From: Candidatus Falkowbacteria bacterium
GTDB taxonomy: Bacteria > Patescibacteriota > Patescibacteriia > Patescibacteriales > VMTK01
Assembly: GCA_013791585.1 (NCBI GenBank)
Contig: VMTK01000005.1
Coordinates: 18,484-82,483 of the forward strand
Reading direction: 5' to 3'
DNA: 64,000 bases
Shown: positions 1 through 64,000 of the stretch, piece by piece
Numbering within the stretch: position 1 is the first letter of the stretch
Layout of the letters: the number at the start of each line of letters is the position of its first letter
Notes under the pieces: generated by a model
Database searches by the model: none
Seen by the model: the letters and a program-made list of their open reading frames with translations, nothing else
Told to the model about the DNA's origin: nothing
Position numbers and translations under genes: made by a program

Positions 1-1603
1 GTTTCGGCAAATTTTCTTTCAGAGTATGGACAATCTCTTTCCCCTGCTTAAAGGCGTCGTCTTCGTAAACTATCATCGCCAAGGACTCAATCGGCTCTTC
101 GGCAACCAGAATATCCATTTTCACGACTTTTACTTCGCGATATCCCAAAAATTCATAATTGATTGAAGCGTAGCCGGAACTGACGCTTTTTATTTTGTCG
201 TAAAAATCAGTTAAAATAGAACTCATGGGAATTTCATAATGCAAAATAACTCTGCTTTCATTGATATATTCAGTATTTTTATACGCGCCTCTTTTGTCCT
301 GCGCCAAAGCCATAACAGCTCCCACATAATCCTTGGGCGTAATAACATCAAGAGAAACCCATGGCTCTTCGGTTTTTTCAATCAATTCCCTGTCCGGAAA
401 TTGCTGGGGCGTTCTGACAACAACTTGCTCGCCGTTATTTTTATACACTTTGTAGGCAACACTGGGCACGGTTACTATTAAATCCAAATTATACTCGCGC
501 CTCAAACGCTCTTGGAATATTTCCAAATGCAGTATGCCTAAAAATCCGCATCTGAAGCCGAAACCCAAAGCATGGGAATGTTCATTTTCATAAATCAAAG
601 CGGAATCGTTAAGCTTTAACTTTTTCATGGCATCGCGCAATTCCTGAAATTCATTGCCCTCCCGCGGAAAAATTCCGGCAAAGACCATCGGCTTAACTTC
701 TTTATATCCTTGTAATGGTTTAATTTCTATTCGCGATTGATTCGTTTTAAATTCGCGATTATTCGCGATTGTTACAGTATCGCCTACGCGGCACTCGCCC
801 ACTTCCTTGAAGCCGGTTATAATATAGCCGATTTCTCCTGTTTTTAATTCTCCCGTAGCCTGATAATCCGGCTTGAAAATGCCGACATCCAAGGCCTCGC
901 TGACTGCTTTCGCGGCCAATAATTTAATTTTATCGCCTTTTTTAATTCCTCCGTCAAATACGCGGACGTATGCCACGACCCCCTTGTATTCATCGTAATT
1001 TGAATCAAAAATCAGCGCCCGCAATATTCCTCCCTCTCCTTGCGAAGGAGAGGGCTGGAGCGAGGTCTTTGGCGCGGGCACGCGTTCAATAACCGCCTGC
1101 AATATCTCCGCCACGCCCTTGCCTGTTTTTCCTGAAGCGTAAATTATTTCATTTTCAGAGCATCCTAATAATTTAATTATTTCATTTTTTACTTTTTCCG
1201 GCTCAGCCGCGGCTAAATCTATTTTATTAACCACCGGAATAATCGTTAAATCCTGCTCAATGGCCAAATACAAATTGGCCAGTGTTTGCGCCTGGATTCC
1301 TTGCGCCGCGTCCACTAATAAAACAGCGCCTTCAACAGCCGCCAATGACCGTGAAACTTCATAGCTAAAATCAACATGGCCGGGAGTATCAATCAAATTC
1401 AAAATATAATTTTCATAATTCATTGTTACAGGCTGCAGTTTTATTGTAATCCCGCGTTCACGCTCAATATCCATCCTATCCAATATTTGCTCTTTCATTT
1501 TTCTTTTTTCAATCGTCCCTGTAATTTCCAGCATCCGATCAGCCAAAGTTGACTTGCCATGGTCTATGTGCGCGATAATGCAAAAATTTCTGATGTTTTT
1601 CAT
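1..1603 (-). CDS. lepA: Elongation factor 4 (LepA), partial; C-terminus lies beyond the window start
   Basis: Reverse translation from the ATG at 1601-1603 gives MKNIRNFCIIAHIDHGKSTLADRML...DTPGHVDFSYEVSRSL...RVPAPK, the LepA GTPase signature. The gene runs off the window edge. It carries an in-frame GC-rich palindromic insertion at about 1029-1085. Confidence 0.9.
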   Translation of the reverse strand, partial: MKNIRNFCIIAHIDHGKSTLADRMLEITGTIEKRKMKEQILDRMDIERERGITIKLQPVTMNYENYILNLIDTPGHVDFSYEVSRSLAAVEGAVLLVDAAQGIQAQTLANLYLAIEQDLTIIPVVNKIDLAAAEPEKVKNEIIKLLGCSENEIIYASGKTGKGVAEILQAVIERVPAPKTSLQPSPSQGEGGILRALIFDSNYDEYKGVVAYVRVFDGGIKKGDKIKLLAAKAVSEALDVGIFKPDYQATGELKTGEIGYIITGFKEVGECRVGDTVTIANNREFKTNQSRIEIKPLQGYKEVKPMVFAGIFPREGNEFQELRDAMKKLKLNDSALIYENEHSHALGFGFRCGFLGILHLEIFQERLRREYNLDLIVTVPSVAYKVYKNNGEQVVVRTPQQFPDRELIEKTEEPWVSLDVITPKDYVGAVMALAQDKRGAYKNTEYINESRVILHYEIPMSSILTDFYDKIKSVSSGYASINYEFLGYREVKVVKMDILVAEEPIESLAMIVYEDDAFKQGKEIVHTLKENLPK

Positions 1604-1655
1604 AAAATATAAAAAATAAGAACAAGATGATAAATAAGAAAAATAAGTTTGCTAA

Positions 1656-1690
1656 TATTAGGATGGGTTTAAAAACCCATCCTAATTTTA
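1656..1690. terminator. Candidate bidirectional hairpin terminator between murJ stop and lepA start
   Basis: Inverted repeat attaggatgggttt-aaaa-aaacccatcctaat in an AT-rich intergenic region. The flanking T tract is weak. Confidence 0.3.
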
Positions 1691-1816
1691 ATCTTATTTT
1701 TCTTCTTGTTCTTATTTATCTTATTTCTTTTTTTATCTTACTATCTTTTTTATCTTTGGTCAAACTTAAAATTAATAAACAAAAATCGAAAATCCTAAAT
1801 CTTAAATCGAAAATTA

Positions 1817-3430
1817 TTAGATTCCTCTCGCTTCCCCTTGGTCCCCTGCTTCAACTTTGGCCCAAGGCAAGCGGCGCTTGATTGAATTCCAAAAATTAAA
1901 CAGCTCCTCGCTGCGCAATAAAGAGCAGATTATAACATAAATAATAATGCCGGACAAGCCGGCAACCAGCCCCTGCGTTAGCACGCCCCAAAATTTAGCC
2001 ATATCAACAAAAGGCCAAATTACCAATTTCATGCCCTGCGCGGCAACGCCGCAAGCAACGGCCGCGGCGGAAAATTTTATGGTGGAAGTTAAAATGCGCA
2101 GCTCGTCCATATTGCCTATTTTTACGCGCAAAACAATCCATAGGGCTATAAAATTTATTATGCTTGCTATTGAAAACGCCAATGCCAATCCGGCAACGCC
2201 TAATTTTTCCGCCAGCCATAATGATAAAAATACATTAATTGCCGCTGAAAATAATCCAATATAAAATGGCGTTTTGGAATTATGGCGCGCGTAAAACATG
2301 CGGACAAGCAAAGGTATCGTGGCTTGCGCGAAAAGGGAAAGAGCAAAAAATCCAAGGGTATCTATCGTAAGCATTGTATCGTTCCAGCTGAAATTCCCTG
2401 TTCCGAAAATAACGCGGATAATCTGCGCCCGCAAAGTCAGCAGAAGCACGGTAGATGGAATTATAAAAAATAAAATTTGCCGGAAAGTATTGGAAAAATT
2501 TTTTATCAATTTTTTCTTATCAAAAGACAGGGCTGACAAAGTCGGGAACGCGGCAATGGCAAAAGATATTCCGAAAATTCCAACAGGAAAAGATTGCAGA
2601 TTATTGGCAAAATTAAAAACAGCCAAAGAGCCGGCCGACAATGTAGACGCGACTGCCGTTATTACCAATAAATTAATCTGTGAAATAGCCAAGCTCATTG
2701 TCCGCGGAATCATCATTATTCCGATTTTTTTGGTTTCTTTATTTTTAAAATCAACGCGCAAAATATATTTAAAGCCCAGAGACACTGCGGCAGGAACCTG
2801 AACCATCATATGCATTAAAGCGCCAAGCGCGACGCCCCATGCCAAGCCGTAAACTCCCCACAAAGGAGCAAAATACAAAGCCCCGATAATAATTCCTATG
2901 TTATACATTATCGGCGCCAATGAATAAATAAAAAATCTTTTAAAAGACTGCAAAATTCCGCCCAACACGCTGGAAATCCCCAAAAAAATAGGCGACAAAA
3001 ACATAATTCTGGTTAAGCCGGCGGTCAACGCCTGTTTCTCGGGAGAAAAGCCGGGCGCCACTAATTTCATTAAATAAGGAGCAAACACAGCGCCTATGGC
3101 GGACAAAATAATCAAGCCGATTCCCAGAACATTTAAAATATTGCTTGCCAATTTCCACGCTTCTTTGTTCTGGCCGCGCTCTTTAATGAGTGAAGTGAAA
3201 ATAGGTATAAATCCGGCTGATAAAGCGCCTAAAACCAATAAATTAAAAATTAAATCAGGTATGCGAAAGGCGGCGTAATAAATATCCAGTGTATCCCCAA
3301 GCCCAAACTCTCCGCCAAGAATACGATCGCGAAAAATTCCTAAAAGCCGGCTGATTAAAGAAGAAAGCGCTATTAAGAGCGCCGCAACATTAATGCTGTT
3401 AATTTGTCCGTTTAGCAATTTTTTAATCAT
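1817..3430 (-). CDS. murJ: Lipid II flippase MurJ (MviN family)
   Basis: 537-aa polytopic membrane protein. The N-terminal ...ISRLLGIFRDRILGGEFGLGDTLDIYYAAFRIPDLIFNLL... matches the MurJ/MviN family. Confidence 0.9.
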   Translation of the reverse strand: MIKKLLNGQINSINVAALLIALSSLISRLLGIFRDRILGGEFGLGDTLDIYYAAFRIPDLIFNLLVLGALSAGFIPIFTSLIKERGQNKEAWKLASNILNVLGIGLIILSAIGAVFAPYLMKLVAPGFSPEKQALTAGLTRIMFLSPIFLGISSVLGGILQSFKRFFIYSLAPIMYNIGIIIGALYFAPLWGVYGLAWGVALGALMHMMVQVPAAVSLGFKYILRVDFKNKETKKIGIMMIPRTMSLAISQINLLVITAVASTLSAGSLAVFNFANNLQSFPVGIFGISFAIAAFPTLSALSFDKKKLIKNFSNTFRQILFFIIPSTVLLLTLRAQIIRVIFGTGNFSWNDTMLTIDTLGFFALSLFAQATIPLLVRMFYARHNSKTPFYIGLFSAAINVFLSLWLAEKLGVAGLALAFSIASIINFIALWIVLRVKIGNMDELRILTSTIKFSAAAVACGVAAQGMKLVIWPFVDMAKFWGVLTQGLVAGLSGIIIYVIICSLLRSEELFNFWNSIKRRLPWAKVEAGDQGEARGI

Positions 3431-3548
3431 TATTTTTGAAACTTGAAATTAAAAATTTGAAATTAGGAATATTGCCAAATTTCAAATTTCAAGTTTCAAA
3501 TTTCTTATAGCTGTCGCGCCCGCCTTATTGCTAAAGCAGTTGTAATGG

Positions 3549-4598
3549 TCAGCCTGCAAGCTGTCTAGTTTCTCTTGCTATCATCAGCTCTTCATTTGTT
3601 TTAATCGCCAAAACAGGAACATTGCCTAAAAATTTTAATTTGCTCATAACATTGTTGCGCGTTATCGGATCGCCTGATCCGATAGATCCCGTAAAAACAA
3701 CAGCGTCAATATTTCCTTCCAATACCGCCCAGTAAGCGCCGATATATTTTCGCAATCTATAAACAGCCAGGTCAAAAGCCAGCTTGGCCTTCTCGTCGCC
3801 AAAGTTAATCTCTTTAAGTAAATCCTTAAAATTATCCACGCCGCCGGAAACTCCCTTGATGCCTGATTCATAATTTAACAGTTTATAAACATTTTCCAGC
3901 GCGTTTTCGCCATAATTTTCTGCTTGATCTTTTATCAGTTTAATAATAACCCCCGGGTCCAAATCTCCTGCTCTGGTCATCATTACCAGCCCCTCTAACG
4001 GAGTCCAGCCCATTGAAATGTCAATCGGTTTCCCGTTTTTTACGGCCGCTATTGACCAGCCGCCGCCCAAATGGCACGATATTAAATTAATTTTATTTAT
4101 ATCTTTATTAAATTTATGAGCGGCCTCTTGCGCTACAAATTCATGGGAAATTCCATGAAAGCCGTAGCGCTTGATATTTAATCTTTCTGCCAAATCAGTG
4201 GGTAAAGCATAAGTTCTGGCAACATCCGGCAAAGCGGCAAAAAAAGCCGTATCAAAGACAGCAACCTGCGGAACATCGGGAAAATAATCCATCATTTCTT
4301 TAATGCCTGCTGAATTATACGGATTATGCAAAGGCGCCAGCTCATTGTATTTTTCCAGTTTAGCTAATTTTTCATCATCAATTATTTCCGGCTTAATAAA
4401 TTCATCGCCTCCATGCACTACGCGATGGCCGATCGCGCTTATATCGCGCAAATCATTTATTTCTTTTAAAGCGCTTTTTACGGCTTGGCTTAAATCCGTG
4501 AACTCTGAAAATGTATTGCCCTTAATTTCTTTATCGCCATCATCAAACAGCTTATATTTAAAAGAAGTTGAGCCGGAATTTATTACCAAGATAGACAT
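3549..4598 (-). CDS. ackA: Acetate/propionate kinase family protein
   Basis: MSILVINSGSTSFKYKLF, AIGHRVVHGG, ISCHLGGGWSIAAV and MGWTPLEGLVMMTRAGDLDPG match the conserved AckA motifs. Confidence 0.8.
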   Translation of the reverse strand: MSILVINSGSTSFKYKLFDDGDKEIKGNTFSEFTDLSQAVKSALKEINDLRDISAIGHRVVHGGDEFIKPEIIDDEKLAKLEKYNELAPLHNPYNSAGIKEMMDYFPDVPQVAVFDTAFFAALPDVARTYALPTDLAERLNIKRYGFHGISHEFVAQEAAHKFNKDINKINLISCHLGGGWSIAAVKNGKPIDISMGWTPLEGLVMMTRAGDLDPGVIIKLIKDQAENYGENALENVYKLLNYESGIKGVSGGVDNFKDLLKEINFGDEKAKLAFDLAVYRLRKYIGAYWAVLEGNIDAVVFTGSIGSGDPITRNNVMSKLKFLGNVPVLAIKTNEELMIARETRQLAG

Positions 4599-4842
4599 AA
4601 AAAAAAATTAAGATTGTAGATTTATAATTTTAGAGTGTAGAACAATGTTTTTAGATGCAATATTTTCTAAAAATGAAGCTATAGAATGCTTTATTTAAGG
4701 CTTAAAATTTCTGAAAGTCATAAAATACCGAGTTAATTTTTATTCTTCTACAGTCTAAATTTAAGATTTAGATATAACAAGAACAACCCATAAATAGCGC
4801 GCCAAAGACAGCAATCTTAAATCTGCAATCTTAAATCTTAAA

Positions 4843-6441
4843 TTAAATAAGGCTTCTTCCCGTCATTTCTTTCGGCTTCGGCAATCCCATGATTTTTAAT
4901 ATGGTCGGCGCTATGTCAGACAATATGCCTTGCGGCTGTATCAAGCTTAAATCCCCTCCCGGAACATCTTGGCTGCCCAATCTGCGGCCTTCAAATTGCT
5001 TGCCCGCCACAATAAACGGCACCGGACTGGCTGTGTGCTCCTTGTCAATCATGCCTGTCTGCATATTAAACATTACTTCAGCATTTCCGTGATCGGCAGT
5101 GACGATAATTACTCCGTCTTTTGCCAAAACGCTCTTTACTGTCTTGCCAAGGCATTTATCCACTGTTTCAATTGCCTTAACCGCTGCCGGAATATTGCCT
5201 GTATGCCCTACCATGTCCGCATTGGCGAAATTAATAAGAATAAAATCGTATAATTCTTCTTCTATCGCTTTAACAACTTTATCCGTAACTTCTATGGCGG
5301 ACATCTCCGGCTTTAAATCATATCTGTCAACATGCGGAGAAGGAACCAGCGCGTGATCCTCGCCCTTGCTTTTTTCCTCGCGGCCCCCGTTAAAAAAATA
5401 AGTTACATGGGCGTATTTTTCAGTTTCCGCTATGCGCATCTGCTTTAAATTTTTGGAAGCCAATATTTCTCCCAAAGTATTGTTTAAAATTTCAGGCGGG
5501 AAAGCTATTGCCGCGGGCAAATTTTTTTCATATTCAGTAAAACAAACAAAACGCAGATCTTTCAAATACTTTTTTCTGCTGAATTTGTCAAAACCGGGCA
5601 AAATAAAAGATTTTGTAATCTCCCTGGCCCTATCCGCCCGGTAATTAAAAAATATCACGCTGTCCGTTGATTCTATCAAAGAAACCGGCTGGCCGTTTTC
5701 CGTAATTACGGTTGGCGCGAATTCTTCGTCGTAAATTTTGTTTTGATAGCTTTTTGTAATTGCGCTTGCAACGTCATCGCTTTTATTTCCAATGCCCTCT
5801 GTCATTGCCAAGTATGCTTTTTCCACCCTATCCCAGCGATTATCTCTGTCCATCGCGTAAAACCTGCCGCAGACAGTGGCTATCCTGCCAGTACCATATT
5901 CCGCCATGCTTCGCTCAAGATCCTTGACAAAATTAATCCCGCTATTATAAGGAGTATCTCTGCCGTCTAAAATAACATGGACAAAAACTTTGCTTACTTT
6001 CTGCTCCTTGGCTAAAACCATCAGCGCCTGAAGATGCTCAAAAGACGCATGCACGCATCCGTTTGATGTTAATCCTATCAAATGCAGCTTGGATTTATTA
6101 TTCTTGGCATGTTCGCAGGCATCTACCAGCGCTTTATTTTTATAAAAACCGCTATCGCTGATAGCTTTGTTGATGCGGGGCAATTCTTGGTAGAGTATTC
6201 TGCCCAAACCCATATTTAAATGGCCTACTTCGCTATTGCCGGCTTCGCCCCATGGCAGCCCGACTGCTTCGCCTGAAGCGCGCAATGTCATGGATGGGTA
6301 TCTGGAAACCAATTCATTAAAAATCGGCGTCTTCGCCAATGTCACGGCATTGCCGCTGTAAGGCGGGGTAATCCCCCATCCGTCCAAAACAACCATAACT
6401 ACCGGTTTAGGACGATTAGATTGTAATTGGCTGTCTATCAT
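4843..6441 (-). CDS. gpmI: 2,3-bisphosphoglycerate-independent phosphoglycerate mutase (paralog 1)
   Basis: VVMVVLDGWGI...NSEVGHLNMGLGRILYQ and the metal-binding C-terminal half ...VTADHGNAEVM... identify iPGM. Confidence 0.9.
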   Translation of the reverse strand: MIDSQLQSNRPKPVVMVVLDGWGITPPYSGNAVTLAKTPIFNELVSRYPSMTLRASGEAVGLPWGEAGNSEVGHLNMGLGRILYQELPRINKAISDSGFYKNKALVDACEHAKNNKSKLHLIGLTSNGCVHASFEHLQALMVLAKEQKVSKVFVHVILDGRDTPYNSGINFVKDLERSMAEYGTGRIATVCGRFYAMDRDNRWDRVEKAYLAMTEGIGNKSDDVASAITKSYQNKIYDEEFAPTVITENGQPVSLIESTDSVIFFNYRADRAREITKSFILPGFDKFSRKKYLKDLRFVCFTEYEKNLPAAIAFPPEILNNTLGEILASKNLKQMRIAETEKYAHVTYFFNGGREEKSKGEDHALVPSPHVDRYDLKPEMSAIEVTDKVVKAIEEELYDFILINFANADMVGHTGNIPAAVKAIETVDKCLGKTVKSVLAKDGVIIVTADHGNAEVMFNMQTGMIDKEHTASPVPFIVAGKQFEGRRLGSQDVPGGDLSLIQPQGILSDIAPTILKIMGLPKPKEMTGRSLI

Positions 6442-6456
6442 ATCAATTTTTATATT

Positions 6457-8085
6457 TTATTTTATAAGACTTTTCCCCGTCATCTCCCGCGGCTTTTCCC
6501 GGCCTATTAATGCTAATATAGTCGGCGCTATATCGGCTAAAACGCCGCTTTTTTTTAATTTAATTTTATTTTTTAATTTTTTATTAACTATAATAAACGG
6601 CACCGGGCTGGATGAATGCTCCGTGTCTATCTCGCCTGTTTCCAAATTTATCATCTCCTCAATATTGCCATGATCGGCGGTGATCAGAACTGTGCCTTCA
6701 AGCTCTAAATAAGCATTGACAATTCTGCTTAAATGCTTGTCAATATGCCGGCAGCACTCTATCCCCGCCTCAAGATTCCCGGTATGCGCGACCATGTCGG
6801 GAGCGGCAAAATTTAAAACAGTAAAATCATATTTCCAACCTCTCCCCTGTCGCTTCGCTCCCCCCCCTCTCCTGATTAGGATAGGGGGCTGAGGGGTGAA
6901 GTTTTTAATTACCGCGCCAGTCAAGCCGGCTGAATTCATTGCCGGAGTTTCATCGTACGATCTTACATTAGGCGACTCAAGTATTATTCTGGACTCTCCG
7001 GCCACGGGACGCGCGTATCCGCCATTAAAAAAATAAGTGACATGAGAATGCTTTTCCTTTTCCGCTATATACAGCTGCTTTAAATCGCGCAATGCCATGG
7101 GCAAAGTTGCTTTTAGGTCAGCGCTGGGATACGCGGATAAAATACTGTCTAAATCCGGCCCAAAATCAGTCATAGCAGCGAATTTTAAATCCTTTAGGAC
7201 TTTCTGGCGCTTAAAAGCTCCCGGATTAATTTTATTAAAGTCATGCTGGACAAAAGCTTTGGCAAGCTGCCTGGCTCTGTCCGACCTTAGGTTGAAAAAA
7301 ATCACGCTGTCGCCGTCATTTATTCTGGGCAATTGCCTGCCATTGCTTTCTATCACATATGGCTGGATAAACTCATCGTTTTCGCCGCTGTTATAAGCTT
7401 TGGTTATCGCGTCCTGCGGGCTTTTGGCTTTTTTCCCCTTACCCAGTACCAAAGCATTATAAGCCTTTTCCGTGCGCCCCCATTTTTTCTTCCTGTCCAT
7501 GGCGTAAAATCTTCCCATAATCGTCGCTACGCGCTCATTTATTAAATAATCTCTTTGAACCGACTCTATTAATTTAAGAGCGGCGTATTGCGGGGAATCG
7601 CGTCCGTCGGTAAATAAATGCAGATAAACCTTTTTTACGTTATATCCTCTGGCTAATGTTACAAGCGCCAGCAGATGATCAGGATCGCTATGCGCGCTCA
7701 TGCCGTTGGAAAGCATGCCCATTAAATGCAGGGCTGATTTATTTTTCTCCACATGCTTGATGGCTTCAAGAAAAGCCGAGTTTTTAAAAAATGTTCCGTC
7801 ATTTATTGTTTTGCAAATTTTAACCGCGTCTTGCTCAACCACCCGCCCCGCCCCTATGTTAATATGCCCCGCCTCGCTATTCCCATCCTGCGCCGGAGGC
7901 AAGCCAACGCATTTCCCGTAAGCGCAAAGTTTTGCGCTTGGGTAATCCTTTATTATCTTATCTAAATAAGGAGTTTTTGACAATGCAATGGCATTGCCAC
8001 TGCTCGGCTTGGCGATCCCCCAGCCGTCCAAGATGATTAGTATCATTGGGAGATTATTGTTTTGATTTTTTTGTTTTATTGACAT
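6457..8085 (-). CDS. gpmI: 2,3-bisphosphoglycerate-independent phosphoglycerate mutase (paralog 2)
   Basis: LPMILIILDGWGI...NSEAGHINIGAGRVVEQ...ITADHGNIEEM is iPGM. The longest ORF starts at 8181, but its first 32 codons are built from the 8-nt repeat and overlap the eno C-terminus, so I place the start at the internal Met (MSIKQKNQ) at 8085. It contains an in-frame GC-rich palindromic insertion at 6841-6900. Confidence 0.8.
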   Translation of the reverse strand: MSIKQKNQNNNLPMILIILDGWGIAKPSSGNAIALSKTPYLDKIIKDYPSAKLCAYGKCVGLPPAQDGNSEAGHINIGAGRVVEQDAVKICKTINDGTFFKNSAFLEAIKHVEKNKSALHLMGMLSNGMSAHSDPDHLLALVTLARGYNVKKVYLHLFTDGRDSPQYAALKLIESVQRDYLINERVATIMGRFYAMDRKKKWGRTEKAYNALVLGKGKKAKSPQDAITKAYNSGENDEFIQPYVIESNGRQLPRINDGDSVIFFNLRSDRARQLAKAFVQHDFNKINPGAFKRQKVLKDLKFAAMTDFGPDLDSILSAYPSADLKATLPMALRDLKQLYIAEKEKHSHVTYFFNGGYARPVAGESRIILESPNVRSYDETPAMNSAGLTGAVIKNFTPQPPILIRRGGGAKRQGRGWKYDFTVLNFAAPDMVAHTGNLEAGIECCRHIDKHLSRIVNAYLELEGTVLITADHGNIEEMINLETGEIDTEHSSSPVPFIIVNKKLKNKIKLKKSGVLADIAPTILALIGREKPREMTGKSLIK

Positions 8086-8125
8086 AATAAAATCATAAAC
8101 AGAAACACTAAAACACTTTTGAATT

Positions 8126-9460
8126 TTAATTTGTTTTTGTGTTTTCCGTGTTTTTGTGTTTTTGTGTTTCAACATCTTCAATCTCCATCAACCGATTATA
8201 CTTAGCCAATCTCTCACCGCGCGACAATGATCCCGCCTTGATATAATCAGCGCCGATCGCTACCGCCAAATCAGCTATGAAATCATCGCAAGTCTCGCCG
8301 CTCCTGTGAGACGCCATTACTTTATAATTATGCTTTTGGGCCAATTTAACGCATTCAATTGTTTCAGTCAATGTGCCTATTTGGTTCGGCTTTATTAAAA
8401 TAGCGTTAGCCGCCCTGTCTTTCAGCCCGGCGCGCAAACGGGCAGTATTTGTCGTGAATAAATCATCTCCTATAATCATCATTTCATCCCCCAGCTCCCG
8501 CGTCAGCTCGCTCCATCCCTCCCAATCATCTTCCGCCAATCCGTCTTCAATGGAAATTATGGGATATTTCCTAAACCATTCATAATATAAATTTATTAAA
8601 GTAGCGGAAGTAAAATTCGCGCGGTCTAATTTAAAAATATATTTCTTGGTTTCTTTATTGTAAAGCCCTGAAGAGCCGACATCAATTCCAATGCCGAAAT
8701 CTTTTCCCGGACTATAGCCGGCGTTAACTCCCGCCGCCATAATAAGCTCAATCGCCTGAATGCTGGAAACAATATCCGGCGCGTAGCCGCCTTCGCTGCC
8801 AACATCAGTATCAAAGCCGGCTTTCCTTAAAACCCGCCCCAATTCATGAAATATTTCCGCGCCCATCCTAACCATTTCCGCAAAACTTTTAATTTGAGCT
8901 CCCCTCTCCCGTGAGGCGCGAGCGGGAGAGGGGTTGGGGGTGAGGGGAATTATCATGAATTCTTGAAAATCCAAATTAGTATCCGCATGTTTGCCGCCGT
9001 TAAAAATATTAAAAGATGGAGTTGGCATCGCATAACGCGTAACGCGTAACGCATAACACTTATTTATATATTCATATAATTCTTGGTTTTTAGACATGGC
9101 CGCGGCGCGGGCGCAGGCAAAGGATACGCTTAAAATAGCGTTGGCGCCTAATCTTTTTTTGTTTTTCGTCCCGTCCAGTTTTATCATTGTTTCATCTATC
9201 TTTTCTTGTTCGCTTGCATCAACTCCTTTTAATTCAGGCCCTATTTTTTCTTGAACATTTTTTACCGCTTTCAGCGCTCCCAAGCCGCCGTAGCGCTTAT
9301 TGCCATCGCGCAATTCCAACGCTTCATGAATTCCCGTGGAAGCGCCGGAAGGCGCGCTGGCTTTGGCGATTATGCCATTATCCAGAATAACTTTTGTTTC
9401 AATTGTCGGATTGCCGCGCGAATCCAAAATTTCGCGGGCGGTTATTTGTTTGATTTTCAT
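8126..9460 (-). CDS. eno: Enolase
   Basis: MKIKQITAREILDSRGNPTIETKVILDNGIIAKASAPSGASTGIHEALELRDG is canonical enolase. It carries two in-frame repeat insertions (palindromic element 8898-8952; TTATGCG heptamers 9020-9055) and a C-terminal tail encoded by the 8-nt repeat. Confidence 0.95.
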   Translation of the reverse strand: MKIKQITAREILDSRGNPTIETKVILDNGIIAKASAPSGASTGIHEALELRDGNKRYGGLGALKAVKNVQEKIGPELKGVDASEQEKIDETMIKLDGTKNKKRLGANAILSVSFACARAAAMSKNQELYEYINKCYALRVTRYAMPTPSFNIFNGGKHADTNLDFQEFMIIPLTPNPSPARASRERGAQIKSFAEMVRMGAEIFHELGRVLRKAGFDTDVGSEGGYAPDIVSSIQAIELIMAAGVNAGYSPGKDFGIGIDVGSSGLYNKETKKYIFKLDRANFTSATLINLYYEWFRKYPIISIEDGLAEDDWEGWSELTRELGDEMMIIGDDLFTTNTARLRAGLKDRAANAILIKPNQIGTLTETIECVKLAQKHNYKVMASHRSGETCDDFIADLAVAIGADYIKAGSLSRGERLAKYNRLMEIEDVETQKHKNTENTKTN

Positions 9461-9608
9461 ATAAAATAAATAAGAACGAGAAGAAAAATAAGGTAAATAA
9501 GAAGCAAGCTGCGTCTTATTTTTATTTTTCTCATTTATCTTTTTATTTCCCGATGTGCGAATCAGGATCCCGAATTCTGCGTTAGCAGAACATCGGGGCT
9601 TATTTTTC

Positions 9609-10580
9609 TTAAAATATTAATAATTTTCCTTCCCCGGCCGGGTTGTAGCCATTCTTAACTTCATCACCGTCTGAATATCCGTCATTGTCCGTGTCGCTTA
9701 ATTCCGAATTTGTAAAATAAATATTATTCTCATCATAGTCAGAAAGACCGTCATCATCAGAATCTATTAAATTTGAACATTGTTCATCTAAGCAGCTACT
9801 TTTTAACTGCTCATCGCGATTTTTACCCATATCAAATTCTTCATCGCAATCTTCAGGGCAATTGCATTTATTTTCCCATTCTTCACAGATTGAATTTCCA
9901 CACTCAGAACATACTGTTCCAACATCAAATAAATTGTAACATTCTCCATCTTTGTAATCCTTGACAGGAATTTTTAACAACCCCTCACAACAACTGTTAG
10001 ATCCAATATAGATTCCATGACTATATTTATCCGCGCTTTCTCCTGCAGAAATACAAGATTTTTCATTATCATGCTCAGCAAACTCGCATTTATTATCCTC
10101 GCAAACCGCTTTTCCTTCTTGGCAAGCATACAGAGTAATGCAAGCTCTATTGCCGCAATTTTCATTTAAATTTTTCTCCCACTCATCAAGATAAAGCAGG
10201 TTAATCGCGGTCTGCGTTCCGCCGGAATTGCAGCTGCAGCAGTCTTCCCGCGTTTCAGCGCAGTCTGAATTATTCAAACATTTTTTCCATTCATCAAACA
10301 AAGCTATTTTTTTCTGACTATTTCTTTTTTCAGGAATGCCGGCGATATTCTCCTGTAACTTTCCCGTGATGCTGATTATGTCCTCTAAAATATATTGGCT
10401 CGCGTACATTGCGATCATAGCCGCTAAAAAACTGGCGGAAATTCCAACAACTAAATATATTCTGCCTCGCCGCCTGCCGTCTTTTTCCAGCTTATTTACT
10501 CTTTCGTTTAAGACATTGCCTTCATTGCTCGGCTGCTCAATAATTTGTTGATTATGATTTTTTTTAAAGATGTTGAACAT
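9609..10580 (-). CDS. Membrane-anchored Cys-rich protein with C-terminal thrombospondin-type-3-like Ca-binding repeats
   Basis: It has an N-terminal TM segment and many Cys residues. The C-terminus has two DxDxDG-type motifs (DSDDDGLSDYDE and DTDNDGYSDGDE). Confidence 0.5.
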   Translation of the reverse strand: MFNIFKKNHNQQIIEQPSNEGNVLNERVNKLEKDGRRRGRIYLVVGISASFLAAMIAMYASQYILEDIISITGKLQENIAGIPEKRNSQKKIALFDEWKKCLNNSDCAETREDCCSCNSGGTQTAINLLYLDEWEKNLNENCGNRACITLYACQEGKAVCEDNKCEFAEHDNEKSCISAGESADKYSHGIYIGSNSCCEGLLKIPVKDYKDGECYNLFDVGTVCSECGNSICEEWENKCNCPEDCDEEFDMGKNRDEQLKSSCLDEQCSNLIDSDDDGLSDYDENNIYFTNSELSDTDNDGYSDGDEVKNGYNPAGEGKLLIF

Positions 10581-10614
10581 ATTGTTATAAAAAAAATAAA
10601 ATTTTTGCCTATAA

Positions 10615-10712
10615 TTTCTTATTTTTATTATTTTATTATTTTATTATTTTTATTATTTTATTATTTTTATTATTTTATTATTTTTATTATTTTATTATTT
10701 TATTTCACAATC
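10615..10712. repeat. (ATTATTTT)n microsatellite, about 12 units
   Basis: Direct tandem repeat ttattttattatttt... in the gap between the pgk stop and the upstream gene. Confidence 0.9.
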
Positions 10713-11992
10713 CCTTTCAGCCCGGGCATTTTTTCTCCGCTTAAAAAGGCCAGCATGGCTCCTCCGCCGGTTGATACCCAGTCAACATAATCAATCATTT
10801 TTGTCTGCCTTAAAGCTTCCACTGTTTCCCCTCCTCCAACTATTCCAAACGCGCGGCCCCGCGAACGGGACGCCACTGCGCGGGCGATTGACAAAGTGCC
10901 ATGCTTGAAATTGTCTTGTTCAAACATTCCCATCGGCCCGTTCCAAACTATAGTATTGGCTTTTTTTATAAAACCGGAATACAATCCTATGGTTTTGGGG
11001 CCGATATCTAAAATCTTCTCGCTCTTTTTTACATCGTACGCGTTTTTAACTTCCGGCTCTTTATTTCCTTTGCCTTTGCCGACCACAACATCTATCGGCA
11101 AAATAATATTTGCGCCGCCGCCGCGATTTTTATTTTTCAATGCTTTCGCGAGCGTAACATTTTTTTCATCCGCTGCCGACTTGCCGATTTCCATGCCGTG
11201 AGCCGCGAAAAAATTATTAGCCAAGGCCCCGCCGATTAAAATATGGCTCGCTTTCCTGCGCAGTTTTTTTATTAATTTTATTTTAGTGTTAATTTTAGCT
11301 CCGCCGATTACCACAATCAGCGGCTTTTTAGGAAACAGGACTTTGCTTAAATTTTCCAGCTCTTCTTGCAGAAGCAGGCCGGCATACGAAGGTAAATATC
11401 TTTTTATCGCGCTTAATGAAGCATGCTTCCTATGGCTTGCGGCAAAAGCGTTATTAACATAAACCCCGCGCCTTTTAGGCAGAATATTTTTAATATTGTT
11501 AGACAGCTGTCCAAAAGGCGCGGGGTGAATATCAGCCAAACGAGATAATCGCTTGGCGAATTTTTTATCATTTTGCTCTTCCTCTTTATGAAATCTAAGA
11601 TTTTCAAGAAGCATTATTTCCCCTTCTTTTAATTTACCTGCTTCTTCCTCTGTCTTTTTCCCTATGCAATCAGGAACAAATTTTATTCTCTTGCCCAAAA
11701 TCTTGCCCAGCCGAACAGCAATCGGCTTAACAGAATGTGTTTTTGTGTTTTTGTGTTTTTGTGTTTTTGTGTTTGCGCGCGGCCGCCCCAAATGCGTTGC
11801 GATAATTATCTTGCATTTATGCCTCAAAAGAAAACGGATAGTCGGCAAGCAAGAAATTATCTTATAATCATCCAATATATCCGACATCCGACATCCGACA
11901 TCCGACATCCGAAATGGAACATTAAAATCAGCCCGTAAAAAAACTCTTTTGCCTTTTATGTTTTTGGCGTTTCTAATTGATTTAATCTTCAT
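10700..11992 (-). CDS. pgk: Phosphoglycerate kinase
   Basis: KGKRVFLRADFNVP, LENLRFHKEEE and C-terminal GGGAMLAFLSGEKMPGLK are pgk motifs. It carries in-frame repeat insertions RMSDVGCRMSDI (CGGATGT heptamers, 11876-11925) and TKTQKHKNTKT (8-mers, 11736-11775). Confidence 0.9.
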   Translation of the reverse strand: MKIKSIRNAKNIKGKRVFLRADFNVPFRMSDVGCRMSDILDDYKIISCLPTIRFLLRHKCKIIIATHLGRPRANTKTQKHKNTKTHSVKPIAVRLGKILGKRIKFVPDCIGKKTEEEAGKLKEGEIMLLENLRFHKEEEQNDKKFAKRLSRLADIHPAPFGQLSNNIKNILPKRRGVYVNNAFAASHRKHASLSAIKRYLPSYAGLLLQEELENLSKVLFPKKPLIVVIGGAKINTKIKLIKKLRRKASHILIGGALANNFFAAHGMEIGKSAADEKNVTLAKALKNKNRGGGANIILPIDVVVGKGKGNKEPEVKNAYDVKKSEKILDIGPKTIGLYSGFIKKANTIVWNGPMGMFEQDNFKHGTLSIARAVASRSRGRAFGIVGGGETVEALRQTKMIDYVDWVSTGGGAMLAFLSGEKMPGLKGIVK

Positions 11993-11998
11993 ATATTT

Positions 11999-12200
11999 AG
12001 GAATTACGCGCTTGAATATAATTTATACGCATTTTACATATACAGCTATCGCTTATATTAATATCTAAATTGTTACATTGCTAAATTGCTAAATTGTTTC
12101 AATGTCAGCAATTTAACAATGTAACAATTTAACAATATTTGCGGGGACTTTTCAAACAGGCAAAATAATGGTTTTAAAAATTTAGTATTCAAACGCGTTA
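11999..12200. mobile_element. MITE-like intergenic element with terminal inverted repeats and internal palindromes
   Basis: The left end ggaattacgcgcttgaatataatttatacgcatttt and the right end tagtattcaaacgcgtta are partial reverse complements. There is an internal palindrome aaattgttacattg...caatgtaacaattt. The same termini recur at 47351-47585. Confidence 0.5.
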
Positions 12201-12208
12201 GTCGTAAA

Positions 12209-13417
12209 TTATTTCAACTCTCCCAGCTCAACTTCAACTTCATATTTTTTACCTTCCCGAAAATAAGTCAATTTTATTTTTTCTCTTGCCGCAAACCCAT
12301 GCATCGCTTCAGCCAAGCTGTTATCTTTGTTGATATTTATATTGCCGGCCGCTGTTATGATATCGCCTTCTTTCAAGCCGGCTGATTCAGCCGCGCTGTT
12401 TTTGATGATTGATACGCCATTGCTGTCTTTGTGTATAATAGCGCCCGCGCTAATCATATCGCTATTATCAAGATCAGGAGCGGCTTTGATTAAATCAGAC
12501 AGCTCAACATAATTAACTCCCATGCTCGCGCGCTTAATTTCTTTGTTTTTAAGCAAACTGTTGATAGCTGATGTAAAATGATTTATGGGAATCACTTCGT
12601 TCTTATTGTCAATCAAGCCAACAATGTCTCCGGCCAAATTAAACAAGGCCGAGCCCTTGAACTTTTCTTCCGGCAAGCCGGCTAATTCAATCCTGTCTGA
12701 AAAAGAATCGCTAAAATTTATAACACCTTCCGCTCTGCTTTTCTTGTCCGCAATCACGGTTGTCCAGACTTGATCATCCCAATTGACCGTTGCCGCCAAC
12801 TGCCCGTTTTTTATTTCGCTTAAATCGGCAAATTTTTTTACAGGCATATCTTTTGATGAAATATGAATAAAGCTGAATCCGGTTAAGCTGTCAAAAACTA
12901 TATTGCCAATCTCGTAAATATTTTCATTTTGATCAATAGCCGCGTAATTCGCCGTGATTTCTTGCTTTATTTCTTCAGTAAGCGGCAATTTATAATCCTT
13001 GAATAAGACAGCTGCAATCCAGCCGTCGCTAGTGATCGCCAGTCCTTGGCCGGCCAGCTGATTTGGCTGATAATAATCATCTAAATTAAATTTATTATCA
13101 TTTTTAGCCGGCGATAAGCTTTGCGGCGATTTTTTAAATATTCCTACCATACTGGCTTTAGCTGAATTTATAGCTTCAATTGTTTTTGTATCCTGCTCAA
13201 CAATAACTTTTTTCGCGTCTCTGATTATTAAATTTGATCCCTTGTAATCCATATCTGAAAAATTAATCTCGCCGAAAAAAGGCAAATAATAAAAATCAAA
13301 AAACGATCTTCCCGCAAGCCCTCCTGCCATGCCGCTTAAAAGCCCGAAGATTACGGCTAAAACTATAATTAACATAGCGCTGTTTTTTTTATTTTCTTGT
13401 TTTATTTTATTTTGCAT
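12209..13417 (-). CDS. Membrane-anchored PDZ-domain protein (HtrA-like architecture, catalytic Ser motif not recognisable)
   Basis: N-terminal TM segment and a C-terminal PDZ-like region (GLKEGDIITAAGNININ...KLTYFREGKKYEVEVELG). No GNSGGP motif was found. Confidence 0.45.
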   Translation of the reverse strand: MQNKIKQENKKNSAMLIIVLAVIFGLLSGMAGGLAGRSFFDFYYLPFFGEINFSDMDYKGSNLIIRDAKKVIVEQDTKTIEAINSAKASMVGIFKKSPQSLSPAKNDNKFNLDDYYQPNQLAGQGLAITSDGWIAAVLFKDYKLPLTEEIKQEITANYAAIDQNENIYEIGNIVFDSLTGFSFIHISSKDMPVKKFADLSEIKNGQLAATVNWDDQVWTTVIADKKSRAEGVINFSDSFSDRIELAGLPEEKFKGSALFNLAGDIVGLIDNKNEVIPINHFTSAINSLLKNKEIKRASMGVNYVELSDLIKAAPDLDNSDMISAGAIIHKDSNGVSIIKNSAAESAGLKEGDIITAAGNININKDNSLAEAMHGFAAREKIKLTYFREGKKYEVEVELGELK

Positions 13418-13490
13418 AATTTTTGAATTATGAATTAGGAATTACGGGCTTGCTTTAGTTTTCGCATTATTCATAATTCTTAATTCATGT

Positions 13491-14261
13491 TTAAAGCCAT
13501 CTGGCGGTAATCAAAATAATAAATAACCCTGACAGCCCAAACCCCAAATATAATTTAGCTTTCTTAACATCCAGCTTTTCAATCAGAAAATGCCTCACTA
13601 ATCCTATTAATATATAATAACATATTGCCAAAGATAAGCCAGCCACATGATGGTTTATCGGCAGAAAAAAAGCGGCCCAAGACAATTCCGTCAAAATTAA
13701 CGAATTTATAAAAATAAAAATCGCCCCTTTTTTAATATCTACGGCGTTTGCCCAAATCATTTGGTAAGTAATTAGCCCTGAAACAGCCAAAAGCGCGGCA
13801 ATAAGAATCCAAACAGGAGCATTTAAAAAAGACTTTAATCCAAAAATCGCGGCTGAAATTAAGAAAAAAATCAAAAAATTTCCGTATGAAGAAATATTTT
13901 CTATGCTAAACGCCGCGTAAGAAGCCGGCCGCGCCAAGTAGTAATAAGCATATCTTAAATATATATACAATAAAACCGCGTAAAGGCCGAATAATATTTG
14001 AATCAACGCCCCGCTGCTTAATAACACGGAATAAGATATTGCCGCCAATGACATTAAGCACGGCAAAATTATAAAATCATGCCAATTTCCGCCTTTATCG
14101 CTGGCTTTGCAAAACTGCCAAACCGCCAAAAAAACGCACAAATTAATTAAAACAAAAACAACATAGATTATCTTGGGGTTAAAAAAAAATAGCTCCAAAA
14201 GACCCCATGCAATAGCAGGGACTAACAAAACCAGCAAAGATAAAAAACGTTTGTGTTTCAT
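13491..14261 (-). CDS. Polytopic membrane protein, function unknown
   Basis: 256 aa with multiple hydrophobic helices and no recognisable motifs. Confidence 0.5.
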   Translation of the reverse strand: MKHKRFLSLLVLLVPAIAWGLLELFFFNPKIIYVVFVLINLCVFLAVWQFCKASDKGGNWHDFIILPCLMSLAAISYSVLLSSGALIQILFGLYAVLLYIYLRYAYYYLARPASYAAFSIENISSYGNFLIFFLISAAIFGLKSFLNAPVWILIAALLAVSGLITYQMIWANAVDIKKGAIFIFINSLILTELSWAAFFLPINHHVAGLSLAICYYILIGLVRHFLIEKLDVKKAKLYLGFGLSGLFIILITARWL

Positions 14262-14266
14262 TTTTT

Positions 14267-14770
14267 TTATTCATCCAGCCAATTTTGGCTGTTTCTCGCC
14301 TGATCCATAAGATTTAAGCCGTTTATTCTCTCTTCATCCATCTGGCTGGCGATAAAGCTTTCTATTTTTGCAAAAGCTAACACTAAATTAAGGTGCAGGG
14401 CTTTAAAATGCGTTGGCGCTTTTAATTCAAGCAGACGATCTTTTAAATTTAAAACTTCATTTAACAGGTCCAATCTTTCTTGGTGGCTTAATTCTGAACT
14501 GGTCGCGATATCTTCAATGTCTGAATCAGCAATGACGCGTTCGCTAATGGCATTTTTTATTTTTTTATCATACTCGGATAAAATTTCTTTTACTTCTTCC
14601 GTGTAGTTGTTTTCCATCTCAACTAAATCAACCTTTACTTCTTGTTGAACGGGCAAATTTTCTTCTGTTTTTTTAGAAGTTCCATCAGTTTTTATTATTT
14701 TAAAATAAACTATCAAAACAATGCTTAAAGCCAAAATTAAAAATATTAAAATTGTTTTTCTTGTGTTCAT
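14267..14770 (-). CDS. Membrane-anchored coiled-coil protein, hypothetical
   Basis: N-terminal TM segment followed by a charged and helical region. It abuts the upstream gene with a 5-nt gap. Confidence 0.45.
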   Translation of the reverse strand: MNTRKTILIFLILALSIVLIVYFKIIKTDGTSKKTEENLPVQQEVKVDLVEMENNYTEEVKEILSEYDKKIKNAISERVIADSDIEDIATSSELSHQERLDLLNEVLNLKDRLLELKAPTHFKALHLNLVLAFAKIESFIASQMDEERINGLNLMDQARNSQNWLDE

Positions 14771-14787
14771 AAATTCGTATAAAAAAA

Positions 14788-15117
14788 TTAAGAAGAAAAC
14801 GACTTGCTGTCAATTTCAACCCATGCCTCTTGATCTTCATTCCATTTATAAGCGATAAATTTGCTGCTTTTTTCAGTATCGCTATAAATATAATCAACCT
14901 TTGTTTCAGAGCCGATGCGGCGCGAATAAGTGGTTTTTTTGTCTAAAATTGCCGGCTTAGTGATAAATTCCAGCTTCATCATTCCCAGAGGACCTTTGAA
15001 AATAATAAAATCAATATCAATTCCTCCCATGCCGTCTTCATGCCTTGAGCCATGTTCTTCAACCTCAAAGTTATCTTTTATATTATTTATTATATTTTCC
15101 CATCTTTCAATAGTCAT
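14788..15117 (-). CDS. Hypothetical protein
   Basis: 109-aa ORF that heads the 3-gene run 15117-13491. No motif recognised. Confidence 0.4.
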   Translation of the reverse strand: MTIERWENIINNIKDNFEVEEHGSRHEDGMGGIDIDFIIFKGPLGMMKLEFITKPAILDKKTTYSRRIGSETKVDYIYSDTEKSSKFIAYKWNEDQEAWVEIDSKSFSS

Positions 15118-15310
15118 AAATTAGGCATAAATTAGATGTGATGCTAATCTGCGAATTGCTAATAATAATGAAAATATGAAAATACCAGAATACAAGAATA
15201 TTTGAAGCAATTCTTTAAATTTATTTTCATATTTTCATATTCTTGTATTTTTAATTTAAAAATTTGCGATTAGTTGATTGGCATTTATTCGTAGATTAGC
15301 ATTATATTTG

Positions 15311-16354
15311 CTAATAATACGCCGCCATGGTGGCCAAGTCCCTTTTCCGGCTTTTGGCGGTTTCTTCGCTGATGGCGCCTTGCTTGACCAAATTATCTAT
15401 CGCTTTATTCATGTCAATCATACCTTCGCTGGAACTCGTCTGGATAACGGAATAAATTTGTCCAATCTGATTTTGCCTTATTAAATTGGCGATTGCCCTG
15501 TTATTAATCATAATCTCGCGCGCCGCCACCCGTCCGCCGCCCAATCTGGGCAGCAGCTGCTGGGTGACAACGGCGCGCAAAACCAGCGCTATCTGGTAAA
15601 AAATCTGTTTCTGCTGATGCGCCGGAAACATATCAACAATTCTTTCAATCACATCCGCCGCGGTTATCGCGTGTAATGTTGATAAAACCAAATGCCCTGT
15701 TTCCGCCGCTATCAGCGCGGATAAAATAGTTTCTTGGTCGCGCATCTCTCCCACCATGATTACATTTGGATCCTGGCGCAAAGCGTATTTCAGCGCGGAA
15801 GAAAAACTGCTGGTGTCAAAGCCAAGCTCGCGCTGCTCAATAATGCTCTGCTCTTCTTTAAAAACAAACTCAATAGGGTCTTCAATCGTTATGATATGAT
15901 CCCGCCTTTCTTTATTAATAATATTTATCATAGCGGCCAATGTTGTTGATTTGCCGCATCCGCACGGCCCGGTTACCAAAATCAATCCATCCCGCAAATG
16001 AGTTAAGCCGTAAATAGTTTCATTAAAGCCAATGCTTTCAGGAGTTGGTATGGAGTTTGGAATTAATCTGGCGGATAAGCCGATTTTGCTTTCCTGGAAG
16101 TGGAGATTAATCCTAAAGCGCGCGCCAAAAAATTCTTTCGCGAAATCCATCTCTCGCTTGCGCTCAAACCTTTCCTGCGTTTTTTTGTCAATTAATAAAT
16201 AAACCGCTTCTTTAAGCTCGCTATTTTTAATTGTTTCTTTGCTTAATCTGATTAATTCTCCGTTTACGCGCAAAACAGGCGCGCTGCCCGCCGCCAAATG
16301 CAAATCAGAAGCGTTTTGCTCAAAAGCTTGTTTAAAATAATTAGAAATATCCAT
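15311..16354 (-). CDS. pilT: Type IV pilus retraction ATPase PilT/PilU family
   Basis: Walker A GPCGCGKSTTLAAM, HIITIEDPIEFV, VGEMRDQETI and AAETGHLVLSTLHA are present. Confidence 0.9.
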   Translation of the reverse strand: MDISNYFKQAFEQNASDLHLAAGSAPVLRVNGELIRLSKETIKNSELKEAVYLLIDKKTQERFERKREMDFAKEFFGARFRINLHFQESKIGLSARLIPNSIPTPESIGFNETIYGLTHLRDGLILVTGPCGCGKSTTLAAMINIINKERRDHIITIEDPIEFVFKEEQSIIEQRELGFDTSSFSSALKYALRQDPNVIMVGEMRDQETILSALIAAETGHLVLSTLHAITAADVIERIVDMFPAHQQKQIFYQIALVLRAVVTQQLLPRLGGGRVAAREIMINNRAIANLIRQNQIGQIYSVIQTSSSEGMIDMNKAIDNLVKQGAISEETAKSRKRDLATMAAYY

Positions 16355-16384
16355 AGTAATATTATAGCACTAATTCAGATAAAT

Positions 16385-17830
16385 TTAAATTGATTTCTTG
16401 GCAAAAGCGCGGTACATGCTGATAATATCTTCCCTTTTAAATCCGCCGATAAAAAATAAAACAACCAGATAAGCAATTCCGGCGGCAACAACGGTAAAAA
16501 AGATATTCAAATCATGTTTCAACAATAGCGCTGTTAAAATCATAACAAAAACCGAAACCGCTGATTTGAAAAATATTAAAATTATTTTTGATTTATTATA
16601 CTTAATTATGGCCGAGACCCGGAACATCCCTAAAATAAACATAAAAAAATTTGACGCTGCCACGGTAATGCTCGCGCCCGCGGTCCCGTACAAAGGAATT
16701 AAAAAAATATTCATAATAACGCTAAGCAATAGCGCCGCGCCCATGTTGGCTGTATTGATTTTTTGCTTATCGCAGGCGTTGAGGAGGGATCCGACCGGAA
16801 AATTAAGAAAAATAAAAACAAGAGAGCACATAATTATCCGCAAAGGCAATATTGCTTCGCCGTATTCCGGCTTGAACAATAATATTATTTTATCAGCCAG
16901 CGCGATAATGCCCGCGCTTATCGGCAGTGAAATGATAATTAAATAGCTCATTGCCCGCTCAAAGGTTATGGCTAATTGCTCCCTGTTCTTGGCCCAGTAA
17001 GACGCAAACGCCGGATAGAGCGAGGCGGTAAAAGCCATTGGCAGAAACTGCAAGGCAAAAATTATTTTAAAGGCGATTTGATAAAGCCCCACTTCTTTGT
17101 CCCCGGCTAAAATTGACAATAAAACAGAGTCAAGATACATGTACAATCTTTGAAAAATCGCGAACAGGCCGAAAGGAACAGTAATTTTTATGATCAGCTT
17201 GATCAATTTAAAATCAATTTTACGCTTTATCTTTATCTTCCATTTATATTTAATCAAGCAAGCGGAATAAACAAAATTGAACAAACTGGCCGCTGCCAGC
17301 GCCAGCATTAAAAAGCGCAGATCAAGCTTAAGGTAAAGCGCCGCAAGGCCAAGCGCCATCACTATAATTTGAAAAACCACCGCCGCGATGCTTTCAAAAA
17401 ATAAATTATGAAGCCCTCTGGAGCAGGCGAAGAAAGTAAGGGTAAATGAATCCAAGATCATGCAAACAGACGAAAGATAGACCAGCTGGCGGGTAAGCGC
17501 GGGATAGCCCATTAAGTTTATTAATACAACCAGAGCGGATAAAGACAAAATCGCCAGCGGAAGCTTGATGGCCAAAGCGCTGCTTAAAAAATCGCTGGCT
17601 TTTTCTTTGTATTTGGCGATCTCCCTTGTCAAAACATTGGCAAGCCCCAAATCAATGAATATGGCGAATATGGTCGTGAAAGAAATCGCGAAATAATACT
17701 TGCCCAAATCTTCAGGCAAAAGCGATCTGGCGATTAAAATAAAGTAAGTAAAAGAAATCACTTTCTGCAAGACAAGCGCGAAAGTGAAATAAGAAGTGTT
17801 TTTTGCTATATTGGTTATTTTTTCAGGCAT
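16385..17830 (-). CDS. Oligosaccharide/polysaccharide flippase (Wzx-like, MOP superfamily)
   Basis: 481 aa with about 12-14 TM helices and an N-terminus typical of the polysaccharide biosynthesis protein (Wzx) family. Confidence 0.65.
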   Translation of the reverse strand: MPEKITNIAKNTSYFTFALVLQKVISFTYFILIARSLLPEDLGKYYFAISFTTIFAIFIDLGLANVLTREIAKYKEKASDFLSSALAIKLPLAILSLSALVVLINLMGYPALTRQLVYLSSVCMILDSFTLTFFACSRGLHNLFFESIAAVVFQIIVMALGLAALYLKLDLRFLMLALAAASLFNFVYSACLIKYKWKIKIKRKIDFKLIKLIIKITVPFGLFAIFQRLYMYLDSVLLSILAGDKEVGLYQIAFKIIFALQFLPMAFTASLYPAFASYWAKNREQLAITFERAMSYLIIISLPISAGIIALADKIILLFKPEYGEAILPLRIIMCSLVFIFLNFPVGSLLNACDKQKINTANMGAALLLSVIMNIFLIPLYGTAGASITVAASNFFMFILGMFRVSAIIKYNKSKIILIFFKSAVSVFVMILTALLLKHDLNIFFTVVAAGIAYLVVLFFIGGFKREDIISMYRAFAKKSI

Positions 17831-17980
17831 AAATCGCGCAACGGATAACGCACCTGCCGGCAGGCAGGCAGATAACGCGTAACAAAAATAAAATTAACTG
17901 ACATTATTATACCACAAAACAGACAGAAAGATAAAATAAAAAATCCCGCTTATAAAACGGGGAATTATCAACTGTATCTA

Positions 17981-18019
17981 TTAAAAAGAGTGGCAAAAAT
18001 TTATTTTTTTATGCCACTC
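17981..18019 (-). terminator. Rho-independent terminator after ORF 18034..18369
   Basis: On the minus strand, GAGTGGCA-(loop)-TGCCACTC is followed by TTTTT. Confidence 0.5.
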
Positions 18020-18033
18020 AAGTTTGTGTATGT

Positions 18034-18369
18034 TTATATTTCTTCGTATTTCATACCGGATAATTCCTCTAATCGAGCTTTACGGCCATCCTGACTCCGC
18101 AAATCTTTTGTTAACTCAACAATTCTTTTCGCGCTAATCCAATCTTCTGCTTTATAATAAGATTGAAAAAGCTCTCTCTGCCTGTGATCAAGCCATCGCT
18201 CATCGTACTGTGGAAATTCATCCGGATTAGAAGAAACTTCATTCAAAAAATTTTCTGCTTCTTCCATTTTTCCACTATCTAACGCACTTCTAAATTCTGC
18301 AGTATTTTTCATCGCTTTTTCTCCTCTTTCTTGATTGTTAGTTGAAAAATTTTCTTTAAACATATACAA
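18034..18369 (-). CDS. Hypothetical protein
   Basis: 111-aa acidic protein with no recognisable motif. Confidence 0.4.
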   Translation of the reverse strand: MYMFKENFSTNNQERGEKAMKNTAEFRSALDSGKMEEAENFLNEVSSNPDEFPQYDERWLDHRQRELFQSYYKAEDWISAKRIVELTKDLRSQDGRKARLEELSGMKYEEI

Positions 18370-18372
18370 AAC

Positions 18373-18822
18373 TTACCGCTTGCTCCATTGCGGAGCGCGG
18401 CGCGCTTTCTTAAGCCCCGGCTTTTTTCTTTCTTTTTTGCGCGAATCCCTGGTAAGCCAGCCCTTGGCTTTCAGTACGGGCCTTAATTTTTCGTCAAATT
18501 TTTCCAAAGCGCGAGTGATTCCATGGCGCACCGCGTCTGCCTGGCTTTTTGTTCCGCCGCCCTTGGCTAAAATAGAAAAATCAAAATCCTTCAGATGGCC
18601 CGTGAGCTTCAGCGGCTGCGCGGCAACTGTTCTTAAGGCAGCTTCGTTAAAATAATCATTCATTGCTTTTCCGTTAACCGCGATGATTCCCTTGCCGTTT
18701 TTATACAGCCGAACTCTGGCGGTTGAAGTTTTTCTCTTGCCTAAAGCGCTGATATATTTTCCCGTGAATTTCAATTCCTCCGTATTTTTCGCTTTTTGAA
18801 TTTTTTTATTATCGTCTGCCAT
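18373..18822 (-). CDS. rpsI: 30S ribosomal protein S9
   Basis: C-terminal GGGTKSQADAVRHGITRAL...KARRAPQWSKR, with an N-terminal extension. Confidence 0.9.
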   Translation of the reverse strand: MADDNKKIQKAKNTEELKFTGKYISALGKRKTSTARVRLYKNGKGIIAVNGKAMNDYFNEAALRTVAAQPLKLTGHLKDFDFSILAKGGGTKSQADAVRHGITRALEKFDEKLRPVLKAKGWLTRDSRKKERKKPGLKKARRAPQWSKR

Positions 18823-18920
18823 AAAAATAACTGAAATTTGTAATTTGAAATTTGTAATTTGAGGATTATTTTAAAATATTTTATTTTATTTCCAAATTTC
18901 CAATTTCTAGTTTCTAATTT

Positions 18921-19274
18921 CTATTTTCTAATTATCAATCTTTTCATTATAACTTGCCTTAGCTTGTTGGCCGGAAGCATTTCCCTGACCGCCCTGCGCA
19001 ATATTTCTCCGGGATTGCTTTTGGCTAAATCGCTCATTTTTTTTTCTTTTAATCCGCCCGGGTATCCGCTATATCTGTGGTATTTTTTTTGCTCTATTTT
19101 TTTTCCGGTAAACTTTAATTCATCAGCATTGCTAATCTCAACAATATCGCCCGCGTCAATATGCGGTTCAAATTCCGGCTTGTTTTTGCCGCGCAAAATA
19201 ATGGCAATTTGCGTTGCCAATCTTCCCGGCGCTTTGCCGGACGCGTCAATTTTATGCAGTTTTCTTTCAATCAT
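18921..19274 (-). CDS. rplM: 50S ribosomal protein L13
   Basis: IDASGKAPGRLATQIAIILRGKNKPEFEPHIDAGDIVEI... is the L13 signature. Confidence 0.9.
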   Translation of the reverse strand: MIERKLHKIDASGKAPGRLATQIAIILRGKNKPEFEPHIDAGDIVEISNADELKFTGKKIEQKKYHRYSGYPGGLKEKKMSDLAKSNPGEILRRAVREMLPANKLRQVIMKRLIIRK

Positions 19275-19304
19275 AAACTAATAAATAGCGAAGCGATAAT
19301 AAAA

Positions 19305-19655
19305 TTAAACCAGCTCCAGCTGCACAATATCAGCTCCATCGCCCTGCCTTTTGCCAAGCTTAATTATCCGGGCATATCCGCCTTTTCTATCCTTATAACG
19401 TTCTCCTAAAACTTCCATTGCTTTCTTTACGGCCATTTTTTGAGGCAAAGTTTCAATCAGCCGCCGCATAGCCGTTAAATCGCCTGTTTTTGAAACAGTT
19501 ATAAGCTTTTCAATAATTGGCTTTACGGCCTTGGCTTTTGCTTCAGTGGTTTTTATTTTTTCATATATTAAAATACTGGACGCTAAATTCCTCAGCATCA
19601 GTTCCCTTGGCTGTTTTTTTCTATCCAATGTTATTTTCTTGCTTCTGTGCCTCAT
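19305..19655 (-). CDS. rplQ: 50S ribosomal protein L17
   Basis: MRHRSKKITLDRKKQPRELMLRNLA...GGYARIIKLGKRQGD is the L17 signature. Confidence 0.9.
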   Translation of the reverse strand: MRHRSKKITLDRKKQPRELMLRNLASSILIYEKIKTTEAKAKAVKPIIEKLITVSKTGDLTAMRRLIETLPQKMAVKKAMEVLGERYKDRKGGYARIIKLGKRQGDGADIVQLELV

Positions 19656-19743
19656 ATAACGAAAATTATTTCATTTTTTAATTAACTCGTTAACTCTTTA
19701 ATTCGTTAACTAAATAATATTTTAATTATTTATTAAATATAAA

Positions 19744-20559
19744 TCAATTTTTTTTAGTTTGGCTGGCTTTCTTTTTCAATTTTTTTTTCTTATCTTCTTT
19801 TGTTTTTTTATCCTTTTTATCCTCTGCCGCTTCTTCCCCTTCAACTGCTTTTTTCTCTTTAGCAACCGCGGGCTTCTTTCCGATTAAAGCGCTAAACTGC
19901 TCAATTAAAATTTCAACCGCTTTTTTGAACGCGTCTTCCGGCGTTATGGTTCCGTCCGTTTTAATATCAAGAATCAGCTTGTCCCAATTAGTCATTTTGC
20001 CTACGCGGACATTTTCCACATTCACGCTCACCGCCACTATCGGAGTAAAAACAGAATCTATTTCAATATATCCGATTTCATGTTTTTCGTCTTCGCGGCT
20101 TTCTATTGTTTCATATCCCATGCCGCGCGAAACAAAAATTTCCATATTCAAGCTTCCGGCTATGTCGGTAAGATTCGCTAAAACCAAATCAGGATTAATA
20201 ATCTCAACTTGGCTGTTTTTTTTAATATCGCTTGCCTTAACTTCCTTTTCGCCGCGCGCTTCCAATTCTAATTTTATCACTTCTTCGCTATGCGCTTTTA
20301 ATCTTAATTTTTTAAAATTCAAAACAATTTCCAAAATATCTTCTTTCAAGTTATGGATGCCGGTAAATTCATGCCCGGCGCCTTTTATTTTTACGCCGAC
20401 AACAGCGGCTCCCGGCAATGAAGAAAGCAGCACTCGCCTTAAGGCATTGCCCAAGGTTATGCCATGGCCCCTAAAGCATGGCTCTATCACAACCAGCGTT
20501 TGATTTGCTTCTTCGCCTTTTTTAAATTCAATTTTTTTTGGTAAAGCTATAATGCTCAT
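19744..20559 (-). CDS. rpoA: DNA-directed RNA polymerase alpha subunit (NTD only; K/E-rich tail in place of the alpha-CTD)
   Basis: VVIEPCFRGHGITLGNALRRVLLSSLPGAAV is the RpoA NTD. The protein ends in a roughly 50-aa Lys/Glu-rich tail and no HhH-type CTD was found. Confidence 0.85.
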   Translation of the reverse strand: MSIIALPKKIEFKKGEEANQTLVVIEPCFRGHGITLGNALRRVLLSSLPGAAVVGVKIKGAGHEFTGIHNLKEDILEIVLNFKKLRLKAHSEEVIKLELEARGEKEVKASDIKKNSQVEIINPDLVLANLTDIAGSLNMEIFVSRGMGYETIESREDEKHEIGYIEIDSVFTPIVAVSVNVENVRVGKMTNWDKLILDIKTDGTITPEDAFKKAVEILIEQFSALIGKKPAVAKEKKAVEGEEAAEDKKDKKTKEDKKKKLKKKASQTKKN

Positions 20560-20570
20560 AAAATATGACG

Positions 20571-20654
20571 GAAATTAGTAATTTGAAATTTGAAATTTGG
20601 GATTTATTTTAAAATAAATCCTATTTACAAATTTCAAATTTCAAATTTCTAATT
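20571..20654. repeat. Intergenic palindrome built from AAATTTG heptamer arrays
   Basis: aattagtaatttgaaatttgaaatttgggatttatttt | aaaataaatcctatttacaaatttcaaatttcaaatttctaatt forms a near-perfect 40-bp-arm inverted repeat between rpsD and rpoA. Confidence 0.85.
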
Positions 20655-20664
20655 ACCGCGCTGA

Positions 20665-21294
20665 TTATCTTGAATAAAATTCCACTATCATTTGCGTATT
20701 AATCTTCATGTCAAAATCTTTCTTGCTTGGCTGATGCAGAACTTTGCCTGACAAATCTTCCGCGCTGGCATTGAGCCATCCGGGCGCTTCATGCTTTTTA
20801 AATTTTTCTTTTAAATTCTCAAAAGCTTTAATCTTTTTGTTGATTTTTTTTATTTTTATAACATCGCCCGCTTTCACTTGATATGAAGGTATGTTTATTT
20901 TTTTGCCGCCAACGGTAAAGTGCCCATGGCTGACAAGCTGCCTCGCGTGGCTCCTTGATTTGGAAAACCCTAAGCGAAAAACAGTATTATCCAATCGTGT
21001 TTCCAGCATTTTTAATAAATTTTCTCCGGCATCTCCTTTTTGCTTTTTGGCTTTTTCAAAAGTTATTCTAAACTGTTTTTCCAATATATTATAAATCTTT
21101 TTGGCTTTCTGCTTTTCGCGCAGCTGTATGCTATAGTCGCTTTGCCGCGGCCTTCTATTGCCCCCATGAGCTCCCGGAGGATAATTTTTTTTAACCATGG
21201 CGCACTTGGCGGAATCGCATCTGTCGCCTTTCAGCATCAGCTTTTCCCCCTCTCTTCTGCATTGCTTGCATTTTGGATCTAAATTTTTTGCCAT
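20665..21294 (-). CDS. rpsD: 30S ribosomal protein S4
   Basis: MAKNLDPKCKQCRREGEKLMLKGDRC...RLDNTVFRLGFSKSRSHARQLVSHGHF is the S4 signature. Confidence 0.9.
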   Translation of the reverse strand: MAKNLDPKCKQCRREGEKLMLKGDRCDSAKCAMVKKNYPPGAHGGNRRPRQSDYSIQLREKQKAKKIYNILEKQFRITFEKAKKQKGDAGENLLKMLETRLDNTVFRLGFSKSRSHARQLVSHGHFTVGGKKINIPSYQVKAGDVIKIKKINKKIKAFENLKEKFKKHEAPGWLNASAEDLSGKVLHQPSKKDFDMKINTQMIVEFYSR

Positions 21295-21321
21295 ATATTT
21301 TAGTCGCTTAATTACTTCTGC

Positions 21322-21406
21322 CTCGCCGCAGTCTCTCCGCAGAGGACTGCGGCGGTCATGCTCGCTTGTTCGTCGCAGTCCCTTTCAGGAGACTGCGACG
21401 CGGCGG
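21322..21406 (-). ncRNA. Twin-hairpin GC-rich element (copy A) in the rpsK-rpsD spacer; candidate structured RNA or REP-like element
   Basis: Two consecutive palindromes, cgccgcagtctctccgcagaggactgcggcg and cgtcgcagtccctttcaggagactgcgacg. A second copy at 51164-51270 carries a compensatory change in hairpin 2 (T/A here, C/G there). Confidence 0.45.
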
Positions 21407-21504
21407 AAATTCTAATTTTCAAATTACCAAAATCGTTTTGAAAATTTGAATATTAAGATTTGGGATTTGTTTAGAATTTAGAGTTTAGGATTTAGGATTT
21501 TTTA

Positions 21505-22278
21505 CTAAACTTTCCTCGGCTTCCTTTTTCTGCAGCCGTTATGAGGAATCGGCGTAATGTCTTTTATCAAAGTCACATTCAACCCATTGGCATTTAACGC
21601 TCTGATGGCGGACTCTCTTCCCGTGCCAACGCCTTTCGCGTAAACGCTAACCTCTGACAGCCCGACCCCTTTCGCTTTTTCAACCGCTATTCTGGTAATA
21701 ATTTGAGCGGCGTAAGGCGTTGATTTCCTCGGCCCTTTGAATCCGGCCATGCCGGCGCTTGCCCATGATATTACATTTCCGTCCAAATCAGTCAAAGTAA
21801 CTATTGTATTGTTATAAGTTGATTTAATAAACGCCTTGCCGACACTGACATTTTTCTTTTCTTTTCTTTTCTTTTTTTTGATCATTTTACTTTTCTTTTT
21901 GCCGATAGCGCTCTTTTTGGATTTTTCAGCTTTTCTTTTTTCCAATTTTTTCCTTACTTCCTCGGGCAATTCTTCCATTATCTCGGATGTCTGATTTCGG
22001 ATGTCTGATTTCGGACTTCTGACTTCGGATTCCAAATCTTTTCCAATACTAATATCGCCTAATTCGTTTTCCGGTTTCTTGTCATTTTTCTCCGTATTAT
22101 TTTTTATATTTTCTTTTTTATTTTCTTTCTTGTCCTCCGTAGTTTTCTTGACTTCCGTAGTTTTAACAGAGGGAGTAACAAAGGAGGATTTTTCAATTGC
22201 AACACTACCGGATTTTTTTTCCGGTTTTTTATCTTCTTTCTCTTCTTTATTTTTTATATTCTTATTATCTTCTGACAT
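21505..22278 (-). CDS. rpsK: 30S ribosomal protein S11 with a roughly 130-aa Lys/Glu-rich N-terminal extension (or the true start is an internal Met)
   Basis: The C-terminal 125 aa are S11 (...[45 protein letters not shown]...). The open frame continues upstream through low-complexity sequence that includes a 15-nt tandem repeat at 21961-22030. Confidence 0.8.
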
Positions 22279-22423
22279 AATTTTGTCTTAAGTTTGTCTT
22301 AAGAGTGTAAAAAAAATCAAAAAATTAACTGGTTAATTAAATTTTAAACAATAACTCGTTAACTCGCTAACTCGCTAACTAAATAATATTTTAATTATTT
22401 ATAAATTACGCGTTACGCGCGCC

Positions 22424-22816
22424 TTAAGTCTTCTGGTCCGACATCTTTTTGCCTGACATTGCCGTGTGCCTTACATTGCCCCTTACAGTCCTGTTGTTGG
22501 TCTTTGTTCTTTGTCCTCTAACAGGCAAATTTTTACTGTGCCGGCTTCCGCGATAACTGCTTATTTCTTTTAAGCGCTTTATATTTCCCATTATTTCTCT
22601 TTTTAAATCTCCCTCCACTTTATGTTTTTTTTCAATAATTACTCTTAATTTATTCGCTTCTTCATCAGATAAATCTTTAACTCTTTTTTCAGGATTAACG
22701 TTGGCGCTTTTTAATATTTCCTTTGATTTCTTCGCGCCAATTCCAAAAATATAGGTTAATGCTATTTCAACCTGCTTGTCGTTTGGTATTAATATTCCCG
22801 CGATTCTTACGGCCAT
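22424..22816 (-). CDS. rpsM: 30S ribosomal protein S13
   Basis: [27 protein letters not shown]...[12 protein letters not shown] is the S13 signature. Confidence 0.9.
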
Positions 22817-22906
22817 AGTTTTAGAAATTAGAAATTAGAAATTAGAAATTTGTAAATACCGAATTCTAAAACCAAATTACCAATTTCAAATTTCAAATTT
22901 CGGGCT

Positions 22907-23020
22907 TTAGCCCTGACGTTGCTTATGTTTTGGGTTGCTGCACAAAACACGCACCCGGCCTTTGCGCCGGATCGTCTTGCAGTCTTTGCACATTTTTTTA
23001 ACGCTTGCTCTTACTTTCAT
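22907..23020 (-). CDS. rpmJ: 50S ribosomal protein L36 (not in the ORF track; under 60 aa)
   Basis: Manual translation gives [37 protein letters not shown], a zinc-ribbon L36, in the conserved position between infA and rpsM. Confidence 0.85.
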
Positions 23021-23144
23021 AAAAATACATAATTCAAATCTACGAATTATATTCAAATACTTCAAATGGCTACAAATCGAATTAAATTATTTGAATAATT
23101 CATATTTGAGGCATTTGAATATAATTTGCGGGTTAGAATTATAC

Positions 23145-23390
23145 TTACATCCTATATGTAATTCTGCCTTTGCTTAAATCATAAGGGCTTATTTCCACTC
23201 TAACTTTGTCGCCGGGCAATAATCTTATTCTATTCATTCTCATCCTGCCTGATAAATGCGCCAATATTTCATGGCCATTTTCCAAAAGCACTTTAAAAGT
23301 AACTGCCGGCAATAATTCCAGCACTTCCCCTTTTACTTCAATAAAATCTTTCGCGTCTGCGGGCTTGTTCTCTTTTTCGCTATTTGCCAT
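23145..23390 (-). CDS. infA: Translation initiation factor IF-1
   Basis: [62 protein letters not shown] is the IF-1 S1-like fold. Confidence 0.9.
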
Positions 23391-23640
23391 TTATAACACA
23401 ATAAAACTTTGGCAAAATTTAAAAATTTTACCAAAATTCTGGTAAATTATATTAAACTTATAATAATTTTTTATTAATAAATCCGTATAAATAATTATAT
23501 ATGTTAATTGATATTGTGTCAAGAGAAAAATACGCCATTATGCTAAAATAATATTGTATATATTCATTTTATCTAAAATTAGGTAAAATTAGACCTTAGA
23601 AACAACAAGAAATAAGAATATAATAATCAACACTCAACAT

Positions 23641-23687
23641 TTATTATCAGCACCGAGTGCTGCGGCAGCACTCGGTGCTGATAATAA
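23641..23687. terminator. GC-rich perfect hairpin immediately 3' of alaS (candidate terminator or structured element; no clear U tract)
   Basis: ttattatcagcaccgagtgctgc-ggc-agcactcggtgctgataataa has a 20-bp stem. Confidence 0.35.
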
Positions 23688-23694
23688 AATAATG

Positions 23695-25617
23695 TTAAGA
23701 TGATAATATTGCTTTTATTCTCCTAACTCCCGCCGATGAACTTTGCTCTTTTTTTATCTTAAAATTTCCCAAGCTGCCGGTATTTTCCGCGTGCGGACCT
23801 CCGCAAATTTCATAAGAAAAAACATTGCCGCCTTCGCCTATTTTATAAACTTTAACTTTTTCTCCGTATTTTGAATCAAACACGCCCATGGCGCCAAGTC
23901 TTTTTGCCTCGCCTATATTCATCTCCTCGCGGCTTACGGGCAGATTATCTTGGATTGCTTTATTGACTAATTTTTCAACTTCTTGCTGTTGTTCGTCTGT
24001 TATTTTTTCTCCATGGGAAAAATCAAAACGCAGGCGCTCCGCCGTAATATTACTGCCTTTCTGAACAACATGATCGCCTAAAACTTGTCTTAAAGCGGCT
24101 AAAAGCAAGTGCGCGGCTGTATGCAATTTGGTTGTTTCTTCGCTGGAATCAGCCAAACCGCCTTTAAATTTGCCTGCGCTGGCAGTCCGCGAAAGCTGTT
24201 GATGCTTTTTAAGCTCTTTATTAAATCCATCTTCATCTATAGTCAAGCCATTTTCTTCAGCTAATTCCTTGGTCATCTCAATCGGAAAGCCATAAGTCTG
24301 GTATAAATCAAAAGCATCTTCGCCTAATATCCTGTCGTCTGTCGTCTGTCGTCTGTCGTCTAATTTTTTAAATTCCATTAATCCCCTCTCTAATGTCTTA
24401 CTGAACTTTTCTTCTTCTTTCTTTAACTCCTCTATAACAAAATTAATATTCTTCTTTAATTCAGGATAAGCTTCCTGATAATCATGGGCGACAATTTTAG
24501 CTATTTCCTTGGTCCATGTCTCATCCGGCTTGCTTTCAATATTGATTTGTTTGCCATAGCGGATTGCGCGCCTGATTAATCTCCGCGCAATATACCCCTG
24601 ATCCGTATTGGAAGGAACAATCCCCTTGCCGCCGCCCATGATAAAAGTTGCGGCTTTCAGGTGATCGGCTATTACTTCAAAGGCGCGCGCATTGCCTTTA
24701 TATTTTTTGCCTGACAAGCTTTCAATTTTATTAATAATATTCGCGAACAAATCTGTTTCAAAAATATTGCTCTTGCCTTGAACCGCCATAGTGATCCTTT
24801 CAAGCCCTCCGCCGAAATCAACATTTTTTTGCGGCAGCTGATCAAAGCCATTGTCAGTTTTTATAAATTCCATGAATACATTATTTCCTATTTCAATAAA
24901 GCGACCGCAATCGCAATTAACATGGCAGGGCCGGTTTTTCCAGATTGAATTTTCATGCTTTTTCAAATCCGCGCCCAAATCATAAAATATCTCGCTGTCA
25001 GGGCCGCCCGGCTCGCCTGTTGGCATATTTTGCGGCAGGCCGGAGCGCGACCACCAATTCTTGGCTTCATCATAATAAAAAATGCGGCCGCCTTGCATAC
25101 CATCTTTTTCAGCCATGTCAACGGCTTTTGCTTCTATGCCCGCGCTCTTATATAATTTTTGCCAAATTTCAACTGATTCCGAGTCTTTGTCTATGCCCAT
25201 CTCTTTGTTGCCGCGGAAAACAGTCGCGTAAAGCCGGCTGGGGTCTATTTTTAATTCTTTGGTTAAAAATTCCCAAATCCATGCCAGCTGCTCTTCTTTA
25301 AAATAACCTGCCCCGATACCATCAGGTACATCTGGGTCTCCCAAGGACCAGTTGCCCAGCATCTCAAAAAAGGTAATATGCCGATTATCGCCCACTTCAT
25401 CAATATCTTCAGCGCGAAAACATTTTTGGCTGTTAACCAAGCGCCGTCCTGCCGGATGCTTCTCGCCCAGCAAGTACGGAATCAGCGGCTGCATGCCGGA
25501 TCCGATGAACAGCGATGTCGGATCATTTTCCGGAACCAAAGAGGCGCTGGATATAACAACGTGCTTTTTTGCCTGAAAAAAATCAAGGTATTTTTGGCGT
25601 ATTTCTTTTGAAGTCAT
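23695..25617 (-). CDS. alaS: Alanyl-tRNA synthetase (catalytic and editing domains; no C-Ala domain recognisable)
   Basis: The N-terminal FRAEDIDEVGDNRHITFFEMLGNWSLGD and the editing motif HTAAHLLLAALRQVLGDHV are AlaRS. At 640 aa it is shorter than typical AlaRS. It carries an in-frame GTCGTCT heptamer insertion (DDRRQTTDDR, 24335-24365). Confidence 0.85.
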   Translation of the reverse strand: MTSKEIRQKYLDFFQAKKHVVISSASLVPENDPTSLFIGSGMQPLIPYLLGEKHPAGRRLVNSQKCFRAEDIDEVGDNRHITFFEMLGNWSLGDPDVPDGIGAGYFKEEQLAWIWEFLTKELKIDPSRLYATVFRGNKEMGIDKDSESVEIWQKLYKSAGIEAKAVDMAEKDGMQGGRIFYYDEAKNWWSRSGLPQNMPTGEPGGPDSEIFYDLGADLKKHENSIWKNRPCHVNCDCGRFIEIGNNVFMEFIKTDNGFDQLPQKNVDFGGGLERITMAVQGKSNIFETDLFANIINKIESLSGKKYKGNARAFEVIADHLKAATFIMGGGKGIVPSNTDQGYIARRLIRRAIRYGKQINIESKPDETWTKEIAKIVAHDYQEAYPELKKNINFVIEELKKEEEKFSKTLERGLMEFKKLDDRRQTTDDRILGEDAFDLYQTYGFPIEMTKELAEENGLTIDEDGFNKELKKHQQLSRTASAGKFKGGLADSSEETTKLHTAAHLLLAALRQVLGDHVVQKGSNITAERLRFDFSHGEKITDEQQQEVEKLVNKAIQDNLPVSREEMNIGEAKRLGAMGVFDSKYGEKVKVYKIGEGGNVFSYEICGGPHAENTGSLGNFKIKKEQSSSAGVRRIKAILSS

Positions 25618-25625
25618 AGATTTTG

Positions 25626-25853
25626 GTTAATTGGTTGCTTGGTTTTTAAAAAATATTAAATACTGCTTAACTAATTACTTTAAATTACGAAGTTGTCTTT
25701 TTTTGTCATCCCGAAGCCCGCAGGCGAGGGATCTAATACCATTGCAAGATCAACAAGCCATGTTCCGCAGATCCCTCACCTCGCTGCGGCGGGGTTCGGG
25801 ATGACAAAAAAAGTGTTTCACAATTCACAGTAATTAACCAAGCAACTGATTAA
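25626..25853. repeat. Nested imperfect palindrome (MITE-like) immediately upstream of the alaS start
   Basis: Outer inverted repeat ggttaattggttgcttgg / ccaagcaactgattaacc. Inner GC-rich arms ctttttttgtcatcccgaagcccgcaggcgagggatct / agatccctcacctcgctgcggcggggttcgggatgacaaaaaaag. Confidence 0.7.
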
Positions 25854-25942
25854 CTATACCTAATCATATAAAATAATATTGAATTTGGCAAGAAAAAACC
25901 CTACCGGCGAAGTTTCGCTGACAGGGGTTTGAAAAATTAAAA

Positions 25943-26788
25943 TTAAATTTTCGCTAAAACAAAATTGACTTTTTGCGCATAAACATACGCGCTTGGGTCA
26001 AAATTGTGTTTTAGGAGTTCATCTACTTTTGTGGGGCCTAAATTGTAAGCCGCTAATGCTGTATCAAGATTACCGAATCTTTTTTCAAGACGCTTTAAAT
26101 AGCGCGTTCCGGCCCATACATTTTCGTATGGATGAAACGAATCTTTTATGCCCATTATTTTGGCGGTCGGGGGCATTAATTGCATTAATCCCCGAGCACC
26201 AACTCTTGAAACAGCCAGACAATCCCCTGAAGATTCCACGGCAATTATAGCCGTGATAATCTTTGGATTAATACCGTGCCTCTTGGCGGCAAGTTTAATT
26301 CTGCCGCCATAAACTCTTTTAATCTCTCGCACGGATTTTTCTTTTGTTTTATACCATTCTTTCATATCATCTTTTGAATTTTTAACCATGCTAACAACCC
26401 CGCCCTCTTGGATTTTTATTACCTTTAATGGATCAAGTTCTTTAACAGAAAAATTATTTATTTTACCTTTTATAGAGGGTGTTAACTTTTCCTCTTTTTC
26501 TATTTCTCTTTCTATTTCTTTTCTGATTATCTCTTCTGCTATACTCTTCCATTTCTGAATTTCTATCCTCAATTCTGCTATTTCAGATTCCATCTTTTGC
26601 ATTTTTTGCCTTTTGATTTTTGCTGATTCGTTTAAAACATAAACGGAAAAAGCAAAAAGCAATATTACAACAATAGCAAAAATTAAAAAATTTACGGCCT
26701 TTACTTCAATCCTTGTCTCTGCATCCTCTCCTGTATTCTCTGAATCATTTTTATTCTCTATATTCTCTTTATTCTCTTTCATTTCCAC
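25943..26788 (-). CDS. Membrane-anchored lytic transglycosylase (SLT domain)
   Basis: ESSGDCLAVSRVGARGLMQLMPPTAKIMG...AYNLGP is an SLT catalytic motif set. N-terminal TM segment and coiled coil. Confidence 0.75.
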   Translation of the reverse strand: MEMKENKENIENKNDSENTGEDAETRIEVKAVNFLIFAIVVILLFAFSVYVLNESAKIKRQKMQKMESEIAELRIEIQKWKSIAEEIIRKEIEREIEKEEKLTPSIKGKINNFSVKELDPLKVIKIQEGGVVSMVKNSKDDMKEWYKTKEKSVREIKRVYGGRIKLAAKRHGINPKIITAIIAVESSGDCLAVSRVGARGLMQLMPPTAKIMGIKDSFHPYENVWAGTRYLKRLEKRFGNLDTALAAYNLGPTKVDELLKHNFDPSAYVYAQKVNFVLAKI

Positions 26789-26942
26789 CTCCTGTTTTGG
26801 GAGTTAAAAGTTATTTTTCAAATTGTCAAAAAGCATTATATTAAGCTAACATAATTTTACTTTTGTGTCAAGAAAGACAACCTTAGATTCTATTCCGAAG
26901 CGCAACAAGGGGTTGCGCGCGATACGCGTTACGCGTTACGCG

Positions 26943-28142
26943 TTATGCGGCAATAATCCCCCCTCCCAGCACTTCATCCTCATTATTATAATTCGCATGC
27001 GCGTTATTTGTAGCAGCGCGTCTAATCCCATAAAATACAACGCTTTGGCCCGGCGTTACAGCCCTTTGCGGCTGAGAAAACGCTACAGCCACCGAGTGGC
27101 TCTTAAAGCCACTCGGTGGCTTCGTAACTTTACACTTAACCGGCTTGTGCCTGTATCTGATAACTGCTTGGCAGGACAACGGCAGTCTCGGCTCTTTGCC
27201 TGAAATCCAGTTCACATCGCCGGCAATCAATTCTCTGCTGTACAAAACAGAATCATCCCTATCACTAACCACATATAGCGTATTGGTTTTATAATCGCAT
27301 TTGGCAGCATAAAAAGGCCCGATGCCGCCAATTTCCACTCCCTTTCTTTGCCCGATAGTGTAAAGCGGCAGGCCCTGATGCTCGCCGATAACCTCCCCTA
27401 ACCCCTCCTTGGCAAGGAGGGGAACGCGGAGCGACTCCGCCATTTTTCTCCCCTTACCAAGGGGAGATGCCCGAAGGGCAGAGGGGTAAGGGGTGAGGGC
27501 AACAATCGGCCCTGGTTTTAACTTGATATGCTCGCGCAAAAAATCATTATGATCGCCTTTTAAAAAACAAACATCCTGGCTTTCTTTTTTTACATAAGGC
27601 AATTTTGCTTTGTCCGCGATTTTTCTAACTTCCTCTTTCGTGTACTCGCCCAAAGGAAATAAAACCCGCGCCAGCTGTTTCTGCGTCAAATTATAAAGAA
27701 AATAGCTCTGATCCTTGCCCTCATCTTTCCCGCGATATAACTTATAAATCAATTCTGTTTTTGTGTTTTTGTGTTTTTGTGTTTTTGTGTAGTGTCCCGT
27801 TGCCAAAAAATCCGCGCCGATCTCGCGAGCGCCCTTGAGTAGCGCGCCAAATTTAATAAGCCGATTACACCTTGCGCAAGGATTCGGCGTTAAGCCGCGA
27901 GCATAACTTTCTAAAAAATAATCAATCACTTCTTTTTTAAATTGGTCGGCGTAATTTACCGGATAAAATTTAACGCCTAATTTGGCGCAAACGCGGCGCG
28001 CGGCCTGCTCGTCATCGCTATTATTTGCCAACCGCATAAACATGCCGATAACTTCATATCCTTGTTTCTGCAATAAAAAAACCGCCGCCGAAGAATCAAC
28101 TCCGCCGGACATGGCGATCACAACTTTTAAACATTTAGGCAT
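26943..28142 (-). CDS. mnmA: tRNA-specific 2-thiouridylase MnmA
   Basis: PP-loop SGGVDSS and CARCNRLIKFGALL identify MnmA. Two in-frame insertions: a roughly 110-nt GC-rich palindromic element (27393-27502) and 8-nt repeats (27764-27791; TKTQKHKNTKT). Confidence 0.9.
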   Translation of the reverse strand: MPKCLKVVIAMSGGVDSSAAVFLLQKQGYEVIGMFMRLANNSDDEQAARRVCAKLGVKFYPVNYADQFKKEVIDYFLESYARGLTPNPCARCNRLIKFGALLKGAREIGADFLATGHYTKTQKHKNTKTELIYKLYRGKDEGKDQSYFLYNLTQKQLARVLFPLGEYTKEEVRKIADKAKLPYVKKESQDVCFLKGDHNDFLREHIKLKPGPIVALTPYPSALRASPLGKGRKMAESLRVPLLAKEGLGEVIGEHQGLPLYTIGQRKGVEIGGIGPFYAAKCDYKTNTLYVVSDRDDSVLYSRELIAGDVNWISGKEPRLPLSCQAVIRYRHKPVKCKVTKPPSGFKSHSVAVAFSQPQRAVTPGQSVVFYGIRRAATNNAHANYNNEDEVLGGGIIAA

Positions 28143-28228
28143 ACTTACAATAAATATTCTTTTTCTTTATAAAAAATGGGCCCTTATAAAAGCAGAGCCC
28201 ATTAAAATTCATAATCAATAAAAATGCA

Positions 28229-28438
28229 TCAAATTTCCGTCCAGCTATCCCCTCTCTCCATACAGATCCCCAAAAGCATGCCTTGAAGCTTGGGAATTTG
28301 AGCGGCATTTGAATGTTTTAGATTGAAATCATGCAATCTTGCAAGACTTAAAATTTCAGGGTCTTTTGAACCGCCGTTATGCATCTGTCTGAGCTTTTGA
28401 ATGATCTCCTGCTCCCCCAGTTTCTCTATTTCCCCCAT
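28229..28438 (-). CDS. Hypothetical small protein
   Basis: 69-aa ORF with no motif recognised. Confidence 0.3.
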   Translation of the reverse strand: MGEIEKLGEQEIIQKLRQMHNGGSKDPEILSLARLHDFNLKHSNAAQIPKLQGMLLGICMERGDSWTEI

Positions 28439-28556
28439 TTTTTTCCTCCTTTCTTTTTGTGGTTTTAGTTAAATACAATATTAAACAATTTTATAAATAC
28501 AGTCAAGTAAAAAATGAAAAGCTTTGAATATTAATAATATTAAAATACTTGAACAT

Positions 28557-29888
28557 CTATACGACAAATACTTTCTCCAAAACATATTCCAAGAAATTAG
28601 TCTTTACGTAAGCCAGGCCGATTATAAAAATTATAACCAAAACGCTTTGCAGAATTAACGGCTTGTGCTGAATGCTGAATTTAACGAATATGTTTATCAG
28701 CAAAGAAACAGCCACTATTGCCAAAACAATAAAGAAAATATAATGCGATATTTTTATGGCATTGGCCGCTATGCTTATTTTTTGATCTTGTTCAACGCCA
28801 AAAGATTTAACTTCTACCGCTAATTCATCCCTCATGCCGCTAAAATCAATGTAAGGGCTTGCCGGCTTAGTATTTAAAGAAGAGCTTGGTTTTATTTCGG
28901 CTATTATGCTTTTATCTAAATCTTGAACAGCCGGCTTTTCAATATTTTCTGTTTTTTCTTCAGTCGATTTTACCTCTGTCTGTTTTACCTGCTCAGCTTT
29001 AACTTGCGGGCTTGCCTCTGTTGTTTCCTGCTTGATGGCATTAACCGGCAAAGTCGCTGTTTGCTTTGGAGCCGCTGGCTCATTAACAGCCGGAGCCATT
29101 GCCAATTTCGTACTGCTTGTACTTCCGAAAATCTGCACCAGAACATTGGTTTTCTGGCCTTCAATCTCGCCTGACAGGACTGCCAAGCCGACATCAGTAT
29201 ATCTTTGGTTTAATATATTTTTCTTGTGAGTTTCCGACAGCATCAAGGCGCTATGCGCCGCTTGGGCGGAAGTAAAATTCATAGCCAGATTCTCGCCGGC
29301 GAACAGATAAGCGTATTCGCTTCTGTTTATAAAATTCCATGGCATGCGGCCGTCCGGGCTTTCATGCGCGAAATATCCTTTTTCAACCATGTCTTGGGCT
29401 TTGCTTAAAGCCGATTCGTTTAAAGCAAAATTATTCGCCAGCTCATCTATCCCTTCGCTCTTTCTGTCAATATTGATTAATTCCATAATTTGCTTGGTAA
29501 TCAGCTCGGACATTTTCGCCTGATTCGGATAAATGAAAAATAAATAACCGGCTACTGACATTTTAACCAACAGCATAGCCAAAACAATAATAGCCAAAGA
29601 TTTAGTCCTTAAAATTTTCGGCTTATGCTCATTGTCTTCGCTTGGTATGAAATACTCTTTAAAAATAGATCCGGAATCATGAAAAAACCTTTTAAAACCC
29701 TCTTTCCCGTTCACTAATTCTTCAACCTCTTCTTTCTCCTCATCAAGGAAATCCTTAAAATTAACTTCAATTTTCTTTCTATTTTTTTTATTCAGCTTAA
29801 AAGCAAGCAATCTAGCGATAAATCCCCAGATAATTAAAAATAGAATCCATTTTTTCCCGTTGTTTTTCTTATTTTTTAAAAATTTCAT
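28557..29888 (-). CDS. CAP (SCP/PR-1, YkwD-like) domain membrane protein
   Basis: A central CAP-like region (GYFAHESPDG...AGENLAMNF...HSALMLSETHKKNIL) is flanked by TM segments. Confidence 0.55.
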   Translation of the reverse strand: MKFLKNKKNNGKKWILFLIIWGFIARLLAFKLNKKNRKKIEVNFKDFLDEEKEEVEELVNGKEGFKRFFHDSGSIFKEYFIPSEDNEHKPKILRTKSLAIIVLAMLLVKMSVAGYLFFIYPNQAKMSELITKQIMELINIDRKSEGIDELANNFALNESALSKAQDMVEKGYFAHESPDGRMPWNFINRSEYAYLFAGENLAMNFTSAQAAHSALMLSETHKKNILNQRYTDVGLAVLSGEIEGQKTNVLVQIFGSTSSTKLAMAPAVNEPAAPKQTATLPVNAIKQETTEASPQVKAEQVKQTEVKSTEEKTENIEKPAVQDLDKSIIAEIKPSSSLNTKPASPYIDFSGMRDELAVEVKSFGVEQDQKISIAANAIKISHYIFFIVLAIVAVSLLINIFVKFSIQHKPLILQSVLVIIFIIGLAYVKTNFLEYVLEKVFVV

Positions 29889-30044
29889 GTTTATAATATA
29901 GCAAAAATTAAAAGGATTGTCAAAAGAATTAATTCTTGAATTGTTCTAAATAATTGTGAATTACGGTTTAATACAAAAAAATCTCTTGCTTAATTCCAAG
30001 CAAGAGATTTTTTATGTATAAAATCATTGACGCGGCGCCGCAAA

Positions 30045-32456
30045 CTAAAATCCGGGGAACTGGCTTTTTACTGTTGCTTTGTCGTTTTCATCAGTTAAAA
30101 TATTAAGCAAAGAACTTACGGCTGTTTTCATTTTGTCTTTTTCTCCAAGCTTTTGATAAAGCACCGCCAAGCTGTACAGCGAATTCGCGTGATTGGGTAT
30201 TGCTTGCGTAATGCTTAAAAACGCCTGCTCGGCTAAATTTAAATCTTCGTTGCGGCTGATCGCGCTAGTTGCCGGCTGGCTGGCTTCTACGCTTAATTCA
30301 TCTTCTTCGTTTTCGCCGATTGTGATTTCTTCGGCCGCTGTCTGAGATAAATTCGGCTGGACCACTCCTCTGTTAAAATAAAGCCGGCCAAGCTCAAATC
30401 TGTAATTTATATTATTTCTGTCAATTATAACCGCTTTTTTTAACTGTTCAATTGATTCGTCATTATCGGCTATGCTCTCATAAGCGACTGACTTGCCGTA
30501 ATATGCCGCGGCTAAATCGGATTTTTTCGCGATTGCTTCATCATATTTTTTAATCGCTTCTTGAATGAAATATTCCTTTTCCGCTTGATCAGACTCAAGC
30601 CTTGCCCGAGCCATGCTGACTAAAGCTAAACGAACATAAGGCGTGGGATTATTAGGGTCAAGCTCGGCTGTTTTATTATAATAAGTTTCCGCCCACTCCA
30701 GCGCGCCTCTGATATAAAATGACGAGTTCTCGTAAATCAGCGCCAGCGCCTCATTGCAGCTCGCCTTATTAGGCGCTATTTCAACGGCTTTTTTGCCGTT
30801 TTCAATAGACATGCTTAAATAATTCTGAAAATCTTGATTGTTATTCTGCGCCTGTCGGTTGGCCAATGACATGTAGCTATTGGCTAAATTTATGTAATAA
30901 ATATCCCTGTAAGGCGCGAGCGCGGCGGCTTTTTCCAATTTTGCTATTTTTTCTTCCAAGGTTGGCGCGCGCAGGCTTTCGTTAACATAAGCATCGGCCA
31001 AGTACATCTTGATGCCCAAAGTGAACAAAACAACCACGCCGGCGCTTACGCACAGGAAAATGGCGGCCAATGCCAGCGCGTATTTCGGGGAAGTCCTGAA
31101 AGATAAATTTATTGAATTGAACTTTTCCGGATAAACTATAATGGCGGACGACACGGCAAAAGTGGAAATTAAAACAGCGAATAATATTATACCGCTATTC
31201 AATGAAAAAAGAAGCGAAAGTATAAAAACCGCGGCAAAACCGGCAAAAAGAGACAAGACGATTGAATGCGTTTCTTTGTCGCCAGACTTAATTAAAGCTA
31301 TAAAGCAAAGCGAAATCGCTATTAATGCTATGATCACGAATGATAAAGCGCCCAATACTCCGACATTGGCTAAAAGCTCAAACAAAGATCCGCTGGCGCT
31401 GTCAAATCGCGCGTTCCAAAGAGGAGAATTGTTGAATGCCAAGTCTTTGTATTTCGTAAAACTGTAATAAAAAGTGGAAGGCCCTGACCCAAAAATAGGA
31501 TCCTTTATTATGCTGGCTTTCGCGATATCCCATGAAGCGCCGCGCGACAAGCTTACTTCAGCCGGCAAATCCAAACTTTTAAAATTAAAATTACCCAAGA
31601 CTAAAAGCGTGATTAACAATAAAAAAGCGGCCAGCGGAATAATTAAATTATTCTGAGAAATCTTAATCACTTTTGACAGAAAAAACATTAAGACAATAAC
31701 AATTCCGACTATGGCGGCCGGCAAAAAAGCAAATCCCTTTAACAAAGCCAGCACTGCCAAAGAAATTAAACTGACAATTAATAATAAAATCTTAACAAAA
31801 ATTTTAATAAACTTGCTTTTGAGATTCGGGTGTATTTCATTGATTTGCGCGGCGGCTACGATAAACAGGGGCAAAACGCTTGCTATAAACACGGTAAGCG
31901 CCGACGCTGATCCAAGAGCATTAAAGCTGATCGCTTTGGTAATCGCGAAAGGAAGAATGAAAATGCCCAAAAGCTGCAGCAGCGAATAAACAGCTATCAA
32001 ACTGCTTGAAAAAATCAAAGACCAAAATATCAGCTTGATTCTTTTAATGTTGATATTATTAACCATTAAATAATAAAACAAGGCGAAAATAACAACAGCG
32101 GCCAAACTTTTCGCTGAATTCCCATAAGCTCCTATCAAACTGTCTTTGTAATTGACGGACAGAATAGTTGAAACAGCAACCGAAGCGATCAGCGCTATTA
32201 TCGGCCAATCCAGAGGAGTCCTCTTGAGCTTGAGCTCTCCTTCCGTAATGCCCTTTGTTACCCATGCCACAATTCCGATTAAGACTAAAAAATAAAATAG
32301 CATCATTTTTTCAAAACCCATTCCTTGGGCCGCGAAACCGGTAAAAAACAGCGGGCAAAGGAAAAAAATAAGCGAAATAGCGCTTACAATAATAAAATCC
32401 AATGCCTTAACGCCGGCTTTTGTTTTTGTTAAGGATGATTTCAAGATGGTTGACAT
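30045..32456 (-). CDS. O-antigen ligase/polymerase-like polytopic membrane protein with C-terminal TPR repeats
   Basis: 803 aa. The N-terminal half has more than 10 TM helices and the C-terminal roughly 300 aa are TPR-like (AKLEKAAALAPYRDIYYINLANSYMSLA...). Confidence 0.5.
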   Translation of the reverse strand: MSTILKSSLTKTKAGVKALDFIIVSAISLIFFLCPLFFTGFAAQGMGFEKMMLFYFLVLIGIVAWVTKGITEGELKLKRTPLDWPIIALIASVAVSTILSVNYKDSLIGAYGNSAKSLAAVVIFALFYYLMVNNINIKRIKLIFWSLIFSSSLIAVYSLLQLLGIFILPFAITKAISFNALGSASALTVFIASVLPLFIVAAAQINEIHPNLKSKFIKIFVKILLLIVSLISLAVLALLKGFAFLPAAIVGIVIVLMFFLSKVIKISQNNLIIPLAAFLLLITLLVLGNFNFKSLDLPAEVSLSRGASWDIAKASIIKDPIFGSGPSTFYYSFTKYKDLAFNNSPLWNARFDSASGSLFELLANVGVLGALSFVIIALIAISLCFIALIKSGDKETHSIVLSLFAGFAAVFILSLLFSLNSGIILFAVLISTFAVSSAIIVYPEKFNSINLSFRTSPKYALALAAIFLCVSAGVVVLFTLGIKMYLADAYVNESLRAPTLEEKIAKLEKAAALAPYRDIYYINLANSYMSLANRQAQNNNQDFQNYLSMSIENGKKAVEIAPNKASCNEALALIYENSSFYIRGALEWAETYYNKTAELDPNNPTPYVRLALVSMARARLESDQAEKEYFIQEAIKKYDEAIAKKSDLAAAYYGKSVAYESIADNDESIEQLKKAVIIDRNNINYRFELGRLYFNRGVVQPNLSQTAAEEITIGENEEDELSVEASQPATSAISRNEDLNLAEQAFLSITQAIPNHANSLYSLAVLYQKLGEKDKMKTAVSSLLNILTDENDKATVKSQFPGF

Positions 32457-32569
32457 AGTAAAATAGCGCGAATAATAACGTTAGCTTCTTAAAGCTAAAG
32501 CGCTACATATCCACATAAATAATATTTATAATTTGAGTATATCACAAACATAATTGCCGCGCAATAATA

Positions 32570-32810
32570 TGTCGCAATTACTGAACGAAGCTCGAACCTT
32601 TTTTGAACAAAACTCCGACTGATTGCTCCCGCCGTTGGCGGGACGGCAGAAACTAAACGCTCGGGCGGGCAAAAAGCGAAGTCCCATACCGAACTTGTTC
32701 TGGTGCGGGGGAAGGGGGTTGGGGGGAAGGAATTTTTGCCCGCCCTTGCTTTCCGATTCCAATTTTTCCGCCGCCGCCGCATTTCGTGCCAGTGAAACTG
32801 GCGCGCCGCC
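32570..32810 (+). ncRNA. GC-rich structured repeat element, copy 1 (inverted relative to copies 2 and 3)
   Basis: It is the reverse complement of 35643-35880 and of 46543-46826. Conserved core gggcgggcaaaaa...tttttgcccgccc plus hairpins with compensatory substitutions. The embedded ORFs are taken to be spurious. Confidence 0.5.
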
Positions 32811-32889
32811 TTATTTCAAGTTTACTGATTTTGCTCTTTAGCGGCAAATTCTTTTTAAAACTACATAATATTTCTATAGCTTGCTCGTA

Positions 32890-34338
32890 TTACTGTTTTA
32901 TTAGAGAACCAGAAAATGCTATTCCACCCATAAATTCTTGTCCGGAATATATATGTTCTCCTCCTATAATCATCTTGGAAAAGGTTAATGTATTTCCCGC
33001 AAGTTGAAACTCTAAACTCGTGTTTTCACCAAACAGAATCACCATAGACCCCTCTTTTTTCCAATTCAGTAATCCAATCTTTTCGTCGGGTGAACTTATT
33101 GTCCCATCTTGATTAAATGTAATCATCCAATCATGTGTAAATACTTCCTGACTTCCTCCTGCTGTATTTTGCAAGACACCCGCCCATGTGGTTCCGCCAA
33201 CCGAATTATTATTTTCGGTATGTGATTGCTCCTTTTGTGTTTCCACCTTGATTTTGCTCACTTCCGTTTGCGCGGAGTTTTCTGAAGCATTTGCCGACTC
33301 TGCTGGCTGATTAACCCCTAATATATTCTCAATCTCCTCCACTGTCACTGCGTCATTAGTAACACCTTGTTCTTTCATCCATTCATTTACCTCTTCTTTT
33401 TCCAAAACCGAAACTTCTGTTGCTGGCTCTGGCTTTTCTTTTGTGGGGGTAGGTAATTTAATGCCGATTACCGACCCTGACTGAATTGTAGAATTAAGTT
33501 GTTCGGCTCCAAATGTTACAGCATTCAGTTTATCAATACCTAGGACTAGATTAGTAGGCAAAGTAGCGACCATTAAAATAGCCGCAGCCGGTTCCGTTAT
33601 TTTGCGGACATCTCCCACGATAGAAGATATTTTGTTTTTATCGCCTAGCGCCATTTTAGCAGTATCATCAGTAATTTCCAGCGTTAAATCTGCGCCACTG
33701 ACAATTACAGCGACCTGACCAAAAGTTCCACCACTAGCAATAGCAGCTGTTCCTCCCGTAAGCGCGATTGTTCCTACAAATACGGTCACCTTGCTAGCGT
33801 TTTTAACCACAGTCGCTCGATTCTCACAGGTTTGAAAAACATCTCCTTCTTCTCCGTAAGCCTCTCTGCTTATTTCATCTTGGGATTGATTAAGAACAAG
33901 CTGAGCCATTTTTGCGTCTACTCCCAAAAACTGAGCAAGTGTTCTAATTTTTCTTCCCATTGGAGCTTTATCAACAATATTTGTAATTTCTTCTTTAGTG
34001 TAAGCCTGTACTGTTTCGACAAATTTAAGACTTACTTTTTCCTCTGCCATTTTATTGGCTAAATTTTCTAGAACAATAGCTTCTTTTCCCAATGCTTCCC
34101 AATTTTTAATTATATCTGTCATTTCACTACTCCAAGCGTCATAATCGGCATAGTTCTTGGCATTTATCAACACATTGTCAGTTCGGTATCTCAAGGCGGC
34201 ATATTCCCGAGAGATATTAAGCGTGCTTTCCAAAATTGCCTGCTCTTGTGTCTGAGGCGCTTGGCGATTGTTGAGAAAATAAAAAATTCCGCCGACAAAA
34301 ATGATAATTACTATTGCTACGATGATTATTTTTTTCAT
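32890..34338 (-). CDS. Membrane-anchored extracytoplasmic protein, hypothetical
   Basis: 482 aa with an N-terminal TM anchor and no recognisable motif. Confidence 0.45.
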   Translation of the reverse strand: MKKIIIVAIVIIIFVGGIFYFLNNRQAPQTQEQAILESTLNISREYAALRYRTDNVLINAKNYADYDAWSSEMTDIIKNWEALGKEAIVLENLANKMAEEKVSLKFVETVQAYTKEEITNIVDKAPMGRKIRTLAQFLGVDAKMAQLVLNQSQDEISREAYGEEGDVFQTCENRATVVKNASKVTVFVGTIALTGGTAAIASGGTFGQVAVIVSGADLTLEITDDTAKMALGDKNKISSIVGDVRKITEPAAAILMVATLPTNLVLGIDKLNAVTFGAEQLNSTIQSGSVIGIKLPTPTKEKPEPATEVSVLEKEEVNEWMKEQGVTNDAVTVEEIENILGVNQPAESANASENSAQTEVSKIKVETQKEQSHTENNNSVGGTTWAGVLQNTAGGSQEVFTHDWMITFNQDGTISSPDEKIGLLNWKKEGSMVILFGENTSLEFQLAGNTLTFSKMIIGGEHIYSGQEFMGGIAFSGSLIKQ

Positions 34339-34603
34339 AATGGTTCTTTAATATTTTAAATATTTAATTATCCTCAGTATAGTTCCTTATTGTTAATAGA
34401 TAAATCGTTTTCGCAGCCCCGTTATTCAACGGGATAAACTCCGCGGAGAAAACACCATATATCCCTCTTGTATTTAAAGAAAAAGAAATTTGAAATTTTT
34501 TTAAAACAATTGGGCGATAACCCAAAAGGAAAAGGAATATTTCAGCTAACTCGTTTTTATACGAATTGTTTCCGCTATTTTATTGAAAATTTACTAAATT
34601 TGA

Positions 34604-35335
34604 TTATTCTCCTAAGCCACTAAGCGCAGTCGTCTCAATTTTTTTATTGAGATTAGCAATGTTAAAGCCAAATAATATCACTTCTTGCACATTTAAAGGA
34701 AAAATTGTTTTAATGTCTTTTGGATAAAGCGAGCCGTCTCTTGGCGACTCATGAGACATTTTGTTTATATCGCGATATGACAATTCGTTCGGATAATTTA
34801 TTTTAGCTGGCACGGACTTCCCGCTTAATTCCTTTAATTTGCCATTTTGCATAATAAACTCTCCACAGCGAACCCAAACATACAATGGAAACAAACCATC
34901 TTCCGTCGGATTTAAATTCCCTATAACGCAAAAATTACGGCTATCAGCTGTTGTTTTCCAACTAAAATATTTTTGCGTTAAAAGATAGTCCGTAATAAAT
35001 TTTTCCAATTGATCATCGCCAAAACTTGAGGTTGGTTTTTTACAGCAAATACACGGGCATTTTAAACCAACAATATCACCCAAATAGTCCGCCTTGTTTT
35101 TGCAAAAGTCAGCTTTATGGTTCCAGTAAAACTCTAAGTCTTCTGCTCTTTTATCATCAAGAATGTTTATTATTTCACCACCTTTTTCTTTTGCCAAACA
35201 CTCGTCCGCGGTAATTCTAACTTGCTTAACAACCTCGGGCTGAACCTTTTTGTTATAAAGAAAAAATCCCACACCGGCAAAAACTGCCAATATTATTACT
35301 GATAAAACAATTAAAACATATTTATTCATTTTCAT
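34604..35335 (-). CDS. Membrane-anchored Cys-containing protein, hypothetical
   Basis: 243 aa with an N-terminal TM anchor. Confidence 0.45.
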   Translation of the reverse strand: MKMNKYVLIVLSVIILAVFAGVGFFLYNKKVQPEVVKQVRITADECLAKEKGGEIINILDDKRAEDLEFYWNHKADFCKNKADYLGDIVGLKCPCICCKKPTSSFGDDQLEKFITDYLLTQKYFSWKTTADSRNFCVIGNLNPTEDGLFPLYVWVRCGEFIMQNGKLKELSGKSVPAKINYPNELSYRDINKMSHESPRDGSLYPKDIKTIFPLNVQEVILFGFNIANLNKKIETTALSGLGE

Positions 35336-35345
35336 TTGTGTTTTT

Positions 35346-35552
35346 TTATTTTAATAAATCCTCAATTGAAACGCCAAATGCCTTGGCTATTTTAGACATA
35401 ATCATAACGGACGGTTTTCTAATTACATTACTTTCAATTTTTGTCAGGGTAGTATATTTAACACCGGATTTTTTGGCAAAATCCTCTTGCGACAAACCAA
35501 TCCTTGCCCGTTGTTTTTTTATATTTTCCCCTATATTAATTTCTGTTGCCAT
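35346..35552 (-). CDS. XRE-family helix-turn-helix transcriptional regulator
   Basis: IKKQRARIGLSQEDFAKKSGVKYTTLTKIESN is a classic Cro/C1 HTH. It is paralogous to 46182..46394. Confidence 0.8.
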   Translation of the reverse strand: MATEINIGENIKKQRARIGLSQEDFAKKSGVKYTTLTKIESNVIRKPSVMIMSKIAKAFGVSIEDLLK

Positions 35553-35642
35553 ATTTTCAATTATTTGATAGTATGATAATGATGTGTTATACTTTCAATA
35601 TAATGATACCAAATTTTATAAAAACAATCAAACAAAATTCTT

Positions 35643-36070
35643 GGCGGCGCATTTCGCAAAGCGAAATACGAAATTCGGCGGCGGCGGAAAAATCGGAATC
35701 GGAAAGCAAGGGCGGGCAAAAATTCCTTCCCCCCAACCCCCTTCCCCCGCACCAGAACAAGTTCGGTATGGGACTTCGCTTTTTGCCCGCCCGAGCGTTC
35801 AGTTTCTGCCGTCCCGCCAACGGCGGGAGCAATCAGTCGGAGTTTTGTTCAAAAAAGGTTCAAAATTAAAAAAGCAATTCCGCCCCTAAATTCAAAGGCA
35901 AAGGCGGGCAAAAAAGGAAGGGGTTTTTTTTTGGGGGGGGAGGGAAATTTTTGCCCGCCGTGCCTTCCTCCCGCCGGAGCATGTCCCGCACACCGATGCG
36001 GGAACGGGCTAATCCGCCTCTTTTTTAAGCCAAGATTATTTTTCGTGCCAATATCATTGGCGCGCCGCCT
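35643..36070 (-). ncRNA. GC-rich structured repeat element, copy 2 (composite; contains a second degenerate core)
   Basis: It shares the core with copies 1 and 3 and sits about 100-500 nt upstream of the XRE gene. Confidence 0.5.
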
Positions 36071-36257
36071 TAATTTATTAAAAATTCTTTTGCTTTATCT
36101 AAATTTTGCCGAAAATTACTTCTATTTGTAAAAATTAAGTTTGATGATTTTAAATAAAAAATAAATTTAGAAAAATTTTCAATATTCGTCGAAAACATTT
36201 TTACATATTCCTTAAATAAATCTTTCGCGCCATTTGGAAGTTCTCTCTTAAGTTTAT

Positions 36258-36713
36258 TTAAAAAAAATTATATAATTGTGTATCAATTTTATTCTTTTCT
36301 TTTAATTTCAAATATGTTGTTGCCATAAAAGCATAGTTAAACGGTTCTCCTTCGCAACCTCCATTAAAAATTTTTTTATCTATTTTATTATTAATTATCG
36401 GATTAAAAAAGGCATGATGAGTTTCATGAAATAGACATCCCCACAAATTTTCCGGATATTTTTTTTGAATATTCCTATTGTATATTCCCATTTTAACGAT
36501 ATGGGGATTGCATGTAGAGTCGTATGCTGCTCCACCTGTTGAATTGTTCAATTCTATTTTTATTTGATCATCATTCCATGCTTGACCAAAAACTTCTTCA
36601 ATGGTTGGGAAAACAACCTCGATATCATCAAGGTATTTTTTTAGTTTTTCAACAGCTTCCGTATCTTCAGAAAATTTTTGTAAATTTGTAATTAAATAGT
36701 GTGTAGTTTCCAT
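36258..36713 (-). CDS. Small HExxH-motif protein (possible ImmA/IrrE-like metallopeptidase)
   Basis: 151 aa containing the CLFHETHHAF HExxH motif. Confidence 0.35.
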   Translation of the reverse strand: METTHYLITNLQKFSEDTEAVEKLKKYLDDIEVVFPTIEEVFGQAWNDDQIKIELNNSTGGAAYDSTCNPHIVKMGIYNRNIQKKYPENLWGCLFHETHHAFFNPIINNKIDKKIFNGGCEGEPFNYAFMATTYLKLKEKNKIDTQLYNFF

Positions 36714-36925
36714 TAAAATAAAATGTTAAATTATTTTTTCCAATCTTTTATAATTATACTCTTTCCTTTCATTTTAACAACGACTTTTTGTTTTTCTCTC
36801 CATTTCAATTTATTAATCATTTCAATCGGGATCGTCACGGCATAACTATCCCCGCTCTTCAAAATTTTCCTTATATTTTCGTCTTCATTTTTTCTTCTCA
36901 TAAAATACTGATTTTAATCATTATT

Positions 36926-38155
36926 TTAATAAAACCATGTTATATCTGGATTCTTAATTTCTTCAACGTTGCTTTGCTTCAGCTTGTATAATCCATCCTC
37001 TAAAATTGTTTTCCAGGTACCTTGATAATAATAGTATTCCACTTCACCGAGAAGCCAATTCTTTGTGCCAAATTTTATATACACAGTATCTTTGGATTTG
37101 TTATAGGGTTCAACTGAGATAACGTCTACATCTATTATATCATTGAAGCGGTTGGTCCACTCTTCAAGGGTAGTATATTTTTTATATGTACTACTTAATA
37201 AATTAAATCCATTGCTCATGCTTCTGGCTTTTAAATAAGTATAAAAGGCTTTGACTCCTTCTACGGGCGAAAGACTGGGATTAACCTCTATTTTAGCTAT
37301 GGACTGGTCGGTGAAAAGATCTATAAGATGGTTTGCAATATCTGCGGCAATGAAAAGCGATTGGCCGGACATGCTCATTGTATTAATACCTACTACGTTT
37401 CCACAAATATCAGTCAATGGTCCTCCGCTCATACCTTCGACTAAACCAAAATCGGTCTGGAGATAACCCACTGATTCTTTTTTTGATTTACGATAATCCA
37501 AATAGTTACCTTTTATAACAGTAGGATCGCCGGTTAAATCTGTTCCGAGCGGATAGCCTGCTGCTATTAATTGTTCTTCGGGCTTGAAACTAAGAGAATT
37601 AGGTAGAGAAAAAACAAAATCAAAGTAATTTTTATCAGTATATAAGATCGCCAGGTCGGCTTTTTGATCGCCGGTTATTTTTATAGGCGTGATAAAGGTG
37701 CCATCAGGAAAAATAATTTTTGGGCTTGGCTCGCCATCAATAACATGAAAGTTAGTAAGTATCTGATCAGGCGCAATAAAAAAACCACTGCCCTCGGAAT
37801 ATCCGCCAACAATTCGTACAACAGATTTTTTCAGTTTTTCCTGCGCGTCAAACTTGCAATATAATTTTTGGTACCAACTATGGTGCGTCATCAAATAGTC
37901 ATTCATGACCAAACCGGTAACCGCCAGATAAGCCAATAAAATAATCGCGAGTAAAAATTTGAAGAAACTTTTAAAGCTACGGAAAGGATATGAAAATATA
38001 TAAGTCAAGGCGGCCTTAAAAGCAGTATCAACGGACTTATAGATGGCGGATATTGATTTTAATAATTTTATATCAGAATAATAATATAATTTTTCTGAGT
38101 TTTTATCTTTTTCTTTTTCGTCCTTAAATTTTTTTATGGTATAGATTAACTTCAT
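36926..38155 (-). CDS. Membrane-anchored trypsin-like serine protease (S1 family) with a C-terminal domain of unknown function
   Basis: VVRIVGGYSEGSGFFIAPDQILTNFHV (His), ADLAILY (Asp) and GMSGGPLTDICGNVVGI (Ser) form the catalytic triad context. Confidence 0.7.
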   Translation of the reverse strand: MKLIYTIKKFKDEKEKDKNSEKLYYYSDIKLLKSISAIYKSVDTAFKAALTYIFSYPFRSFKSFFKFLLAIILLAYLAVTGLVMNDYLMTHHSWYQKLYCKFDAQEKLKKSVVRIVGGYSEGSGFFIAPDQILTNFHVIDGEPSPKIIFPDGTFITPIKITGDQKADLAILYTDKNYFDFVFSLPNSLSFKPEEQLIAAGYPLGTDLTGDPTVIKGNYLDYRKSKKESVGYLQTDFGLVEGMSGGPLTDICGNVVGINTMSMSGQSLFIAADIANHLIDLFTDQSIAKIEVNPSLSPVEGVKAFYTYLKARSMSNGFNLLSSTYKKYTTLEEWTNRFNDIIDVDVISVEPYNKSKDTVYIKFGTKNWLLGEVEYYYYQGTWKTILEDGLYKLKQSNVEEIKNPDITWFY

Positions 38156-38179
38156 TGCCGGATAATTATTTGATTAGTT

Positions 38180-38623
38180 TTATTTAATCTCTTCGGCATT
38201 TTTAATAAAACTTCTAATTGCCGGATTTCTTCTTTTATTAGCTTCGGCGAGTTGACAAAGCGTTTTATAATTCATTTTCCACCCCTCTAAAAATTTATAT
38301 TTTTTATTTAATAAAACTAAAATAGCAAAATCGAATTCGTGTTTAGAAAAAATTCCCACCCTACCCTTTATTTTATCTCCAATAATACGTCTAGTTTTTA
38401 TCTGATATTTGTTCTCTTTTCTATCTACGGCATCATAGCCAGCATTTATTTGATCTGCAATTAAAAAAAGATTTAATTTATGACAAATTAATATTTCCCC
38501 AACTTCGGCGGTAATTCCCGATTTTCTTTCTGTTAAATTTTCATATTCCAAAGACGCAGAAATAACTTTTTCAATTGCGCTTAAAACAGAGGGGGTAATT
38601 TTAATAAAAGTATTTTTTTTCAT
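38180..38623 (-). CDS. Hypothetical protein
   Basis: 147 aa, 4 nt upstream of the protease gene. Confidence 0.4.
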   Translation of the reverse strand: MKKNTFIKITPSVLSAIEKVISASLEYENLTERKSGITAEVGEILICHKLNLFLIADQINAGYDAVDRKENKYQIKTRRIIGDKIKGRVGIFSKHEFDFAILVLLNKKYKFLEGWKMNYKTLCQLAEANKRRNPAIRSFIKNAEEIK

Positions 38624-38627
38624 AAAA

Positions 38628-38831
38628 TTACTTTCTATTTTTATATCTCATTCGAAAATTTTCTTTTCTTTCTATTGTATGAACTAAGCAATTTTCATCT
38701 TTACAGTTTACCAATAAACATTTAGCGCAATTTTCATCATTGCATTTGCAGTTTACGCCAAATTCTTTTTTAAACCCTTTAATCATTTTTATTTTTGTCA
38801 AATTATTGTTCATTGTATTAACATTAATCAA
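38628..38831 (-). CDS. Small Cys-rich protein (CxC/CxxC clusters)
   Basis: CKCNDENCAKCLLVNCKDENC is a possible Zn-binding cluster. Confidence 0.35.
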   Translation of the reverse strand: MINVNTMNNNLTKIKMIKGFKKEFGVNCKCNDENCAKCLLVNCKDENCLVHTIERKENFRMRYKNRK

Positions 38832-38859
38832 TTTTGATAAACGAGCGTTTAAAATAAAA

Positions 38860-47603: not shown

Positions 47604-47825
47604 TAGATCCTATCATTAAAAAAGTGGACCTGAGGGGATTCGAACCCCTTACCCCCGCAACTTGCCCCGCCCCAAATTTCTGTGGACTCAGGGAGATTTG
47701 AACTCCCGGCCTCCGCAATGCGAATGCGGCGCTCTACCAACTGAGCTATGAGCCCTTGTAAAAATCATTAATTAAAATATATTTGTTAGACAACTAATTT
47801 GGGGCGGGGTGAAAATGCGATGCTC
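47604..47825 (-). tRNA. Interrupted tRNA(UUC)-like gene: exon 1 at 47789-47825, exon 2 at 47604-47639, with a 149-nt hairpin-flanked insert at position 37/38 (possibly a pseudogene)
   Basis: The halves GGGCCTGTAGCTCAGTTGGTAGAGCATCGCATTTTCA and TTGCGGGGGTAAGGGGTTCGAATCCCCTCAGGTCCA fold into a complete cloverleaf: 7-bp acceptor stem with G3:U70, D, anticodon and T arms, and loop TTTTCAT. The insert is closed by CCCCGCCCCAAATT / AATTTGGGGCGGGG and contains tRNA-Ala. Confidence 0.45.
47662..47734 (-). tRNA. tRNA-Ala (anticodon CGC), G3:U70 present, CCA not encoded
   Basis: GGGCTCA-TA-GCTC-AGTTGGTA-GAGC-G-CCGCA-TTCGCAT-TGCGG-AGGCC-GGGAG-TTCAAAT-CTCCC-TGAGTCC-A. Confidence 0.85.
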
Positions 47826-47917
47826 TACCAACTGAGCTACAGGCCCTTTTGAATTTTCGATTTTAGATTTTAAATTTTCGATTAAAACTTTAAAATAAAA
47901 ATCTTATTAATCATATA

Positions 47918-47983
47918 AACCCCGCACCTTTTGAGCAGTTGTTTTTCTGCATCAAAGATGCTCTGCTCAAAAGGTGCGGGGTT
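47918..47983. terminator. 21-bp-stem GC-rich hairpin 3' of the ppiB-like gene (family AACCCCGCACCTTTT / AAAAGGTGCGGGGTT)
   Basis: aaccccgcaccttttgagcag-(loop)-ctgctcaaaaggtgcggggtt. The same arms occur at 57862-57994 with an 85-nt loop. Confidence 0.45.
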
Positions 47984-48001
47984 TACATGATTTCTGTGAT
48001 G

Positions 48002-48721
48002 CTATTTTGCCAGCTCCATACTTTCAACCACCACATCCTCAATCGGATGATCTTGCTCATTAACCTCAACGGCTTCAATTTTTTCCACTATGTCCATGCC
48101 CTCAACAACATAGCCGAAATTAGTGTGCTTGTTGTCCAGCCATGGAGTCGCTTCACTGGTGACAATAAAAAATTGCGAGCCGTTGGTGTTAGGTCCGGAA
48201 TTCGCCATGGCCAAGCTTCCGCGAACTAATTTATGGCTGTTAAATTCATCTTGAAAACTGTAGCCCGGACCGCCCGTGCCGTCATTTGACCAATCATCGT
48301 CTTTGCTGTTCGGATCACCGCCTTGAATCATAAAATCCTTCATTACTCTATGAAATTTCGTGTTATTGTAAAATCCTATTTTAGCCAGATTTAAAAAATT
48401 ATTCACGGTTAACGGAGATTCCTGCCCGTAAAATTCCACTTTTATGTCGCCAAAATTAGTTTTGATAATCGCTTGATTGAATTCAGCGATTAAATTTTCC
48501 AGCTGAACCTGCTGCTGAGTTTGTTCGTCTGGCGCGGCGCTTGATTGTGTTTTTGCGGCCTGATTATTTTTTGTGTCATTAATTTTCTCCACGACATCGC
48601 TGTCGTCATAAGCGGAAGAATCGCTTGGAATATTTTTTTCATTCATAACTTTTTTTTGCGGAGCGGAAGAGCACCCTGTAATTAAAATTAATAAACTGAA
48701 TAATAATAAAAAAATCTTCAT
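48002..48721 (-). CDS. ppiB: Cyclophilin-type peptidyl-prolyl cis-trans isomerase, lipoprotein
   Basis: Lipobox LILITGCSS. Cyclophilin motifs FHRVMKDFMIQGGDP...GSLAMANSGPNTNGSQFFIV. Confidence 0.9.
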   Translation of the reverse strand: MKIFLLLFSLLILITGCSSAPQKKVMNEKNIPSDSSAYDDSDVVEKINDTKNNQAAKTQSSAAPDEQTQQQVQLENLIAEFNQAIIKTNFGDIKVEFYGQESPLTVNNFLNLAKIGFYNNTKFHRVMKDFMIQGGDPNSKDDDWSNDGTGGPGYSFQDEFNSHKLVRGSLAMANSGPNTNGSQFFIVTSEATPWLDNKHTNFGYVVEGMDIVEKIEAVEVNEQDHPIEDVVVESMELAK

Positions 48722-48761
48722 AAAAATTCACTTTAATTAATAGTTATAAAGTTATATTGTT

Positions 48762-48805
48762 ATGCGTTATGCGTTATGCGTTATGAGTTATGCGTTACGC
48801 GAAAA
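48762..48805. repeat. TTATGCG heptamer array
   Basis: gttatgcgttatgcgttatgcgttatgagttatgcgttacgcg lies between the ppiB-like gene and cca. Confidence 0.9.
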
Positions 48806-50380
48806 TCACTTCACCCAAAATTCTTTCTTCAGTTCGCTGTCATCTTCCATTTTTCTGTCTTCAATTTTTTCTTTGGCTTGGCCGCGCAATTCTTTTAATT
48901 CCATTTTATTCAATTCTTGGCTTCTGTTTTCTAAATATTCTTTATTATTCAGATCAGGATCATCAACCACTTCGGACAGCAAAACATCCAAAATAGCGCC
49001 GATTTTAGGACTTGGCTGGATTTTTAATAATTTCATTAATTCGTCTCCGTTTATTTTCAGCATTTTTACGGACAGCGGATCCTGGCGCACTTTTTCCATC
49101 ATATATTCCAGATGGCGGAGCTTATACGGCTTGGCTTTCGGCACGCCGGAACCGAGCCGGTCCGCTATCCGCAGATCAATCAAGTCTTTCAAGTTTTCTT
49201 CTCCTACTTTTTTAATCAAGCGCCGCACCGAGCTGGCTGTCACTTCATCAACATTATAATAAAACATGTGGTTGCGTATCAAGGCCGCGACTTTTTCAAT
49301 CTCATCATTGGAAAACTTCATCCGGCTCATAATCTTCTTGGCGATTTTCGCGCCTACTATGTCATGATTATAAAAAGTGGCGCCGCCGTTGATAATTTTT
49401 TTTGTCTGCGGCTTGGCAATATCATGAAGCAGCGCGGCAAGCTTGACGCGCCAATCATTGCTTGGACAGAATTTCAATGACAATACGCAATGCCTGAAAA
49501 CAGAATGAATATGATGCTTGCATTGCCCCACCCCCACTCCTCTTTCCAGCTCCGGCATAATATACTGAAGCAATTTATTTTGATGCAAAAACATTATGCC
49601 TTCGTAAGCTTTATTAGACTTTAATATTTTAATCAACTCATCTTTTATTCTTTCATTGGCAATGAATTTTATGCCGCCGGCCATTTTCTTTATCGCCCGC
49701 TCGGTTTTCGGCTCAATGTCAAAATTCAACTCGCAAGCCAGGCGAATCGCCCGCATCATGCGCAAAGCGTCTTCCTTAAACCTGTCGGACGGCTCCCCTA
49801 CCGCCCTGATAATCCTTTTTTTAATATCTTTCTGCCCGCCGAATAAATCAATAATTTGAAAATTATCATTTTTAACTCCCTTCTCCCGTGAAGCGATAGC
49901 GGGAGAGGGGCTGGGGGTGAGGGCAACAGCCATTGCGTTTATCGTAAAATCGCGCCTGGACAAATCCTTCTCCAAACTATCCTCAAATCTAACCTCATCC
50001 GGGTGCCTCCTGTCAGAATATCCCTGTTCACTGCGATAAGTCGTCACCTCAACAACTGTCTTGTTTTCGTCCTCCTTCGCTAATGCTTCGGCGGATAAAT
50101 GTTTTCGTGTTTTCGTGTTTTCGCGTTTTCGCGTTTTCGTGTTTTCGCGTTCTACGGGAATTATCACAGTCCCAAAAACATTCTCATACTTTCCATCAGG
50201 AAAAATCTTTAAAATTTCTTCCGGCTTGGCATTAGTGGTAATGTCCCAATCTTTAGGTATAATGGAGCGCAATAAATCACGCACGCATCCGCCAACCGCA
50301 TACGCTTCATGGCCTGCTTGCTCCAGTTTGTCTATTATATTTTTTATATATTCTGGTATTTTCATATTAAAACTATACAA
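48806..50380 (-). CDS. cca: CCA-adding enzyme / tRNA nucleotidyltransferase with HD domain
   Basis: N-terminal AGHEAYAVGGCVRDLLRSIIPKDWDITT (polymerase-beta NTase) and an HD domain (LHDIAKP...). In-frame 8-nt repeat (50099-50157, ENTKTRKRENTKTRKH) and palindromic element (49874-49925). Confidence 0.85.
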   Translation of the reverse strand: MYSFNMKIPEYIKNIIDKLEQAGHEAYAVGGCVRDLLRSIIPKDWDITTNAKPEEILKIFPDGKYENVFGTVIIPVERENTKTRKRENTKTRKHLSAEALAKEDENKTVVEVTTYRSEQGYSDRRHPDEVRFEDSLEKDLSRRDFTINAMAVALTPSPSPAIASREKGVKNDNFQIIDLFGGQKDIKKRIIRAVGEPSDRFKEDALRMMRAIRLACELNFDIEPKTERAIKKMAGGIKFIANERIKDELIKILKSNKAYEGIMFLHQNKLLQYIMPELERGVGVGQCKHHIHSVFRHCVLSLKFCPSNDWRVKLAALLHDIAKPQTKKIINGGATFYNHDIVGAKIAKKIMSRMKFSNDEIEKVAALIRNHMFYYNVDEVTASSVRRLIKKVGEENLKDLIDLRIADRLGSGVPKAKPYKLRHLEYMMEKVRQDPLSVKMLKINGDELMKLLKIQPSPKIGAILDVLLSEVVDDPDLNNKEYLENRSQELNKMELKELRGQAKEKIEDRKMEDDSELKKEFWVK

Positions 50381-50550
50381 TATCTATTAATTATAGTCAA
50401 AAAAAACAGCATTACAAATATGCCGCTTTCAAAATCCCAAATTTCAAGCACCAAATCACAAACAAATCTCAATTACCAAAACCACAAATCACAAACTGTT
50501 TGGAATTTTAAAAATTGAGATTTTGAATTTATGCTAATCTATTTATTTTA

Positions 50551-51111
50551 TCACATTCTCTTCAACCACTTCAACGTTACCCATGCAATAACACCTCCGG
50601 CAACTGCCGTGGCAAACTGCGGCCAGCTCATCATCTGCGCGACTTTAATTGCTAATTCTTGTTTGAGCAATAATTTGGAAATAAAATTAACGCTAAAAAA
50701 TAAAAAGCTGAATTTCAAGCCGGCGCCAATAATAACCCCAAGCCAATAATTTTTAACGTTATTGGGAGTTATTTGGCGTAAATTAGCGAAATAATCAACA
50801 CATAAAACAAGCATCACATTGCCAATCATTATAAAAGGAACAACCGGAGCCAGAATTACCGGCAGAAGCCCGCCGGCCAAAGCCATCATACTAGGCACCA
50901 TGCAAAGCACCAAGGCGCTGCGCGCGCCCACAAGAAATAAAGTTAAAATTAAAATCGCGTTAACGATTGGCCCTGTTATGAATTGGACATGGACGACAAA
51001 AGGCAAAAAAATTGCCGCGCCGGCCAATCCTAAAAATTGAGCCGCGGCGCGAACATCAACCCGCGCCATTATTTGTTCTTTTGTGTATAACATATTTTTC
51101 TCGTAACTCAT
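50551..51111 (-). CDS. Polytopic membrane protein (ECF-transporter S-component-like)
   Basis: 186 aa with 5-6 TM helices. Only weak similarity to S-component/QueT-type proteins. Confidence 0.35.
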   Translation of the reverse strand: MSYEKNMLYTKEQIMARVDVRAAAQFLGLAGAAIFLPFVVHVQFITGPIVNAILILTLFLVGARSALVLCMVPSMMALAGGLLPVILAPVVPFIMIGNVMLVLCVDYFANLRQITPNNVKNYWLGVIIGAGLKFSFLFFSVNFISKLLLKQELAIKVAQMMSWPQFATAVAGGVIAWVTLKWLKRM

Positions 51112-51163
51112 AACGCGTAACGCGTAACGATTTATTATATAAAATTATTAAACAGATACTTAT

Positions 51164-51270
51164 TTCCGCTTCGCCGCAGTCTTCCCGCAGTATTGCGGGA
51201 GACTGCGGCGGTTCGCCTGCTTGTCCGCCGCAGTCCCTTTCAGGAGACTGCGGCGCAGCGGGAAAGCGGA
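51164..51270 (-). ncRNA. Twin-hairpin GC-rich element (copy B)
   Basis: cgccgcagtcttcccgcagtattgcgggagactgcggcg ... ccgccgcagtccctttcaggagactgcggcg. Outer pairing ttccgctt / aagcggaa. Compare copy A at 21322-21406. Confidence 0.45.
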
Positions 51271-51274
51271 AAAA

Positions 51275-51553
51275 TTACTCCGTCATTATATTATTTTTCG
51301 CGACAATCCCATAAAGTCCGTCTAATTTCTTTGTCAAATCATTAATCTCGTCAGCCGTTCCTTCAACCGCGACAGTGATCAAGCCCGCGCAGTTTTCAAC
51401 GCAGCTGCGCCGGACATTTACGCCAATCCGAGCCATGACTAAATGCCCATGTTCGGTTAAAATCCGCTGAACATCATTTGCGTGAGCCTGCCTATCTTTG
51501 ACCAGAATCGTAATTGTCGCTAAATGTTTTTTATTGGACATATATTTAATCAA
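51275..51553 (-). CDS. Small ACT-like domain protein (TM1266-family-like putative regulator)
   Basis: 92 aa with an ATITILVKDR...ITVAVEGTADEINDL ferredoxin-like/ACT pattern. Confidence 0.35.
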   Translation of the reverse strand: MIKYMSNKKHLATITILVKDRQAHANDVQRILTEHGHLVMARIGVNVRRSCVENCAGLITVAVEGTADEINDLTKKLDGLYGIVAKNNIMTE

Positions 51554-51745
51554 TGCTTACAAATTTAAATACTAAATTGTTGAATATTATTTTTTCTTAT
51601 TAAAATATTCCTGCAAATATGGTTATATGGCTATATGGTTGTAAAATTTTATAACAATATAACCATATGACCATATAGCAATATACTAATATAATAGCAT
51701 AAAATTACTTATTAAACTAACTAAATAAGAGTTGCGCGTTATGCG

Positions 51746-53119
51746 TTATGCGTTACGCGCCGCAATCCACTCTTCGCCCTGTCTAACTAATAATTCTTTC
51801 GCCCTAAGCGGCTCGGACATAATTTCTTTAACAATTTTCTCCATGCGCATGCCTTGAGAACCTTTAATTAAAATCAAATCGCCTTCATTGATTCTATCCT
51901 GAATAAATTTCCCGGCATCCCCGGCGGCCGCAAAATGAAATATGTTATCAGGAAGCATTCCTGCTTTTTCCGCTCCTCCGGCAATATCGCGCGATCTTTC
52001 TCCGACAACTATTAATTTGTCAATCCCGGATTCAAAAACCAGGCGGCCGGCTTTTCTGTGCTCTTCTTCGCTAACGCTGCCCAGCTCAAGCATGTCGCCT
52101 AAAACCGCGAACTTTCTGGCTCCGCTTGCCAAAGGTATTTTGTTTAACATATCCAGCGCCGACGCCAAAGACTGCGGAGACGAATTGTAAGTGTCATCAA
52201 TAATTAAAGTATTTTTTATGCCCGGTATCAAATTCATTCTTCCTGTTGGAGATTTGAATTCTGACAGCGCTTCTGCTATTTCCGTTAAATTTAAGCCATA
52301 AGCTATGCCGACAGCCGCGGCGGACAAGGCGGCATAAACTGCGGCGCGGCCTATCACATTAGGCAATAAAATATTGGCTGATGAATTATTATGGCTGATT
52401 TTAAAGCTAATGCCGGCTAATTTTCCTGCCATGCTTTCCTTCGGTTCATTAAGATTGGAAAAATTAAAGACTAATTCCCGCGCTCTTACGCCGGCGCCGC
52501 TGTTAAAGCCATAGGTTAAAATTTTAGCTTTGCTTAATCTGGCAATTCGCATCACTTTTTTATCATCATAATTCAAAACCGCCCAGCCGGATTTCGGCAA
52601 AGCTTCAATCAGCTTGCCTTTTTCTTTTTGTATATTCTCTATCGTACCGAAAAACTCCAAATGGACAGGCCCTATTGCCGTAAGCACCCCTGTTTTACTT
52701 TTGGCTATTTTATTTAAATAATCCATGTCCCCGGGACGGTCTACGCCCATTTCCAAAATTAGAATTTTAGGATAATTTTTATCTTGAATTAAAATTAATT
52801 TTAGCGCTTTCCAGAAAACAAAAAACCAGCCAAGAATGGATTTGCCCGGAGATTCGGAACCGATAACGGTTAATGGCGCGCCGATTTCGTTGTTATAGTT
52901 TTTTATATTTTTTCGCGCGCTGAATTTTGAAGCAAGCACGGTATAAATAGCTTCTTTGGAACTTGTTTTGCCAACGCTTCCCGTGATGCCGATAATATCC
53001 GGCTTATACTTGGCTAAAATAATCTTGGCTAAAATTTTTAGTTTTAACTGGATTAATTTTTTCATATTTAAAATAAAAAAATAAAAAAAGTAATAAAATA
53101 ATAAAAACATAGATGTCAT
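51746..53119 (-). CDS. murF: UDP-N-acetylmuramoyl-tripeptide--D-alanyl-D-alanine ligase
   Basis: GITGSVGKTSSKE, NYNNEIGAPLTV and LEMGVDRPGD are Mur ligase motifs. It lies in the dcw cluster. The true start is probably MKKLIQL, downstream of the longest-ORF start. Confidence 0.85.
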   Translation of the reverse strand: MTSMFLLFYYFFYFFILNMKKLIQLKLKILAKIILAKYKPDIIGITGSVGKTSSKEAIYTVLASKFSARKNIKNYNNEIGAPLTVIGSESPGKSILGWFFVFWKALKLILIQDKNYPKILILEMGVDRPGDMDYLNKIAKSKTGVLTAIGPVHLEFFGTIENIQKEKGKLIEALPKSGWAVLNYDDKKVMRIARLSKAKILTYGFNSGAGVRARELVFNFSNLNEPKESMAGKLAGISFKISHNNSSANILLPNVIGRAAVYAALSAAAVGIAYGLNLTEIAEALSEFKSPTGRMNLIPGIKNTLIIDDTYNSSPQSLASALDMLNKIPLASGARKFAVLGDMLELGSVSEEEHRKAGRLVFESGIDKLIVVGERSRDIAGGAEKAGMLPDNIFHFAAAGDAGKFIQDRINEGDLILIKGSQGMRMEKIVKEIMSEPLRAKELLVRQGEEWIAARNA

Positions 53120-53150
53120 ATTATTTTATTATTTTATTATTTATGATATT

Positions 53151-55037
53151 TTAACGCTCTCTCGGCACTTGATAATAATTTAAAATAAATTCCGCTATTT
53201 CGCCGAATAGGGGCGCGGCTGTTGACGCCGCGTATTTGGCGGATTTAGGATTGTCCAGCTTAACCAGCATAACAAACTTGGGATCTTCTACCGGCGCAAA
53301 GCCGACAAATGAATGGATTGTCTTGCTGCCGTATCCCCTTTTTTCAATATCAGCCACCTGCGCGGTGCCTGTTTTGCCGGCCACGTAATATCCATTAACG
53401 CTCGCCAGCTTGGCGTGTCCGCTATCTACTACATTAACAAGCATGGCGGAAACAAGCAATGACGAACGCGGAGAAATAACTTGCCTTATTTGCCGCGGCT
53501 TGGTAATTATTTTTGAGCCGTCATAATTAATAATTTCTTGGACTAAATACGGCTTCATTAAAATCCCATTGTTGGCAATCGCGCCGTAAGCGCTGATGAT
53601 CTGCAAAGGCGTTACGGTAATGCCCTGCCCGAAAGAAGCGGTAGCCGCTTCCACCTCCCTGATATCGCTTCTTGTTAAACTGGAAATATTTCCTCCGCCT
53701 TCAGTTTCCAGTTCAATGCCTGTTTTTTCGCCGAAATTGAATTTTTTAACATAGTCCGCGAATACTTTAGCGCCTGTCTGCTCCATGGCGTAAATGGCGC
53801 CGGTGTTCAAAGATGCCACTAAAACCGTATTCATATCAACTATACCGTGCCCGCCATAGCTTTCATAGTCTGAATTCTTAATCGGCCAGCCGTCAATTGT
53901 AAGCATCCCTTCATCGTTATAAGTTGTTTCAGGCGATACTTTGTCCTGGTCTATGGCGGCTGCCATGGTTATGCTTTTAAAAATAGAGCCCGGCTCGTAT
54001 TCGCTGAAAATCGCCGGATTATTATAAACGCTTATATTTTCAACGTCTTTATAATCATTGGGATCATAATCGGGCCAAGAGCACATGGCAAGTATTGCTC
54101 CGTTTTTCGGATCCATTATGATAATACTCCCGCCTTCAGCGCCGTACCGCAAAGCTGCTTCATTCAGTTTATCGCAAGCCATGAATTGTATAGGCCTATT
54201 AATTGTTAAAACAAAATCGCTGCCGTTTTGCGGCTTGTTATATTTCCTATCATTAATAATAACCACGCCCCCGGAAGCCGAGCGCTCCGCGTTGATTGAC
54301 CCGAATTTTCCGTAAAGTTCTTCGTCAAAAAAACCTTCTATCCCGTAGCGGCCTCTCTTGTCATCGCCGACATAGCCGACAAAACCCAGAATATGGGATC
54401 CAATATTATCTTCCGGATAAAAACGATATTTTTTCATAATATAGCCAATCCCCGGCATATCCAATTGTTTTATTTTTTCCAGCGCTTCTCCGCCGACCTT
54501 GTCCGCTATCGGTTCGTAAGGATCATTTTTTTTAGATAAAATTTCTAAATATTTTTTTATAATAACGTCTTTTCTTAAATTCATCTCTGCTTCTTTTTTT
54601 ATTGGTTTAAATTTTTCATCTAACACCTCTCCTTGTTCCTGAAGCTCCATGAGTAATTCATCCGCTTCTTTTTCCGTCCGGCTCTGATCAAAAATTAAAT
54701 AAATTTGCTCTGCTAAATTTTCAGCGTCTACAACTTCTTTGGGGATAGAGTAAACAAGCGCGAATTCTTTGTTGGTTGCCATGGGGTAAATTTTACCTTC
54801 TGAGTTTTCAGCGCTGTCTTTAATGTAAATACTGCCTCTGTCCGGCTCTAAAATACTTGAAATTCCATGCTGTCCGGACGCTTGCGCCTTATAGAAATCA
54901 TAGTCAACCGCCTGTAAATTAAACAGCCTGTAAAGCATTAAAAAGCCCAATAAAAAAACAAGCGCCATTATTAGATAAATGCGATTGTTATATTGGTTAA
55001 TGGTATTGTTTTTTTCTTTTCTGCGCCAAGAATTCAT
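53151..55037 (-). CDS. ftsI: Class B penicillin-binding protein (FtsI/PBP2 transpeptidase)
   Basis: SxxK (GSIFK), SLN (SLNTG) and KTG (GKTGTA) motifs. I place the start at the internal Met MNSWRR (55037). The longer ORF reaching 55112 would read through the AAATTTG repeat. Confidence 0.85.
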   Translation of the reverse strand: MNSWRRKEKNNTINQYNNRIYLIMALVFLLGFLMLYRLFNLQAVDYDFYKAQASGQHGISSILEPDRGSIYIKDSAENSEGKIYPMATNKEFALVYSIPKEVVDAENLAEQIYLIFDQSRTEKEADELLMELQEQGEVLDEKFKPIKKEAEMNLRKDVIIKKYLEILSKKNDPYEPIADKVGGEALEKIKQLDMPGIGYIMKKYRFYPEDNIGSHILGFVGYVGDDKRGRYGIEGFFDEELYGKFGSINAERSASGGVVIINDRKYNKPQNGSDFVLTINRPIQFMACDKLNEAALRYGAEGGSIIIMDPKNGAILAMCSWPDYDPNDYKDVENISVYNNPAIFSEYEPGSIFKSITMAAAIDQDKVSPETTYNDEGMLTIDGWPIKNSDYESYGGHGIVDMNTVLVASLNTGAIYAMEQTGAKVFADYVKKFNFGEKTGIELETEGGGNISSLTRSDIREVEAATASFGQGITVTPLQIISAYGAIANNGILMKPYLVQEIINYDGSKIITKPRQIRQVISPRSSLLVSAMLVNVVDSGHAKLASVNGYYVAGKTGTAQVADIEKRGYGSKTIHSFVGFAPVEDPKFVMLVKLDNPKSAKYAASTAAPLFGEIAEFILNYYQVPRER

Positions 55038-55155
55038 AGTAATTTGAAATTTGAAATTAGTAATTCGGAAATTATTGCGAAAAAACCAAATTTCCAATTT
55101 CCCCGCAGCCAAACAAATTTAGTGCGGGACAGGCAAATTTCAAATTTCCGCATAT

Positions 55156-55470
55156 TTATCTTTTTATAGCAACAGCTCCCGCTCCCATGGTTATATATTC
55201 CATTTCTCCGGCAGCAACCATGTCCAATTCAGCCACTCTTTGATTGACATCGCTATATGAATTCAAAGACATTTGCCTAATGTTAAGATTGCCATTCTCA
55301 TTATTCAAGCTGTTGGCTTTTAATTTTAATTCTTGAAGTTTGAAGCTTTTCACGGATATATCGTTGGTTCCGGTCAAATAATAAACGCCGCAAACTATTA
55401 TCAAAATAAATAAAATTTTATTGAATATTTCCAAATTGAATTTTCTTTTATTTTTGTTTTCTTGAGCCAT
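55156..55470 (-). CDS. FtsL/DivIC-like cell division protein
   Basis: 104 aa with a single TM segment plus a coiled coil, at the ftsL position between rsmH and ftsI. Confidence 0.5.
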   Translation of the reverse strand: MAQENKNKRKFNLEIFNKILFILIIVCGVYYLTGTNDISVKSFKLQELKLKANSLNNENGNLNIRQMSLNSYSDVNQRVAELDMVAAGEMEYITMGAGAVAIKR

Positions 55471-55497
55471 AAGATTTATTATTTTATTATTTTATTA

Positions 55498-55660
55498 TTT
55501 TCGCGTTTTCGTGTTTTCGTGTTTTCGTGTTTTTGTGTTTTCGTGTTTTGAGGCGAAGCCGAGTGTTTTCGTGTTTTGAGGCGAAGCCGAGTGTTTTTGT
55601 GTTTTGAGGCGAAGCCGAGTGTTTTCGTGTTTTGAGGCGAAGCCGAGTGTTTTTGTGTTT
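55498..55660. repeat. Tandem repeat block: about five 8-nt units followed by four 28-bp units (gaggcgaagccgagtgttttYgtgtttt)
   Basis: Direct repeats with no spacers lie between ftsL and rsmH. Confidence 0.9.
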
Positions 55661-56624
55661 AAATCTTCTCCGCGGCCCTTAGCTTGGCGCTGCGGGATCT
55701 TGGATTTTTTGCGGCCTCCTCCTTGCCGGCCGCAACAATCCCGCGGGTTAATATTTTAAGCTGCTGTTTGTGTTCGCATTGGCAGACAGGATAACCGGGA
55801 GGGCAAAGGCAGCCGCGCGATTCTTGTCTGAAAAAATTCTTTGCAATCCTGTCTTCCAAGCTATGATAAGACACAACCACTATCTTTCCGCCTTGAGCCA
55901 ATAAATCAACGGCTTGGGGCAATGTTTTTTTTAAATTTTCAAGTTCATTGTTGGAAGCAATGCGCAATGCCTGAAAAGTTTTAGTGGCGCAATTAATCTT
56001 TTTTCTTTTATAAAAATCCGGAACCGCCTGATTTATGATTTCAACCAGCCGCCCTGTTGTTTTTATTGATTTTAATTCGCGGCATTCAACGATCTTCCGC
56101 GCGATTCTTTTAGCAAATCTCTCCTCCCCATATTCCCTAATAATCTTTTCCAATTTCTCCTGCTTCCAATTATTAACAATATCCTCTGTTGTCCGACATC
56201 CGAAGTCCGACATCTGACATCCGAAACTCATATTTAGCGGGGTATCCAGCTGAAAAGAAAATCCCCTGCTCCTGTCCGCGAGTTGAGCTGATGATAGCCC
56301 CAAATCAAAAACAATGCCATCAACCTTTTTTTTATGAAAATATTTTTTTGTAATTTTGGTGGTGTTTTTAAAATTTTCATTTGCTAAAATTATATTTTGA
56401 AATTTGAAATTTGAAATTTGAAATTTGGCGTTTTCTATCGCCATTTTATCCAAATCAATGGCAATAATTTTCCCTTTTGGCCCGATTCTTTCAGCGATTG
56501 CGACAGTGTAGCCGGCTCCGCCCAAAGTGCAGTCAATAAAATATTGTCCTGGCTGCGGATCAAGATAATTTAGCGCCTCATTCAGCATCACTGGAATATG
56601 TTTGTAATTCATTGATTTATCCAA
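55659..56624 (-). CDS. rsmH: 16S rRNA (cytosine1402-N4)-methyltransferase RsmH (MraW)
   Basis: HIPVMLNEALNYLDPQPGQYFIDCTLGGAGYT... identifies RsmH. In-frame heptamer insertions (NFKFQISNFKFQ at 56378-56425; MSDFGCRTT at 56190-56225). Confidence 0.9.
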   Translation of the reverse strand: MDKSMNYKHIPVMLNEALNYLDPQPGQYFIDCTLGGAGYTVAIAERIGPKGKIIAIDLDKMAIENAKFQISNFKFQNIILANENFKNTTKITKKYFHKKKVDGIVFDLGLSSAQLADRSRGFSFQLDTPLNMSFGCQMSDFGCRTTEDIVNNWKQEKLEKIIREYGEERFAKRIARKIVECRELKSIKTTGRLVEIINQAVPDFYKRKKINCATKTFQALRIASNNELENLKKTLPQAVDLLAQGGKIVVVSYHSLEDRIAKNFFRQESRGCLCPPGYPVCQCEHKQQLKILTRGIVAAGKEEAAKNPRSRSAKLRAAEKI

Positions 56625-56629
56625 AACTC

Positions 56630-56750
56630 GTTACGAGTTATGCGTTATGCGTTATGCGTTATGCGTTATGCGTTATGCGTTATGCGTTATGCGTTATGCG
56701 TTATGCGTTATGCGTTATGCGTTATGCGTTATGCGTTACGAGTTATGCAC
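56630..56750. repeat. Long TTATGCG heptamer array (about 15 units)
   Basis: gttatgcgttatgcg... lies immediately upstream of rsmH. Confidence 0.95.
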
Positions 56751-56916
56751 TATAAAACTAATGCTCTTGCTCGGTTATAAATAATACTGCGCAGCTGTAT
56801 GCTGTCAACAAAAGGAGCTTTAATCACTTTTACTTTAACACTGTGATTTTTATTTTCGCGCGTTGTTTCGCATTTAATTTTTCTTGTCATAGTTTTATTT
56901 TTTATTTGAATAATGT

Positions 56917-57285
56917 TTATTTCATCCATTCATTATCTTGAAAATCATCACTTTTTTTAATAACCGGGTTAAATAAATCATTTATACTATTGCCGGGCGC
57001 GCAAAAACTTATGCTTCCGCGGCACGATTCCGCCATTGCTTTAAAACCTTGAGGACACCCGCTGCTTGGCTCGGCTTTGAAATTATGCTCCGCCATATCT
57101 TTAATACTGCTTATGCAACAATTGCCTATCACCAATGAATTTATTAAACCGCATTCTCGCGCTAAACTTTTATAATAGTTAGATAGATTATATACTTTAA
57201 CCTCTCTGATAGCATAAAGGCACCCAATCAAAATTATTAATGAAATAAAAAATATTAATATAATTTTTAAAAATTTATTTTTCAT
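56917..57285 (-). CDS. Small membrane-anchored Cys-rich protein, hypothetical
   Basis: 122 aa with an N-terminal TM segment, between mraZ and rsmH. Confidence 0.4.
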   Translation of the reverse strand: MKNKFLKIILIFFISLIILIGCLYAIREVKVYNLSNYYKSLARECGLINSLVIGNCCISSIKDMAEHNFKAEPSSGCPQGFKAMAESCRGSISFCAPGNSINDLFNPVIKKSDDFQDNEWMK

Positions 57286-57299
57286 AAAATCTAAAATTC

Positions 57300-57731
57300 C
57301 TAAACGCCAAGCTCTCCCAGCGCTTCGGCGATCGCGCCGCTCTTTTTTTCAGTACCCATCTTATATTTATTCCATTTATTTTCATCCCAAATTTCCAAAC
57401 GCTTGTAAAGCCCGGCAATAACCACTTTCTTTTTTAAATAGCCGAATTTCCTTAAATACTCCGGCAGCATAATCCTGCCCTGCTTGTCAAAATCCACTTC
57501 CATAGCTCCTGCCAGCATTAATCTGGCAAAAGCGCGGTCATTTGCTTTATTTACCGGCAAACTGGATATTTTTTGCGCTAATTCTTCCCACTCTTTTTTA
57601 GAATATAAAAAAAGGCAGTCATCCAATCCCTTGGTAACAACCGCCCCGCTTTTCAAAATCGCGCGAAATTTAGCCGGCACTGCCAGCCGCCCCTTGCTAT
57701 CCAAATTGTGCTTGTATTCGCCGATGAACAT
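57300..57731 (-). CDS. mraZ: Transcriptional regulator MraZ
   Basis: MFIGEYKHNLDSKGRLAVPAKFR plus a second MraZ repeat (KQGRIMLPEYLRKF). Confidence 0.9.
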   Translation of the reverse strand: MFIGEYKHNLDSKGRLAVPAKFRAILKSGAVVTKGLDDCLFLYSKKEWEELAQKISSLPVNKANDRAFARLMLAGAMEVDFDKQGRIMLPEYLRKFGYLKKKVVIAGLYKRLEIWDENKWNKYKMGTEKKSGAIAEALGELGV

Positions 57732-58258
57732 TTTTAAAATAATAAAATAATAAAATAATAAATTTTATGATGATTCATTTTGCATTTTTAATTTTGAACT
57801 GCTTAAGACCCAGGAGAAGCTTGACTGACTAAAAAATGTCTATCAAGCCCCTTCTTTACCTTAACCCCGCACCTTTTAAATGATTTACAGATTATAATTT
57901 TAATCAAATTGTTAGAAATTTCTTAATAAAATAAAAGTAAAGTTAACCGCAGAATAAACATTAAAATTTTTATCATTTAAAAGGTGCGGGGTTAATTATT
58001 AAAATTCGCTCCTGATTTTGGCCCATGAAGCATAGGCCATTCTCTGCGCCGATTTTACATCGGACTTTTTTGGGTTAGCGCGCAAAGTCTGGGCTAACCT
58101 GAATAATTTTTATTTTTATTTTAATATTTCTTATTTCTTGCCTTCACCACCATTCCCCACTTTTCACCAATCTTATTTAATCATACACCATTTTTACGCT
58201 GAAGTCAACCACTATGCGACACTTAACGATTGGCTAATGTAAGCTGAATTATGCAATA

Positions 58259-58292
58259 AAAAAGACCGCCTGTTAATAAGCGGGGTTTTTTC
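58259..58292. terminator. Candidate bidirectional terminator (A-run, weak hairpin, T-run)
   Basis: aaaaaagaccgcctgttaataagcggggtttttt. Confidence 0.35.
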
Positions 58293-58493
58293 AAAACAAT
58301 ATTAAAGCGGGAAATAGCAATTAATCCCGGGACTTGTCAACATTTAATCCACAACTGTTGCTTTTAAAAATTATATAACTAATAGCATATAACTTATAAC
58401 TCACATTAATCGCATCAAAATAATGTTATTAGTTATATGTTATAAGTTATTGGCTTAATAGTGTTATATTCGGTTCTTTGCAATAAATCGGCT

Positions 58494-58835
58494 CTACAAT
58501 GTTAAATCTTTTCTTTTTAACGGCAACCTTCCGACATCCGACATCCGACATCCGATCACCGGTACTCCCAGCGCATAACCAAGCGCGTTAGCCGTAACCA
58601 CGCCTATCCTTAACGCGGTAAAACTTGTTTTATCAGTTCCTTTGTTAACGACTTGAATTTTTTCTATATTGCTTAATTCAAGATTATTCTTATCTAATAT
58701 CTTTTTAATTTCCGGCAATAATTTCTCAGCTTGCCTGTATTTGGCGCTGAATTTCTTTTTTGCCAATATATTTTCGCCTTTTTTTACAACGATTTCAATA
58801 TTATGGCCTTGAGTTGTGTCTATATATAATGTCAT
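58494..58835 (-). CDS. tsaB: TsaB (YeaZ)-like N-terminal domain protein, apparently truncated by a heptamer array
   Basis: MTLYIDTTQGHNIEIVV...TSFTALRIGVVTANALGYALGVPVIG matches the TsaB N-terminus. The ORF ends within the CGGATGT-type repeat (RMSDVGRLP...), with no C-terminal half downstream. Confidence 0.5.
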   Translation of the reverse strand: MTLYIDTTQGHNIEIVVKKGENILAKKKFSAKYRQAEKLLPEIKKILDKNNLELSNIEKIQVVNKGTDKTSFTALRIGVVTANALGYALGVPVIGCRMSDVGRLPLKRKDLTL

Positions 58836-59128
58836 AATATTAGTTTACATTATTAAAAAATATTTGCAAGTTAGGCCTAAAAACCATGATAAACATAAAA
58901 TTCCCGCGGTATAAAAATGAAAAATAAATATAATTTAGCTAATTTCAGCTAAAAAATACTTCTTTCTATTGACAAATACGAAAATTGTGTTAAGTTAAAA
59001 CAATTATGCCTGTACGTACGGGCATATTGCTGTTTGAAAATAAAATAACAAAGGGAGGTGAGACTTTAAAAAACAGAGGCAAAGGTATAGTAAAAAAACA
59101 AAAAACCGAAAAAAGAAAGGGAAAAATC

Positions 59129-59743
59129 ATGAAAGAAAAATTGTTTACTTTTGTTGTTTTTATTGTAATGGCGCTATTTGGCGCGTTGCCAATTTACGCA
59201 TGCGATGATTGCGAAACTATTATGACAGTGGGAGAGGCATGCTTAGACGCAGACCAATACCAGAGCCATTTATACGAAGAGCTTGGCACGAACCATACTA
59301 CCATGTATGGATCAGGCACACAAAGCATTGTAGGCTCCGGGCTTGGAGATTCTGTTACATTCGTAGAGGTTGAAGCTGAATTGCTCCAATACGAGCCATA
59401 CTCTCAGACCGAAACATTGCCGCTCGGCCAGATTACATACGAAGGCGAATCGCAAATGCATATTTACGGTATGGCCAACACAGATGAATTGTGCCAGGAG
59501 TTAAGCATGAATATCCAAAACGACCGCAATTTTTCCATGGAAAATTCCATGAACGCGGAAGAAATGGATTCAAACATGCACCTTGACGCCAGTCTGTCTA
59601 TGGATGTTACAGGCGCTACCGGAACAACTGGCGCTGCCGGCTTAAACGAGCAGATTCATAGTTACGTTTTTGAGCGCGATGACGGAGCATGGCAGCAGGG
59701 CATAGCAAGAACAAAGATTTATTCAGGCGCATTCCCTGAATAA
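59129..59743 (+). CDS. Secreted hypothetical protein
   Basis: Signal peptide MKEKLFTFVVFIVMALFGALPIYA. The longest ORF starts at 59006 inside a palindrome (atgcctgtacgtacgggcat), so I prefer the internal start. Confidence 0.5.
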   Translation: MKEKLFTFVVFIVMALFGALPIYACDDCETIMTVGEACLDADQYQSHLYEELGTNHTTMYGSGTQSIVGSGLGDSVTFVEVEAELLQYEPYSQTETLPLGQITYEGESQMHIYGMANTDELCQELSMNIQNDRNFSMENSMNAEEMDSNMHLDASLSMDVTGATGTTGAAGLNEQIHSYVFERDDGAWQQGIARTKIYSGAFPE

Positions 59744-59814
59744 TTCCTGAATAACCTATTAACTCCGAGGGGGAGATTTCCCTCTTTGGGTCTCCCCCAG
59801 AAAGGAGGATGAAT

Positions 59815-60945
59815 ATGAAAAAAATATTTTTCGTACTTGTAACGATTTTATTTTTTACGGTTGCTCAAAACGGTTTCGCTGGAACAAGCACTAATACTGA
59901 AACTGAAGTTGATGTTGATTCATACCAAGGCCAAGGCCAAGTACAAAGTCAAATTGGCGGCACGCAGAGCATTGTATTTAACAGCGAAGCTGCGGATGAA
60001 GTATCGTATGAATACCTGTCCAACCTTCAGCCAGCAAGCATGAATCTATATACTCCTTACGCGCCGCCTGTTTTCTTAAATGAAAACAGAAAACAACTGC
60101 CGGGGCTTCGAGTATATAGATATGATGAATTAGATCATGATTTTGATGAATTAATGAAAAAATTCAAAAAAGACAAAATTCGAATCCAATATACTGAAAA
60201 GTATAAAACATTACCAAAAAATCCTGACCCAGTCTTGACAGCACCACAGATGCCTGTCGGAAGCAATGATGTTCGGCTTATGGCAATCATAGGCGAACCG
60301 CCTGCTAATTCACTGGCTGAAGAAGTAGCCAGAAGAATTGTTTCACTCGCAAAAATAATCACGCAAACCAGGCGGATATACCTTGAAGCTGAAGTAGAAG
60401 TTTTTACGAACTCGGTTTCAACCGCAGGGGGAGCTTCGCCGGCAATATCATCAGCCCAGAAGATCACCCAGTCATTGGCAGCAGTAATTTCAATGATAAA
60501 AGCTGAAACAGGCACAAGAGCATTTAAGATCAGCAAAATAATTGTCTATTGTTATAATGACGGTCCTGCGCCTGCTCTAAAGATAAAGCCCAAACAAGCC
60601 AATATTAAAGAACTTATCTTTTTTAACGCGAATGGGATAAATCCTGATGGCGCCGCTCTGAATCTTAATAAAAAATTATTGGCGGAAAAATTAAATTTTC
60701 TGGTTGCCAATAACTATAAGATTAGATTTTTGGGCGTAGGTTCTGCCGAAGAAAATGGCTTAACCGAAGAAATGGCTAAAAATGTCATGGAAGAAGTTGG
60801 GCTTAGCTTGTCTGAAGCAGAATTGAATTTGGTATTGGATAACAAATTATTTCAATATCAAGCGAAAACAGCCGGTAATCAGGATATTGAATTGATGAAT
60901 AAATACAACTCAAAAGGTTATGTTGTTTTACAAGCAGTAAAATAA
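59815..60945 (+). CDS. Secreted hypothetical protein
   Basis: SD AAGGAGG sits 6 nt upstream of the ATG at 59815. Signal peptide MKKIFFVLVTILFFTVAQNGFA. Confidence 0.55.
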   Translation: MKKIFFVLVTILFFTVAQNGFAGTSTNTETEVDVDSYQGQGQVQSQIGGTQSIVFNSEAADEVSYEYLSNLQPASMNLYTPYAPPVFLNENRKQLPGLRVYRYDELDHDFDELMKKFKKDKIRIQYTEKYKTLPKNPDPVLTAPQMPVGSNDVRLMAIIGEPPANSLAEEVARRIVSLAKIITQTRRIYLEAEVEVFTNSVSTAGGASPAISSAQKITQSLAAVISMIKAETGTRAFKISKIIVYCYNDGPAPALKIKPKQANIKELIFFNANGINPDGAALNLNKKLLAEKLNFLVANNYKIRFLGVGSAEENGLTEEMAKNVMEEVGLSLSEAELNLVLDNKLFQYQAKTAGNQDIELMNKYNSKGYVVLQAVK

Positions 60946-60962
60946 TAAAGGAGGATGATGCT

Positions 60963-61742
60963 ATGAAAAAACCGCAAAAAATTATTATTGTTATTAGCGC
61001 AATGTTGATTTTTCTGGTAACAGGATGCGCCGCAATACCAAGACAAACCGGCCTTAATCAGCCAGTGCCAAGGCCGGAGAACGCAACGTTTCTGCAAGAA
61101 CCTCAAAGCAATAACCAGCTTAACGAAATAAAAAGCGGGCAAGAAAAAACAAATACTTTATTGGAAAGATTGGTTCTTGCTATGGAGAACAAAACAACGG
61201 CTCCTATCCAAGTTCCAGCCGGAGCAGTAAAAACAGCAACTGCCGCTGATTTTAACAGAAAAGCAAAAATCATAGAAACGAGAGGCCCGACCGCGAAAGT
61301 TGAAAAGTCAGAATCCAAACGCTTAAAAGCGTTGGAATTAAAAGTCAAAGAGCTCAGCGATGCCGCGACATTGCATGGCGTTGCGTTGCTTGGAGAAAGC
61401 GGAAAATATACAATCTTCCGTATCCATAGCTTTGCCGCGGGAAATTCATCCTTAAAACACGACGACATGGAAAAACAGATTAATAATCTTATACTGCGCG
61501 TTGCCGAAAACAATTTGAAATACTTGAGAGTCGTCGGCTACACAAACGCCGACGGAAACAAAGATAATGATGAATTGTCCGGCAAAAGGGCAATAGCAGT
61601 TCTTGAACATATAACAATGTACCGGCCAGAAGATATTAAAGGCATTAAGCCGGAAAAGGGAGGCGAAACAAAAAACTTTGGCATAGCAGAAGAAAATCGC
61701 TGTGTCATCGTAATATGCGAAGAAAAACCAAAAACGCCCTAA
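60963..61742 (+). CDS. OmpA-like (peptidoglycan-binding) lipoprotein
   Basis: SD AAGGAGG, lipobox LVTGCAA, and a C-terminal OmpA-C-like motif VVGYTNADGNKDNDELSGKRAIAV. Confidence 0.6.
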   Translation: MKKPQKIIIVISAMLIFLVTGCAAIPRQTGLNQPVPRPENATFLQEPQSNNQLNEIKSGQEKTNTLLERLVLAMENKTTAPIQVPAGAVKTATAADFNRKAKIIETRGPTAKVEKSESKRLKALELKVKELSDAATLHGVALLGESGKYTIFRIHSFAAGNSSLKHDDMEKQINNLILRVAENNLKYLRVVGYTNADGNKDNDELSGKRAIAVLEHITMYRPEDIKGIKPEKGGETKNFGIAEENRCVIVICEEKPKTP

Positions 61743-61768
61743 CAAAGGGCGCTATTTCACAAACAATA

Positions 61769-61815
61769 ATCCCTAAACAGTAAATTCATTTGCTATTTAG
61801 GGATTTTTTATTTTA
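61769..61815 (+). terminator. Rho-independent terminator between convergent genes
   Basis: atccctaaa-(loop)-tttagggat followed by ttttttatttt. Confidence 0.6.
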
Positions 61816-64000
61816 TTTCTTTTTTCAAATCTATAACATTTTTTCTGTCTACGCCATATTTTTCTAATAAATCATCATGAGCTTTAACAACTGGCTCCTC
61901 CGCAATATCTTCTGCTTCCACCCCCAATTCCTCTTTAACGCTACTAAGCCCGTTTTCACTTAAATTTGTATTAAACTTTTTTTCAAAAACAGCTTGTCTT
62001 TGCAAAAACGGCTTTTTAATTTCTATGCTCCCCTCTTGTCCATTATTTAAAATGCTAATCTCTTTGCCGTCCGCTAATTCAGCGATTGCCCTTCCGTTTT
62101 TGCCAAAACTTACTTTCTCCACATCCGCTCCGCCTAATAATTTTTTCATATTGGAAAGCGCCTCATCGCCCGCCAAGACTTTGCCGTAAAAAATATTATT
62201 TTTAATATCAAGATTACTAACAGCCATTTTCTCGGCTAAAGCGCCATAACCTATTCCGCTATTCATTTTTATATCCGTTATTAATTTAAAATCCGCTTCC
62301 GAATTATTAAACAAATACTGGGCTTGCTCCGGGGTTTTAAATAATTCTTGATGCTCTGCTAAAAATTGTAATTTAGATTTTTCGCCCGCGTCTATTCCAT
62401 CTTTAAAATTAACGCCTGTCAGTCGCGCGATTTCTTGAAATTTTTCCTGAGTTATATCTTCCTTGGCGCCAAAAATATCCTCTACTCCTGTTTTTGCCGT
62501 TTTTATAGCTTCTTCCGGCGCGATTATTGCCGCCTCTGCCGTCTGATCTGCCACCGCTTCTTTTGCTTCTTCCATGGCTTCACTTATTACTTCTTTAGAT
62601 GTTTGCCCTTCAGCTAACTCTGAAATGTTTCCGGAAAATCCTTTACCGCCAGCTTCACCGCTGAAATTACCCTGATTATCAATCGTTACTTCTGCGCCTT
62701 CAATCTGAGTATTAAAACTTCTCATATCTAAATGCTCGCTATCACCTGCGAATTTAACCTCGTCAGGATTAAAGCCATGCTTGGCGCCTTCTGCGTCAGC
62801 CCAGTTCTCGCGCAATTGCAATTCGCTTACTATTTTAGCGTCTTCAATCCCCTCTCCCTTTAGCACATCCCAGCTGCCGTCTGATTTTAATCTGACTGTA
62901 TTGCCTTCATGAACCAAATTTTTCACATCAAGCTCATCCCCTGTTTTTATATTGGCTATTGATAATTTACGCGCTGCTTGGCTTAAAAATTTTCCTCTGT
63001 TTTCATCATCTAATTTTACGCCGGCTCCTAAAACTTTATGTATAAAATTGTCTTGTGTTTTACTGTCCGCTTGCTTGGCCGCCTCATAAATCGCCTCGGA
63101 AAAAGTATCAATTTTGCCTTTGATTTCAATATCTATGTTTTTTACCGCTGCTTCTTGCTCGGCAACTTTAGCCGCAATATTATTCAATGCCTCTTGTTCC
63201 GCCGCGGCTGCTGCTTCCGGTTGATTGGCCGCAACTTCTAATTTTTGTTTGAATTCAGTATTAAATGGATCGGTTTTTCCGGATGGATCATAAGGAGGAC
63301 TATCCGCAATCGGTTCTGCCGGTTTGTTTATTTTAAAACTCTGAACTTCTTTCGACTTGTCTTTAACCGATTCTTCTATTTTAGAGCTTACAACTCCTCT
63401 ATGCCCTCCCCACCATCCTAATTCTTCGCCAAAATGCCTTATTGCATAACCAGCAGTGGCAAAACCGGCAGATATAATCGCGCCTCTAATCATTTGATTG
63501 CGTAAATATTTCTTTTGCGCTTTAGATGTTTTTTTATCTTGCTTTTTTAAAAATTCGCTTATAATTTCAATGTCCTTTTGGTATTTCTTATTATTAATCC
63601 CATTATATTCAACCTGCGCCGCGCCCTCTGAAATCTTTTCTGCTAATTCATATTGATTGAATAATCTATCTTTATTTTTACCAAAATTCATTGTTCCATC
63701 TTTAATTTTATTTTGTGCATCTTCAATGTGGAATTTTAAAGACCTGATTACTTCATCCTTTTTATCCGCATCCAAGGATTTTTTTTCCAATTCATTAATT
63801 AAAAAATCAATAGATTCATGAATATATTCAGCGTCAGCAAAATCCTTAGCTTCTTTGCTTTTATCTTCTATCCCCTTTCTAGCTAAAACATTTCTTTCTC
63901 TTAATGTTTCCTTGCCTCTTTTTCTAGCTAAAAAACCGCCCATGCCGGCCGCGGCTAATGGCGCTCCAACAAAACCAATTAAACTTATAGTCGCTGTCCT
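61808..64000 (-). CDS. Large membrane-anchored coiled-coil protein, hypothetical (5'-partial; the frame stays open to the window end)
   Basis: 711-aa ORF with no in-frame stop upstream, giving a hydrophobic stretch ...TATISLIGFVGAPLAAAG before the annotated Met. Confidence 0.5.
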   Translation of the reverse strand, partial: RTATISLIGFVGAPLAAAGMGGFLARKRGKETLRERNVLARKGIEDKSKEAKDFADAEYIHESIDFLINELEKKSLDADKKDEVIRSLKFHIEDAQNKIKDGTMNFGKNKDRLFNQYELAEKISEGAAQVEYNGINNKKYQKDIEIISEFLKKQDKKTSKAQKKYLRNQMIRGAIISAGFATAGYAIRHFGEELGWWGGHRGVVSSKIEESVKDKSKEVQSFKINKPAEPIADSPPYDPSGKTDPFNTEFKQKLEVAANQPEAAAAAEQEALNNIAAKVAEQEAAVKNIDIEIKGKIDTFSEAIYEAAKQADSKTQDNFIHKVLGAGVKLDDENRGKFLSQAARKLSIANIKTGDELDVKNLVHEGNTVRLKSDGSWDVLKGEGIEDAKIVSELQLRENWADAEGAKHGFNPDEVKFAGDSEHLDMRSFNTQIEGAEVTIDNQGNFSGEAGGKGFSGNISELAEGQTSKEVISEAMEEAKEAVADQTAEAAIIAPEEAIKTAKTGVEDIFGAKEDITQEKFQEIARLTGVNFKDGIDAGEKSKLQFLAEHQELFKTPEQAQYLFNNSEADFKLITDIKMNSGIGYGALAEKMAVSNLDIKNNIFYGKVLAGDEALSNMKKLLGGADVEKVSFGKNGRAIAELADGKEISILNNGQEGSIEIKKPFLQRQAVFEKKFNTNLSENGLSSVKEELGVEAEDIAEEPVVKAHDDLLEKYGVDRKNVIDLKKEIK

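What the first reader, a model, noticed from the sequence alone, without database searches (positions are those of the whole stretch)
8898..8952. GC-rich palindromic elements inserted in frame into conserved housekeeping genes (RPE-like)
At least five genes carry a related GC-rich palindrome followed by a GGYTGGGGGTGAGGG-type tail, each time preserving the reading frame. The copies are lepA 1029-1085 (ccctctccttgcgaaggagaggg), gpmI-2 6841-6900, eno 8898-8952 (cccctctcccgtgaggcgcgagcgggagagggg + ttgggggtgagggg), mnmA 27393-27502 (about 110 nt with two hairpins) and cca 49874-49925 (cccttctcccgtgaagcgatagcgggagagggg + ctgggggtgagggc). The encoded peptides are Pro/Ser/Gly/Arg-rich (for example PLTPNPSPARASRERGAQ in enolase, ALTPSPSPAIASREKGV in CCA, and TSLQPSPSQGEGG in LepA where most LepAs have a short loop). 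A degenerate intergenic copy lies at 39075-39170. This is the behaviour described for Rickettsia palindromic elements (RPEs). I am not aware of it in this kind of genome.
Basis: partly seen in the sequence, partly recalled or inferred. Interest (0 to 1): 0.8.

Follow-up and report, generated by a model that had tools for sequence, protein, structure and literature searches.

The report
Triplex-motif repeats inserted inside essential genes
Five housekeeping genes of an uncultured Candidatus Falkowbacteria (candidate phyla radiation, CPR) bacterium carry in-frame copies of a GC-rich repeat that is already known from many bacteria as E. coli "BoxC" or the "intrastrand triplex motif", but had been described as intergenic, and the repeat turns out to sit next to genes for a small DUF559 endonuclease in several phyla.

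Summary
lepA, gpmI-2, eno, mnmA and cca each carry a GC-rich palindrome in frame. Each is an 8-33 aa insertion relative to solved homologues. The eno copy is identical in four independent assemblies.

The behaviour resembles Rickettsia palindromic elements (RPEs), but the element is not an RPE and is not lineage-specific. Its core (CCCCTCTCCC-loop-GGGAGAGGGG-YT-GGGGGTGAGGG) is the G/C-rich intrastrand triplex motif (TM, TMECO, BoxC, PIT) of Holder et al. 2015. A 22-mer scan found it across at least eight phyla.

Three things appear new:
- **Location.** All five copies lie inside coding sequence, in a ~38% GC Candidatus Falkowbacteria genome. In E. coli K-12 all 23 copies are intergenic.
- **Hotspots.** Orthologues 76-88% identical carry no insert, the same insert or an unrelated repeat-derived insert at the same codon positions in enolase, CCA enzyme and iPGM.
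- **DUF559 link.** TMs flank DUF559 (Vsr-like endonuclease) genes in several phyla, including Falkowbacteria contigs with the window's long-loop subfamily. This suggests a repeat-plus-enzyme pair like REP/RAYT. Causality is not shown.

The claimed intergenic copy at 39075-39170 is not supported.

The parts
1030..1066 (+). TM copy in lepA (gene on - strand). C arm CCCTCTCC 1032-1039, loop TTGCGAA, G arm GGAGAGGG 1047-1054, CT, decayed third block GGAGCGAGG 1057-1065. Short-loop subfamily. Encodes ..SLQPSPSQGEGG..
   Evidence: It is an 8-aa insertion relative to LepA structures 2ywe and 5imq, at the linker between the G domain and domain II. It has 8/8 Watson-Crick pairs and 6/8 triads. The mRNA hairpin folds at -21 kcal/mol. 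The same short-loop hairpin type occurs in the enolase of relative L125.
6839..6901 (+). TM-derived insert in gpmI-2 (gene on - strand). Inner hairpin CCCCCTCTCCT-gatt-AGGATAGGGGG (6863-6888), CT, third block GAGGGGTGAAG (6891-6901), plus an outer C-rich block 6839-6850 that pairs with the tail (palindromic TM form). Encodes FTPQPPILIRRGGGAKRQGRGW.
   Evidence: It is an 18-aa insertion relative to iPGM structures. The nested fold is -31.8 kcal/mol. The same site carries a larger multi-TM insert in L127 and an unrelated insert in L126. The paralogue gpmI-1 has none. Similarity to the eno copy is marginal (17 of 500 shuffles).
8898..8948 (+). Intact TM in eno (gene on - strand). C arm CCCCTCTCCC 8901-8910, 13-nt spacer (gTGAGGCGCGAGc), G arm GGGAGAGGGG 8924-8933, TT, third block GGGGGTGAGGGG 8936-8947. 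Encodes (P)LTPNPSPARASRERGA, a net 45-nt (15-codon) insertion.
   Evidence: There is a 13-15 aa gap against enolase structures. An empty site exists in orthologue L127 (81% identity), and related but different TM inserts in L126 and L125. It forms 10/10 triads. The AlphaFold2 model gives residues 173-190 low pLDDT (177-181 below 50) and no secondary structure, between strand 167-172 and helix 193-213. The mRNA hairpin is -23.5 kcal/mol, z = -3.6. The core is identical in 4 assemblies.
27392..27500 (+). Composite insert in mnmA (gene on - strand). It holds an inverted TM (CCTCCCCTAACCCCTCCTTggcAAGGAGGGG, 27392-27422, triplex strand on -, TTA-type linker), hairpin GCGGAGcgaCTCCGC 27426-27440, hairpin TCTCCCCTTaccAAGGGGAGA 27447-27467, hairpin TGCCCgaaGGGCA 27468-27480, and third-block tail GAGGGGTAAGGGGTGAGGGC 27481-27500. 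Encodes 33 extra residues (216-248).
   Evidence: The MnmA structure alignment breaks at residues 215/249. The tail matches the motif with 2 mismatches. Similarity to the eno copy scores 34, with 0 of 500 shuffles reaching it. The fold is -63.7 kcal/mol, z = -3.6. Inverted pairs of TMs are a described configuration in E. coli (PMC4666352).
49876..49923 (+). Intact TM in cca (gene on - strand). C arm CCCTTCTCCC 49878-49887 (one G:T position), 13-nt spacer (gTGAAGCGATAGc), G arm GGGAGAGGGG 49901-49910, CT, third block GGGGGTGAGGG 49913-49923. Encodes ALTPSPSPAIASREKGV.
   Evidence: It is an 18-aa insertion relative to CCA-adding enzyme structures 6ibp and 1miv. It forms 9/10 triads. Similarity to the eno copy scores 71, with 0 of 500 shuffles reaching it. 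The insert is shared by homologues P0123 and P0127, replaced by an unrelated insert in P0122 (88% identity), and absent in P0179 and P0183.

Best explanation
**What it is.** The five segments are copies, in different states of decay, of the pan-bacterial G/C-rich intrastrand triplex motif repeat (TM, TMECO, E. coli BoxC, PIT). The motif has three blocks:
- a pyrimidine arm (CCCCTCTCCC);
- its purine complement (GGGAGAGGGG);
- a G-rich third block (GGGGGTGAGGG) that mirrors the purine arm.

On one strand this gives a hairpin that can accept the third block as a purine-motif triplex.

**Shown.**
- In this Candidatus Falkowbacteria (CPR/Patescibacteria) genome the copies lie inside lepA, gpmI-2, eno, mnmA and cca.
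- They are in frame, with the C-rich strand as sense.
- They lie at loops or domain linkers, and orthologues with empty sites exist.
- They encode Pro/Ser/Thr/Gly/Arg-rich segments. The enolase segment is predicted to be an unstructured loop.

**Inferred (insertion and retention).**
- Copies are inserted or copied more or less at random.
- Only copies survive that are a multiple of three in length, sit in a stop-free frame (4-5 of the 6 frames are open) and fall in a permissive loop.
- This genome tolerates such copies, as Rickettsia tolerates RPEs.
- The same few permissive loops are then hit or overwritten repeatedly. That would explain the same-site hotspots with different repeat-derived inserts among relatives.

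**Inferred, less certain (spread).** Spread depends in trans on DUF559 (Vsr-like PD-(D/E)xK) endonucleases, whose genes are bracketed by TMs of the same genome-specific variant. The proposed route is nicking at the TM structure followed by repair or gene conversion from another TM copy. This would be analogous to REP/REPIN elements and their RAYT transposase.
For: **Identity.**
In nearly all it is preceded by a CCCCTC[TG]CCC arm and a loop of mostly 4-6 nt.
- These are the sequences of TMECO in Table 1 of Holder et al. 2015.
- eno and cca form 10/10 and 9/10 triads.
- The third block co-varies as a mirror of the purine arm in other lineages.

**Insertion.**
- Gaps against solved structures.
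- An empty enolase site in L127.
- Insert-free CCA homologues and the insert-free paralogue gpmI-1.

**Real and retained.**
- The eno copy is identical in 4 assemblies.
- It is present in enolases of 96% (P0001), 82% (P0003, the enolase of locus L126) and 76% (P0006) identity.

**Open frames.**

**Loop location.** AlphaFold2 low pLDDT at residues 173-190.

**Same behaviour elsewhere.** TMs lie in frame in Falkowbacteria-like UvrA, cyanobacterial MnmE, a GH38 mannosidase and a radical SAM protein.

**DUF559 link.**
- A DUF559 ORF lies within about 100 nt of a TM, and nowhere else, in 5 of 120 TM-selected genome loci, 5 of 13 metagenome loci and 2 of 53 viral loci.
- 6 of 10 DUF559 loci sampled evenly from plasmid/chromid records have TM-type hairpins within about 150 nt, against 0 in a 12-kb E. 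coli stretch by the same strict detector. That stretch contains ycjD, whose flanking TMs carry mismatches the detector rejects, so it is only a partial control.
- In four replicons there are 15 TM hairpins in 7.2 kb beside DUF559 against 32 in 154 kb elsewhere.
- E. coli ycjD ends in a TM-like hairpin and lies about 150 nt from TMECO no. 9.
- Candidatus Falkowbacteria contigs (L139, named through RsmA) carry DUF559 (Pfam 9e-28) flanked by the window's long-loop subfamily.
- TM-DUF559-TM cassettes sit in frame inside a MetRS and a methylase-like ORF.
Against: - The window contains no DUF559 gene, and the rest of this genome was not examined.
- No target-site duplication or defined element ends were seen at the one filled/empty pair compared.
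- The orientation of TMs around DUF559 is not constant: inverted in L006 and L084, direct in L139. So they are not classical terminal inverted repeats.
- 4 of 10 sampled DUF559 genes showed no TM with my strict detector.
- The enrichment statistics count clustered copies as independent.
- DUF559 genes could simply land in, or be retained next to, TMs.
- Holder et al. found no association of TMECO with transposons, phages or plasmids, and no stable triplex in vivo.
- eno and cca have a 13-nt spacer between the arms, outside the 1-6 nt loop definition of the ITxF search.
- lepA and gpmI-2 are too decayed for linear similarity to be significant.
- Translation of the inserts is inferred, not observed.
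Confidence: 0.72

Rival explanations
1. The inserts are generated locally rather than by a mobile element. Structure-prone sites at permissive loops undergo replication slippage, template switching or error-prone repair. The products are then homogenised towards the genome's TM consensus by gene conversion from other TM copies. DUF559 is only a neighbour.
For: - The same codon-level sites hold unrelated inserts in orthologues 76-88% identical, including inserts derived from the genome's 7- and 8-nt tandem repeats.
- WIN and L125 share the left boundary of the enolase insert but differ inside it.
- No target-site duplication was seen.
- Holder et al. associate TMs with local instability, small deletions and mutation.
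Against: - A 50-nt sequence with a conserved 13-nt spacer (TGARGCGNNAG plus flanking G/C) is shared by eno, cca, UvrA of other contigs, DUF559 flanks and even a 67% GC organism. This is hard to generate independently.
- Exact 22-mers shared across phyla need copying from a template, not slippage.
- Gene conversion needs a first copy at the site.
Confidence: 0.15
2. The inserts are kept because they are useful. They might act as flexible surface peptides, or as DNA/mRNA structures (hairpin, triplex or G-quadruplex: the G-rich strand has four G-runs) that modulate transcription, translation pausing or replication of these housekeeping genes.
For: - Stems are better conserved than the loop between WIN and L126.
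- The mRNA hairpins are strong, -21 to -64 kcal/mol with z down to -3.6.
- All five copies have the same orientation and frame.
- The G-rich strand always lies on the template strand, which is also the low-G strand.
Against: - Close orthologues function without inserts, or with unrelated inserts, at the same site.
- Relatives use other frames (L125 PHPVPLL, UvrA PSPPTPLP).
- Almost all genes in the window are on one strand, so the orientation bias cannot be separated from the gene-strand bias.
- Earlier work found no promoter or terminator activity of PIT/TMECO and no gene-class association.
- The enolase insert is predicted to be disordered.
Confidence: 0.08
3. The elements are members of the Rickettsia palindromic element (RPE) family, or direct relatives acquired by transfer.
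For: Only the behaviour matches: palindromic repeats in frame in conserved genes of a small-genome, probably host-dependent bacterium.
Against: - No NCBIfam model other than the host families matched the five proteins at E up to 10. From memory, that library carries the TIGRFAM RPE domain models, but I did not verify this.
- RPEs are about 105-146 bp (PMC3184786), whereas these are 35-55 nt (mnmA 110).
- The core sequence is that of BoxC/TMECO.
Confidence: 0.02
4. The segments are assembly or binning artefacts, or ancestral conserved sequence.
For: None beyond the source being a metagenome-assembled genome.
Against: - The sequence is identical in four independent assemblies.
- The reading frames are intact in five essential genes.
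- The inserts are present in some orthologues and absent in others.
Confidence: 0.01

Closest known systems
G/C-rich intrastrand triplex motif (TM, TMECO), also known as E. coli BoxC repeat and PIT element (Holder et al. 2015, NAR 43:10126, PMC4666352; Hoyne et al. 2000 and the BoxC literature as cited there)
   Same: - Same three blocks and almost the same letters. TMECO is CCCTCTCCC-loop-GGGAGAGGG-TTA/CCG-GGGTGAGGG. The window has CCCCTCTCCC-...-GGGAGAGGGG-TT/CT-GGGGGTGAGGG.
- Same class II (purine-motif) triad logic.
- Multi-copy, and occurs as inverted pairs (mnmA).
- No transposase inside the element.
- Found across many phyla.
   Different: - In E. coli K-12 all 23 copies are intergenic. 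Here 5 of 5 lie inside coding sequence and in frame. By my own calculation from these counts, Fisher's exact test gives about 1e-5.
- The eno and cca copies have a 13-nt spacer between the arms instead of 1-6 nt.
- The host is a ~38% GC CPR genome.
- Same-site turnover with other repeat families has not been described for TMs.
Rickettsia palindromic elements (RPE; Ogata et al. 2000, as listed in PMC3184786)
   Same: Palindromic repeats inserted in frame into conserved protein genes of a reduced genome. The inserts are translated as extra surface segments, and no associated transposase is known.
   Different: - No sequence relationship.
- RPEs are about 105-146 bp and restricted to Rickettsia. 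TMs are about 35-55 nt, G/C-rich, have a third mirror block and are pan-bacterial.
REP/REPIN elements and their RAYT (TnpA-REP) transposases (PMC3116915)
   Same: Short GC-rich hairpin repeats dispersed in hundreds of copies. One or a few copies of a small nuclease gene are flanked by the same genome-specific repeat variant. This is the pattern seen here for TM and DUF559.
   Different: - The enzyme is a PD-(D/E)xK Vsr-like endonuclease (DUF559), not an HUH Y1 transposase.
- The repeat has three blocks.
- The TM-DUF559 relationship is only an association found here, not an established system.
Vsr-like homing endonuclease I-Bth0305I (same PD-(D/E)xK clade as Vsr and DUF559 in PMC3424549; PMC3239194)
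   Same: It shows that this fold family includes selfish, site-specific homing nucleases. The TM-DUF559-TM cassettes inserted in frame in MetRS and in a methylase-like ORF resemble free-standing homing endonuclease insertions.
   Different: I-Bth0305I resides in a group I intron of a phage gene. DUF559 here is not in an intron or intein, and its activity and target are unknown.
Small mobile repeats fused in frame to genes in other bacteria (Delihas reviews PMC3184786, PMC2759123). From memory: cyanobacterial small dispersed repeats and heptamer repeats (Elhai et al. 2008)
   Same: The general phenomenon of short repeats with open frames inside or at the ends of genes. The window also teems with 7- and 8-nt tandem repeats, some inside genes.
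   Different: Different element families. None of these reports concerns TM/BoxC or CPR bacteria, as far as the searched library shows.

Membership tests
G/C-rich intrastrand triplex motif (TM/TMECO/BoxC/PIT) | Three consecutive blocks on one strand: pyrimidine arm, complementary purine arm, and a third G-rich block that mirrors the purine arm (G*G:C, A*A:T and T*A:T triads). Stem 6-15 nt with at most one mismatch. | tested here: met
   eno has 10/10 full triads, cca 9/10 and lepA 6/8. gpmI-2 (4/11 in my register) and the mnmA halves are decayed.
G/C-rich intrastrand triplex motif (TM/TMECO/BoxC/PIT) | Sequence match to the conserved TM consensus (CCCTC[TG]CCC ... GGGAGAGGG ... GGGTGAGGG). | tested here: met
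   The eno and cca 22-mer is exactly the sequence found in more than 120 genome loci of many phyla. It matches Table 1 of PMC4666352 block for block.
G/C-rich intrastrand triplex motif (TM/TMECO/BoxC/PIT) | Loops of 1-6 nt between blocks (the ITxF search definition). | tested here: not met
   The second loop is 2 nt (TT or CT) and meets the definition. The first spacer is 13 nt in eno and cca. In lepA it is 7 nt (3 nt if the stem is extended), and in gpmI-2 it is 4 nt. This is a search parameter, not a biological boundary. The same long-spacer variant flanks DUF559 genes and also occurs in a 67% GC organism.
G/C-rich intrastrand triplex motif (TM/TMECO/BoxC/PIT) | The single strand forms a stable triplex in vitro (CD, NMR). 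| not testable with these tools
   Only hairpin energies could be computed. Triplex formation was shown for TMECO by Holder et al..
G/C-rich intrastrand triplex motif (TM/TMECO/BoxC/PIT) | Intergenic location (as described for E. coli). | tested here: not met
   All five window copies lie inside coding sequence. This is a descriptive feature of E. coli copies, not a defining one. In-frame copies were also found here in other phyla.
Rickettsia palindromic elements (RPE) | Nucleotide or peptide similarity to an RPE family consensus. | tested here: not met
   No non-host NCBIfam family matched at E up to 10. Caveat: that the library contains the RPE domain models is from memory. The core sequence is that of BoxC/TMECO.
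Rickettsia palindromic elements (RPE) | Palindromic repeat inserted in frame in conserved protein genes. | tested here: met
Rickettsia palindromic elements (RPE) | Length about 105-146 bp, with distribution restricted to Rickettsia. | tested here: not met
   The elements are 35-55 nt (mnmA composite 110 nt). The host is Candidatus Falkowbacteria. The RPE size is from PMC3184786.
MITE (miniature inverted-repeat transposable element) | Terminal inverted repeats matching those of an autonomous element, and target-site duplications. | tested here: inconclusive
   No target-site duplication is visible at the enolase filled/empty pair. TMs flank DUF559 genes, but their orientation is not constant. 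Only one site pair was compared at the DNA level.
Repeat plus cognate nuclease system (REP/RAYT-like), proposed here for TM plus DUF559 | The nuclease gene is flanked by the same genome-specific repeat variant that is dispersed in the genome. | tested here: met
   Sinorhizobium and Photobacterium (dispersed copies carry the DUF559-flanking variant) and Sphingomonas (its own variant beside DUF559); Falkowbacteria L139; E. coli ycjD.
Repeat plus cognate nuclease system (REP/RAYT-like), proposed here for TM plus DUF559 | The nuclease binds or cleaves the repeat and is required for its spread. | not testable with these tools
   No biochemical or genetic data. No paper in the library links DUF559 with BoxC/TM.

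The most novel reading that the evidence does not exclude
The pan-bacterial BoxC/triplex-motif repeats are the non-autonomous partners of DUF559 (Vsr-like) endonuclease genes. This would be a widespread selfish repeat-plus-nuclease system analogous to REP/RAYT that has gone unrecognised. In Candidatus Falkowbacteria and related CPR bacteria, this system, together with other short repeats, routinely colonises permissive loops of essential proteins in frame. Repeat insertion and turnover would then be a major source of protein length variation in these reduced genomes.
Probability: 0.35. Interest if true: 0.85.

Novelty: new variant of a known kind. Interest (0 to 1): 0.68.

Why it matters
**BoxC/triplex-motif repeats.** They have been known for three decades, and neither their origin nor a mobilising enzyme is known.
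- Finding them in frame inside five essential genes of a CPR bacterium shows that the intergenic rule seen in E. coli reflects selection, not mechanism.
- Same-site turnover among close relatives offers natural filled and empty sites for working out how the repeats move.

**DUF559 association.** If it holds, a very common domain of unknown function, including E. coli YcjD, gets a testable role. It would also explain why nearly identical 22-mers occur across phyla.

**CPR biology.**
- Much of the length variation of conserved proteins may be repeat-derived insertions in surface loops.
- This matters for annotation, for orthologue alignment and phylogeny, and for structure prediction.
- It parallels Rickettsia, another lineage with a reduced genome.

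Tried and rejected
- **Rfam.** No family matches the element in the window or in eight TM-rich loci. Only tRNAs and one sub-threshold chance hit were found.
- **Literature search by sequence string.** The longer blocks found nothing. The 9-mers GGGTGAGGG/CCCTCACCC led to Holder et al..
- **Cyanobacterial small dispersed repeats.** This was my first guess, from memory. The paper is not in the library and the idea was not pursued.
- **RPE membership.** Rejected.
- **Intergenic copy at 39075-39170.** Rejected as indistinguishable from shuffles.
- **Extra GGAGAGGG or GGGAGAGGGG hits at 41364, 62850, 26958, 28249 and 47646.** These are single arms without a partner and are not elements.
- **A single obligatory reading frame.** Rejected, because relatives use other frames and 4-5 of the 6 frames are open.
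- **A strictly lineage-specific long-loop subfamily.** Rejected, because the same spacer occurs in a 67% GC contig (L133).
- **TMs as classical terminal inverted repeats of a DUF559 transposon.** Not supported, because the flanking orientation varies.
- **DUF559 in the window.** None found.
- **Phage carriage as the vehicle.** Only 53 viral-contig stretches carry the 22-mer, so this is not a strong lead.
Full report
**1. The observation**

The window has about 38% G+C. Its GC skew is negative throughout, and almost all long ORFs lie on the minus strand.

The tail GGYTGGGGGTGAGGG occurs three times with at most two mismatches, against 0.07 expected and none of 100 shuffles reaching three.

Translations give the quoted peptides. 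NCBIfam confirms the hosts as enolase, CCA-adding enzyme, MnmA, cofactor-independent phosphoglycerate mutase and LepA/EF4.

Alignment to solved structures shows each segment as a gap in the homologue:

| Gene | Gap against solved homologues |
|---|---|
| eno | 13-15 aa |
| lepA | 8 aa |
| cca | 18 aa |
| mnmA | 33 aa (residues 216-248) |
| gpmI-2 | 18 aa |

All five copies have the C-rich strand as sense and the same frame through the hairpin arm (CCC TCT CCx). The exact enolase protein occurs on 13 contigs. The 70-nt element core is identical in four independent NCBI and ENA assemblies, so it is not an assembly artefact.

The copies differ in how well they are preserved:
- eno and cca are intact and clearly homologous.
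- mnmA is a composite of several hairpins, with one inverted copy.
- gpmI-2 and lepA keep the canonical arms, but their linear similarity to the eno copy is marginal or not significant.
- The intergenic copy at 39075-39170 cannot be told from shuffled sequence.

**2. The organism**

The enolase and CCA proteins are named by their sources as Patescibacteria group or Candidatus Falkowbacteria. The window therefore comes from a CPR bacterium.

**3. What the element is**

These come from Chloroflexota, Planctomycetota, Cyanobacteria, Alpha-, Beta- and Gammaproteobacteria, Armatimonadota, Acidobacteriota, Bacteroidota, Verrucomicrobiota and others. In nearly all, the 22-mer is preceded by the complementary arm CCCCTC[TG]CCC and a short loop. 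Rfam has no such family.

A full-text search for the 9-mers led to Holder et al. 2015 (PMC4666352). That paper describes exactly these sequences as a G/C-rich intrastrand triplex motif (TM; TMECO in E. coli; formerly BoxC and PIT). Its main findings:
- The motif is present in more than 260 genomes.
- It forms a stable class II triplex in vitro, but a triplex was not detected in vivo.
- In E. coli K-12 there are 23 copies, always located intergenically, often as inverted pairs.
- No link to transposons, phages or plasmids was found.
- The motif is associated with local genomic instability.

The window's eno and cca copies satisfy the triad rule at 10/10 and 9/10 positions. They differ from the published definition in having a 13-nt spacer between the arms. 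That same spacer recurs in other Falkowbacteria-like contigs and in one 67% GC contig.

Across lineages, the third block changes together with the purine arm so as to remain its mirror. Sphingomonas has GGGAGGGG with GGGGGAGGGG. Photobacterium has AAGGGGGAGG with GGAGGGGGTT. This is comparative support for the three-block architecture.

**4. Are the inserts recent, and where do they sit?**

Enolase. Among the 120 best homologues (69-96% identity), about 40% have an insertion at exactly the window's site, after EFMIxPL. The inserts are of several unrelated kinds: TM-type, 'PQPPLLIRRG' type, 'PLLKGG' type and AT-rich palindromes. The rest have none. At the DNA level:
- L127 (81% identity) has an empty site.
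- L126 (82%) has the same TM, with changes mostly in the loop.
- L125 (87%) has a short-loop TM read in another frame.

CCA enzyme. The pattern is the same. The insert is shared with P0123 and P0127, replaced by an unrelated insert in P0122 (88% identity), and absent in P0179 and P0183.

gpmI-2. The same site carries a multi-TM insert in L127 and an unrelated insert in L126, and the paralogue gpmI-1 has none.

Structure. An AlphaFold2 model of the enolase (pTM 0.87) gives the insert low confidence and no secondary structure, between a barrel strand and the next helix.

RNA. The sense RNA forms hairpins of -21 to -64 kcal/mol.

Frames. Four to five of the six frames of the element are free of stop codons. 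In-frame survival therefore needs only a length that is a multiple of three and a permissive site.

**5. The same behaviour elsewhere**

TMs lie in frame in the following genes:
- a Falkowbacteria-like UvrA;
- a Pseudanabaena MnmE;
- a GH38 mannosidase;
- a radical SAM protein.

Coding-sequence insertion is thus not unique to this genome. It is unusually dense here, at five events in 64 kb, all of them in coding sequence.

**6. A lead on mechanism: DUF559**

Two of the in-frame cases, a betaproteobacterial MetRS and an Akkermansiaceae methylase-like ORF, contain a whole DUF559 domain (PF04480, a Vsr-like PD-(D/E)xK endonuclease) bracketed by TMs.

Starting from the repeat:
- tblastn found DUF559 ORFs in 5 of 120 TM-selected genome loci, 5 of 13 metagenome loci and 2 of 53 viral loci.
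- Each lies within about 100 nt of a TM and is usually flanked on both sides. None lies elsewhere in that sequence.

Starting from the gene:
- 6 of 10 DUF559 loci sampled evenly from plasmid and chromid records have TM-type hairpins within about 150 nt.
- The detector found nothing in a 12-kb E. coli stretch. That stretch contains ycjD, whose flanking TMs carry mismatches that the strict detector rejects, so it is only a partial control. In the window it found only the known inserts.
- In four replicons there are 15 such hairpins in 7.2 kb beside DUF559 and 32 in 154 kb elsewhere. Clustered copies are not independent, so the P value is only indicative.
- The flanking copies are the same genome-specific variant as the dispersed solo copies.

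E. coli K-12: ycjD (DUF559) ends inside a TM-like hairpin, and its last residues are SPSP. A duplicated fragment of its 3' end lies between it and TMECO no. 9.

Candidatus Falkowbacteria contigs carry DUF559 (Pfam 9e-28) flanked by the window's long-spacer subfamily.

The Vsr/DUF559 clade includes a known homing endonuclease (PMC3424549). No paper in the library connects DUF559 with BoxC/TM.

Several things remain unresolved. The window has no DUF559. The flanking orientation varies. Whether DUF559 mobilises TMs, or merely inserts next to them, is not settled.

**7. Comparison with the known**

The general phenomenon of small repeats fused in frame to genes is known, for RPEs and others (PMC3184786). 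The element family is known as BoxC/PIT/TM.

The following appear new:
- this family inside essential genes, in frame;
- its occurrence in CPR bacteria;
- codon-level hotspots with turnover among different repeat families;
- the DUF559 association.

It is not an RPE.

**8. Verdict**

I rate it a new variant of a known kind, of fairly high interest because of the DUF559 lead and the hotspot turnover.

Noticed in passing
enolase homologues P0001-P0120; CCA homologues P0121-P0240; loci L125-L127: The loops that carry TMs in the window are codon-level hotspots. About 40% of the closest enolases, and most of the closest CCA enzymes, carry an insert there. The inserts are of several unrelated kinds (TM long-loop, TM short-loop, PQPPLLIRRG type, PLLKGG type, AT-rich NTRIATN...HEF palindromes, and peptides derived from heptamer repeats). 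Orthologues 87-88% identical to the window protein have a different insert.
   Followed up: partly
window, e.g. 8132-8169, 11736-11774, 27756-27790, 50100-50151, 55498-55660, 56629-56748, 48759-48801, 10623-10704: The window holds more than 50 short tandem arrays of 7- and 8-nt units (TGTTTTCG/TGTTTTTG, CGTTATG, TTTGAAA, ATCCGAC, TTTTATTA), mostly at gene boundaries. Several lie inside genes and are translated as KHKNTKT/ENTKTRKR peptides: the eno C-terminus, the gpmI-2 N-terminus, mnmA, and a roughly 33-aa insert in cca at residues 77-109.
   Followed up: partly
L006 (betaproteobacterial MAG, MetRS) and L084 (Akkermansiaceae MAG): A complete DUF559 endonuclease domain flanked by TMs is inserted in frame. 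In MetRS it lies between the anticodon-binding and C-terminal tRNA-binding domains. It is also inside a methylase-like ORF. Both look like intein-less homing-endonuclease insertions.
   Followed up: partly
L141 5200-5770 (E. coli K-12 NC_000913.3, about 1351200-1351770): ycjD (DUF559) ends in a TM-like hairpin, with C-terminal residues SPSP. A duplicated fragment of its 3' end lies between it and BoxC/TMECO no. 9, downstream of fabI.
   Followed up: partly
L152-L154 (Sinorhizobium, Sphingomonas, Photobacterium replicons): Each genome has its own TM sequence variant. The third block co-varies with the purine arm as its mirror image (A replaced by A or T). Photobacterium has long arrays of alternating TMs.
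   Followed up: partly
window 32573-32787 and 35668-35882; partial copies 46650-46827 and 35935-35975: 215-nt inverted repeats (94% complementary) bracket two ORFs (482 aa and 243 aa) that have no Pfam match. Partial copies lie near a tRNA gene. The repeat contains a G-rich stretch GGGGGAAGGGGGTTGGGGGG. It may be a separate mobile element.
   Followed up: no
window 9526-9620 and 47402-47496: Another 95-nt repeat pair (88% complementary) in intergenic AT-rich regions next to short tandem repeats.
   Followed up: no
L139 2094-5047 (Candidatus Falkowbacteria contig): A tandemly duplicated 1613-bp unit carries DUF559, a GIY-YIG nuclease and an ORF6N-domain gene, with TMs between units. The RsmA on the same contig has repeat-derived in-frame inserts (FQFPISNFQ..., PLLTGG...PLIKGE).
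   Followed up: partly
window 4843-8181: Two iPGM paralogues lie in tandem downstream of eno. Only the gpmI-2 lineage carries inserts at the hotspot. In L126 the gpmI-1 orthologue has a different insert at another site.
   Followed up: partly

Follow-up and report, generated by a model that had tools for sequence, protein, structure and literature searches.

The 64,000-nucleotide stretch of DNA analysed here (the window) carries an 8-nt unit, ACACAAAA on the minus strand and TGTGTTTT on the plus strand, that recurs as tandem (ACACRAAA)n arrays at five loci: within pgk, mnmA and cca, in the tail of eno, and in the spacer between rsmH and ftsL (Table 1). The minus strand, on which the arrays read in this form, is the coding strand for almost all genes of the window. 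Host genes were identified by Pfam and PDB matches, and the encoded proteins point to a bacterium of the Patescibacteria (CPR). A two-unit 16-mer probe allowing at most two mismatches finds 13 matches in the window, all confined to the five array loci, where 0.12 are expected and none is found in 100 shuffles. An earlier reading, made from the sequence only, had placed one octamer at five loci, in coding as well as non-coding contexts. All five loci are recovered, far beyond chance, with slight corrections to their coordinates: the mnmA range changes from 27764-27791 to 27756-27790, and the end of the intergenic array moves from 55540 to 55549, with a higher-order repeat continuing to 55660.

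Because 8 and 3 are coprime, every sense frame of 24 nt (three units) of the octamer array encodes the same cyclic peptide, TQKHKNTK. The arithmetic of the earlier reading, according to which three units restore the reading frame, is thus correct, and the peptides that it listed are reproduced by translation.

NCBI MAGs (GCA_018899775.1 and relatives) share the window sequence, as do ENA, JGI and Logan assemblies. Among other species, the nearest are represented by GCA_043802685.1 (labelled Ca. Falkowbacteria) and GCA_022013035.1. Because the independent assemblies reproduce the arrays base for base, we conclude that the arrays are not artefacts. Several contigs of other assemblies do end at or near arrays, and one MAG contig (L010) joins unrelated sequence at an octamer array, as might be expected of an error in assembly or sequencing. 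However, the identical arrays come from NCBI, ENA, JGI and Logan alike, the reading frames remain intact, and the arrays are kept in sister-species MAGs from other studies, all of which makes an artefactual origin vanishingly improbable. The join in contig L010 was not used further, as recombination is indistinguishable there from chimeric assembly.

Table 1. Repeat arrays and modules in the window. Positions are those of the window; copy numbers follow x.
Feature	Position	Strand	Units and encoded peptide
eno octamer array	8132-8169	-	imperfect, x4.6; encodes the last 14 residues, ETQKHKNTENTKTN; stop codon at 8126-8128
pgk octamer array	11736-11774	-	(ACACAAAA) x4.9; perfect, 39 nt
pgk heptamer array	11879-11912	-	(GTCGGAT) x4.9; in frame; peptide RMSDVGCRMSD
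mnmA octamer array	27756-27790	-	x4.4; perfect; peptide HYTKTQKHKNTKTEL, TKTQKHKNTKT
M2, 30-nt hairpin module in cca	50070-50099	-	TTTATCCGCCGAAGCATTAGCGAAGGAGGA; peptide LSAEALAKED
cca octamer array	50100-50151	-	ACACGAAA/GCGAAAAC variants, x6.5; peptide ERENTKTRKRENTKTRKH
Second octamer family, rsmH-ftsL spacer	55475-55501	-	(AATAATAA) x3.4; directly upstream of the ftsL-like start codon
Intergenic octamer array, rsmH-ftsL spacer	55498-55549	-	ACACGAAA, ACACAAAA and GCGAAAAC units, x6.5
28-nt higher-order repeat	55535-55660	-	x4.5; family D6; directly past the rsmH stop codon
Intergenic heptamer array, upstream of rsmH	56629-56748	-	CGTTATG (+ strand), x17 by TRF
Further sites of the AATAATAA family	10623-10704; 53119-53142; 57735-57762

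Genic arrays encode inserted loops and tails

The pgk octamer array is translated as RANTKTQKHKNTKTHS, with NTKTQKHKNTKT in the loop past the HLGRP motif. Alignment with the Thermotoga maritima enzyme (1VPE) leaves a gap of seven residues exactly at KTQKHKN, after HLGRP. A second seven-residue gap relative to 1VPE corresponds to MSDVGCR, which is encoded by a GTCGGAT heptamer array in the same gene; this array is a companion case of the octamer phenomenon. Both segments are missing from most CPR PGKs, and the octamer segment is an insertion relative to other CPR PGKs. In an AlphaFold model of the protein, residues 70-85, which lie between a strand (61-65) and a helix (89-99), and residues 23-43 are coil with pLDDT values below 50; the model is moderate (mean pLDDT of 65) and supports only the description of the inserted segments as low-confidence coil.

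The same PGK loop carries unrelated arrays elsewhere in the CPR. Past HLGRP, one lineage has a (CAGAAAA) array of 4.9 copies (L117) and another a degenerate CACGCAA heptamer (L119), and most lineages have none. These different arrays at one site suggest that permissive loops have been colonised repeatedly.

The other three host proteins show comparable additions. The mnmA array accounts for five extra amino acids relative to Escherichia coli MnmA (2DER). Residue 429-430 marks the end of the homology between the window enolase and solved enolases, and the tail beyond it is array-encoded. The cca product, which is 519 amino acids long in two assemblies, has no counterpart in the CCA-adding enzyme 7otr for its residues 72-104. 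Judging from these alignments, the genic arrays are lineage-specific insertions in loops or at termini that are missing from solved homologues.

The eno tail also bears on the annotation of gpmI-2. It had been proposed that the array supplies an alternative N-terminus for the gpmI-2 product, but this is probably wrong, as MSIKQ (position 8085) is the start both in NCBI models and in the paralogue. This likely start lies 47 nt downstream of the eno-tail array. The long gpmI-2 ORF (572 amino acids, accepted by some gene callers), which starts inside the array, probably reaches too far upstream.

Genic arrays keep their length and intergenic arrays vary

Comparison with strains and sister species reveals few changes of length within genes. 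The PGK protein is identical on 10 contigs, with no indel in a strain of 99.4% identity, the mnmA array is identical on six contigs, and the cca array on at least two. Full-length members of the 90%-identity clusters of PGK and of enolase are equal in length. Between the window and the sister species, eno and gpmI have no indels of 4 nt or more, and the eno-tail array is identical at the sister-species locus L012 (roughly 89% identity). The cca array is likewise equal in length in a sister species (L114, 88.5% identity), where 6 of its 54 positions are substituted. This divergence matches the gene-wide rate, and non-synonymous changes are among the substitutions.

Intergenic arrays, in contrast, differ by whole units between close relatives. 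A near-identical strain (L007), with 2 SNPs in 3.3 kb of flanking sequence, carries five of the 28-nt units in the rsmH-ftsL spacer versus four in the window, two octamers versus six, and four AATAATAA units versus three. The count of six octamers is common to the window and other assemblies. The CGTTATG array upstream of rsmH has six units in L006 versus 14 full units in the window, with identical flanks, a difference that may reflect assembly collapse in L006. Copy number across strains is thus variable for intergenic arrays and uniform for genic arrays, with one exception in mnmA: the site spans 45 nt in a sister species (L013) versus 36 nt in the window, and the 9 nt, equal to one unit plus 1 nt, keep the frame. 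The active expansion suggested by the earlier reading is accordingly borne out for non-coding arrays, as seen at L007 and L006, but not for genic arrays, which keep their length.

These patterns bear on a second suggestion of that reading, that the arrays are contingency (phase-variable) loci in which 8-nt slippage would switch genes or alter downstream expression. A unit length that is not a multiple of three, the placement of arrays within pgk, mnmA and cca, in the tail of eno and upstream of ftsL, and the strain-dependent variation of the intergenic arrays upstream of ftsL and rsmH, where modulation of expression is conceivable, would all fit such a role. The contingency loci of Haemophilus and Neisseria (PMC8262952, PMC2651432) similarly combine a non-triplet simple-sequence repeat (SSR) unit, in an ORF or upstream of one, with slippage that alters copy number. 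Unlike those loci, however, the genic arrays here are invariant in length, short (4-6 units) and located in housekeeping genes, and only the intergenic arrays vary. Each of the hosts (PGK, enolase, MnmA and the CCA-adding enzyme) is a housekeeping enzyme, essential and single-copy, rather than a surface or restriction-modification protein, the genic arrays are uniform in all assemblies and kept in sister species, and the cca array changes no faster or slower than its gene. Because the genic arrays are uniform in length across strains, contingency function appears unsupported for the coding arrays, and we consider the explanation as a whole very unlikely. The comparison covers assembled sequences, and copy-number variants of low frequency may exist inside genes.

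The window is rich in 7- and 8-nt arrays

The octamer arrays belong to a larger population of repeats. Among exact arrays of at least three copies in the window, nine have a period of 7 and eight a period of 8, with none at any other period from 6 to 14; a Markov-3 model expects 0. When imperfect arrays are included, arrays of period 7 or 8 number about 44, with 15 in coding sequence, 7 at gene edges and 22 in intergenic DNA. The non-coding 17% of the window holds at least half of the arrays, although 83% of the window is coding. The recurrent unit families are ACACRAAA, AATAATAA, GTCGGAT, CGTTATG and an AAATTTG-like family, and all eight exact octamer arrays fall into only two unit families.

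Both octamer families meet in the rsmH-ftsL spacer, where the (AATAATAA) array abuts the ACACRAAA array. Within the adjoining higher-order repeat, each 28-nt unit consists of two octamer-like units plus a 13-nt GC-rich module, M1 (GAGGCGAAGCCGA, TCGGCTTCGCCTC). The fold predicted for the spacer RNA is no more stable than those of shuffled sequences (z = -1.4), and a structured RNA in this spacer was dropped as a candidate on these grounds. No Rfam family overlaps any array or module, at the gathering threshold or at E<=1; the only window sequences above the gathering threshold are two tRNAs.

Outside arrays, the octamer also occurs 36 times as a single-copy word in the sense orientation, a frequency that ranks it within about the top 5-10% of 8-mers. 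Seeds from which arrays could begin are therefore plentiful.

A genome scan with one genome per species, whose taxonomic counts are lower bounds, places (ACACRAAA) arrays of three or more units at no fewer than 103 loci in many phyla. Carriers include many CPR lineages, Saprospiraceae, Chitinophagales, Flavobacteriia, Acidobacteria and Gemmatimonadales, often with several loci per genome. Among the 108 arrays at the loci listed, 39 lie solely in a sense ORF and 13 solely in an antisense ORF (ORFs of at least 150 amino acids). This bias fits selection against FCVFVFLC, the hydrophobic peptide of the antisense reading. Exact arrays of other units in the same ACACRAAA-bearing loci also peak at periods of 7-8. 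The recurrence of shared units at many loci is a feature that local slippage alone leaves unexplained.

Several of these observations could be read as signs of a selected function, with the A/C-rich arrays acting as translation-enhancing leaders or protein-binding sites and the K/T-rich loops serving as linkers. The AATAATAA and ACACRAAA arrays immediately precede start codons in the dcw operon, the spacer RNA has no structure, the genic arrays persist across about 10% sequence divergence, and the sense bias in ORFs extends across phyla. Nevertheless, the PGK loop has unrelated units in other lineages and none in most, the substitutions in the cca array accrue at a neutral, gene-wide rate with non-synonymous changes included, and Rfam offers no matching family. 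Retention is explained equally well by the lethality of out-of-frame deletions. We therefore find a selected element improbable.

Hairpin modules accompany some arrays

The cca array is accompanied by a 30-nt hairpin module, M2, which splits the octamers in phase. One remnant unit, CGAAAACA, lies on the far side of the module at 50062-50069, and when M2 is removed from cca the octamers rejoin in phase (GAAAACA/CGAAAACA). The canonical form of the module, ATCCGCCGAAGCTTTAGCGAAGGCGGAT, forms a stable hairpin (-14.2 kcal/mol, z = -3.3). In cca (window and L114), M2 occupies the same position of the unit as it does in two sister-species loci, nusA (L029) and a gene for a membrane protein (L100). 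Slippage leaves unexplained this occurrence at one unit position in three unrelated genes.

M2 is also widespread, occurring in no fewer than 107 distinct metagenomic contexts, most of which lack octamers. A short array lies near the module in 11 of 107 contexts versus 5.7% in a random control. The association is weak, and a general link between M2 and short arrays was dropped on these figures. A resemblance to the Whalefall-1 RNA was also set aside: the match is weak (25 bits versus a gathering score of 37 bits) and involves only one M2-containing metagenomic context, not the window.

Other GC-rich elements share parts of this pattern. In the window spacer M1 alternates with octamers, and it adjoins octamers in L047 and L100. 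A GC-rich palindrome stands in frame in eno, cca and mnmA (repeat families D17 and D18). The cca loop that holds this palindrome in the window holds a heptamer array and a different hairpin in the sister species.

Ogata and colleagues are said to have described, in 2000, Rickettsia palindromic elements, which reportedly are dispersed repeat insertions that sit in frame in housekeeping genes. A comparable feature, in which a multi-copy inverted-repeat unit stands in frame at unrelated loci, is seen for M2 (three genes) and for the GC-rich palindrome (eno, cca and mnmA). In these cases, as in Rickettsia, repeat-derived peptides lie in frame in surface loops of enzymes that remain intact. The Rickettsia elements are palindromes of 100-150 nt, however, whereas the repeats at issue here are 8-nt tandem arrays, and those in pgk, mnmA and eno have no palindromic part and no shared flanks. 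The in-phase presence of M2 in three unrelated genes hints at a second, insertional process, although we treat this as a tentative and rather unlikely possibility.

A more inclusive reading would make octamer arrays and GC-rich hairpins (M1 of 13 nt, M2 of 30 nt) the parts of a dispersed modular insertion element that spreads by copy-and-paste or site-targeted insertion. Such an element would have colonised spacers and permissive protein loops, with slippage only modifying its arrays later. The identical, in-phase position of M2 in cca, nusA and the membrane-protein gene argues for this reading, as do the association of M1 with octamers at three loci (the window spacer, L047 and L100), the number of metagenomic contexts of M2, the differing contents of the cca loop between species, and the recurrence of the same units at many loci. 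On the other hand, the arrays in pgk, mnmA and eno have no hairpin module, and neither conserved flanks nor target duplications were seen at any of the five octamer arrays. The weak association of M2 with short arrays also counts against the element, the arrays have no linked transposase or other enzyme, and abundant single-copy seeds make independent origins plausible. We judge a modular element to be unlikely, yet deserving of consideration.

A slippage model for the origin of the arrays

We think it fairly likely that the ACACRAAA arrays represent one family of long SSRs with 7-8-nt units that have grown by slippage and, in genes, have been filtered for frame and for a hydrophilic reading. 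Repeated local birth followed by slippage is favoured by the varied arrays in the PGK loop and by the abundance of the octamer as a sense-strand word. Specifically, an A-rich word found frequently on the coding strand would be duplicated, and the duplication would then grow via replication slippage with a strong preference for 7-8-nt registers. Arrays in non-coding DNA would go on expanding and contracting. Within genes, only rare versions would persist, namely those whose total length is a multiple of three, which are located in permissive surface loops or termini and which lie in the hydrophilic sense orientation (TQKHKNTK rather than FCVFVFLC).

Once such an array is fixed in a gene, any single-unit change would be a lethal frameshift, and for this reason the array would be frozen and would decay by point substitution like ordinary coding sequence. 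The encoded peptides, rich in K, T, Q, H and N, would be tolerated as disordered loops, with neutrality assumed. In this model the presence of the arrays, their status as insertions, their position in loops, the restriction to two periods, the contrast between stable genic and variable intergenic arrays, and the sense bias are observed, whereas slippage as the generator, common words as the seeds and neutrality of the peptides are inferred. In pgk and mnmA, the perfection of the arrays may reflect a recent origin or homogenisation by some process.

Relation to known repeats

The window arrays are best filed in the known class of long SSRs with motifs of 5-11 nt. As the work of Mrazek, Guo & Shah (2007) is represented in two later papers (PMC4679880, PMC4692102), heptanucleotides are the most abundant class of long SSR in bacteria, and slippage in a register set by the polymerase has been proposed as their source. 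In these accounts, as in the window, 7-8-nt arrays exceed expectation with heptamers the commonest, arrays are enriched in intergenic DNA, several unit families share one genome, and an origin by slippage is proposed. The window likewise holds arrays above the expectation from composition (17 exact arrays versus 0) that change by whole units between relatives. The same two papers associate the class mainly with large GC-rich genomes of non-pathogens, whereas the present arrays reside in a small AT-rich CPR genome. Also unlike the class as portrayed there, about 44 arrays are packed into 64 kb and a third of them are in frame in genes, essential enzymes included.

A closer parallel in distribution is offered by the cyanobacterial heptanucleotide and TAACTGA repeats of Beggiatoaceae, Cyanobacteria and Bacteroidetes (PMC4679880), in which one unit also occurs at many loci and in distant phyla, with no known mechanism of transfer. 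As here, those repeats are frequently found directly upstream of start codons, contigs often end where they occur, and they occasionally enter ORFs, where they encode seven-residue peptide repeats. The unit sequences in the window are different and include 8-nt units. Furthermore, TAACTGA repeats are nearly all intergenic because their sense orientation contains stop codons (PMC4679880), whereas ACACRAAA has no stop in any sense frame and enters genes.

Tandem repeats of Borgs (PMC9879509) resemble the present arrays in being A-rich and perfect, in occupying both intergenic DNA and ORFs, in having partial units at their flanks, and in adding hydrophilic, disordered segments to existing proteins when they are genic. 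Genic Borg units have lengths that are multiples of three and therefore yield perfect amino-acid repeats, whereas the units here are 7 and 8 nt long and the frame is restored only by every three units or by partial units. A further difference from the Borg repeats is that one unit recurs at many loci in the window. Our literature searches found no description of such repeats in the CPR/Patescibacteria.

Implications

Set against these known systems, what stands out is how densely the arrays populate a CPR genome, that they persist in frame in essential enzymes, and that hairpins are inserted in phase. The arrays show that simple repeats of non-triplet length are tolerated within essential enzymes of a streamlined CPR genome, and they provide a concrete origin for some of the lineage-specific protein insertions that are typical of CPR proteomes. 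They also carry a warning for annotation, in that arrays are where repeat-derived tails, extended ORFs (the long gpmI-2 model, for example) and breaks between contigs accumulate.

Should a targeted process underlie the hairpin insertions seen in phase, this locus would offer a way into the study of a new small mobile element. A bolder and distinctly doubtful proposal is that the 7-8-nt arrays and the hairpin modules constitute one sequence-targeted insertional system, in which hairpins would home to a fixed unit position or cassettes would be copied between loci. Such a system would repeatedly remodel permissive loops of essential proteins and operon spacers in the CPR, and possibly in other phyla with multi-locus ACACRAAA arrays. 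If it exists, it would represent a previously undescribed route to protein insertions in streamlined genomes.

Repeat arrays and hairpins between genes

The spaces between co-directional genes of the window carry arrays of the AAATTTG/TTTGAAA heptamer family in inverted pairs, which form long imperfect hairpins and could serve as terminators or regulatory sites. Arrays of the octamer AATAATAA are positioned either immediately 5′ of start codons or just past the pgk stop codon. No obvious Shine-Dalgarno sequence lies ahead of the start of the ftsL-like gene.

Repeat elements and duplicated genes, with window positions
Feature	Position	Adjoining feature
AAATTTG/TTTGAAA-family heptamer arrays, inverted pair	3434-3467 / 3476-3504	
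AAATTTG/TTTGAAA-family heptamer arrays, inverted pair	20571-20599 / 20623-20654	
AAATTTG/TTTGAAA-family heptamer arrays, inverted pair	22821-22850 / 22873-22901	
AATAATAA octamer arrays	10623-10704, 53119-53142, 55475-55501, 57735-57762	
GC-rich palindromic element, eno copy	8882-8949	
GC-rich palindromic element, mnmA copy	about 27477-27560	
GC-rich palindromic element, cca copy	49859-49926	
74-nt near-perfect hairpin	46828-46901	directly adjoins tRNA gene 46903-46973
gpmI paralogues, tandem pair	4843-6441 and 6457-8085	

The 74-nt hairpin yields only sub-threshold, miRNA-like Rfam matches, on both strands. Gene content varies among strains downstream of the PPIase gene (window about 44458-47400), with HTH, DUF5655 and EcoRV-like endonuclease genes at this place in one compared locus (L122) and holin and Bac_transf genes in another (L123).

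The two gpmI paralogues share a 92-nt stretch with 77% identity between the copies (repeat family D13). In the sister species, the space between the two paralogues holds a 70-nt palindromic insert, CTTAGGGCTTAG...CTAAGCCCTAA (L012 5082-5163), which is missing from the corresponding window site at about 6444.

A hairpin module in many genomic contexts

The module M2, which splits the cca octamer array in phase, is a 28-nt hairpin, ATCCGCCGAAGCTTTAGCGAAGGCGGAT (50070-50099, minus strand), that is nearly invariant across at least 107 distinct metagenomic contexts (loci L128-L246). Some of these place it directly 3′ of tRNA genes and others within recurring hairpin clusters. M2 matched no Rfam family; the context flanking one copy bears a weak likeness to Whalefall-1.

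In-frame insertions in housekeeping genes

The window pgk carries an 18-nt insert (11112-11129) that encodes NRGGGA and is built on a run of GGC triplets. This insert is not found in the sister species (L012) and is a recent in-frame gain.

Three housekeeping genes, eno, cca and mnmA, each contain in frame a GC-rich palindromic element, CTCCCCTCTCCCG...CGGGAGAGGGG TTGGGGGTGAGGGG, encoding LTPNPSPARASRERG-type peptides that are missing from solved homologues. In this CPR genome the element behaves like the Rickettsia palindromic element, a dispersed repeat inserted in frame in housekeeping genes. In the sister-species cca (L114), the matching loop holds (AAGATAC) x3 together with the hairpin ATCCCGCAATATTATGCGGGAT in place of the GC-rich palindrome. 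This cca loop is permissive, accommodating differing array-plus-hairpin inserts in the window species and its sister species.

Follow-up and report, generated by a model that had tools for sequence, protein, structure and literature searches.

The GC-rich twin hairpin upstream of rpsD in Candidatus Falkowbacteria bacterium is probably a non-autonomous mobile REP doublet (BIME/REPIN-like) that is spread by a REP-associated tyrosine transposase (RAYT), and the copy in the rpsK-rpsD spacer a lineage-specific insertion. We analysed a stretch of 64,000 nucleotides of contig VMTK01000005.1 (positions 18,484 to 82,483; hereafter the window), in which the element occurs twice, as copies A and B. It belongs to a dispersed family of covarying hairpin doublets in Falkowbacteria-like Patescibacteria, is absent from the orthologous spacer of related genomes, scores almost equally on the two DNA strands, and shares its hairpins with the flanks of RAYT genes.

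Two copies of a twin-hairpin element in the window

The initial annotation of this DNA had recorded twin GC-rich hairpins at two sites, and both the sequence and the fold scores bear this out. Copies A and B are two diverged versions of one element of ~93-110 nt. All four hairpins (~30 nt each) have in common the 10-nt arm CGYCGCAGTC / GACTGCGRCG, with 15-16 nt between the hairpins of a pair. Each element also carries 8-nt complementary ends, which give the true spans listed in Table 1. Hairpin 2, with its 3' bulged A, is an inverted copy of hairpin 1, with its 5' bulged T, and thus the whole element has dyad symmetry. The sole difference between hairpin 2 of copy A and that of copy B lies in the third arm pair, T-A in A and C-G in B, exactly the compensatory T...A versus C...G exchange that had been claimed.

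The arm motif, with one mismatch or fewer, has 12 matches in the window against 2.0 expected, 8 of which are the arms of the two copies, and none of 100 shuffles contained the twin pattern by chance. Both copies fold with far lower energies than shuffled sequences (z = -5.9 for copy A and z = -9.8 for copy B). With covariance model R1, copy A scored 88.5 bits on the plus strand and 86.0 bits on the minus strand, and copy B (51163-51264) scored 82.7 and 81.0 bits, respectively. A covariance-model search of the 64 kb detected no copy beyond A and B.

Both copies lie between co-directional minus-strand genes, for which a distance of 10-60 nt before the start codon had been given; we measured 29 nt (A) and 60 nt (B). 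The initial annotation had also reported that no U tract follows either copy, which agrees with our finding of no T tract after copy A or B on either strand and with a terminator scan of both copies that returned nothing. No promoter or terminator was predicted inside the element. The window is ~38% G+C, its GC skew is negative in 32 of 32 scan windows, and all of its genes that were examined are on the minus strand. An Rfam scan of the whole window at the gathering threshold returned two tRNAs and nothing else, and a permissive E-value scan of 21250-21550 gave chance-level miRNA or CRISPR-like scores, far under the cutoffs. An exact look-up of the 92-aa gene adjoining copy B found no record.

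Table 1. Coordinates of the two copies, their parts and the adjoining genes in the window
Feature	Position	Strand	Remarks
Copy A, whole candidate REP doublet	21316-21408	.	93 nt, inside the rpsK-rpsD spacer
Copy A, left terminal inverted repeat ttctgcct	21316-21323		pairs with 21401-21408; family consensus TTCCGCCY
Copy A, hairpin 1, 5' bulged T type	21324-21354		CGCCGCAGTC t ctc cgca gag GACTGCGGCG
Copy A, inter-hairpin spacer	21355-21370		gtcatgctcgcttgtt; alignable to the spacers of copy B, L028, L033 and L044
Copy A, hairpin 2, 3' bulged A type, T-A at arm pair 3	21371-21400		CGTCGCAGTC cct ttc agg a GACTGCGACG
Copy A, right terminal inverted repeat cggcggaa	21401-21408		pairs with 21316-21323
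Copy B, whole candidate REP doublet	51163-51272	.	R1 match; fold z-score
Copy B, hairpin 1	51172-51210		CGCCGCAGTC ttcccgca gtat tgcggga GACTGCGGCG; apical stem 8 nt longer than in copy A
Copy B, spacer	51211-51225		gttcgcctgcttgtc
Copy B, hairpin 2, C-G variant	51226-51255		CGCCGCAGTC cctttcagga GACTGCGGCG
rpsD (S4)	20665-21294	-	29 nt downstream of copy A along transcription; identical to P0246
rpsK (S11)	21505-22278	-	upstream of copy A along transcription
ORF of 186 aa without Pfam family match	50551-51111	-	start codon 60 nt from copy B
TM1266-like 92-aa gene	51275-51553	-	adjoins copy B

Two hairpins and an outer helix covary across the family

The family consensus reads TTCCGCCY - (CGYCGCAGTC t ctc loop gag GACTGCGRCG) - 9-25 nt spacer - (CGYCGCAGTC ctc loop gag a GACTGCGRCG) - RGGCGGAA. 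The hairpin unit is 27-39 nt long and consists of a 10-bp arm, an inner stem of 2-3 bp and one bulged base. Conservation ends 8-9 nt beyond the arms and gives way to AT-rich flanks of a generic kind. The 5' bulged T in hairpin 1 together with the 3' bulged A in hairpin 2 is found in 25 of 27 doublets.

Covariation was assessed in an alignment of 27 distinct doublets under a model of two hairpins and an 8-bp outer helix. This model is 91.6% paired, with 15 pairs altered on both sides, compared with about 35-50% paired in slid controls. Its covariation score of 0.242 (0.133 in shuffles) was reached by 0 of 500 shuffles. The third arm pair of hairpin 1 is C-G in 15 doublets, U-A in 11 and unpaired in 1, and that of hairpin 2 is C-G in 16, U-A in 7, U.G in 2 and unpaired in 2. 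Pairs of the inner stem and the outer helix switch type as well, e.g. pair 6-118 (G-C 19 versus U-A 6). Among the 33 non-redundant doublets, 15 have T-A in one hairpin and C-G in the other. The pairing covariation is genuine and recurs many times across the family.

A single long hairpin (the REPIN fold), which RNAfold prefers for copy A, did not qualify as the conserved structure, since covariation is missing at its variable positions: the cross-hairpin pairs at the variable arm position are C-G in 9 doublets, U.G in 9, U-A in 2 and unpaired in 7.

The family is dispersed over many genomic contexts

Scanning one genome per species for exact matches to the twin pattern returned 28 loci, 18 of them low-GC contigs (JAZDMY 9, JAYEHC 3, JAZDEU 2, JAZDKT 2, CAIUCZ 1 and CAVVFV 1), which are labelled nearly throughout as Falkowbacteria, Patescibacteria or unclassified 'bacterium'. 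In JGI metagenomes the pattern matched 34 loci; about 20 are low-GC, and of these, 10 contigs belong to a single sample, Ga0180732. About 45 further copies were found in this way in Falkowbacteria-like MAGs and metagenomes. High-GC matches in Mycobacterium, haloarchaea and Proteobacteria arrays (L006, L015, L019, L020, L022, L024, L027, L029 and others) were set aside as chance or unrelated, because they are without the paired twin architecture.

The resulting catalogue holds 57 elements, i.e. 39 doublets (33 non-redundant) and 18 single hairpins. By context, 23 elements lie between co-directional genes, 11 between convergent and 3 between divergent genes, 6 at a contig edge and 14 inside ORFs. 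As these contexts come from a simple, crude ORF caller, only the six domain-supported cases among the 14 intragenic ones (at least 6 have such support) are trustworthy.

Several copies sit inside long ORFs and leave the reading frame unbroken. They were found in IleRS, between the catalytic and anticodon-binding domains (L007); in ATP synthase alpha, within the N-terminal barrel domain (L035); in a histidine kinase, within HATPase_c (L014); and in the genes for peptidyl-tRNA hydrolase (Pth; L052), a glycogen-synthase-like protein (L061) and a PEP-utilizer protein (L026). The copy in IleRS encodes the peptide ASQSPAGDCDGDEMYADAPQSAKGDCGGE. Two of these insertions have an empty counterpart: an IleRS orthologue (L008, 75% identical) is without 28 residues, and an AtpA orthologue (L032) without 39 residues, in both cases exactly at the element. 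The arms have a stop codon in 0 of 6 frames, and whole elements are open in 68% of frames versus 45% for shuffles. With several copies being intragenic, the label 'extragenic' does not strictly apply to this family.

The rpsK-rpsD spacer of close relatives is free of the element

Because the fetched loci had no useful synteny with the window, the empty-site comparison was based on the loci of the closest S4 homologues found (L073-L076; 86, 78, 77 and 77% identity). The gene order rpsM/rpsK-rpsD-rpoA-rplQ is kept in all four relatives. Their rpsK-rpsD spacers are 115, 97, 97 and 72 nt long and contain AT-rich heptamer-like repeats, and the twin-hairpin element is absent from each of the four. 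When the spacers are aligned, a single clean gap of about 93 nt falls precisely at copy A. An S4 identical to that of the window is encoded on MAGs GCA_018900415.1 and GCA_018899775.1, in an ENA assembly and in a JGI metagenome, and all of these carriers have the same rpsK-rpsD spacer, base for base.

These spacers bear directly on the suggestion, made in the initial annotation, of a leader or attenuator for S4. Such a cis-regulatory RNA upstream of rpsD would be bound by S4 and control translation or read-through. In favour of this, 29 nt separate the element from the rpsD start on the transcribed strand, the predicted fold is strong, and a compensatory change preserves the pairing. However, judged from sequence comparison, the leader reading is already contradicted by the element-free spacers of four relatives whose S4 is 77-86% identical. 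Copy B precedes an unrelated ORF without a Pfam match, and further copies are found inside ORFs or flanked by convergent or divergent genes. No Rfam family matched at the gathering threshold, the permissive scan of copy A stayed at chance level, a terminator-like tail is absent, and both strands fit the covariance model equally. The family thus occurs in every genomic context, including some where no leader could act, such as between convergent genes and inside coding regions. We therefore regard an S4 leader as extremely unlikely.

RAYT genes are bracketed by the same hairpins

A cluster of family hairpins in MAG JAZDMY (L018) surrounds a 184-aa ORF (1218-1772). Its product scored 81.6 bits against NCBIfam NF047646 (REP-associated tyrosine transposase; cutoff 80) and also passed Pfam Y1_Tnp, and the gene has a family hairpin 17 nt upstream and another 3 nt downstream. 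A second protein, P0011 (L067), scored 87.6 bits against the same NF047646 model and cutoff. In three loci (L018, L067 and L080) the RAYT gene has one inverted family hairpin on each side. The sequence upstream of P0011 is ttccgcct CGCCAGAGTC tcctgaaagg GACTCTGGCG, and that downstream is CGTCAGAGTC cctttcagga GACTCTGACG aggcgggg. These inverted hairpins contain the loop (tcctgaaagg / cctttcagga) and the end (ttccgcct) of the window's element, and their arm CGCCAGAGTC / GACTCTGGCG is two compensated base pairs apart from the window arm. The RAYT gene of L080 is bracketed by CGTCACAGTC / GACTGTGACG hairpins, and that of L079 is followed by two ATAAGAGTC cctttcagga GACTCTTAT hairpins downstream. 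The hairpins of L067, L080 and L079 therefore differ in stem sequence from one transposase lineage to the next but retain the apical part and the pairing.

Five RAYT members have an invariant HUH motif (MPNHxH) and tyrosine motif (LNYIHxN). They align weakly to E. coli TnpA-REP (PDB 4ER8), around the catalytic motifs only (E = 0.095). A protein search returned 1451 homologues at E <= 1e-5, most of them unnamed; the organism labels among them are Patescibacteria or Falkowbacteria, and many carry the JGI name 'REP element-mobilizing transposase RayT'. By tblastn, no RAYT was found in the 64-kb window, nor in the pattern-derived loci except L018.

The RAYT P0011 appears to be encoded in the same MAGs as the window's S4 (P0246), based on accession proximity and co-occurrence in one assembly. 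The contigs that carry P0011 share their study and their ENA assembly with the window, and both proteins are present in ERZ27247124. The question of a shared organism was addressed with accession series, as GC content and intergenic heptamer repeats were uninformative for L067. NCBI accessions are issued in blocks per assembly, and four P0246/P0011 pairs coincide in series (MBA3046811/3047851, MBU3905767/3905449, MBU4014927/4015320 and MBU4026127/4026016). Four MAGs of this organism therefore probably encode both P0011 and the window's S4.

The initial annotation had offered a REP/BIME-like element as the other option, and this part of it is supported by the dispersed multi-copy family, the inverted palindromic doublet and the RAYT genes bracketed by the same hairpins. 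One might instead take the element for a MITE of a DDE-type insertion sequence, with the 8-nt ends as transposase-binding repeats and a merely coincidental RAYT association. The terminal inverted repeats are conserved, and there is a slight excess of short flanking direct repeats, which are mostly 0-4 nt long (mean 3.1 nt versus 2.4 +/- 0.2 in shuffled partners) and reach 6-9 nt at three loci. However, there was no consistent signal of a fixed-length target-site duplication around the elements, no DDE transposase was seen beside any copy, and three independent RAYT genes are hairpin-bracketed, with stem changes that track the RAYT lineage. We thus consider a MITE very unlikely and retain RAYT-spread doublets as the favoured explanation.

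Covariation is compatible with constraint at the DNA level

Preserved pairing had been taken as a pointer to an RNA-level function. The covariation is real, yet it is strand-symmetric, and the hairpins on either side of the transposase gene show it too. Y1/HUH transposases, such as IS608 TnpA and E. coli TnpA-REP, act on single-stranded DNA and recognise hairpins, and such recognition by itself predicts compensatory stem changes. Recognition of a single-stranded DNA hairpin explains the covariation as well as RNA does. Three results favour a constraint at the DNA level, namely the equal strand scores, the equal numbers of G.U and C.A single-step intermediates on the transcribed strand (6 versus 6, which are small numbers), and the same covariation in the RAYT-bracketing hairpins.

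Orientation was considered within the window's spacer subfamily (AAGCAGGC-like). All of its 4-6 informative loci, the exact count varying with the spacer matches accepted, share one orientation relative to transcription. This bias would fit an RNA role and is only suggestive; it is confounded because the window's GC skew and the examined genes run in one direction, and lagging-strand-biased transposition predicts the same pattern. The initial annotation had reasoned that many copies in random orientation and without covariation would mean simple REP-like DNA repeats. Many copies in all contexts are indeed present, whereas covariation is there too and the window's subfamily has a weak orientation bias.

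A mobile-DNA origin could also have been followed by co-option. The stable hairpins would then be useful to the host as RNA within polycistronic mRNAs, where they would tune the relative expression of adjacent genes by blocking decay, marking processing sites or terminating some of the transcripts, as has been reported for some E. coli REPs. In favour of this, transcription would cover the elements in short spacers between co-directional genes (23 of the 57), all informative loci of the window's spacer subfamily have one orientation relative to transcription, and RNA roles for REPs have been proposed in print (PMC3733652). Against this, the transcribed strand has no excess of G.U over C.A, the in-frame intragenic copies and those between divergent genes misfit a role at mRNA 3' ends, and the orientation bias is confounded with replication direction (negative skew throughout, all examined genes minus). 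On balance, co-option seems improbable to us. An added RNA-level effect of the element, as a decay barrier or processing site, may nevertheless exist beside its spread as a mobile doublet.

Comparison with known repeat families

The closest counterparts are the REPINs of P. fluorescens and the BIMEs of E. coli with TnpA-REP (PMC3116915, PMC3337134, PMC5581495). As in those systems, short GC-rich palindromes form inverted pairs around a spacer, the copies across the family are many, dispersed and mostly intergenic, the same units stand on both sides of an HUH/Y1 gene of RAYT type, and pairing is kept by compensatory changes. The family differs from them in its host, Falkowbacteria-like Patescibacteria, in having two separate hairpins and an 8-bp outer helix that covary instead of one long hairpin, in the sizeable share of copies in frame inside genes, and in a RAYT whose resemblance to E. 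coli TnpA-REP is weak, as noted above. The GTAG tag is absent: no unpaired GTAG or CGTC was found at the foot of the hairpins, CGTC being the paired first four bases of the T-variant arms. In summary, the family has most of the defining features of REP/REPIN-RAYT systems (a palindromic unit, inverted doublets, dispersal, and a hairpin-bracketed RAYT with the family motifs), and it is without two of them, the unpaired GTAG/CGTC tag and the covariation of a single long hairpin.

With its CGTC or CGCC start, the arm recalls the CGTC-tagged REPs (Rickettsia RPE-4/RPE-6 and Neisseria dRS3; Di Nocera et al. 2013, PMC3733652). Head-to-head dimers predominate there as well, and intragenic dimers encoding 20-30 residues are known. 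Those repeats have an unpaired CGTC beside an 8-9 bp stem that starts with A-T pairs, loops of 4-5 nt and a CCA tail (PMC3733652). Here, in contrast, CGYC is part of a covarying pairing with GRCG, within a stem of 10+3 bp, and a tail was not seen. The CGTC-tagged REPs were also reported without a dedicated transposase (PMC3733652), whereas the present family has a RAYT. On the published definition (PMC3733652), membership in the CGTC-REPs was rejected.

The Rickettsia palindromic elements (RPE) are likewise in-frame palindromic repeats in housekeeping genes of a small-genome bacterium. At about 100-150 bp, RPE-1 is longer, and it has no known transposase. Both window copies are intergenic, unlike RPEs, and there is no sequence similarity, whereas the intragenic copies of the family match Rickettsia RPEs and intragenic REP dimers (PMC3733652). 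With known S4 leaders (the E. coli alpha operon site, the Bacillus rpsD leader and the Rfam S4 families) the element shares only the position upstream of rpsD; it differs from them in having no Rfam match, an orthologous site that is not conserved, multiple copies and symmetric strands.

A 2017 survey of RAYT groups covered Proteobacteria, Clostridia, Cyanobacteria, Chlorobia and Caldilineae. For Patescibacteria or the candidate phyla radiation, our full-text literature searches turned up no publication that deals with RAYTs or REPs. A REP-RAYT family is thus apparently undescribed in this phylum.

Discussion

In the explanation we favour, a RAYT probably encoded in the same genome, the HUH/Y1 tyrosine transposase P0011, would spread the doublets in trans. 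The Y1 transposase would read the shape of the hairpin on single-stranded DNA, and copies with paired hairpins would stay mobile, which would give rise to the compensatory C-G/T-A changes. Copy A would then have been inserted into the rpsK-rpsD spacer, where it may be a passive passenger in the alpha-operon transcript. Any effect on the expression of S4 or S11, for example through a stable RNA hairpin that hinders decay, would be incidental and would not account for the existence of the sequence. The comparisons show the family itself, with its anatomy, dispersal, absence from orthologous sites, symmetry and association with RAYT genes; that the RAYT mobilises it, that single-stranded DNA is the intermediate and that it plays no part in regulation is what we infer.

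For annotation, this means that the GC-rich structure should not be taken as a riboswitch-like S4 leader, and the same trap will arise wherever the family precedes a gene in Patescibacteria MAGs. GC-rich repeats of this kind could also cause assembly breaks and mis-binning.

Patescibacteria are thought to have very small genomes, and persistent selfish repeats are not expected there. The REP-RAYT pair is now placed in such small-genome bacteria. For IleRS and ATP synthase alpha, the family also provides in-frame insertions of a repeat alongside the corresponding empty sites. A more far-reaching reading would combine three statements: that REP-RAYT systems are widespread and long-lived in Patescibacteria, that the repeat described here acts as two independent hairpins with an outer helix and not as the long hairpin of a REPIN, and that it has inserted repeatedly in frame into essential genes. 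Taken jointly, we hold these to be rather unlikely. If true, the element would contribute to the protein insertions typical of reduced Patescibacteria genomes, and the orientation bias would stem from a genuine function of the RNA for the host in operon mRNAs, that of rpsK-rpsD among them. As arm changes track the transposase lineage and covariation operates within each hairpin, the family offers a natural data set on how Y1 transposases read their hairpins.

Intragenic copies and paired elements

Copies of the twin-hairpin element, a GC-rich REP doublet, lie in frame within housekeeping genes, each of which gains ~25–40 residues (e.g. ASQSPAGDCDGDEMYADAPQSAKGDCGGE). Clean empty sites for two of these intragenic insertions are found in orthologues, at loci L008 (IleRS) and L032 (AtpA). 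Most twin-hairpin copies have no target duplication, in contrast to the element at L021 and L055, which is flanked on either side by a ~18-nt direct repeat (AAGTGAATGGTYTTTTAA).

Elsewhere, two copies bracket small genes (76–144 aa) that do not encode a RAYT (REP-associated tyrosine transposase), an arrangement resembling a composite unit. One such locus, L011, is labelled Nanoarchaeia archaeon; because this contig has its bracketed-gene locus in common with metagenome contigs, it may be mis-binned. High-GC proteobacterial loci (L027 and L046) have the 10-mer CGCCGCAGTC spaced at 66–69 nt, which is apparently a chance match to a tandem array unrelated to the element.

Coordinates of twin-hairpin copies, repeats and associated genes
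Locus	Coordinates	Feature	Remark
L007	2539-2619	Intragenic copy	IleRS
L035	1863-1936	Intragenic copy	ATP synthase alpha
L052	5225-5295	Intragenic copy	Pth
L014	1803-1873	Intragenic copy	Histidine kinase
L061	329-396	Intragenic copy	Glycogen-synthase-like
L026	2290-2451	Intragenic copy	PEP-utilizer protein
L011	3399-3985	Bracketed small gene	
L041	1221-1807	Bracketed small gene	
L047	2240-2826	Bracketed small gene	
L060	142-726	Bracketed small gene	
L021	44-231	Element with direct repeat	
L055	655-850	Element with direct repeat	
L027	3712-7075	Spaced 10-mer	
L079	15117-20240	RAYT neighbourhood	Falkowbacteria contig
Window	21505-22278	rpsK ORF	
Window	10596-10718	Tandem repeat	
Window	11866-11928	Tandem repeat	
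Window	48744-48808	Tandem repeat	Adjoins ORF end
Window	50094-50167	Tandem repeat	
Window	51706-51766	Tandem repeat	Adjoins ORF end
Window	55474-55674	Tandem repeat	
Window	55535-55674	28-nt repeat	
Window	56629-56760	Tandem repeat	Adjoins ORF end
Window	58516-58564	Tandem repeat	
Window	32573-32787	~215-nt repeat	
Window	35668-35882	~215-nt repeat	
Window	46650-46827	~215-nt repeat	
Window	46824-46905	Inverted repeat	
Window	46903-46973	tRNA gene	

Other features of the window

Intergenic regions of the window carry short tandem repeats with a period of 7–8 nt (units GTTATGC, TTTCGTGT, CATCCGA and ATTATTTT) and, among them, one 28-nt repeat; several runs adjoin the ends of listed ORFs, for example those so marked in the table. 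A ~215-nt repeat family, unrelated to the twin-hairpin element, is also present. Two of its copies are inverted, 94% complementary and separated by 2.9 kb, while the third is partial and close to a tRNA; short ORFs within the copies had no match in NCBIfam. A perfect inverted repeat of 35 nt, with a 12-nt loop, directly adjoins the tRNA gene. For the rpsK ORF a reading of 257 aa is possible, with a ~130-aa N-terminal extension rich in lysine and glutamate; NCBI annotates 126 aa, whereas ENA and JGI give 257 aa.

RAYT neighbourhood

In L079, genes for PrgI, a TraC-like protein, a VirB4-like protein (DUF87/TraG) and 23S_rRNA_IVP are located a few kb from the RAYT gene, which may therefore lie within or close to a conjugative element.

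Follow-up and report, generated by a model that had tools for sequence, protein, structure and literature searches.

Why should a GC-rich element stand in two inverted copies on either side of three genes? The question is raised by a contig of a Candidatus Falkowbacteria bacterium, of which we analyzed a stretch of 64,000 nucleotides (hereafter the window). The genomes of CPR bacteria (Patescibacteria) are tiny, the organisms are mostly uncultured, and their gene exchange is poorly known. A preliminary description of the locus likened it to a composite mobile unit, or to an invertible or excisable cassette, with structured RNAs or DNA hairpins as its ends.

An inverted repeat pair frames a three-gene operon

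The top match of a repeat finder was a 215-nt inverted repeat, whose arms (32573-32787 and 35668-35882) are 94% complementary and spaced 2880 nt apart. BLAST comparison of the arms of the two elements, E1 and E2, gave 98.45% identity across the central 194 nt. The inverted repeat is far beyond chance, and its arms bear out the claimed GC-rich pair around three genes, which are an HTH gene and the genes for a 243-aa and a 482-aa protein. The right-hand copy had been drawn as 35643-36070; the partner arm does lie within this interval, but the interval is made of two elements placed back to back, E2 and the shorter E4. The region, with its operon U1, contains the following features.

32566..32861, + strand: E1, left arm of the inverted pair; a copy of the modular GC-rich repeat, of the downstream type
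32571-32626: A-box module of E1
32627-32643: hairpin module of E1
32663-32745: long stem-loop module of E1, GGGCGGGCAAAAA...TTTTTGCCCGCCC
32707-32730: G-rich tract inside the long stem-loop of E1; a C-rich linker comes after the stem-loop
32788-32802: hairpin GCCAGTGAAACTGGC at the inner end of E1, preceded by TTTCGT and followed by GCGCCGCC (32803-32810)
32890..34338, - strand: 482-aa protein, second cargo gene of U1; one N-terminal membrane helix, no Pfam or NCBIfam family
34604..35335, - strand: 243-aa protein, first cargo gene of U1; one N-terminal membrane helix, no known family
35346..35552, - strand: HTH68, a 68-aa XRE-family HTH regulator (PF01381, E=5e-17), first gene of U1, controller-like
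35553..35642, - strand: portable promoter/operator region, found conserved ahead of every HTH gene of the HTH68 family
35643-35894, - strand: E2, right arm and true partner of E1; a copy of the upstream type
35895..36095, + strand: E4, short downstream-type variant, back to back with E2; closes the neighboring unit U2

The inner ends of the two arms are not equivalent: the hairpin GCCAGTGAAACTGGC of E1 lies beside the 3' end of the cargo, while the inner hairpin of E2, ATTTCGCTTTGCGAAAT, lies beside the HTH promoter. The outer half of the E2 A-box is degenerate.

The gene coordinates given in the preliminary description were exact, and the reading of the products as an XRE HTH protein and two membrane-anchored proteins agrees with the Pfam match of HTH68 and with the single hydrophobic N-terminal helix in each of the other two. 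In profile comparisons, the HTH domain matched C.BclI and C.Esp1396I at ~3e-7, with SinR and the 434 repressor scoring better. The promoter/operator region carries promoter-like sites at 35631->35603 and 35598->35570 and an operator-like repeat, TTTGGTATCAT...ATACTATCAAA, which covaries with the HTH subfamily and is a putative operator. U1 is predicted to be a self-regulated three-gene operon, with HTH68 as the putative binding regulator. More than 547 metagenome relatives of the HTH68 subfamily head cassettes of like design. The 482-aa protein has more than 150 CPR homologues, and we considered its gene as a core component of the cassette; this was rejected, because distant homologues are located outside any cassette, in ordinary contexts lacking the HTH gene, the element and the inverted repeat.

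Further copies of the element and a second operon at tRNA-Pro

The element is not confined to the pair. The window contains four copies, E1 to E4, and the copy lying apart from the others, E3, indicates that the element is dispersed. The search for additional copies proposed earlier thus succeeded both within the window and, as described below, in a wider CPR family. The features on the far side of the neighboring unit are:

36258..46394, - strand: U2, second HTH-led operon
46480..46828, - strand: E3, upstream-type copy with a 3' extension (...GTTGCGCTTGACCCGCCCACCCGTTCGCGCGCAAC...GGAACTCCC); adjoins tRNA-Pro
46829..46902, strand not assigned: perfect palindrome of 32 bp between E3 and tRNA-Pro
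46900..46973, - strand: tRNA-Pro(CGG), co-oriented with E3 and U2 and immediately upstream of them

E3 and E1 share a 56-nt A-box at 100% identity, in opposite orientations. E4 is missing its A-box and has a stem-loop with a shortened loop (35903-35959) and the inner hairpin GCCAATATCATTGGC. A module resembling the 32-bp palindrome sits ahead of the A-box in one related locus (L056), and the adjacency of tRNA and element recurs in two others (L034 and L043). U2 is headed by HTH70 (46182-46394), which is 44% identical to HTH68. Behind HTH70 come DUF5655, an EcoRV-like endonuclease, a D12 methylase, DruA, NurA, a DUF87/HerA-like protein, a trypsin-like protease, MazE and a protein of 151 aa. A small HTH gene upstream of co-directional restriction-modification (R-M) genes is found in U2 and in most related cassettes, but not in U1.

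The elements form a CPR repeat family and fit DNA palindromes

The elements belong to a modular, GC-rich and palindrome-rich repeat family with 85-95% identity over many CPR lineages. An exact stem motif is common to 49 genome loci, many of them at contig ends. The family is also present at many metagenome loci, and the modules occur shuffled and flipped between copies. No Y1 transposase was seen adjoining the elements. Searches of viral contigs with insert-specific and general stem patterns found neither, giving no sign of a phage vehicle, and a literature search on CPR repeats, MITEs and serine-recombinase cassettes returned nothing relevant.

The preliminary description left the ends as structured RNAs or DNA hairpins. 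One possible explanation is that the elements are genes for structured non-coding RNAs, or cis-regulatory leader or terminator RNAs flanking the operon, and that recombination between them is incidental. The hairpins are indeed conserved with compensatory changes: they covary, with double changes in 13-17 of 31 sequences and about 18 Watson-Crick variants. Moreover, the upstream-type copy is co-oriented with the HTH promoter and directly upstream of it, E3 comes after a tRNA with which it could be co-transcribed, and the fold of this third copy reaches z=-2.1. However, copy 1 folds no better than shuffled sequences on either strand (z=-0.02 and -0.37), and Rfam returned only tRNAs and spurious miRNA-hairpin matches, both for the whole window at the gathering threshold and for copy 3 at E<=10. 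The hairpin mismatches have no strand bias (3 G.T versus 4 A.C), the loops and the large stem-loop are found in both complement orientations, and a transcript of the downstream copy would be the reverse complement. Covariation without strand bias points to DNA palindromes rather than a strand-specific RNA. Of the two kinds of ends first proposed, DNA hairpins thus fit better, and an RNA role appears very improbable.

A recurring cassette layout

About 130 related loci have the same order: an element, the conserved promoter/operator (90 nt among HTH-led cassettes), an XRE regulator of ~68 aa, variable cargo that is mostly R-M, and an inverted element. A tRNA is often their neighbor. Convergent element pairs surround HTH-led cassettes at L021, L041, L049 and L057. 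Since a type-1 profile misses other repeat types, we used a profile-free inverted-repeat test, which detected a bracketing inverted repeat of 61-413 nt in 14 of 38 evaluable metagenome HTH loci, or only 37%. Cargo is co-directional throughout, with R-M genes predominating: 16 methylases and at least 8 endonucleases are among 58 cargo proteins.

At L080, L083 and L105 the homology stops exactly at the HTH stop codon, and the cargo beyond is unrelated. The repeats, the portable promoter/operator and the small regulator together make a recurrent frame for cassettes. A separate candidate for exchange through the arms, the pair L126/L127, was discarded, as the swap proved internal to the cargo.

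Rearranged isomers in a clonal population

The earlier proposal to look for alternative orientations was productive. The window orientation is kept in contigs L001, L002, L004, L005 and L008. U1 is inverted in contig L006, and the reciprocal junction occurs in L003; both come from further samples of a single clonal population, in which U1, U2 and the flanks have 0 SNPs. The recombinant arms of these contigs are exactly reciprocal, and the U1 of L003 has 0 mismatches in 2,731 nt. An apparent strain divergence confined to the cassette in L003 turned out to be a BLAST artefact from the arm of E5, an element at a second locus. In contig L003/L059, the whole 14-kb island is inverted and joined to this second locus through E5 x E2, and the same sample has a k-1 graph branch with both junctions. 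At the contig level, the cassette is therefore invertible, as had been suspected.

The three rearrangements cross over in three intervals, the 107-nt center, the 56-nt A-box and the 55-nt inner end; all of these are long tracts with perfect identity between the recombining pair. The arms can be told apart by A/G differences at 32655 and 32762 and by the inner hairpin.

Could the inverted contigs be mis-assemblies over collapsed repeats, with the pair fixed in one orientation? The evidence for inversion consists of assembled contigs rather than reads, assemblers may take wrong turns at repeats, and a single contig stands behind each non-reference isomer. Most short contigs, from at least 7 samples, break inside the elements, and a search for junction-spanning contigs through the 151-aa gene found only contigs that break inside the repeat. 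In addition, the k used for Logan contig L006 was small, below the length of the 107-nt identical tract. However, L003/L059 is a MEGAHIT contig assembled at k=141, and with no more than 109 nt between its arm-specific markers, single k-mers must span them. L162 and L003 have exactly k-1=140 nt of E5-specific sequence in common before they diverge, and thus both continuations are present in the read set. The k=141 contig and the exact reciprocity of junctions assembled independently, by two assemblers from different samples, argue against an assembly artefact, short of excluding one. We consider static repeats very improbable.

Homologous recombination as the probable mechanism

Because the three crossovers lie at different long identical tracts, homologous recombination is the best explanation. 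We conclude that E1 and E2, copies of a dispersed repeat family that frames cassettes, are probably rearranged by general homologous recombination between copies. General recombination would act on them because their arms are inverted and nearly identical. Strand exchange, also with E3 and E5, could flip the 2.9-kb cassette, flip the 14-kb island or join distant loci, and would presumably depend on RecA, whose gene is located outside the window. A dedicated inversion or switch agrees poorly with three different crossover sites and with an operon whose promoter flips along. Since the promoter travels with the operon, inversion is no expression switch and is probably a by-product of the repeat architecture. 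Inverted flanks may persist because recombination between flanks in direct orientation would lead to loss of the cargo, and the conserved flanks, element plus HTH upstream and element downstream, may provide portable homology for cargo exchange between genomes.

Alternatively, cassettes might be inverted, integrated or shuffled through sites in the repeat by a large serine recombinase whose gene lies at another site in the genome, a dedicated system that would be shufflon- or integron-like and anchored at tRNAs. Such a recombinase (Resolvase, Recombinase and Zn_ribbon domains) adjoins cassettes in 16 of the ~130 loci; the gap between its 5' end and the element's outer end measures 0-200 nt, and tRNA-Ser often abuts its 3' end. 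Cassettes face both ways relative to the enzyme (L016 and L128 versus L107, L127 and L080), which together with its presence at 16 loci makes action in trans plausible. Tandem cassette arrays (the window, L049, L071 and L073) and a co-oriented tRNA just upstream of 11 of 38 HTH loci are also consistent with such a system. However, transposase, integrase and recombinase domains were found neither in the 47 scanned ORFs of the window nor in the 22-44 kb precomputed annotation, in agreement with the first report that the locus lacks a transposase and an integrase. The CPR serine recombinase, used as a phmmer query, had no match in the window either. The crossovers occupy three positions rather than one core, and the arms (200-400 nt) far exceed the needs of a serine recombinase site. 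Although the island abuts tRNA-Pro, as an integrase-borne tRNA island would, the window contains no integrase, and a search allowing up to 3 mismatches gave no att-type duplicate of the tRNA-Pro 3' end. We regard a dedicated system as unlikely.

The arms could also be terminal inverted repeats for a transposase supplied in trans, so that the whole unit hops. In form, the 215-nt arms at 94% are terminal inverted repeats, and they enclose cargo lacking a transposase, an arrangement known from mobile insertion cassettes and MITE-flanked units. The near-identity of the elements between distant CPR lineages implies that they have spread horizontally, and R-M units with long inverted repeats at their flanks have been described as transposon-like (PMC2853133). 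However, no direct repeat is common to the sequences outside E1/E2 or outside E1/E3, so no target-site duplication marks the ends of U1 or of the island. Among the ~130 loci, examined over up to 20 kb on short contigs, neither a transposase with matching ends nor the empty site sought after the first description was found, and the inner ends of the arms differ systematically. The idea of a cassette unit has merit, since many unrelated CPR genomes show the inverted-pair design again around other cargo. Transposon-like mobility, and with it the composite mobile unit, is unsupported by target-site duplication, cognate transposase or empty site, and seems highly improbable.

Implications for CPR genomes

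The locus reveals a repeat family and a standard cassette frame common to hundreds of R-M and accessory operons across CPR lineages. At the contig level, the repeats appear to drive inversions and inter-locus rearrangements within a clonal natural population. They account for many contig breaks, and possibly mis-joins, in CPR genome bins. Should cargo be exchanged through the conserved flanks, or should these be substrates of the serine recombinase, the movement of defense genes between very distant CPR lineages would be explained. The portable promoter and regulator, the recombination sites and the recombinase could then supply parts for CPR genetics.

Comparison with known systems

The REP/BIME elements of enterobacteria and the BOX elements of pneumococci are multi-copy intergenic palindromic modules of variable order and orientation, GC-rich relative to the genome, which break assemblies and act as recombination substrates. 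The CPR elements are likewise multi-copy, intergenic, GC-rich, modular palindromic units with compensatory variation, which break assemblies and serve as recombination substrates. Unlike REP, BIME and BOX, they are much longer (200-350 nt), conserved over phylum-level lineages, and set systematically at both cassette ends, where the inner hairpin of the upstream copy is distinct from that of the downstream copy.

Mobile insertion cassettes and MITE-flanked units, such as MIC231 of Bacillus cereus and integron mobilization units, have IS-derived ends, a cognate transposase and target duplications. U1 resembles them in carrying passenger genes between inverted repeats with no transposase in cis, whereas all three of those features were looked for here and not found.

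R-M units with long inverted repeats and no internal transposase have been described, some of them linked to tRNA genes and integrases, and such units have been tied to inversions and allelic substitution (Furuta, Abe & Kobayashi 2010, PMC2853133). The CPR cassettes similarly place R-M or defense genes between long inverted repeats and lack an internal transposase. In contrast to those units, the CPR flanks are one modular palindromic family shared across phyla, a common portable promoter/operator and a common small XRE regulator head each unit, U1 carries cargo other than R-M genes, and a short target duplication was not seen.

As in the Gin/Cin/Pin systems, PinQ (PMC12529663) and shufflons, alternative orientations occur in one population, here at the contig level, and several inverted sites give multiple isomers. 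A serine recombinase gene lies beside the segment, as in serine-invertase segments (PMC12529663), but in related loci. This recombinase is large, of the integrase type, and missing from the window. Instead of a single fixed core site, the repeats span hundreds of bases with variable crossovers, and the genes stay coupled to their promoter.

Integrons differ from the CPR cassettes in having an IntI tyrosine recombinase and a single co-oriented attC per promoterless cassette; no tyrosine recombinase was found here, and the cassettes are bounded by long inverted elements and bring their own promoter and regulator. Like integron arrays, they are exchangeable cassettes in which a conserved block (recombinase, element, promoter and HTH) precedes variable cargo, with homology ending sharply where that block ends. 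It is conceivable, though doubtful, that they form an undescribed CPR cassette platform: tRNA-anchored operon arrays with inverted palindromic frames and a portable promoter/XRE controller, in which a large serine recombinase captures, inverts and exchanges defense and surface-protein cargo between phylum-level lineages. Such a platform would be a functional analogue of the integron built from entirely different parts, and the window would be a recombinase-less array acted on in trans.

An inverted repeat pair encloses a three-gene operon in a 14-kb island

The window is an ordinary stretch of chromosome of a Patescibacteria (candidate phyla radiation, CPR) bacterium, with genes for MurJ, acetate kinase, two iPGM, enolase, PGK, ribosomal proteins, RpoA, AlaRS, MnmA, the CCA-adding enzyme, a Mur ligase, PBP2, RsmH and MraZ. 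The iPGM genes (4843-6441 and 6457-8181) are tandem paralogues with stretches at 77-79% DNA identity. A 14-kb accessory island of two units, U1 and U2, runs from E1 (32566), a copy of a modular GC-rich repeat (the element), to tRNA-Pro (46973). Read in gene direction, the order is tRNA-Pro, a palindrome, U2 (HTH70 to a 151-aa gene) between E3 and the opposing E4, U1 (HTH68-243-482) between E2 and the opposing E1, and then the TPR-803 gene.

Elements, genes and units of the island
32566-32861, +, element copy E1
32890-34338, -, gene of the 482-aa cargo protein, N-terminal hydrophobic helix
34604-35335, -, gene of the 243-aa cargo protein, N-terminal hydrophobic helix
35346-35552, -, HTH68, 68-aa XRE-type HTH (PF01381, E=5e-17)
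35643-35894, -, element copy E2
35895-36095, +, element copy E4
36258-46394, U2, compact defence island under one XRE regulator
46480-46828, -, element copy E3

The inverted pair around three genes proposed in the preliminary description is borne out: the repeat finder returns arms at 32573-32787 and 35668-35882 (215 nt, 94% complementary, spacing 2880 nt), BLAST gives 98.45% identity across the central 194 nt, and three minus-strand genes are enclosed. Calling the 243-aa and 482-aa proteins membrane-anchored is a fair reading, because a single hydrophobic helix begins each; neither matched a family in Pfam or NCBIfam. We considered the 482-aa gene as a core component and rejected this, as its distant homologues lie in ordinary contexts with no HTH, element or inverted repeat; in the window it is cargo. 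What had been taken for one second copy contains the partner of the first, E2, and also the shorter variant E4, back to back with it. A search for additional copies yielded the fourth, E3, with tRNA-Pro(CGG) and a perfect palindrome of 32 bp beside it. For the motif TTTTTGCCCGCC, 11 occurrences were counted across the window at <=1 mismatch against 1.7 expected, and the 8 exact ones all fall within the four copies.

The cargo of U2 comprises DUF5655, an EcoRV-like endonuclease, a D12 methylase, DruA, NurA, a DUF87/HerA-like ATPase, a trypsin-like protease, a MazE-like protein and two proteins without assigned function. Its regulator HTH70 and HTH68 are paralogues with 44% identity. A scan of 47 ORFs of the 64-kb window found neither a transposase nor a recombinase domain, in line with the lack of a transposase or integrase noted from the sequence.

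The element is a set of palindromic modules

Aligned in one orientation, the element copies have fixed sequence blocks in common, with variable hairpins between them.

Modules of the element
Module 1, A-box (GTCGCAATTACTGAACGAAGCTCGAACCTTTTTTGAACAAAACTCCGACTGATTGC)
Module 2, variable hairpin; TCCCGCC-GTT-GGCGGGA (E1/E2), GCCGCGC-TTC-GCGCGGC (E3)
Module 3, 13-bp stem GGGCGGGCAAAAA/TTTTTGCCCGCCC around the G-rich tract GGAAGGGGGTTGGGGGGAAGG and a variable insert
Module 4, C-rich linker ending in GAATTTCGT
Module 5, variable hairpin, then GCGCCGCC
Module 6, optional 3' extension

The last hairpin falls into two position-specific classes, ATTTCGC-TTT-GCGAAAT-like in the elements ahead of an HTH promoter (E2, E3) and GCCAGT-GAA-ACTGGC-like in those abutting a cargo 3' end (E1, E4); the two arms of a pair are therefore non-interchangeable ends. 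The tract GGAAGGGGGTTGGGGGGAAGG is conserved and has G-quadruplex potential. Another element type carries its C-rich complement within a similar stem (32663-32745 versus L080:~4300-4400), as though the two stem arms had stayed in place around an inverted loop. The palindrome beside E3 (CCAAGTTAAACTTTTTTCAAATTCAGAGGCGA ... TCGCCTCTGAATTTGAAAAAAGTTTAACTTGG, 46829-46902) lies exactly between tRNA-Pro and the E3 A-box, and a similar sequence precedes the A-box at locus L056; the palindrome could represent either an additional family module or the terminator of the tRNA.

The ends had been described as structured RNAs or DNA hairpins, and the evidence favours the second half of that description, namely palindromic modules selected at the DNA level as hairpins or cruciforms on either strand. 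No Rfam family matches the element, even at E<=10, and on neither strand does copy 1 form a more stable fold than its shuffles (z=-0.02 and -0.37). For copy 3 the value is borderline (z=-2.1), and RNAalifold recovers a long stem and a 3' hairpin; the long stem is nearly invariant and thus uninformative on covariation. Pairs of the 3' hairpin are kept via two-sided changes in 13-17 of 31 sequences, and a direct census counts ~18 Watson-Crick variants with single mismatches split between 3 G.T and 4 A.C, hence no strand bias. Furthermore, element loops are seen in both complements (TTT/AAA, GAA/TTC), the loop of the large stem-loop is G-rich or C-rich depending on element type, and the two copies of a pair, if transcribed, would yield RNAs that are reverse complements of each other. 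On these grounds we judge a strand-specific structured RNA very improbable, although the elements may still be transcribed.

Cassettes with the same frame recur across CPR lineages

Searching species-representative genomes with GGCGGGCAAAAA-N30-60-TTTTTGCCCGCC returned 49 loci, nearly all in CPR and many at contig ends. The hosts include Saccharibacteria, Moran-, Portnoy-, Taylor-, Berkel-, Kuenen-, Ames-, Curtiss-, Nealson-, Falkow- and Wildermuthbacteria, Microgenomates and others. Since elements of different lineages are 85-95% identical despite far greater divergence of their core genes, they appear to have spread horizontally. Element stem patterns were absent from 2.9 million viral contigs.

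With an nhmmer element profile, convergent inverted pairs were found at four loci of other CPR genomes (L021, L041, L049, L057), each around an operon that starts with a close HTH68 homologue and continues with unrelated cargo. This HTH family has >547 relatives in metagenomes. In a profile-free test, 14 of the 38 HTH loci with enough sequence to be evaluated (37%) were bracketed by an inverted repeat (61-413 nt) whose arms enclose 1.2-6.5 kb; in several contigs both ends fall within the two arms. About 90 nt 5' of the HTH start codon are conserved in all inspected loci and match 35553-35642 of the window, a region with two promoter-like sites and an operator-like repeat, TTTGGTATCAT...ATACTATCAAA, replaced by TTTGGTAGTAT...ATACTACCAAA in the L021/L041 protein subfamily. 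GC-rich modular repeats of several types occur 5' of this region.

All cargo genes are co-directional with the HTH. DNA methylases make up 16 of 58 cargo proteins, alongside the endonucleases TdeIII, ThaI, NgoPII, MjaI and CfrBI, Vsr and helicases; non-defence cargo includes Nudix, PAP2 and two-component proteins. Because this co-directional cargo is rich in R-M genes, its context makes the HTH controller-like. Its sequence is that of a generic XRE protein with best matches to SinR and the 434 repressor, and it matches C.BclI and C.Esp1396I at about 3e-7. Two cassettes agree at 99.8% in their HTH, arms (413 nt), flanks and most of the cargo, apart from an internal 1.5-kb segment that is non-homologous between them (L126:3087-4677 versus L127:10956-12491); an exchange at the arms was rejected here, as the swap lies inside the cargo.

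The AT-rich source genome holds several distinct palindromic repeat families. One (core TTTCCCGATGTGCGAATCGGGATCCCGAATTCTGCATTAGCAGAACATCGGG) forms an inverted pair at 9526-9620 / 47402-47496, 37.8 kb apart with 88% identity, and another at 11994-12035 / 47346-47387; it could support still larger inversions across the whole island. Two further intergenic GC-rich hairpin families lie at 8882-8949 / 49859-49926 (82%) and 21364-21409 / 51219-51264 (89%). Many short tandem arrays with 7-8-nt periods (CGTTATG x17, TTTTCGTG, TGTTTTTG, TTTTATTA) sit mostly at gene boundaries, and a 28-nt x4.5 array is also present.

Tandem arrays of the window
56629-56748
55535-55660
55498-55549
50100-50151
48759-48801
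27756-27790
11736-11774
10623-10704

Contigs show alternative arrangements within one natural population

Exact-protein look-ups led to contigs of this population that stem from several samples and from different assemblers. The reference order is found in GCA_018900415.1, GCA_018900375.1, GCA_022013195.1, GCA_018896415.1, JGI 3300015049, ERZ27247111 and SRR7079911. In contig L006 (SRR7079870) the repeat connects the left flank (28861-32787) with the U1 operon in reverse, HTH end first (from 35861 to 32841), and the other junction, right flank to 482-aa end, is present in L003 (ERZ27247124, MEGAHIT k=141); arm-specific markers place this exactly reciprocal exchange within a 107-nt identical centre. 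On the same contig as L003, 46827 is joined to 32570 and downward (L059), so that the whole island between E1 and E3 is inverted, with the exchange in their 56-nt, 100% identical A-box. Thus, of the invertible or excisable cassette proposed earlier, the invertible part gains contig-level support, with alternative orientations of both U1 and the island.

L003 has a third junction, at which a fifth copy, E5, meets the HTH end of U1, with the exchange in a 55-nt identical stretch at the inner end. This copy is part of a second cassette locus, a paralogue of the first: L161/L162 (HTH78-240-142-LNT-506aa-168-313). Among the products of this repeat-bounded cassette (L161:4150-11529) are HTH78 and a 240-aa protein, together with apolipoprotein N-acyltransferase (LNT). 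Its 506-aa protein is a paralogue of the window's 482-aa protein at 77% identity, and such cargo suggests a theme of surface proteins or lipoproteins. L162 comes from the sample that also gave L003. The overlap between the two is exactly 140 nt (k-1) of E5-specific sequence, beyond which they diverge, and therefore both continuations exist in that read set. We consider it improbable that an assembly artefact produced the inverted contigs. Across U1, U2 and the left flank, the unique DNA of these contigs shows 0 mismatches when compared with the window, so the isomers arise inside an essentially clonal population.

Homologous recombination between repeat copies is the probable mechanism

The three rearrangements crossed over in three different parts of the repeat, each in a long, perfectly identical tract of that pair. 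Such scattered crossovers are predicted by homologous recombination between repeat copies, and a site-specific enzyme with a single core would not give them; we therefore regard homologous recombination, without a dedicated switch, as the most likely reading and a probable one.

The main rival, a large serine recombinase acting in trans, is possible but rather unlikely. Such an enzyme (Resolvase, Recombinase and Zn_ribbon_recom domains) is encoded in a left flank common to five loci and has homologues at 16 loci, where this adjacency is conserved: 0-200 nt separate its 5' end from the outer end of an element, and tRNA-Ser often directly adjoins its 3' end. Either cassette orientation relative to it is seen. 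The tRNA linkage speaks for the same rival: a co-oriented tRNA ends 113-395 nt 5' of the HTH at 11 of 38 loci (8 Ser, 2 Pro, 1 Ala), a pattern that U2 fits with tRNA-Pro 506 nt upstream. However, neither this recombinase nor a second copy of the 3' end of tRNA-Pro is present in the window, the crossovers mark no single core site, and arms of 200-400 nt are far above any recombinase's need.

At L080:2636-4400, and also at L083, L115, L127 and L073, the recombinase ORF 3' end runs antisense into the tRNA-Ser gene. Inverted copies of a short GC-rich module appear to flank the ORF, and the same module lies directly 3' of tRNA-Ser in the recombinase-less L086, L087, L099 and L141. This suggests that the recombinase gene itself is within an invertible or excisable unit.

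Under homologous recombination, exchanges between copies would flip U1, flip the island or join distant loci. Inversion of U1 would leave its operon intact, since promoter/operator and regulator sit inside the arms, and is thus no phase switch. Inverted flanks may persist since direct flanks would delete the cargo, and the conserved flanks could act as portable homology for cargo exchange. At three loci (L080/L083/L105), recombinase, element, promoter and HTH are 88% identical; the homology ends exactly at the HTH stop codon, and unrelated cargo follows. A joint like the back-to-back E4/E2 would be expected if a circular unit integrated into a resident element by a Campbell-type event.

Relation to known systems

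Searches of the accessible literature found no description of this repeat family or cassette frame in CPR. The frame is widespread, contigs capture its rearrangements in a clonal population in nature, and the system has a linked candidate recombinase. As a cassette system it is similar to mobile insertion cassettes, but no target duplication was found, nor a cognate transposase in about 130 related loci; the transposon-like part of the proposed likeness to a composite mobile unit is thus unsupported, and transposon-like hopping mobilised in trans is very improbable. The element family resembles BIME/BOX repeats and, having no Rfam family, differs from described structured RNAs. The inversions are akin to Gin/Pin-type invertible segments and shufflons, here with no adjacent invertase and no fixed crossover. 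Functionally, the cassettes are comparable to integrons, but with neither IntI nor attC.

Follow-up and report, generated by a model that had tools for sequence, protein, structure and literature searches.

A resident tRNA-Ala(CGC) gene broken by a small insertion that carries a complete tRNA-Ala(CGC) in an uncultured groundwater bacterium

In an uncultured bacterium from groundwater, a tRNA-Ala(CGC) gene is broken in its anticodon loop by a short insertion that contains a second, complete tRNA-Ala(CGC). The resident gene is interrupted, the tRNA within the insertion is intact and has the same specificity, the insertion occurs with identical junctions in three host backgrounds, and the outer gene can decay. 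We consider it probable that the resident gene was inactivated by a non-autonomous mobile cassette that supplies its own replacement tRNA-Ala(CGC). It is a mini-insertion in a tRNA gene that spreads horizontally and makes good the loss it causes. We know of no equivalent, but its parts are familiar ones: inverted ends, a tRNA-gene target and restored function. The literature searched contains no description of a bacterial tRNA gene with a tRNA nested in it.

Results

Architecture of the nested locus

Coordinates are positions in the window, the whole 64,000-nt stretch of DNA that was analysed, and all features of the nested tRNA lie on its minus strand (Table 1). The original prediction had placed the structure at 47604-47825, which is 21 nt too low. 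The cassette consists, in order, of TTCA, a 14-nt GC-rich arm, a 40-nt leader, the tRNA-Ala(CGC), a 4-nt trailer, the complementary arm and CAAG, and its 153 nt hold no open reading frame. Every element of the original prediction is present in the sequence, among them the complete inner tRNA-Ala(CGC) and the 14-bp helix that closes the insert (arms at 47809-47796 and 47678-47665). The inner tRNA is called by ARAGORN and matches the Rfam tRNA model with 71.8 bits (E = 2.9e-15), and it has the cloverleaf, G3:U70, A73 and CGC anticodon expected of a tRNA-Ala. It differs from the outer tRNA at 16 of 73 positions, and all of the differences in stems are compensated.

Table 1. Positions of the parts of the nested tRNA locus in the window
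Feature	Position	Strand	Sequence or contents	Remark
Nested structure, whole	47625-47846	minus		Present in nine independent assemblies
Outer 5' half as split at 37/38	47846-47810	minus	GGGCCTGTAGCTCAGTTGGTAGAGCATCGCATTTTCA	
Outer 5' remnant (resident tRNA-Ala(CGC) positions 1-33)	47814..47846	minus	Acceptor 5' strand, D arm, anticodon stem 5' strand, U32-U33	33/33 identical to intact L007 gene
Insert at 37/38 split, 149 nt	47809-47661	minus		
Cassette, 153 nt	47661..47813	minus	TTCA ... CAAG	In place of CGCA (anticodon + A37)
Cassette ends			TTCACCCCGCCCCAAATT and AATTTGGRGCGGGGCAAG	
Left arm of 14-bp clamp (terminal inverted repeat)	47796..47809	minus	CCCCGCCCCAAATT	
Leader, 40 nt, from left arm to inner tRNA	47756..47795	minus		Sole variable part of the cassette
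Inner tRNA-Ala(CGC)	47683..47755	minus	G3:U70, A73, no encoded CCA	ARAGORN and Rfam tRNA
Trailer, 4 nt, before right arm	47682-47679	minus	CAGA	
Right arm	47665..47678	minus	AATTTGGGGCGGGG	
CAAG, 3' of right arm	47664-47661	minus	CAAG	
Outer 3' remnant (resident positions 38-73)	47625..47660	minus	TTGCGGGGGTAAGGGGTTCGAATCCCCTCAGGTCCA; anticodon stem 3' strand, variable loop, T arm, acceptor 3' strand, A73	36/36 identical to L007
Sigma-70-like promoter site, ~20 nt upstream of outer tRNA	47867..47894	minus	TTTAAA-16-TAAAAT	Putative function

ARAGORN, run with its intron option, misses the outer gene in place and recovers it after the inner tRNA has been excised; the joined halves are called as tRNA-Glu(ttc) with G3:U70. 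The minimum free energy (MFE) fold of a 243-nt transcript is a cloverleaf inside a cloverleaf, the two linked by the 14-bp helix (z-score -4.2, with 0 of 200 shuffled sequences as stable). At the junction, the predicted fold runs through a 1x1 U-U mismatch, 3 bp and a 2x1 internal loop into the 14 bp. Clamp and extended anticodon stem together form a helix of about 22 bp.

An empty site identifies the outer gene

Comparison with the orthologous locus in relatives revealed the empty site. The closest relative, L007, has an intact tRNA-Ala(CGC) at the matching position, which reads GGGCCTGTAGCTCAGTTGGTAGAGCATCGCATT-CGCA-TTGCGGGGGTAAGGGGTTCGAATCCCCTCAGGTCCA, that is, outer positions 1-33, CGCA and outer positions 38-73, with all 69 of the 69 common positions identical. 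The 200 nt that lead up to the intact gene in L007 are the same as those upstream of the outer tRNA. Because the intact gene matches the outer halves around CGCA, the comparison is decisive: the outer gene is the resident tRNA-Ala(CGC) and not a Glu tRNA. With 69 identical positions, the nested structure is not a product of chance. An alanine-identity tRNA that reads Glu codons, as had been suggested, is thus not what the locus encodes. The perfect cloverleaf with G3:U70 that had been described does form when the halves are joined, but its apparent UUC anticodon consists of the junction bases TTCA, which belong to the insert. Similarly, there is an insert where one of 149 nt had been placed, between nucleotides 37 and 38, but that split was an arbitrary choice: the intact gene sets the boundaries at 33/34 and 37/38, with 153 nt in place of CGCA. 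These boundaries also agree with the points where the near-identity of a distant carrier, L099, comes to an end. Between the empty and the filled site CGCA is lost and nothing is duplicated. A link between this first insertion and a second one just downstream was considered and dropped: the intact 3' half lies between them, which makes them two events.

L007 (empty) and L089 (filled) are 98-98.6% identical in their flanks, so that presence or absence of the cassette is a polymorphism among close relatives. The outer 3' remnant of L089 carries one change, T47C. Sliding identity shows a mosaic pattern in which one tract (48425-47855) is near-identical in three genomes; this indicates that these lineages recombine.

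Neighbourhood and occurrence

The nested tRNA is flanked by genes for a CCA-adding enzyme (two genes upstream), a cyclophilin-type prolyl isomerase and a holin-like membrane protein, followed by tRNA-Pro(CGG). The best relatives of the cyclophilin come from metagenome-assembled genomes labelled Candidatus Falkowbacteria or Patescibacteria. The order cyclophilin, un-nested tRNA-Ala(CGC), holin-like gene is found in L090 and L092, and an un-nested tRNA-Ala(CGC) follows the cyclophilin in L097 and L098 as well as in L008, L009, L011, L023, L028, L101 and L007. On this comparison, the un-nested order is the ancestral state. The contig of L103 stops 62 nt past the cyclophilin gene.

The nested arrangement of the window is also present in eight contigs from ENA, JGI and Logan assemblies (L001, L002, L003, L005, L006, L087, L088 and L089). 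Overall, about 14 lineages were examined; three of them carry the nested form and are the only known host backgrounds of the cassette.

The same cassette in a distant lineage

L099 and L100 are two independent assemblies of one lineage whose cyclophilin is 69-70% identical to that of the window in protein and 73.6% in DNA. The L099 cassette is identical to that of L089 at 153 of 154 positions (99.4%) and to that of the window at 150 of 153, and the inner tRNA is 100% identical in all three. Host-specific sequence lies on each side of the cassette, and both assemblies agree on it. Near-identity of the cassette amid a flanking gene of only 73.6% identity indicates horizontal movement. It also speaks against the nested duplication that the original prediction had listed among its options, as do the 16 differences among the 73 positions of the two tRNAs, in which the stem changes are compensated.

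In this lineage the outer gene has decayed. Its 5' half (tAGACCTGTTGCTCAGTTGGCAGAGCGCCGCATT) starts directly at the cyclophilin stop codon, and its 3' half is absent: CAAG is followed by TCTCTTGCATTTTTTTC, a terminator-like hairpin, beyond which lies an unrelated gene. Loss of the outer 3' half beside a perfectly conserved inner tRNA rules out a spliced outer tRNA. The decay indicates that the outer gene is dispensable. These contigs also show that the unit which was transferred extends exactly from TTCA to CAAG. Four sites vary between the cassettes of the window, L089 and L099. All 4 belong to the 40-nt leader, and the arms, ends and tRNA are without variation; the probability of this by chance is about (40/153)^4 = 0.005.

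The same ends around a different cargo

A further lineage, L096, has no close relatives in the protein database, and its cyclophilin is 71% identical to that of the window. Its own tRNA-Ala gene has TTTTCA-CCCCGCCCCAAATT and AATTTGGAGCGGGG-CAAG-TTG, in positions that match those of the window. The left arm is invariant in all carriers, L096 included, and the right arm has one mismatch (GGAG versus GGGG); the resulting C-A mismatch is uncompensated, so strict pairing of the clamp is not always kept. Between the arms the sequence is different. The 48-nt leader is unrelated to that of the window, and the inner tRNA-Ala(CGC) (64.1 bits) is a different one, 92.5% identical to the resident gene of L101. 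As a whole, the cassette is 72% identical to that of the window, and its MFE fold is again a nested double cloverleaf with a clamp. The two kinds of cassette share conserved ends of 18-19 nt around interiors that do not align with each other.

The outer halves of L096 differ from those of the window by three compensated stem changes and match the uninterrupted gene of L097, a relative of L096 (97.6% in the 3' half, 91.7% in the 5' half). Outer stems are lineage-specific up to 4-7 nt from the junctions, and flank identity of only 4-7 nt is too little for ordinary homologous recombination. These lineage-specific stems argue for insertion at a defined site.

A parallel case in tRNA-Pro

Nesting of a tRNA within its own kind is not limited to alanine. 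In L101 and L102, an intact tRNA-Pro(CGG) (62.4 bits) lies inside a decayed tRNA-Pro, which is broken after TTCGG in the anticodon loop by an insert closed with a 13-bp GC-rich clamp. The nested tRNA-Pro of L101 is too decayed for ARAGORN and was identified by eye. Relics of the nested tRNA-Pro kind are present in L008 and L097.

Searches for mobility genes, introns and further copies

Among the 52 open reading frames of the window we found no transposase, integrase or homing-endonuclease domain, and no splicing endonuclease or RNA ligase domain. The scan with Infernal intron models (cmscan of 46500-48300, both strands) gave no group I or group II match at E <= 10. Rfam scans at the gathering threshold of the L096, L099, L101, L007 and L089 loci returned tRNAs only, and tmRNA was rejected because its sole match was a 13-bit T-arm. 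Comparison of the filled site with the empty site of L007 revealed no target-site duplication, four bases having been lost instead. By hand comparison, the junctions fit neither integrase-type attL/attR sites nor serine-recombinase, IS200/IS605-type or integron attC sites.

There is no second copy of the cassette in the 64-kb window, and all copies in the 747 kb of DNA examined sit at the tRNA-Ala(CGC) gene adjacent to the cyclophilin. A search of these 747 kb for the arms with up to 3 mismatches, and for a short-loop version of the hairpin, matched only known carriers, and excision of the ARAGORN tRNAs followed by a rescan returned only the nested Ala cases. Exact matches to the inner tRNA in metagenome contigs were confined to the same locus. 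No free, circular or donor form of the cassette was found in the DNA examined or in viral contigs; the latter had no match to the inner tRNA halves, the arm pair, either cassette end or a hypothetical circular junction, and a phage collection gave generic tRNA similarity only.

Discussion

The comparative data favour one of the options raised by the original prediction, a tRNA gene disrupted by a tRNA-carrying mini-element. If a mobile cassette broke the resident gene and replaced it, inactivation would have taken place at the DNA level, by exchange of CGCA for 153 nt; the inner tRNA would now be the working gene and the outer halves leftovers. Transcription would start at the old promoter (47894-47867) and continue across the defunct 5' half. 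A single promoter-like site was called on the minus strand at the locus, upstream of the outer gene, and none in the leader, where a candidate, TTGTCT-17/18-TAATGA, was rejected for its poor match and unconserved spacing. We suggest that the 14-bp clamp keeps the inner fold apart from the very similar outer halves. The inner tRNA could then be freed by RNase P and a 3' processing enzyme, and CCA would be added by the enzyme encoded two genes upstream.

Between lineages, the cassette would always move into the anticodon loop of tRNA-Ala(CGC), with identical junctions. The most likely route would be a site- or structure-specific recombinase or transposase that acts in trans on the 18-19-nt ends. 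Were the cassette to circularise, its ends would create a 14 + 8 + 14 palindromic site, AATTTGGGGCGGGG-CAAGTTCA-CCCCGCCCCAAATT; the abutted cassette ends read GGGGCGGGGCAAGTTCACCCCGCCCC. Insertion would cost the host little because the cassette brings a replacement for the gene that it destroys. The match between cargo and target may reflect selection, with survival only of those insertions that replace what they destroy.

It is unlikely that a single accident gave rise to all copies, by a double-strand break in the anticodon loop, capture of a foreign tRNA-Ala(CGC) fragment and loss of 4 nt with possible TT microhomology, followed by spread through descent and through homologous recombination via the conserved tRNA flanks. 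Such an origin would suit the untidy junction (4 nt deleted, no target-site duplication, TT possible at both joints), the lack of a transposase among the 52 open reading frames of the window, the same type of locus for every copy and the recombination between lineages that is evident from their mosaic identity and the 48425-47855 tract. However, identity in L099 and L096 stops 4-7 nt beyond the cassette, far below what RecA-type recombination needs, and in every case the outer gene is similar to the intact gene found in its relatives. Conservation of the 18-19-nt ends around unalignable interiors and the parallel nested tRNA-Pro also count against an accident. Far less probable is that the nested architecture is kept for a purpose at the RNA level, either as a processing scaffold (for example an RNase III-type stem as around rRNAs) or as a two-piece, anticodon-less RNA that takes alanine by means of G3:U70. 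The outer halves have 0-1 changes in the window and L089 against 4 in the leader, two lineages retain an intact outer cloverleaf whose differences are compensated, and the helix of about 22 bp would suit a scaffold, yet the numbers of changes are too small to show selection. The compensated differences are shared by the intact genes of relatives, and are thus probably older than the insertion, while in L099 the 3' half and the upstream spacer are gone and the cassette is still perfect.

A genuine intron, with the 149-nt insert spliced out to yield an alanine-identity tRNA with UUC, is highly improbable. The spliced sequence would form a perfect cloverleaf, the last base of the insert is G, TTTTCA is conserved in three lineages, and tRNA genes of Patescibacteria commonly carry group I introns (PMC13011429). 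Nevertheless, the insert matches no group I or group II model at E <= 10, has no ribozyme core and is too short for one, half of it being tRNA. Nor does it have a bulge-helix-bulge (BHB) motif, whose register is incompatible with the 14-bp helix, since intron nt 2 would pair with the seventh nt from the 3' end (manual pairing). The 5' exon ends in A if the boundaries are placed at 37/38, a position for which no group I introns are reported in bacterial tRNA genes (PMC13011429). Moreover, the intron-less homologue reads CGC where removal of the insert gives UUC, and in L099 the 3' exon is absent. The least credible explanation, and one about which the original prediction had cautioned, is a metagenome assembly artefact that fused two tRNA-Ala genes. 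Assemblers can pass from one genome to another at conserved repeats such as tRNA genes. Nonetheless, the identical structure is found in at least nine contigs (the window and eight more) from different samples and assemblers, and for this reason a mis-assembly is ruled out; L099 and L100 give the same result independently, and sequence specific to the host lies to the left and right of the cassette.

How does a replacement-bearing cassette relate to known systems? Islands and prophages that target tRNA genes are tyrosine-integrase elements that use sublocations in the anticodon loop or T-loop. They are kilobases long and encode an integrase. Of the tRNA they exchange only the 3' part, which is then present as a direct repeat at the far end. 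The cassette shares with them the tRNA gene target and a sequence that preserves tRNA function after insertion. In contrast, it measures 153 nt, has no protein gene and keeps both old halves around a complete new gene; its flanks are the two halves of one gene, with no repeated 3' part. Miniature inverted-repeat transposable elements (MITEs) are also small and non-coding, with perfect terminal inverted repeats, presence or absence in close strains and horizontal spread. In the cassette, the inverted repeats are a perfect 14 bp, conserved in L089, L099 and L096, and both presence/absence (L007 and L089) and copies more alike than their hosts (L099 and L089) are seen. Unlike MITEs, it lacks a target-site duplication, removes 4 nt, has a single copy per genome region, is strictly confined to one target gene and carries as cargo a functional gene that matches the target; neither multiple sites (747 kb) nor an autonomous transposase relative (window) was found.

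A GC-rich helix of about 14 bp next to position 37/38 also holds tRNA halves together in the split tRNA genes of Nanoarchaeum equitans. In a BHB motif, two 3-nt bulges contain the splice sites and are separated by 4 bp. The likeness to split tRNAs and archaeal BHB introns lies in this ~14-bp helix adjoining 37/38; the locus described here differs in that it belongs to a bacterium, has no BHB, has halves that come from one disrupted gene and has one carrier in which one half is missing.

Bacterial rRNA intervening sequences, which are excised by RNase III without re-ligation, turn the apical loop of a conserved helix into a longer stem-loop. Non-intron insertions are also frequent in the rRNA genes of Candidate Phyla Radiation (CPR) bacteria (PMC11270868). 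As in the cassette, occurrence is patchy and the stem is conserved as the interior varies. At our locus, CGCA, which forms the tip of the anticodon loop, has given way to a clamp-closed insert that is patchy among relatives. Inserts in rRNA need no replacement gene because rRNA tolerates fragmentation. A break in the anticodon loop, by contrast, kills a tRNA, and at this locus a substitute tRNA sits in the loop of the inserted stem. The group I introns of tRNA genes in Patescibacteria (PMC13011429) resemble the cassette in phylum, in their anticodon-loop site, in their sporadic spread and in that gene finders miss or mislabel the host gene. The cassette differs in its 153 nt without a ribozyme core, in that its removal does not restore the anticodon and in that it carries a whole replacement tRNA rather than splicing itself out; tRNA-Ala is absent from the 25 intron-carrying tRNA genes in Table 1 of that study (PMC13011429).

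It is tempting to speculate, and we do so tentatively, that Patescibacteria harbour a class of miniature 'swap cassettes' of 150-170 nt. These would be non-coding, with GC-rich inverted ends, an anticodon-loop target and an exchangeable tRNA cargo of the same specificity as the target, so that the target is replaced and the cell survives. They would include at least tRNA-Ala(CGC) and tRNA-Pro(CGG), would move between lineages and would be mobilised in trans by an enzyme that recognises their ends or the hairpin. Repeated rounds of such exchange would account for the unusually fast turnover of tRNA gene sequences at the locus and for relic halves. The chance is substantial that the cassette, when its mobility comes to be understood, will prove to stand for a new class.

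In practical terms, a locus of this type can lead gene finders to the false call of an intron-containing tRNA-Glu(UUC) that has alanine identity. ARAGORN makes this call once the inner tRNA is masked, and it could be mistaken for a mistranslating or recoding tRNA. Introns persist in essential RNA genes by splicing themselves out, and integrating islands do so by rebuilding the end of the gene. If our reading is true, there would be a third way for a mobile insertion to live in an essential RNA gene, which is to bring a whole spare copy. It would explain how tRNA genes of genome-reduced bacteria come to be replaced in place by foreign versions, why neighbouring lineages have very different tRNA-Ala(CGC) sequences at one conserved locus, and why relic tRNA halves lie beside intact tRNAs in related contigs.

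A second insertion beside the nested tRNA-Ala and other repeats of the window

The stretch that separates the outer tRNA from the holin-like gene contains a second insertion, about 265 nt long, delimited by the inverted repeat TACGCGTTTGAATA / TATTCAAACGCGTA and missing in L007, the closest relative with an intact tRNA-Ala(CGC). Related ends or pieces are found at three other places in the window, and for this reason the insertion looks like a member of a MITE-type repeat family. It houses a palindromic piece of 51 nt (CCCGATGTGCGAATCGGG...CATCGGGAC), whose presence in the window and absence from L087 and L089, both of which carry the nested arrangement, make it a further small insertion polymorphism.

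A ~170-nt repeat is present in the window in three copies, which are 90-93% identical, hold a C-rich segment of 57 nt between the arms GGGCGGGCAAAAA / TTTTTGCCCGCCC, and include one copy placed directly downstream of tRNA-Pro(CGG). Within the 3' end of this tRNA begins a 35-bp inverted repeat whose arms match perfectly around a 12-nt loop; microRNA-family matches to it in Rfam are spurious and caused by the inverted repeat itself. The tRNA is also adjoined by a strain-variable defence island that encodes an HTH regulator, DUF5655, an EcoRV-type endonuclease with a D12 methyltransferase, DruA, NurA and a HerA-like ATPase. In L002, another contig with the nested arrangement, the holin-like gene is instead followed by a Bac_transf (bacterial sugar transferase family) gene.

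Elsewhere, two long terminator-like hairpins have the motif AACCCCGCACCTTTT in common. The first comes after the cyclophilin gene, and L007 has an extra 29-nt hairpin next to it. Tandem repeats of 7-8 nt and 28 nt, such as TTTTCGTG, GCGTTAT and TTATTATT, lie directly upstream of genes in many intergenic regions of the window, and two neighbouring paralogous genes for cofactor-independent phosphoglycerate mutase reach about 77-79% DNA identity in places.

Coordinates of the features discussed in this section
Feature	Sequence	Positions	Strand
Second insertion	window	47346-47610	minus
Ends or pieces related to it	window	11994-12035; 12173-12198; 9481-9623	
51-nt palindromic piece	window	47423-47473	
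~170-nt repeat	window	32571-32760; 35696-35885; 46650-46830	
35-bp inverted repeat	window	46824-46905	
Defence island	window	39189-46394	
Terminator-like hairpins	window	47909-47992; 57861-57995	
Tandem repeats (examples)	window	50094-50160; 55474-55675; 56601-56775; 10596-10720	
Phosphoglycerate mutase genes	window	4843-6441; 6457-8181	
Nested tRNA-Pro(CGG)	L101 (same in L102)	2649-2876	
tRNA-Pro(CGG)-like sequence	L008	about 4859-4935	

Nested and hybrid tRNA-Pro(CGG) in relatives

In the relatives L101 and L102, a decayed tRNA-Pro holds an intact tRNA-Pro(CGG) in its anticodon loop, with a GC-rich clamp closing the insert. The D region of the decayed outer tRNA contains a 34-nt CCGCC...GGCGG hairpin, and the T arm has been remodelled. 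Relics of this nested tRNA-Pro are found in L008 and L097, two further relatives with an un-nested tRNA-Ala(CGC). Directly after its tRNA-Ala, L008 has a tRNA-Pro(CGG)-like sequence for which ARAGORN gave no call. Its 5' two-thirds are similar to the tRNA-Pro of L096, a third lineage with a nested tRNA-Ala, and its 3' end to the inner tRNA-Pro of L101; it looks like a hybrid or decayed gene.
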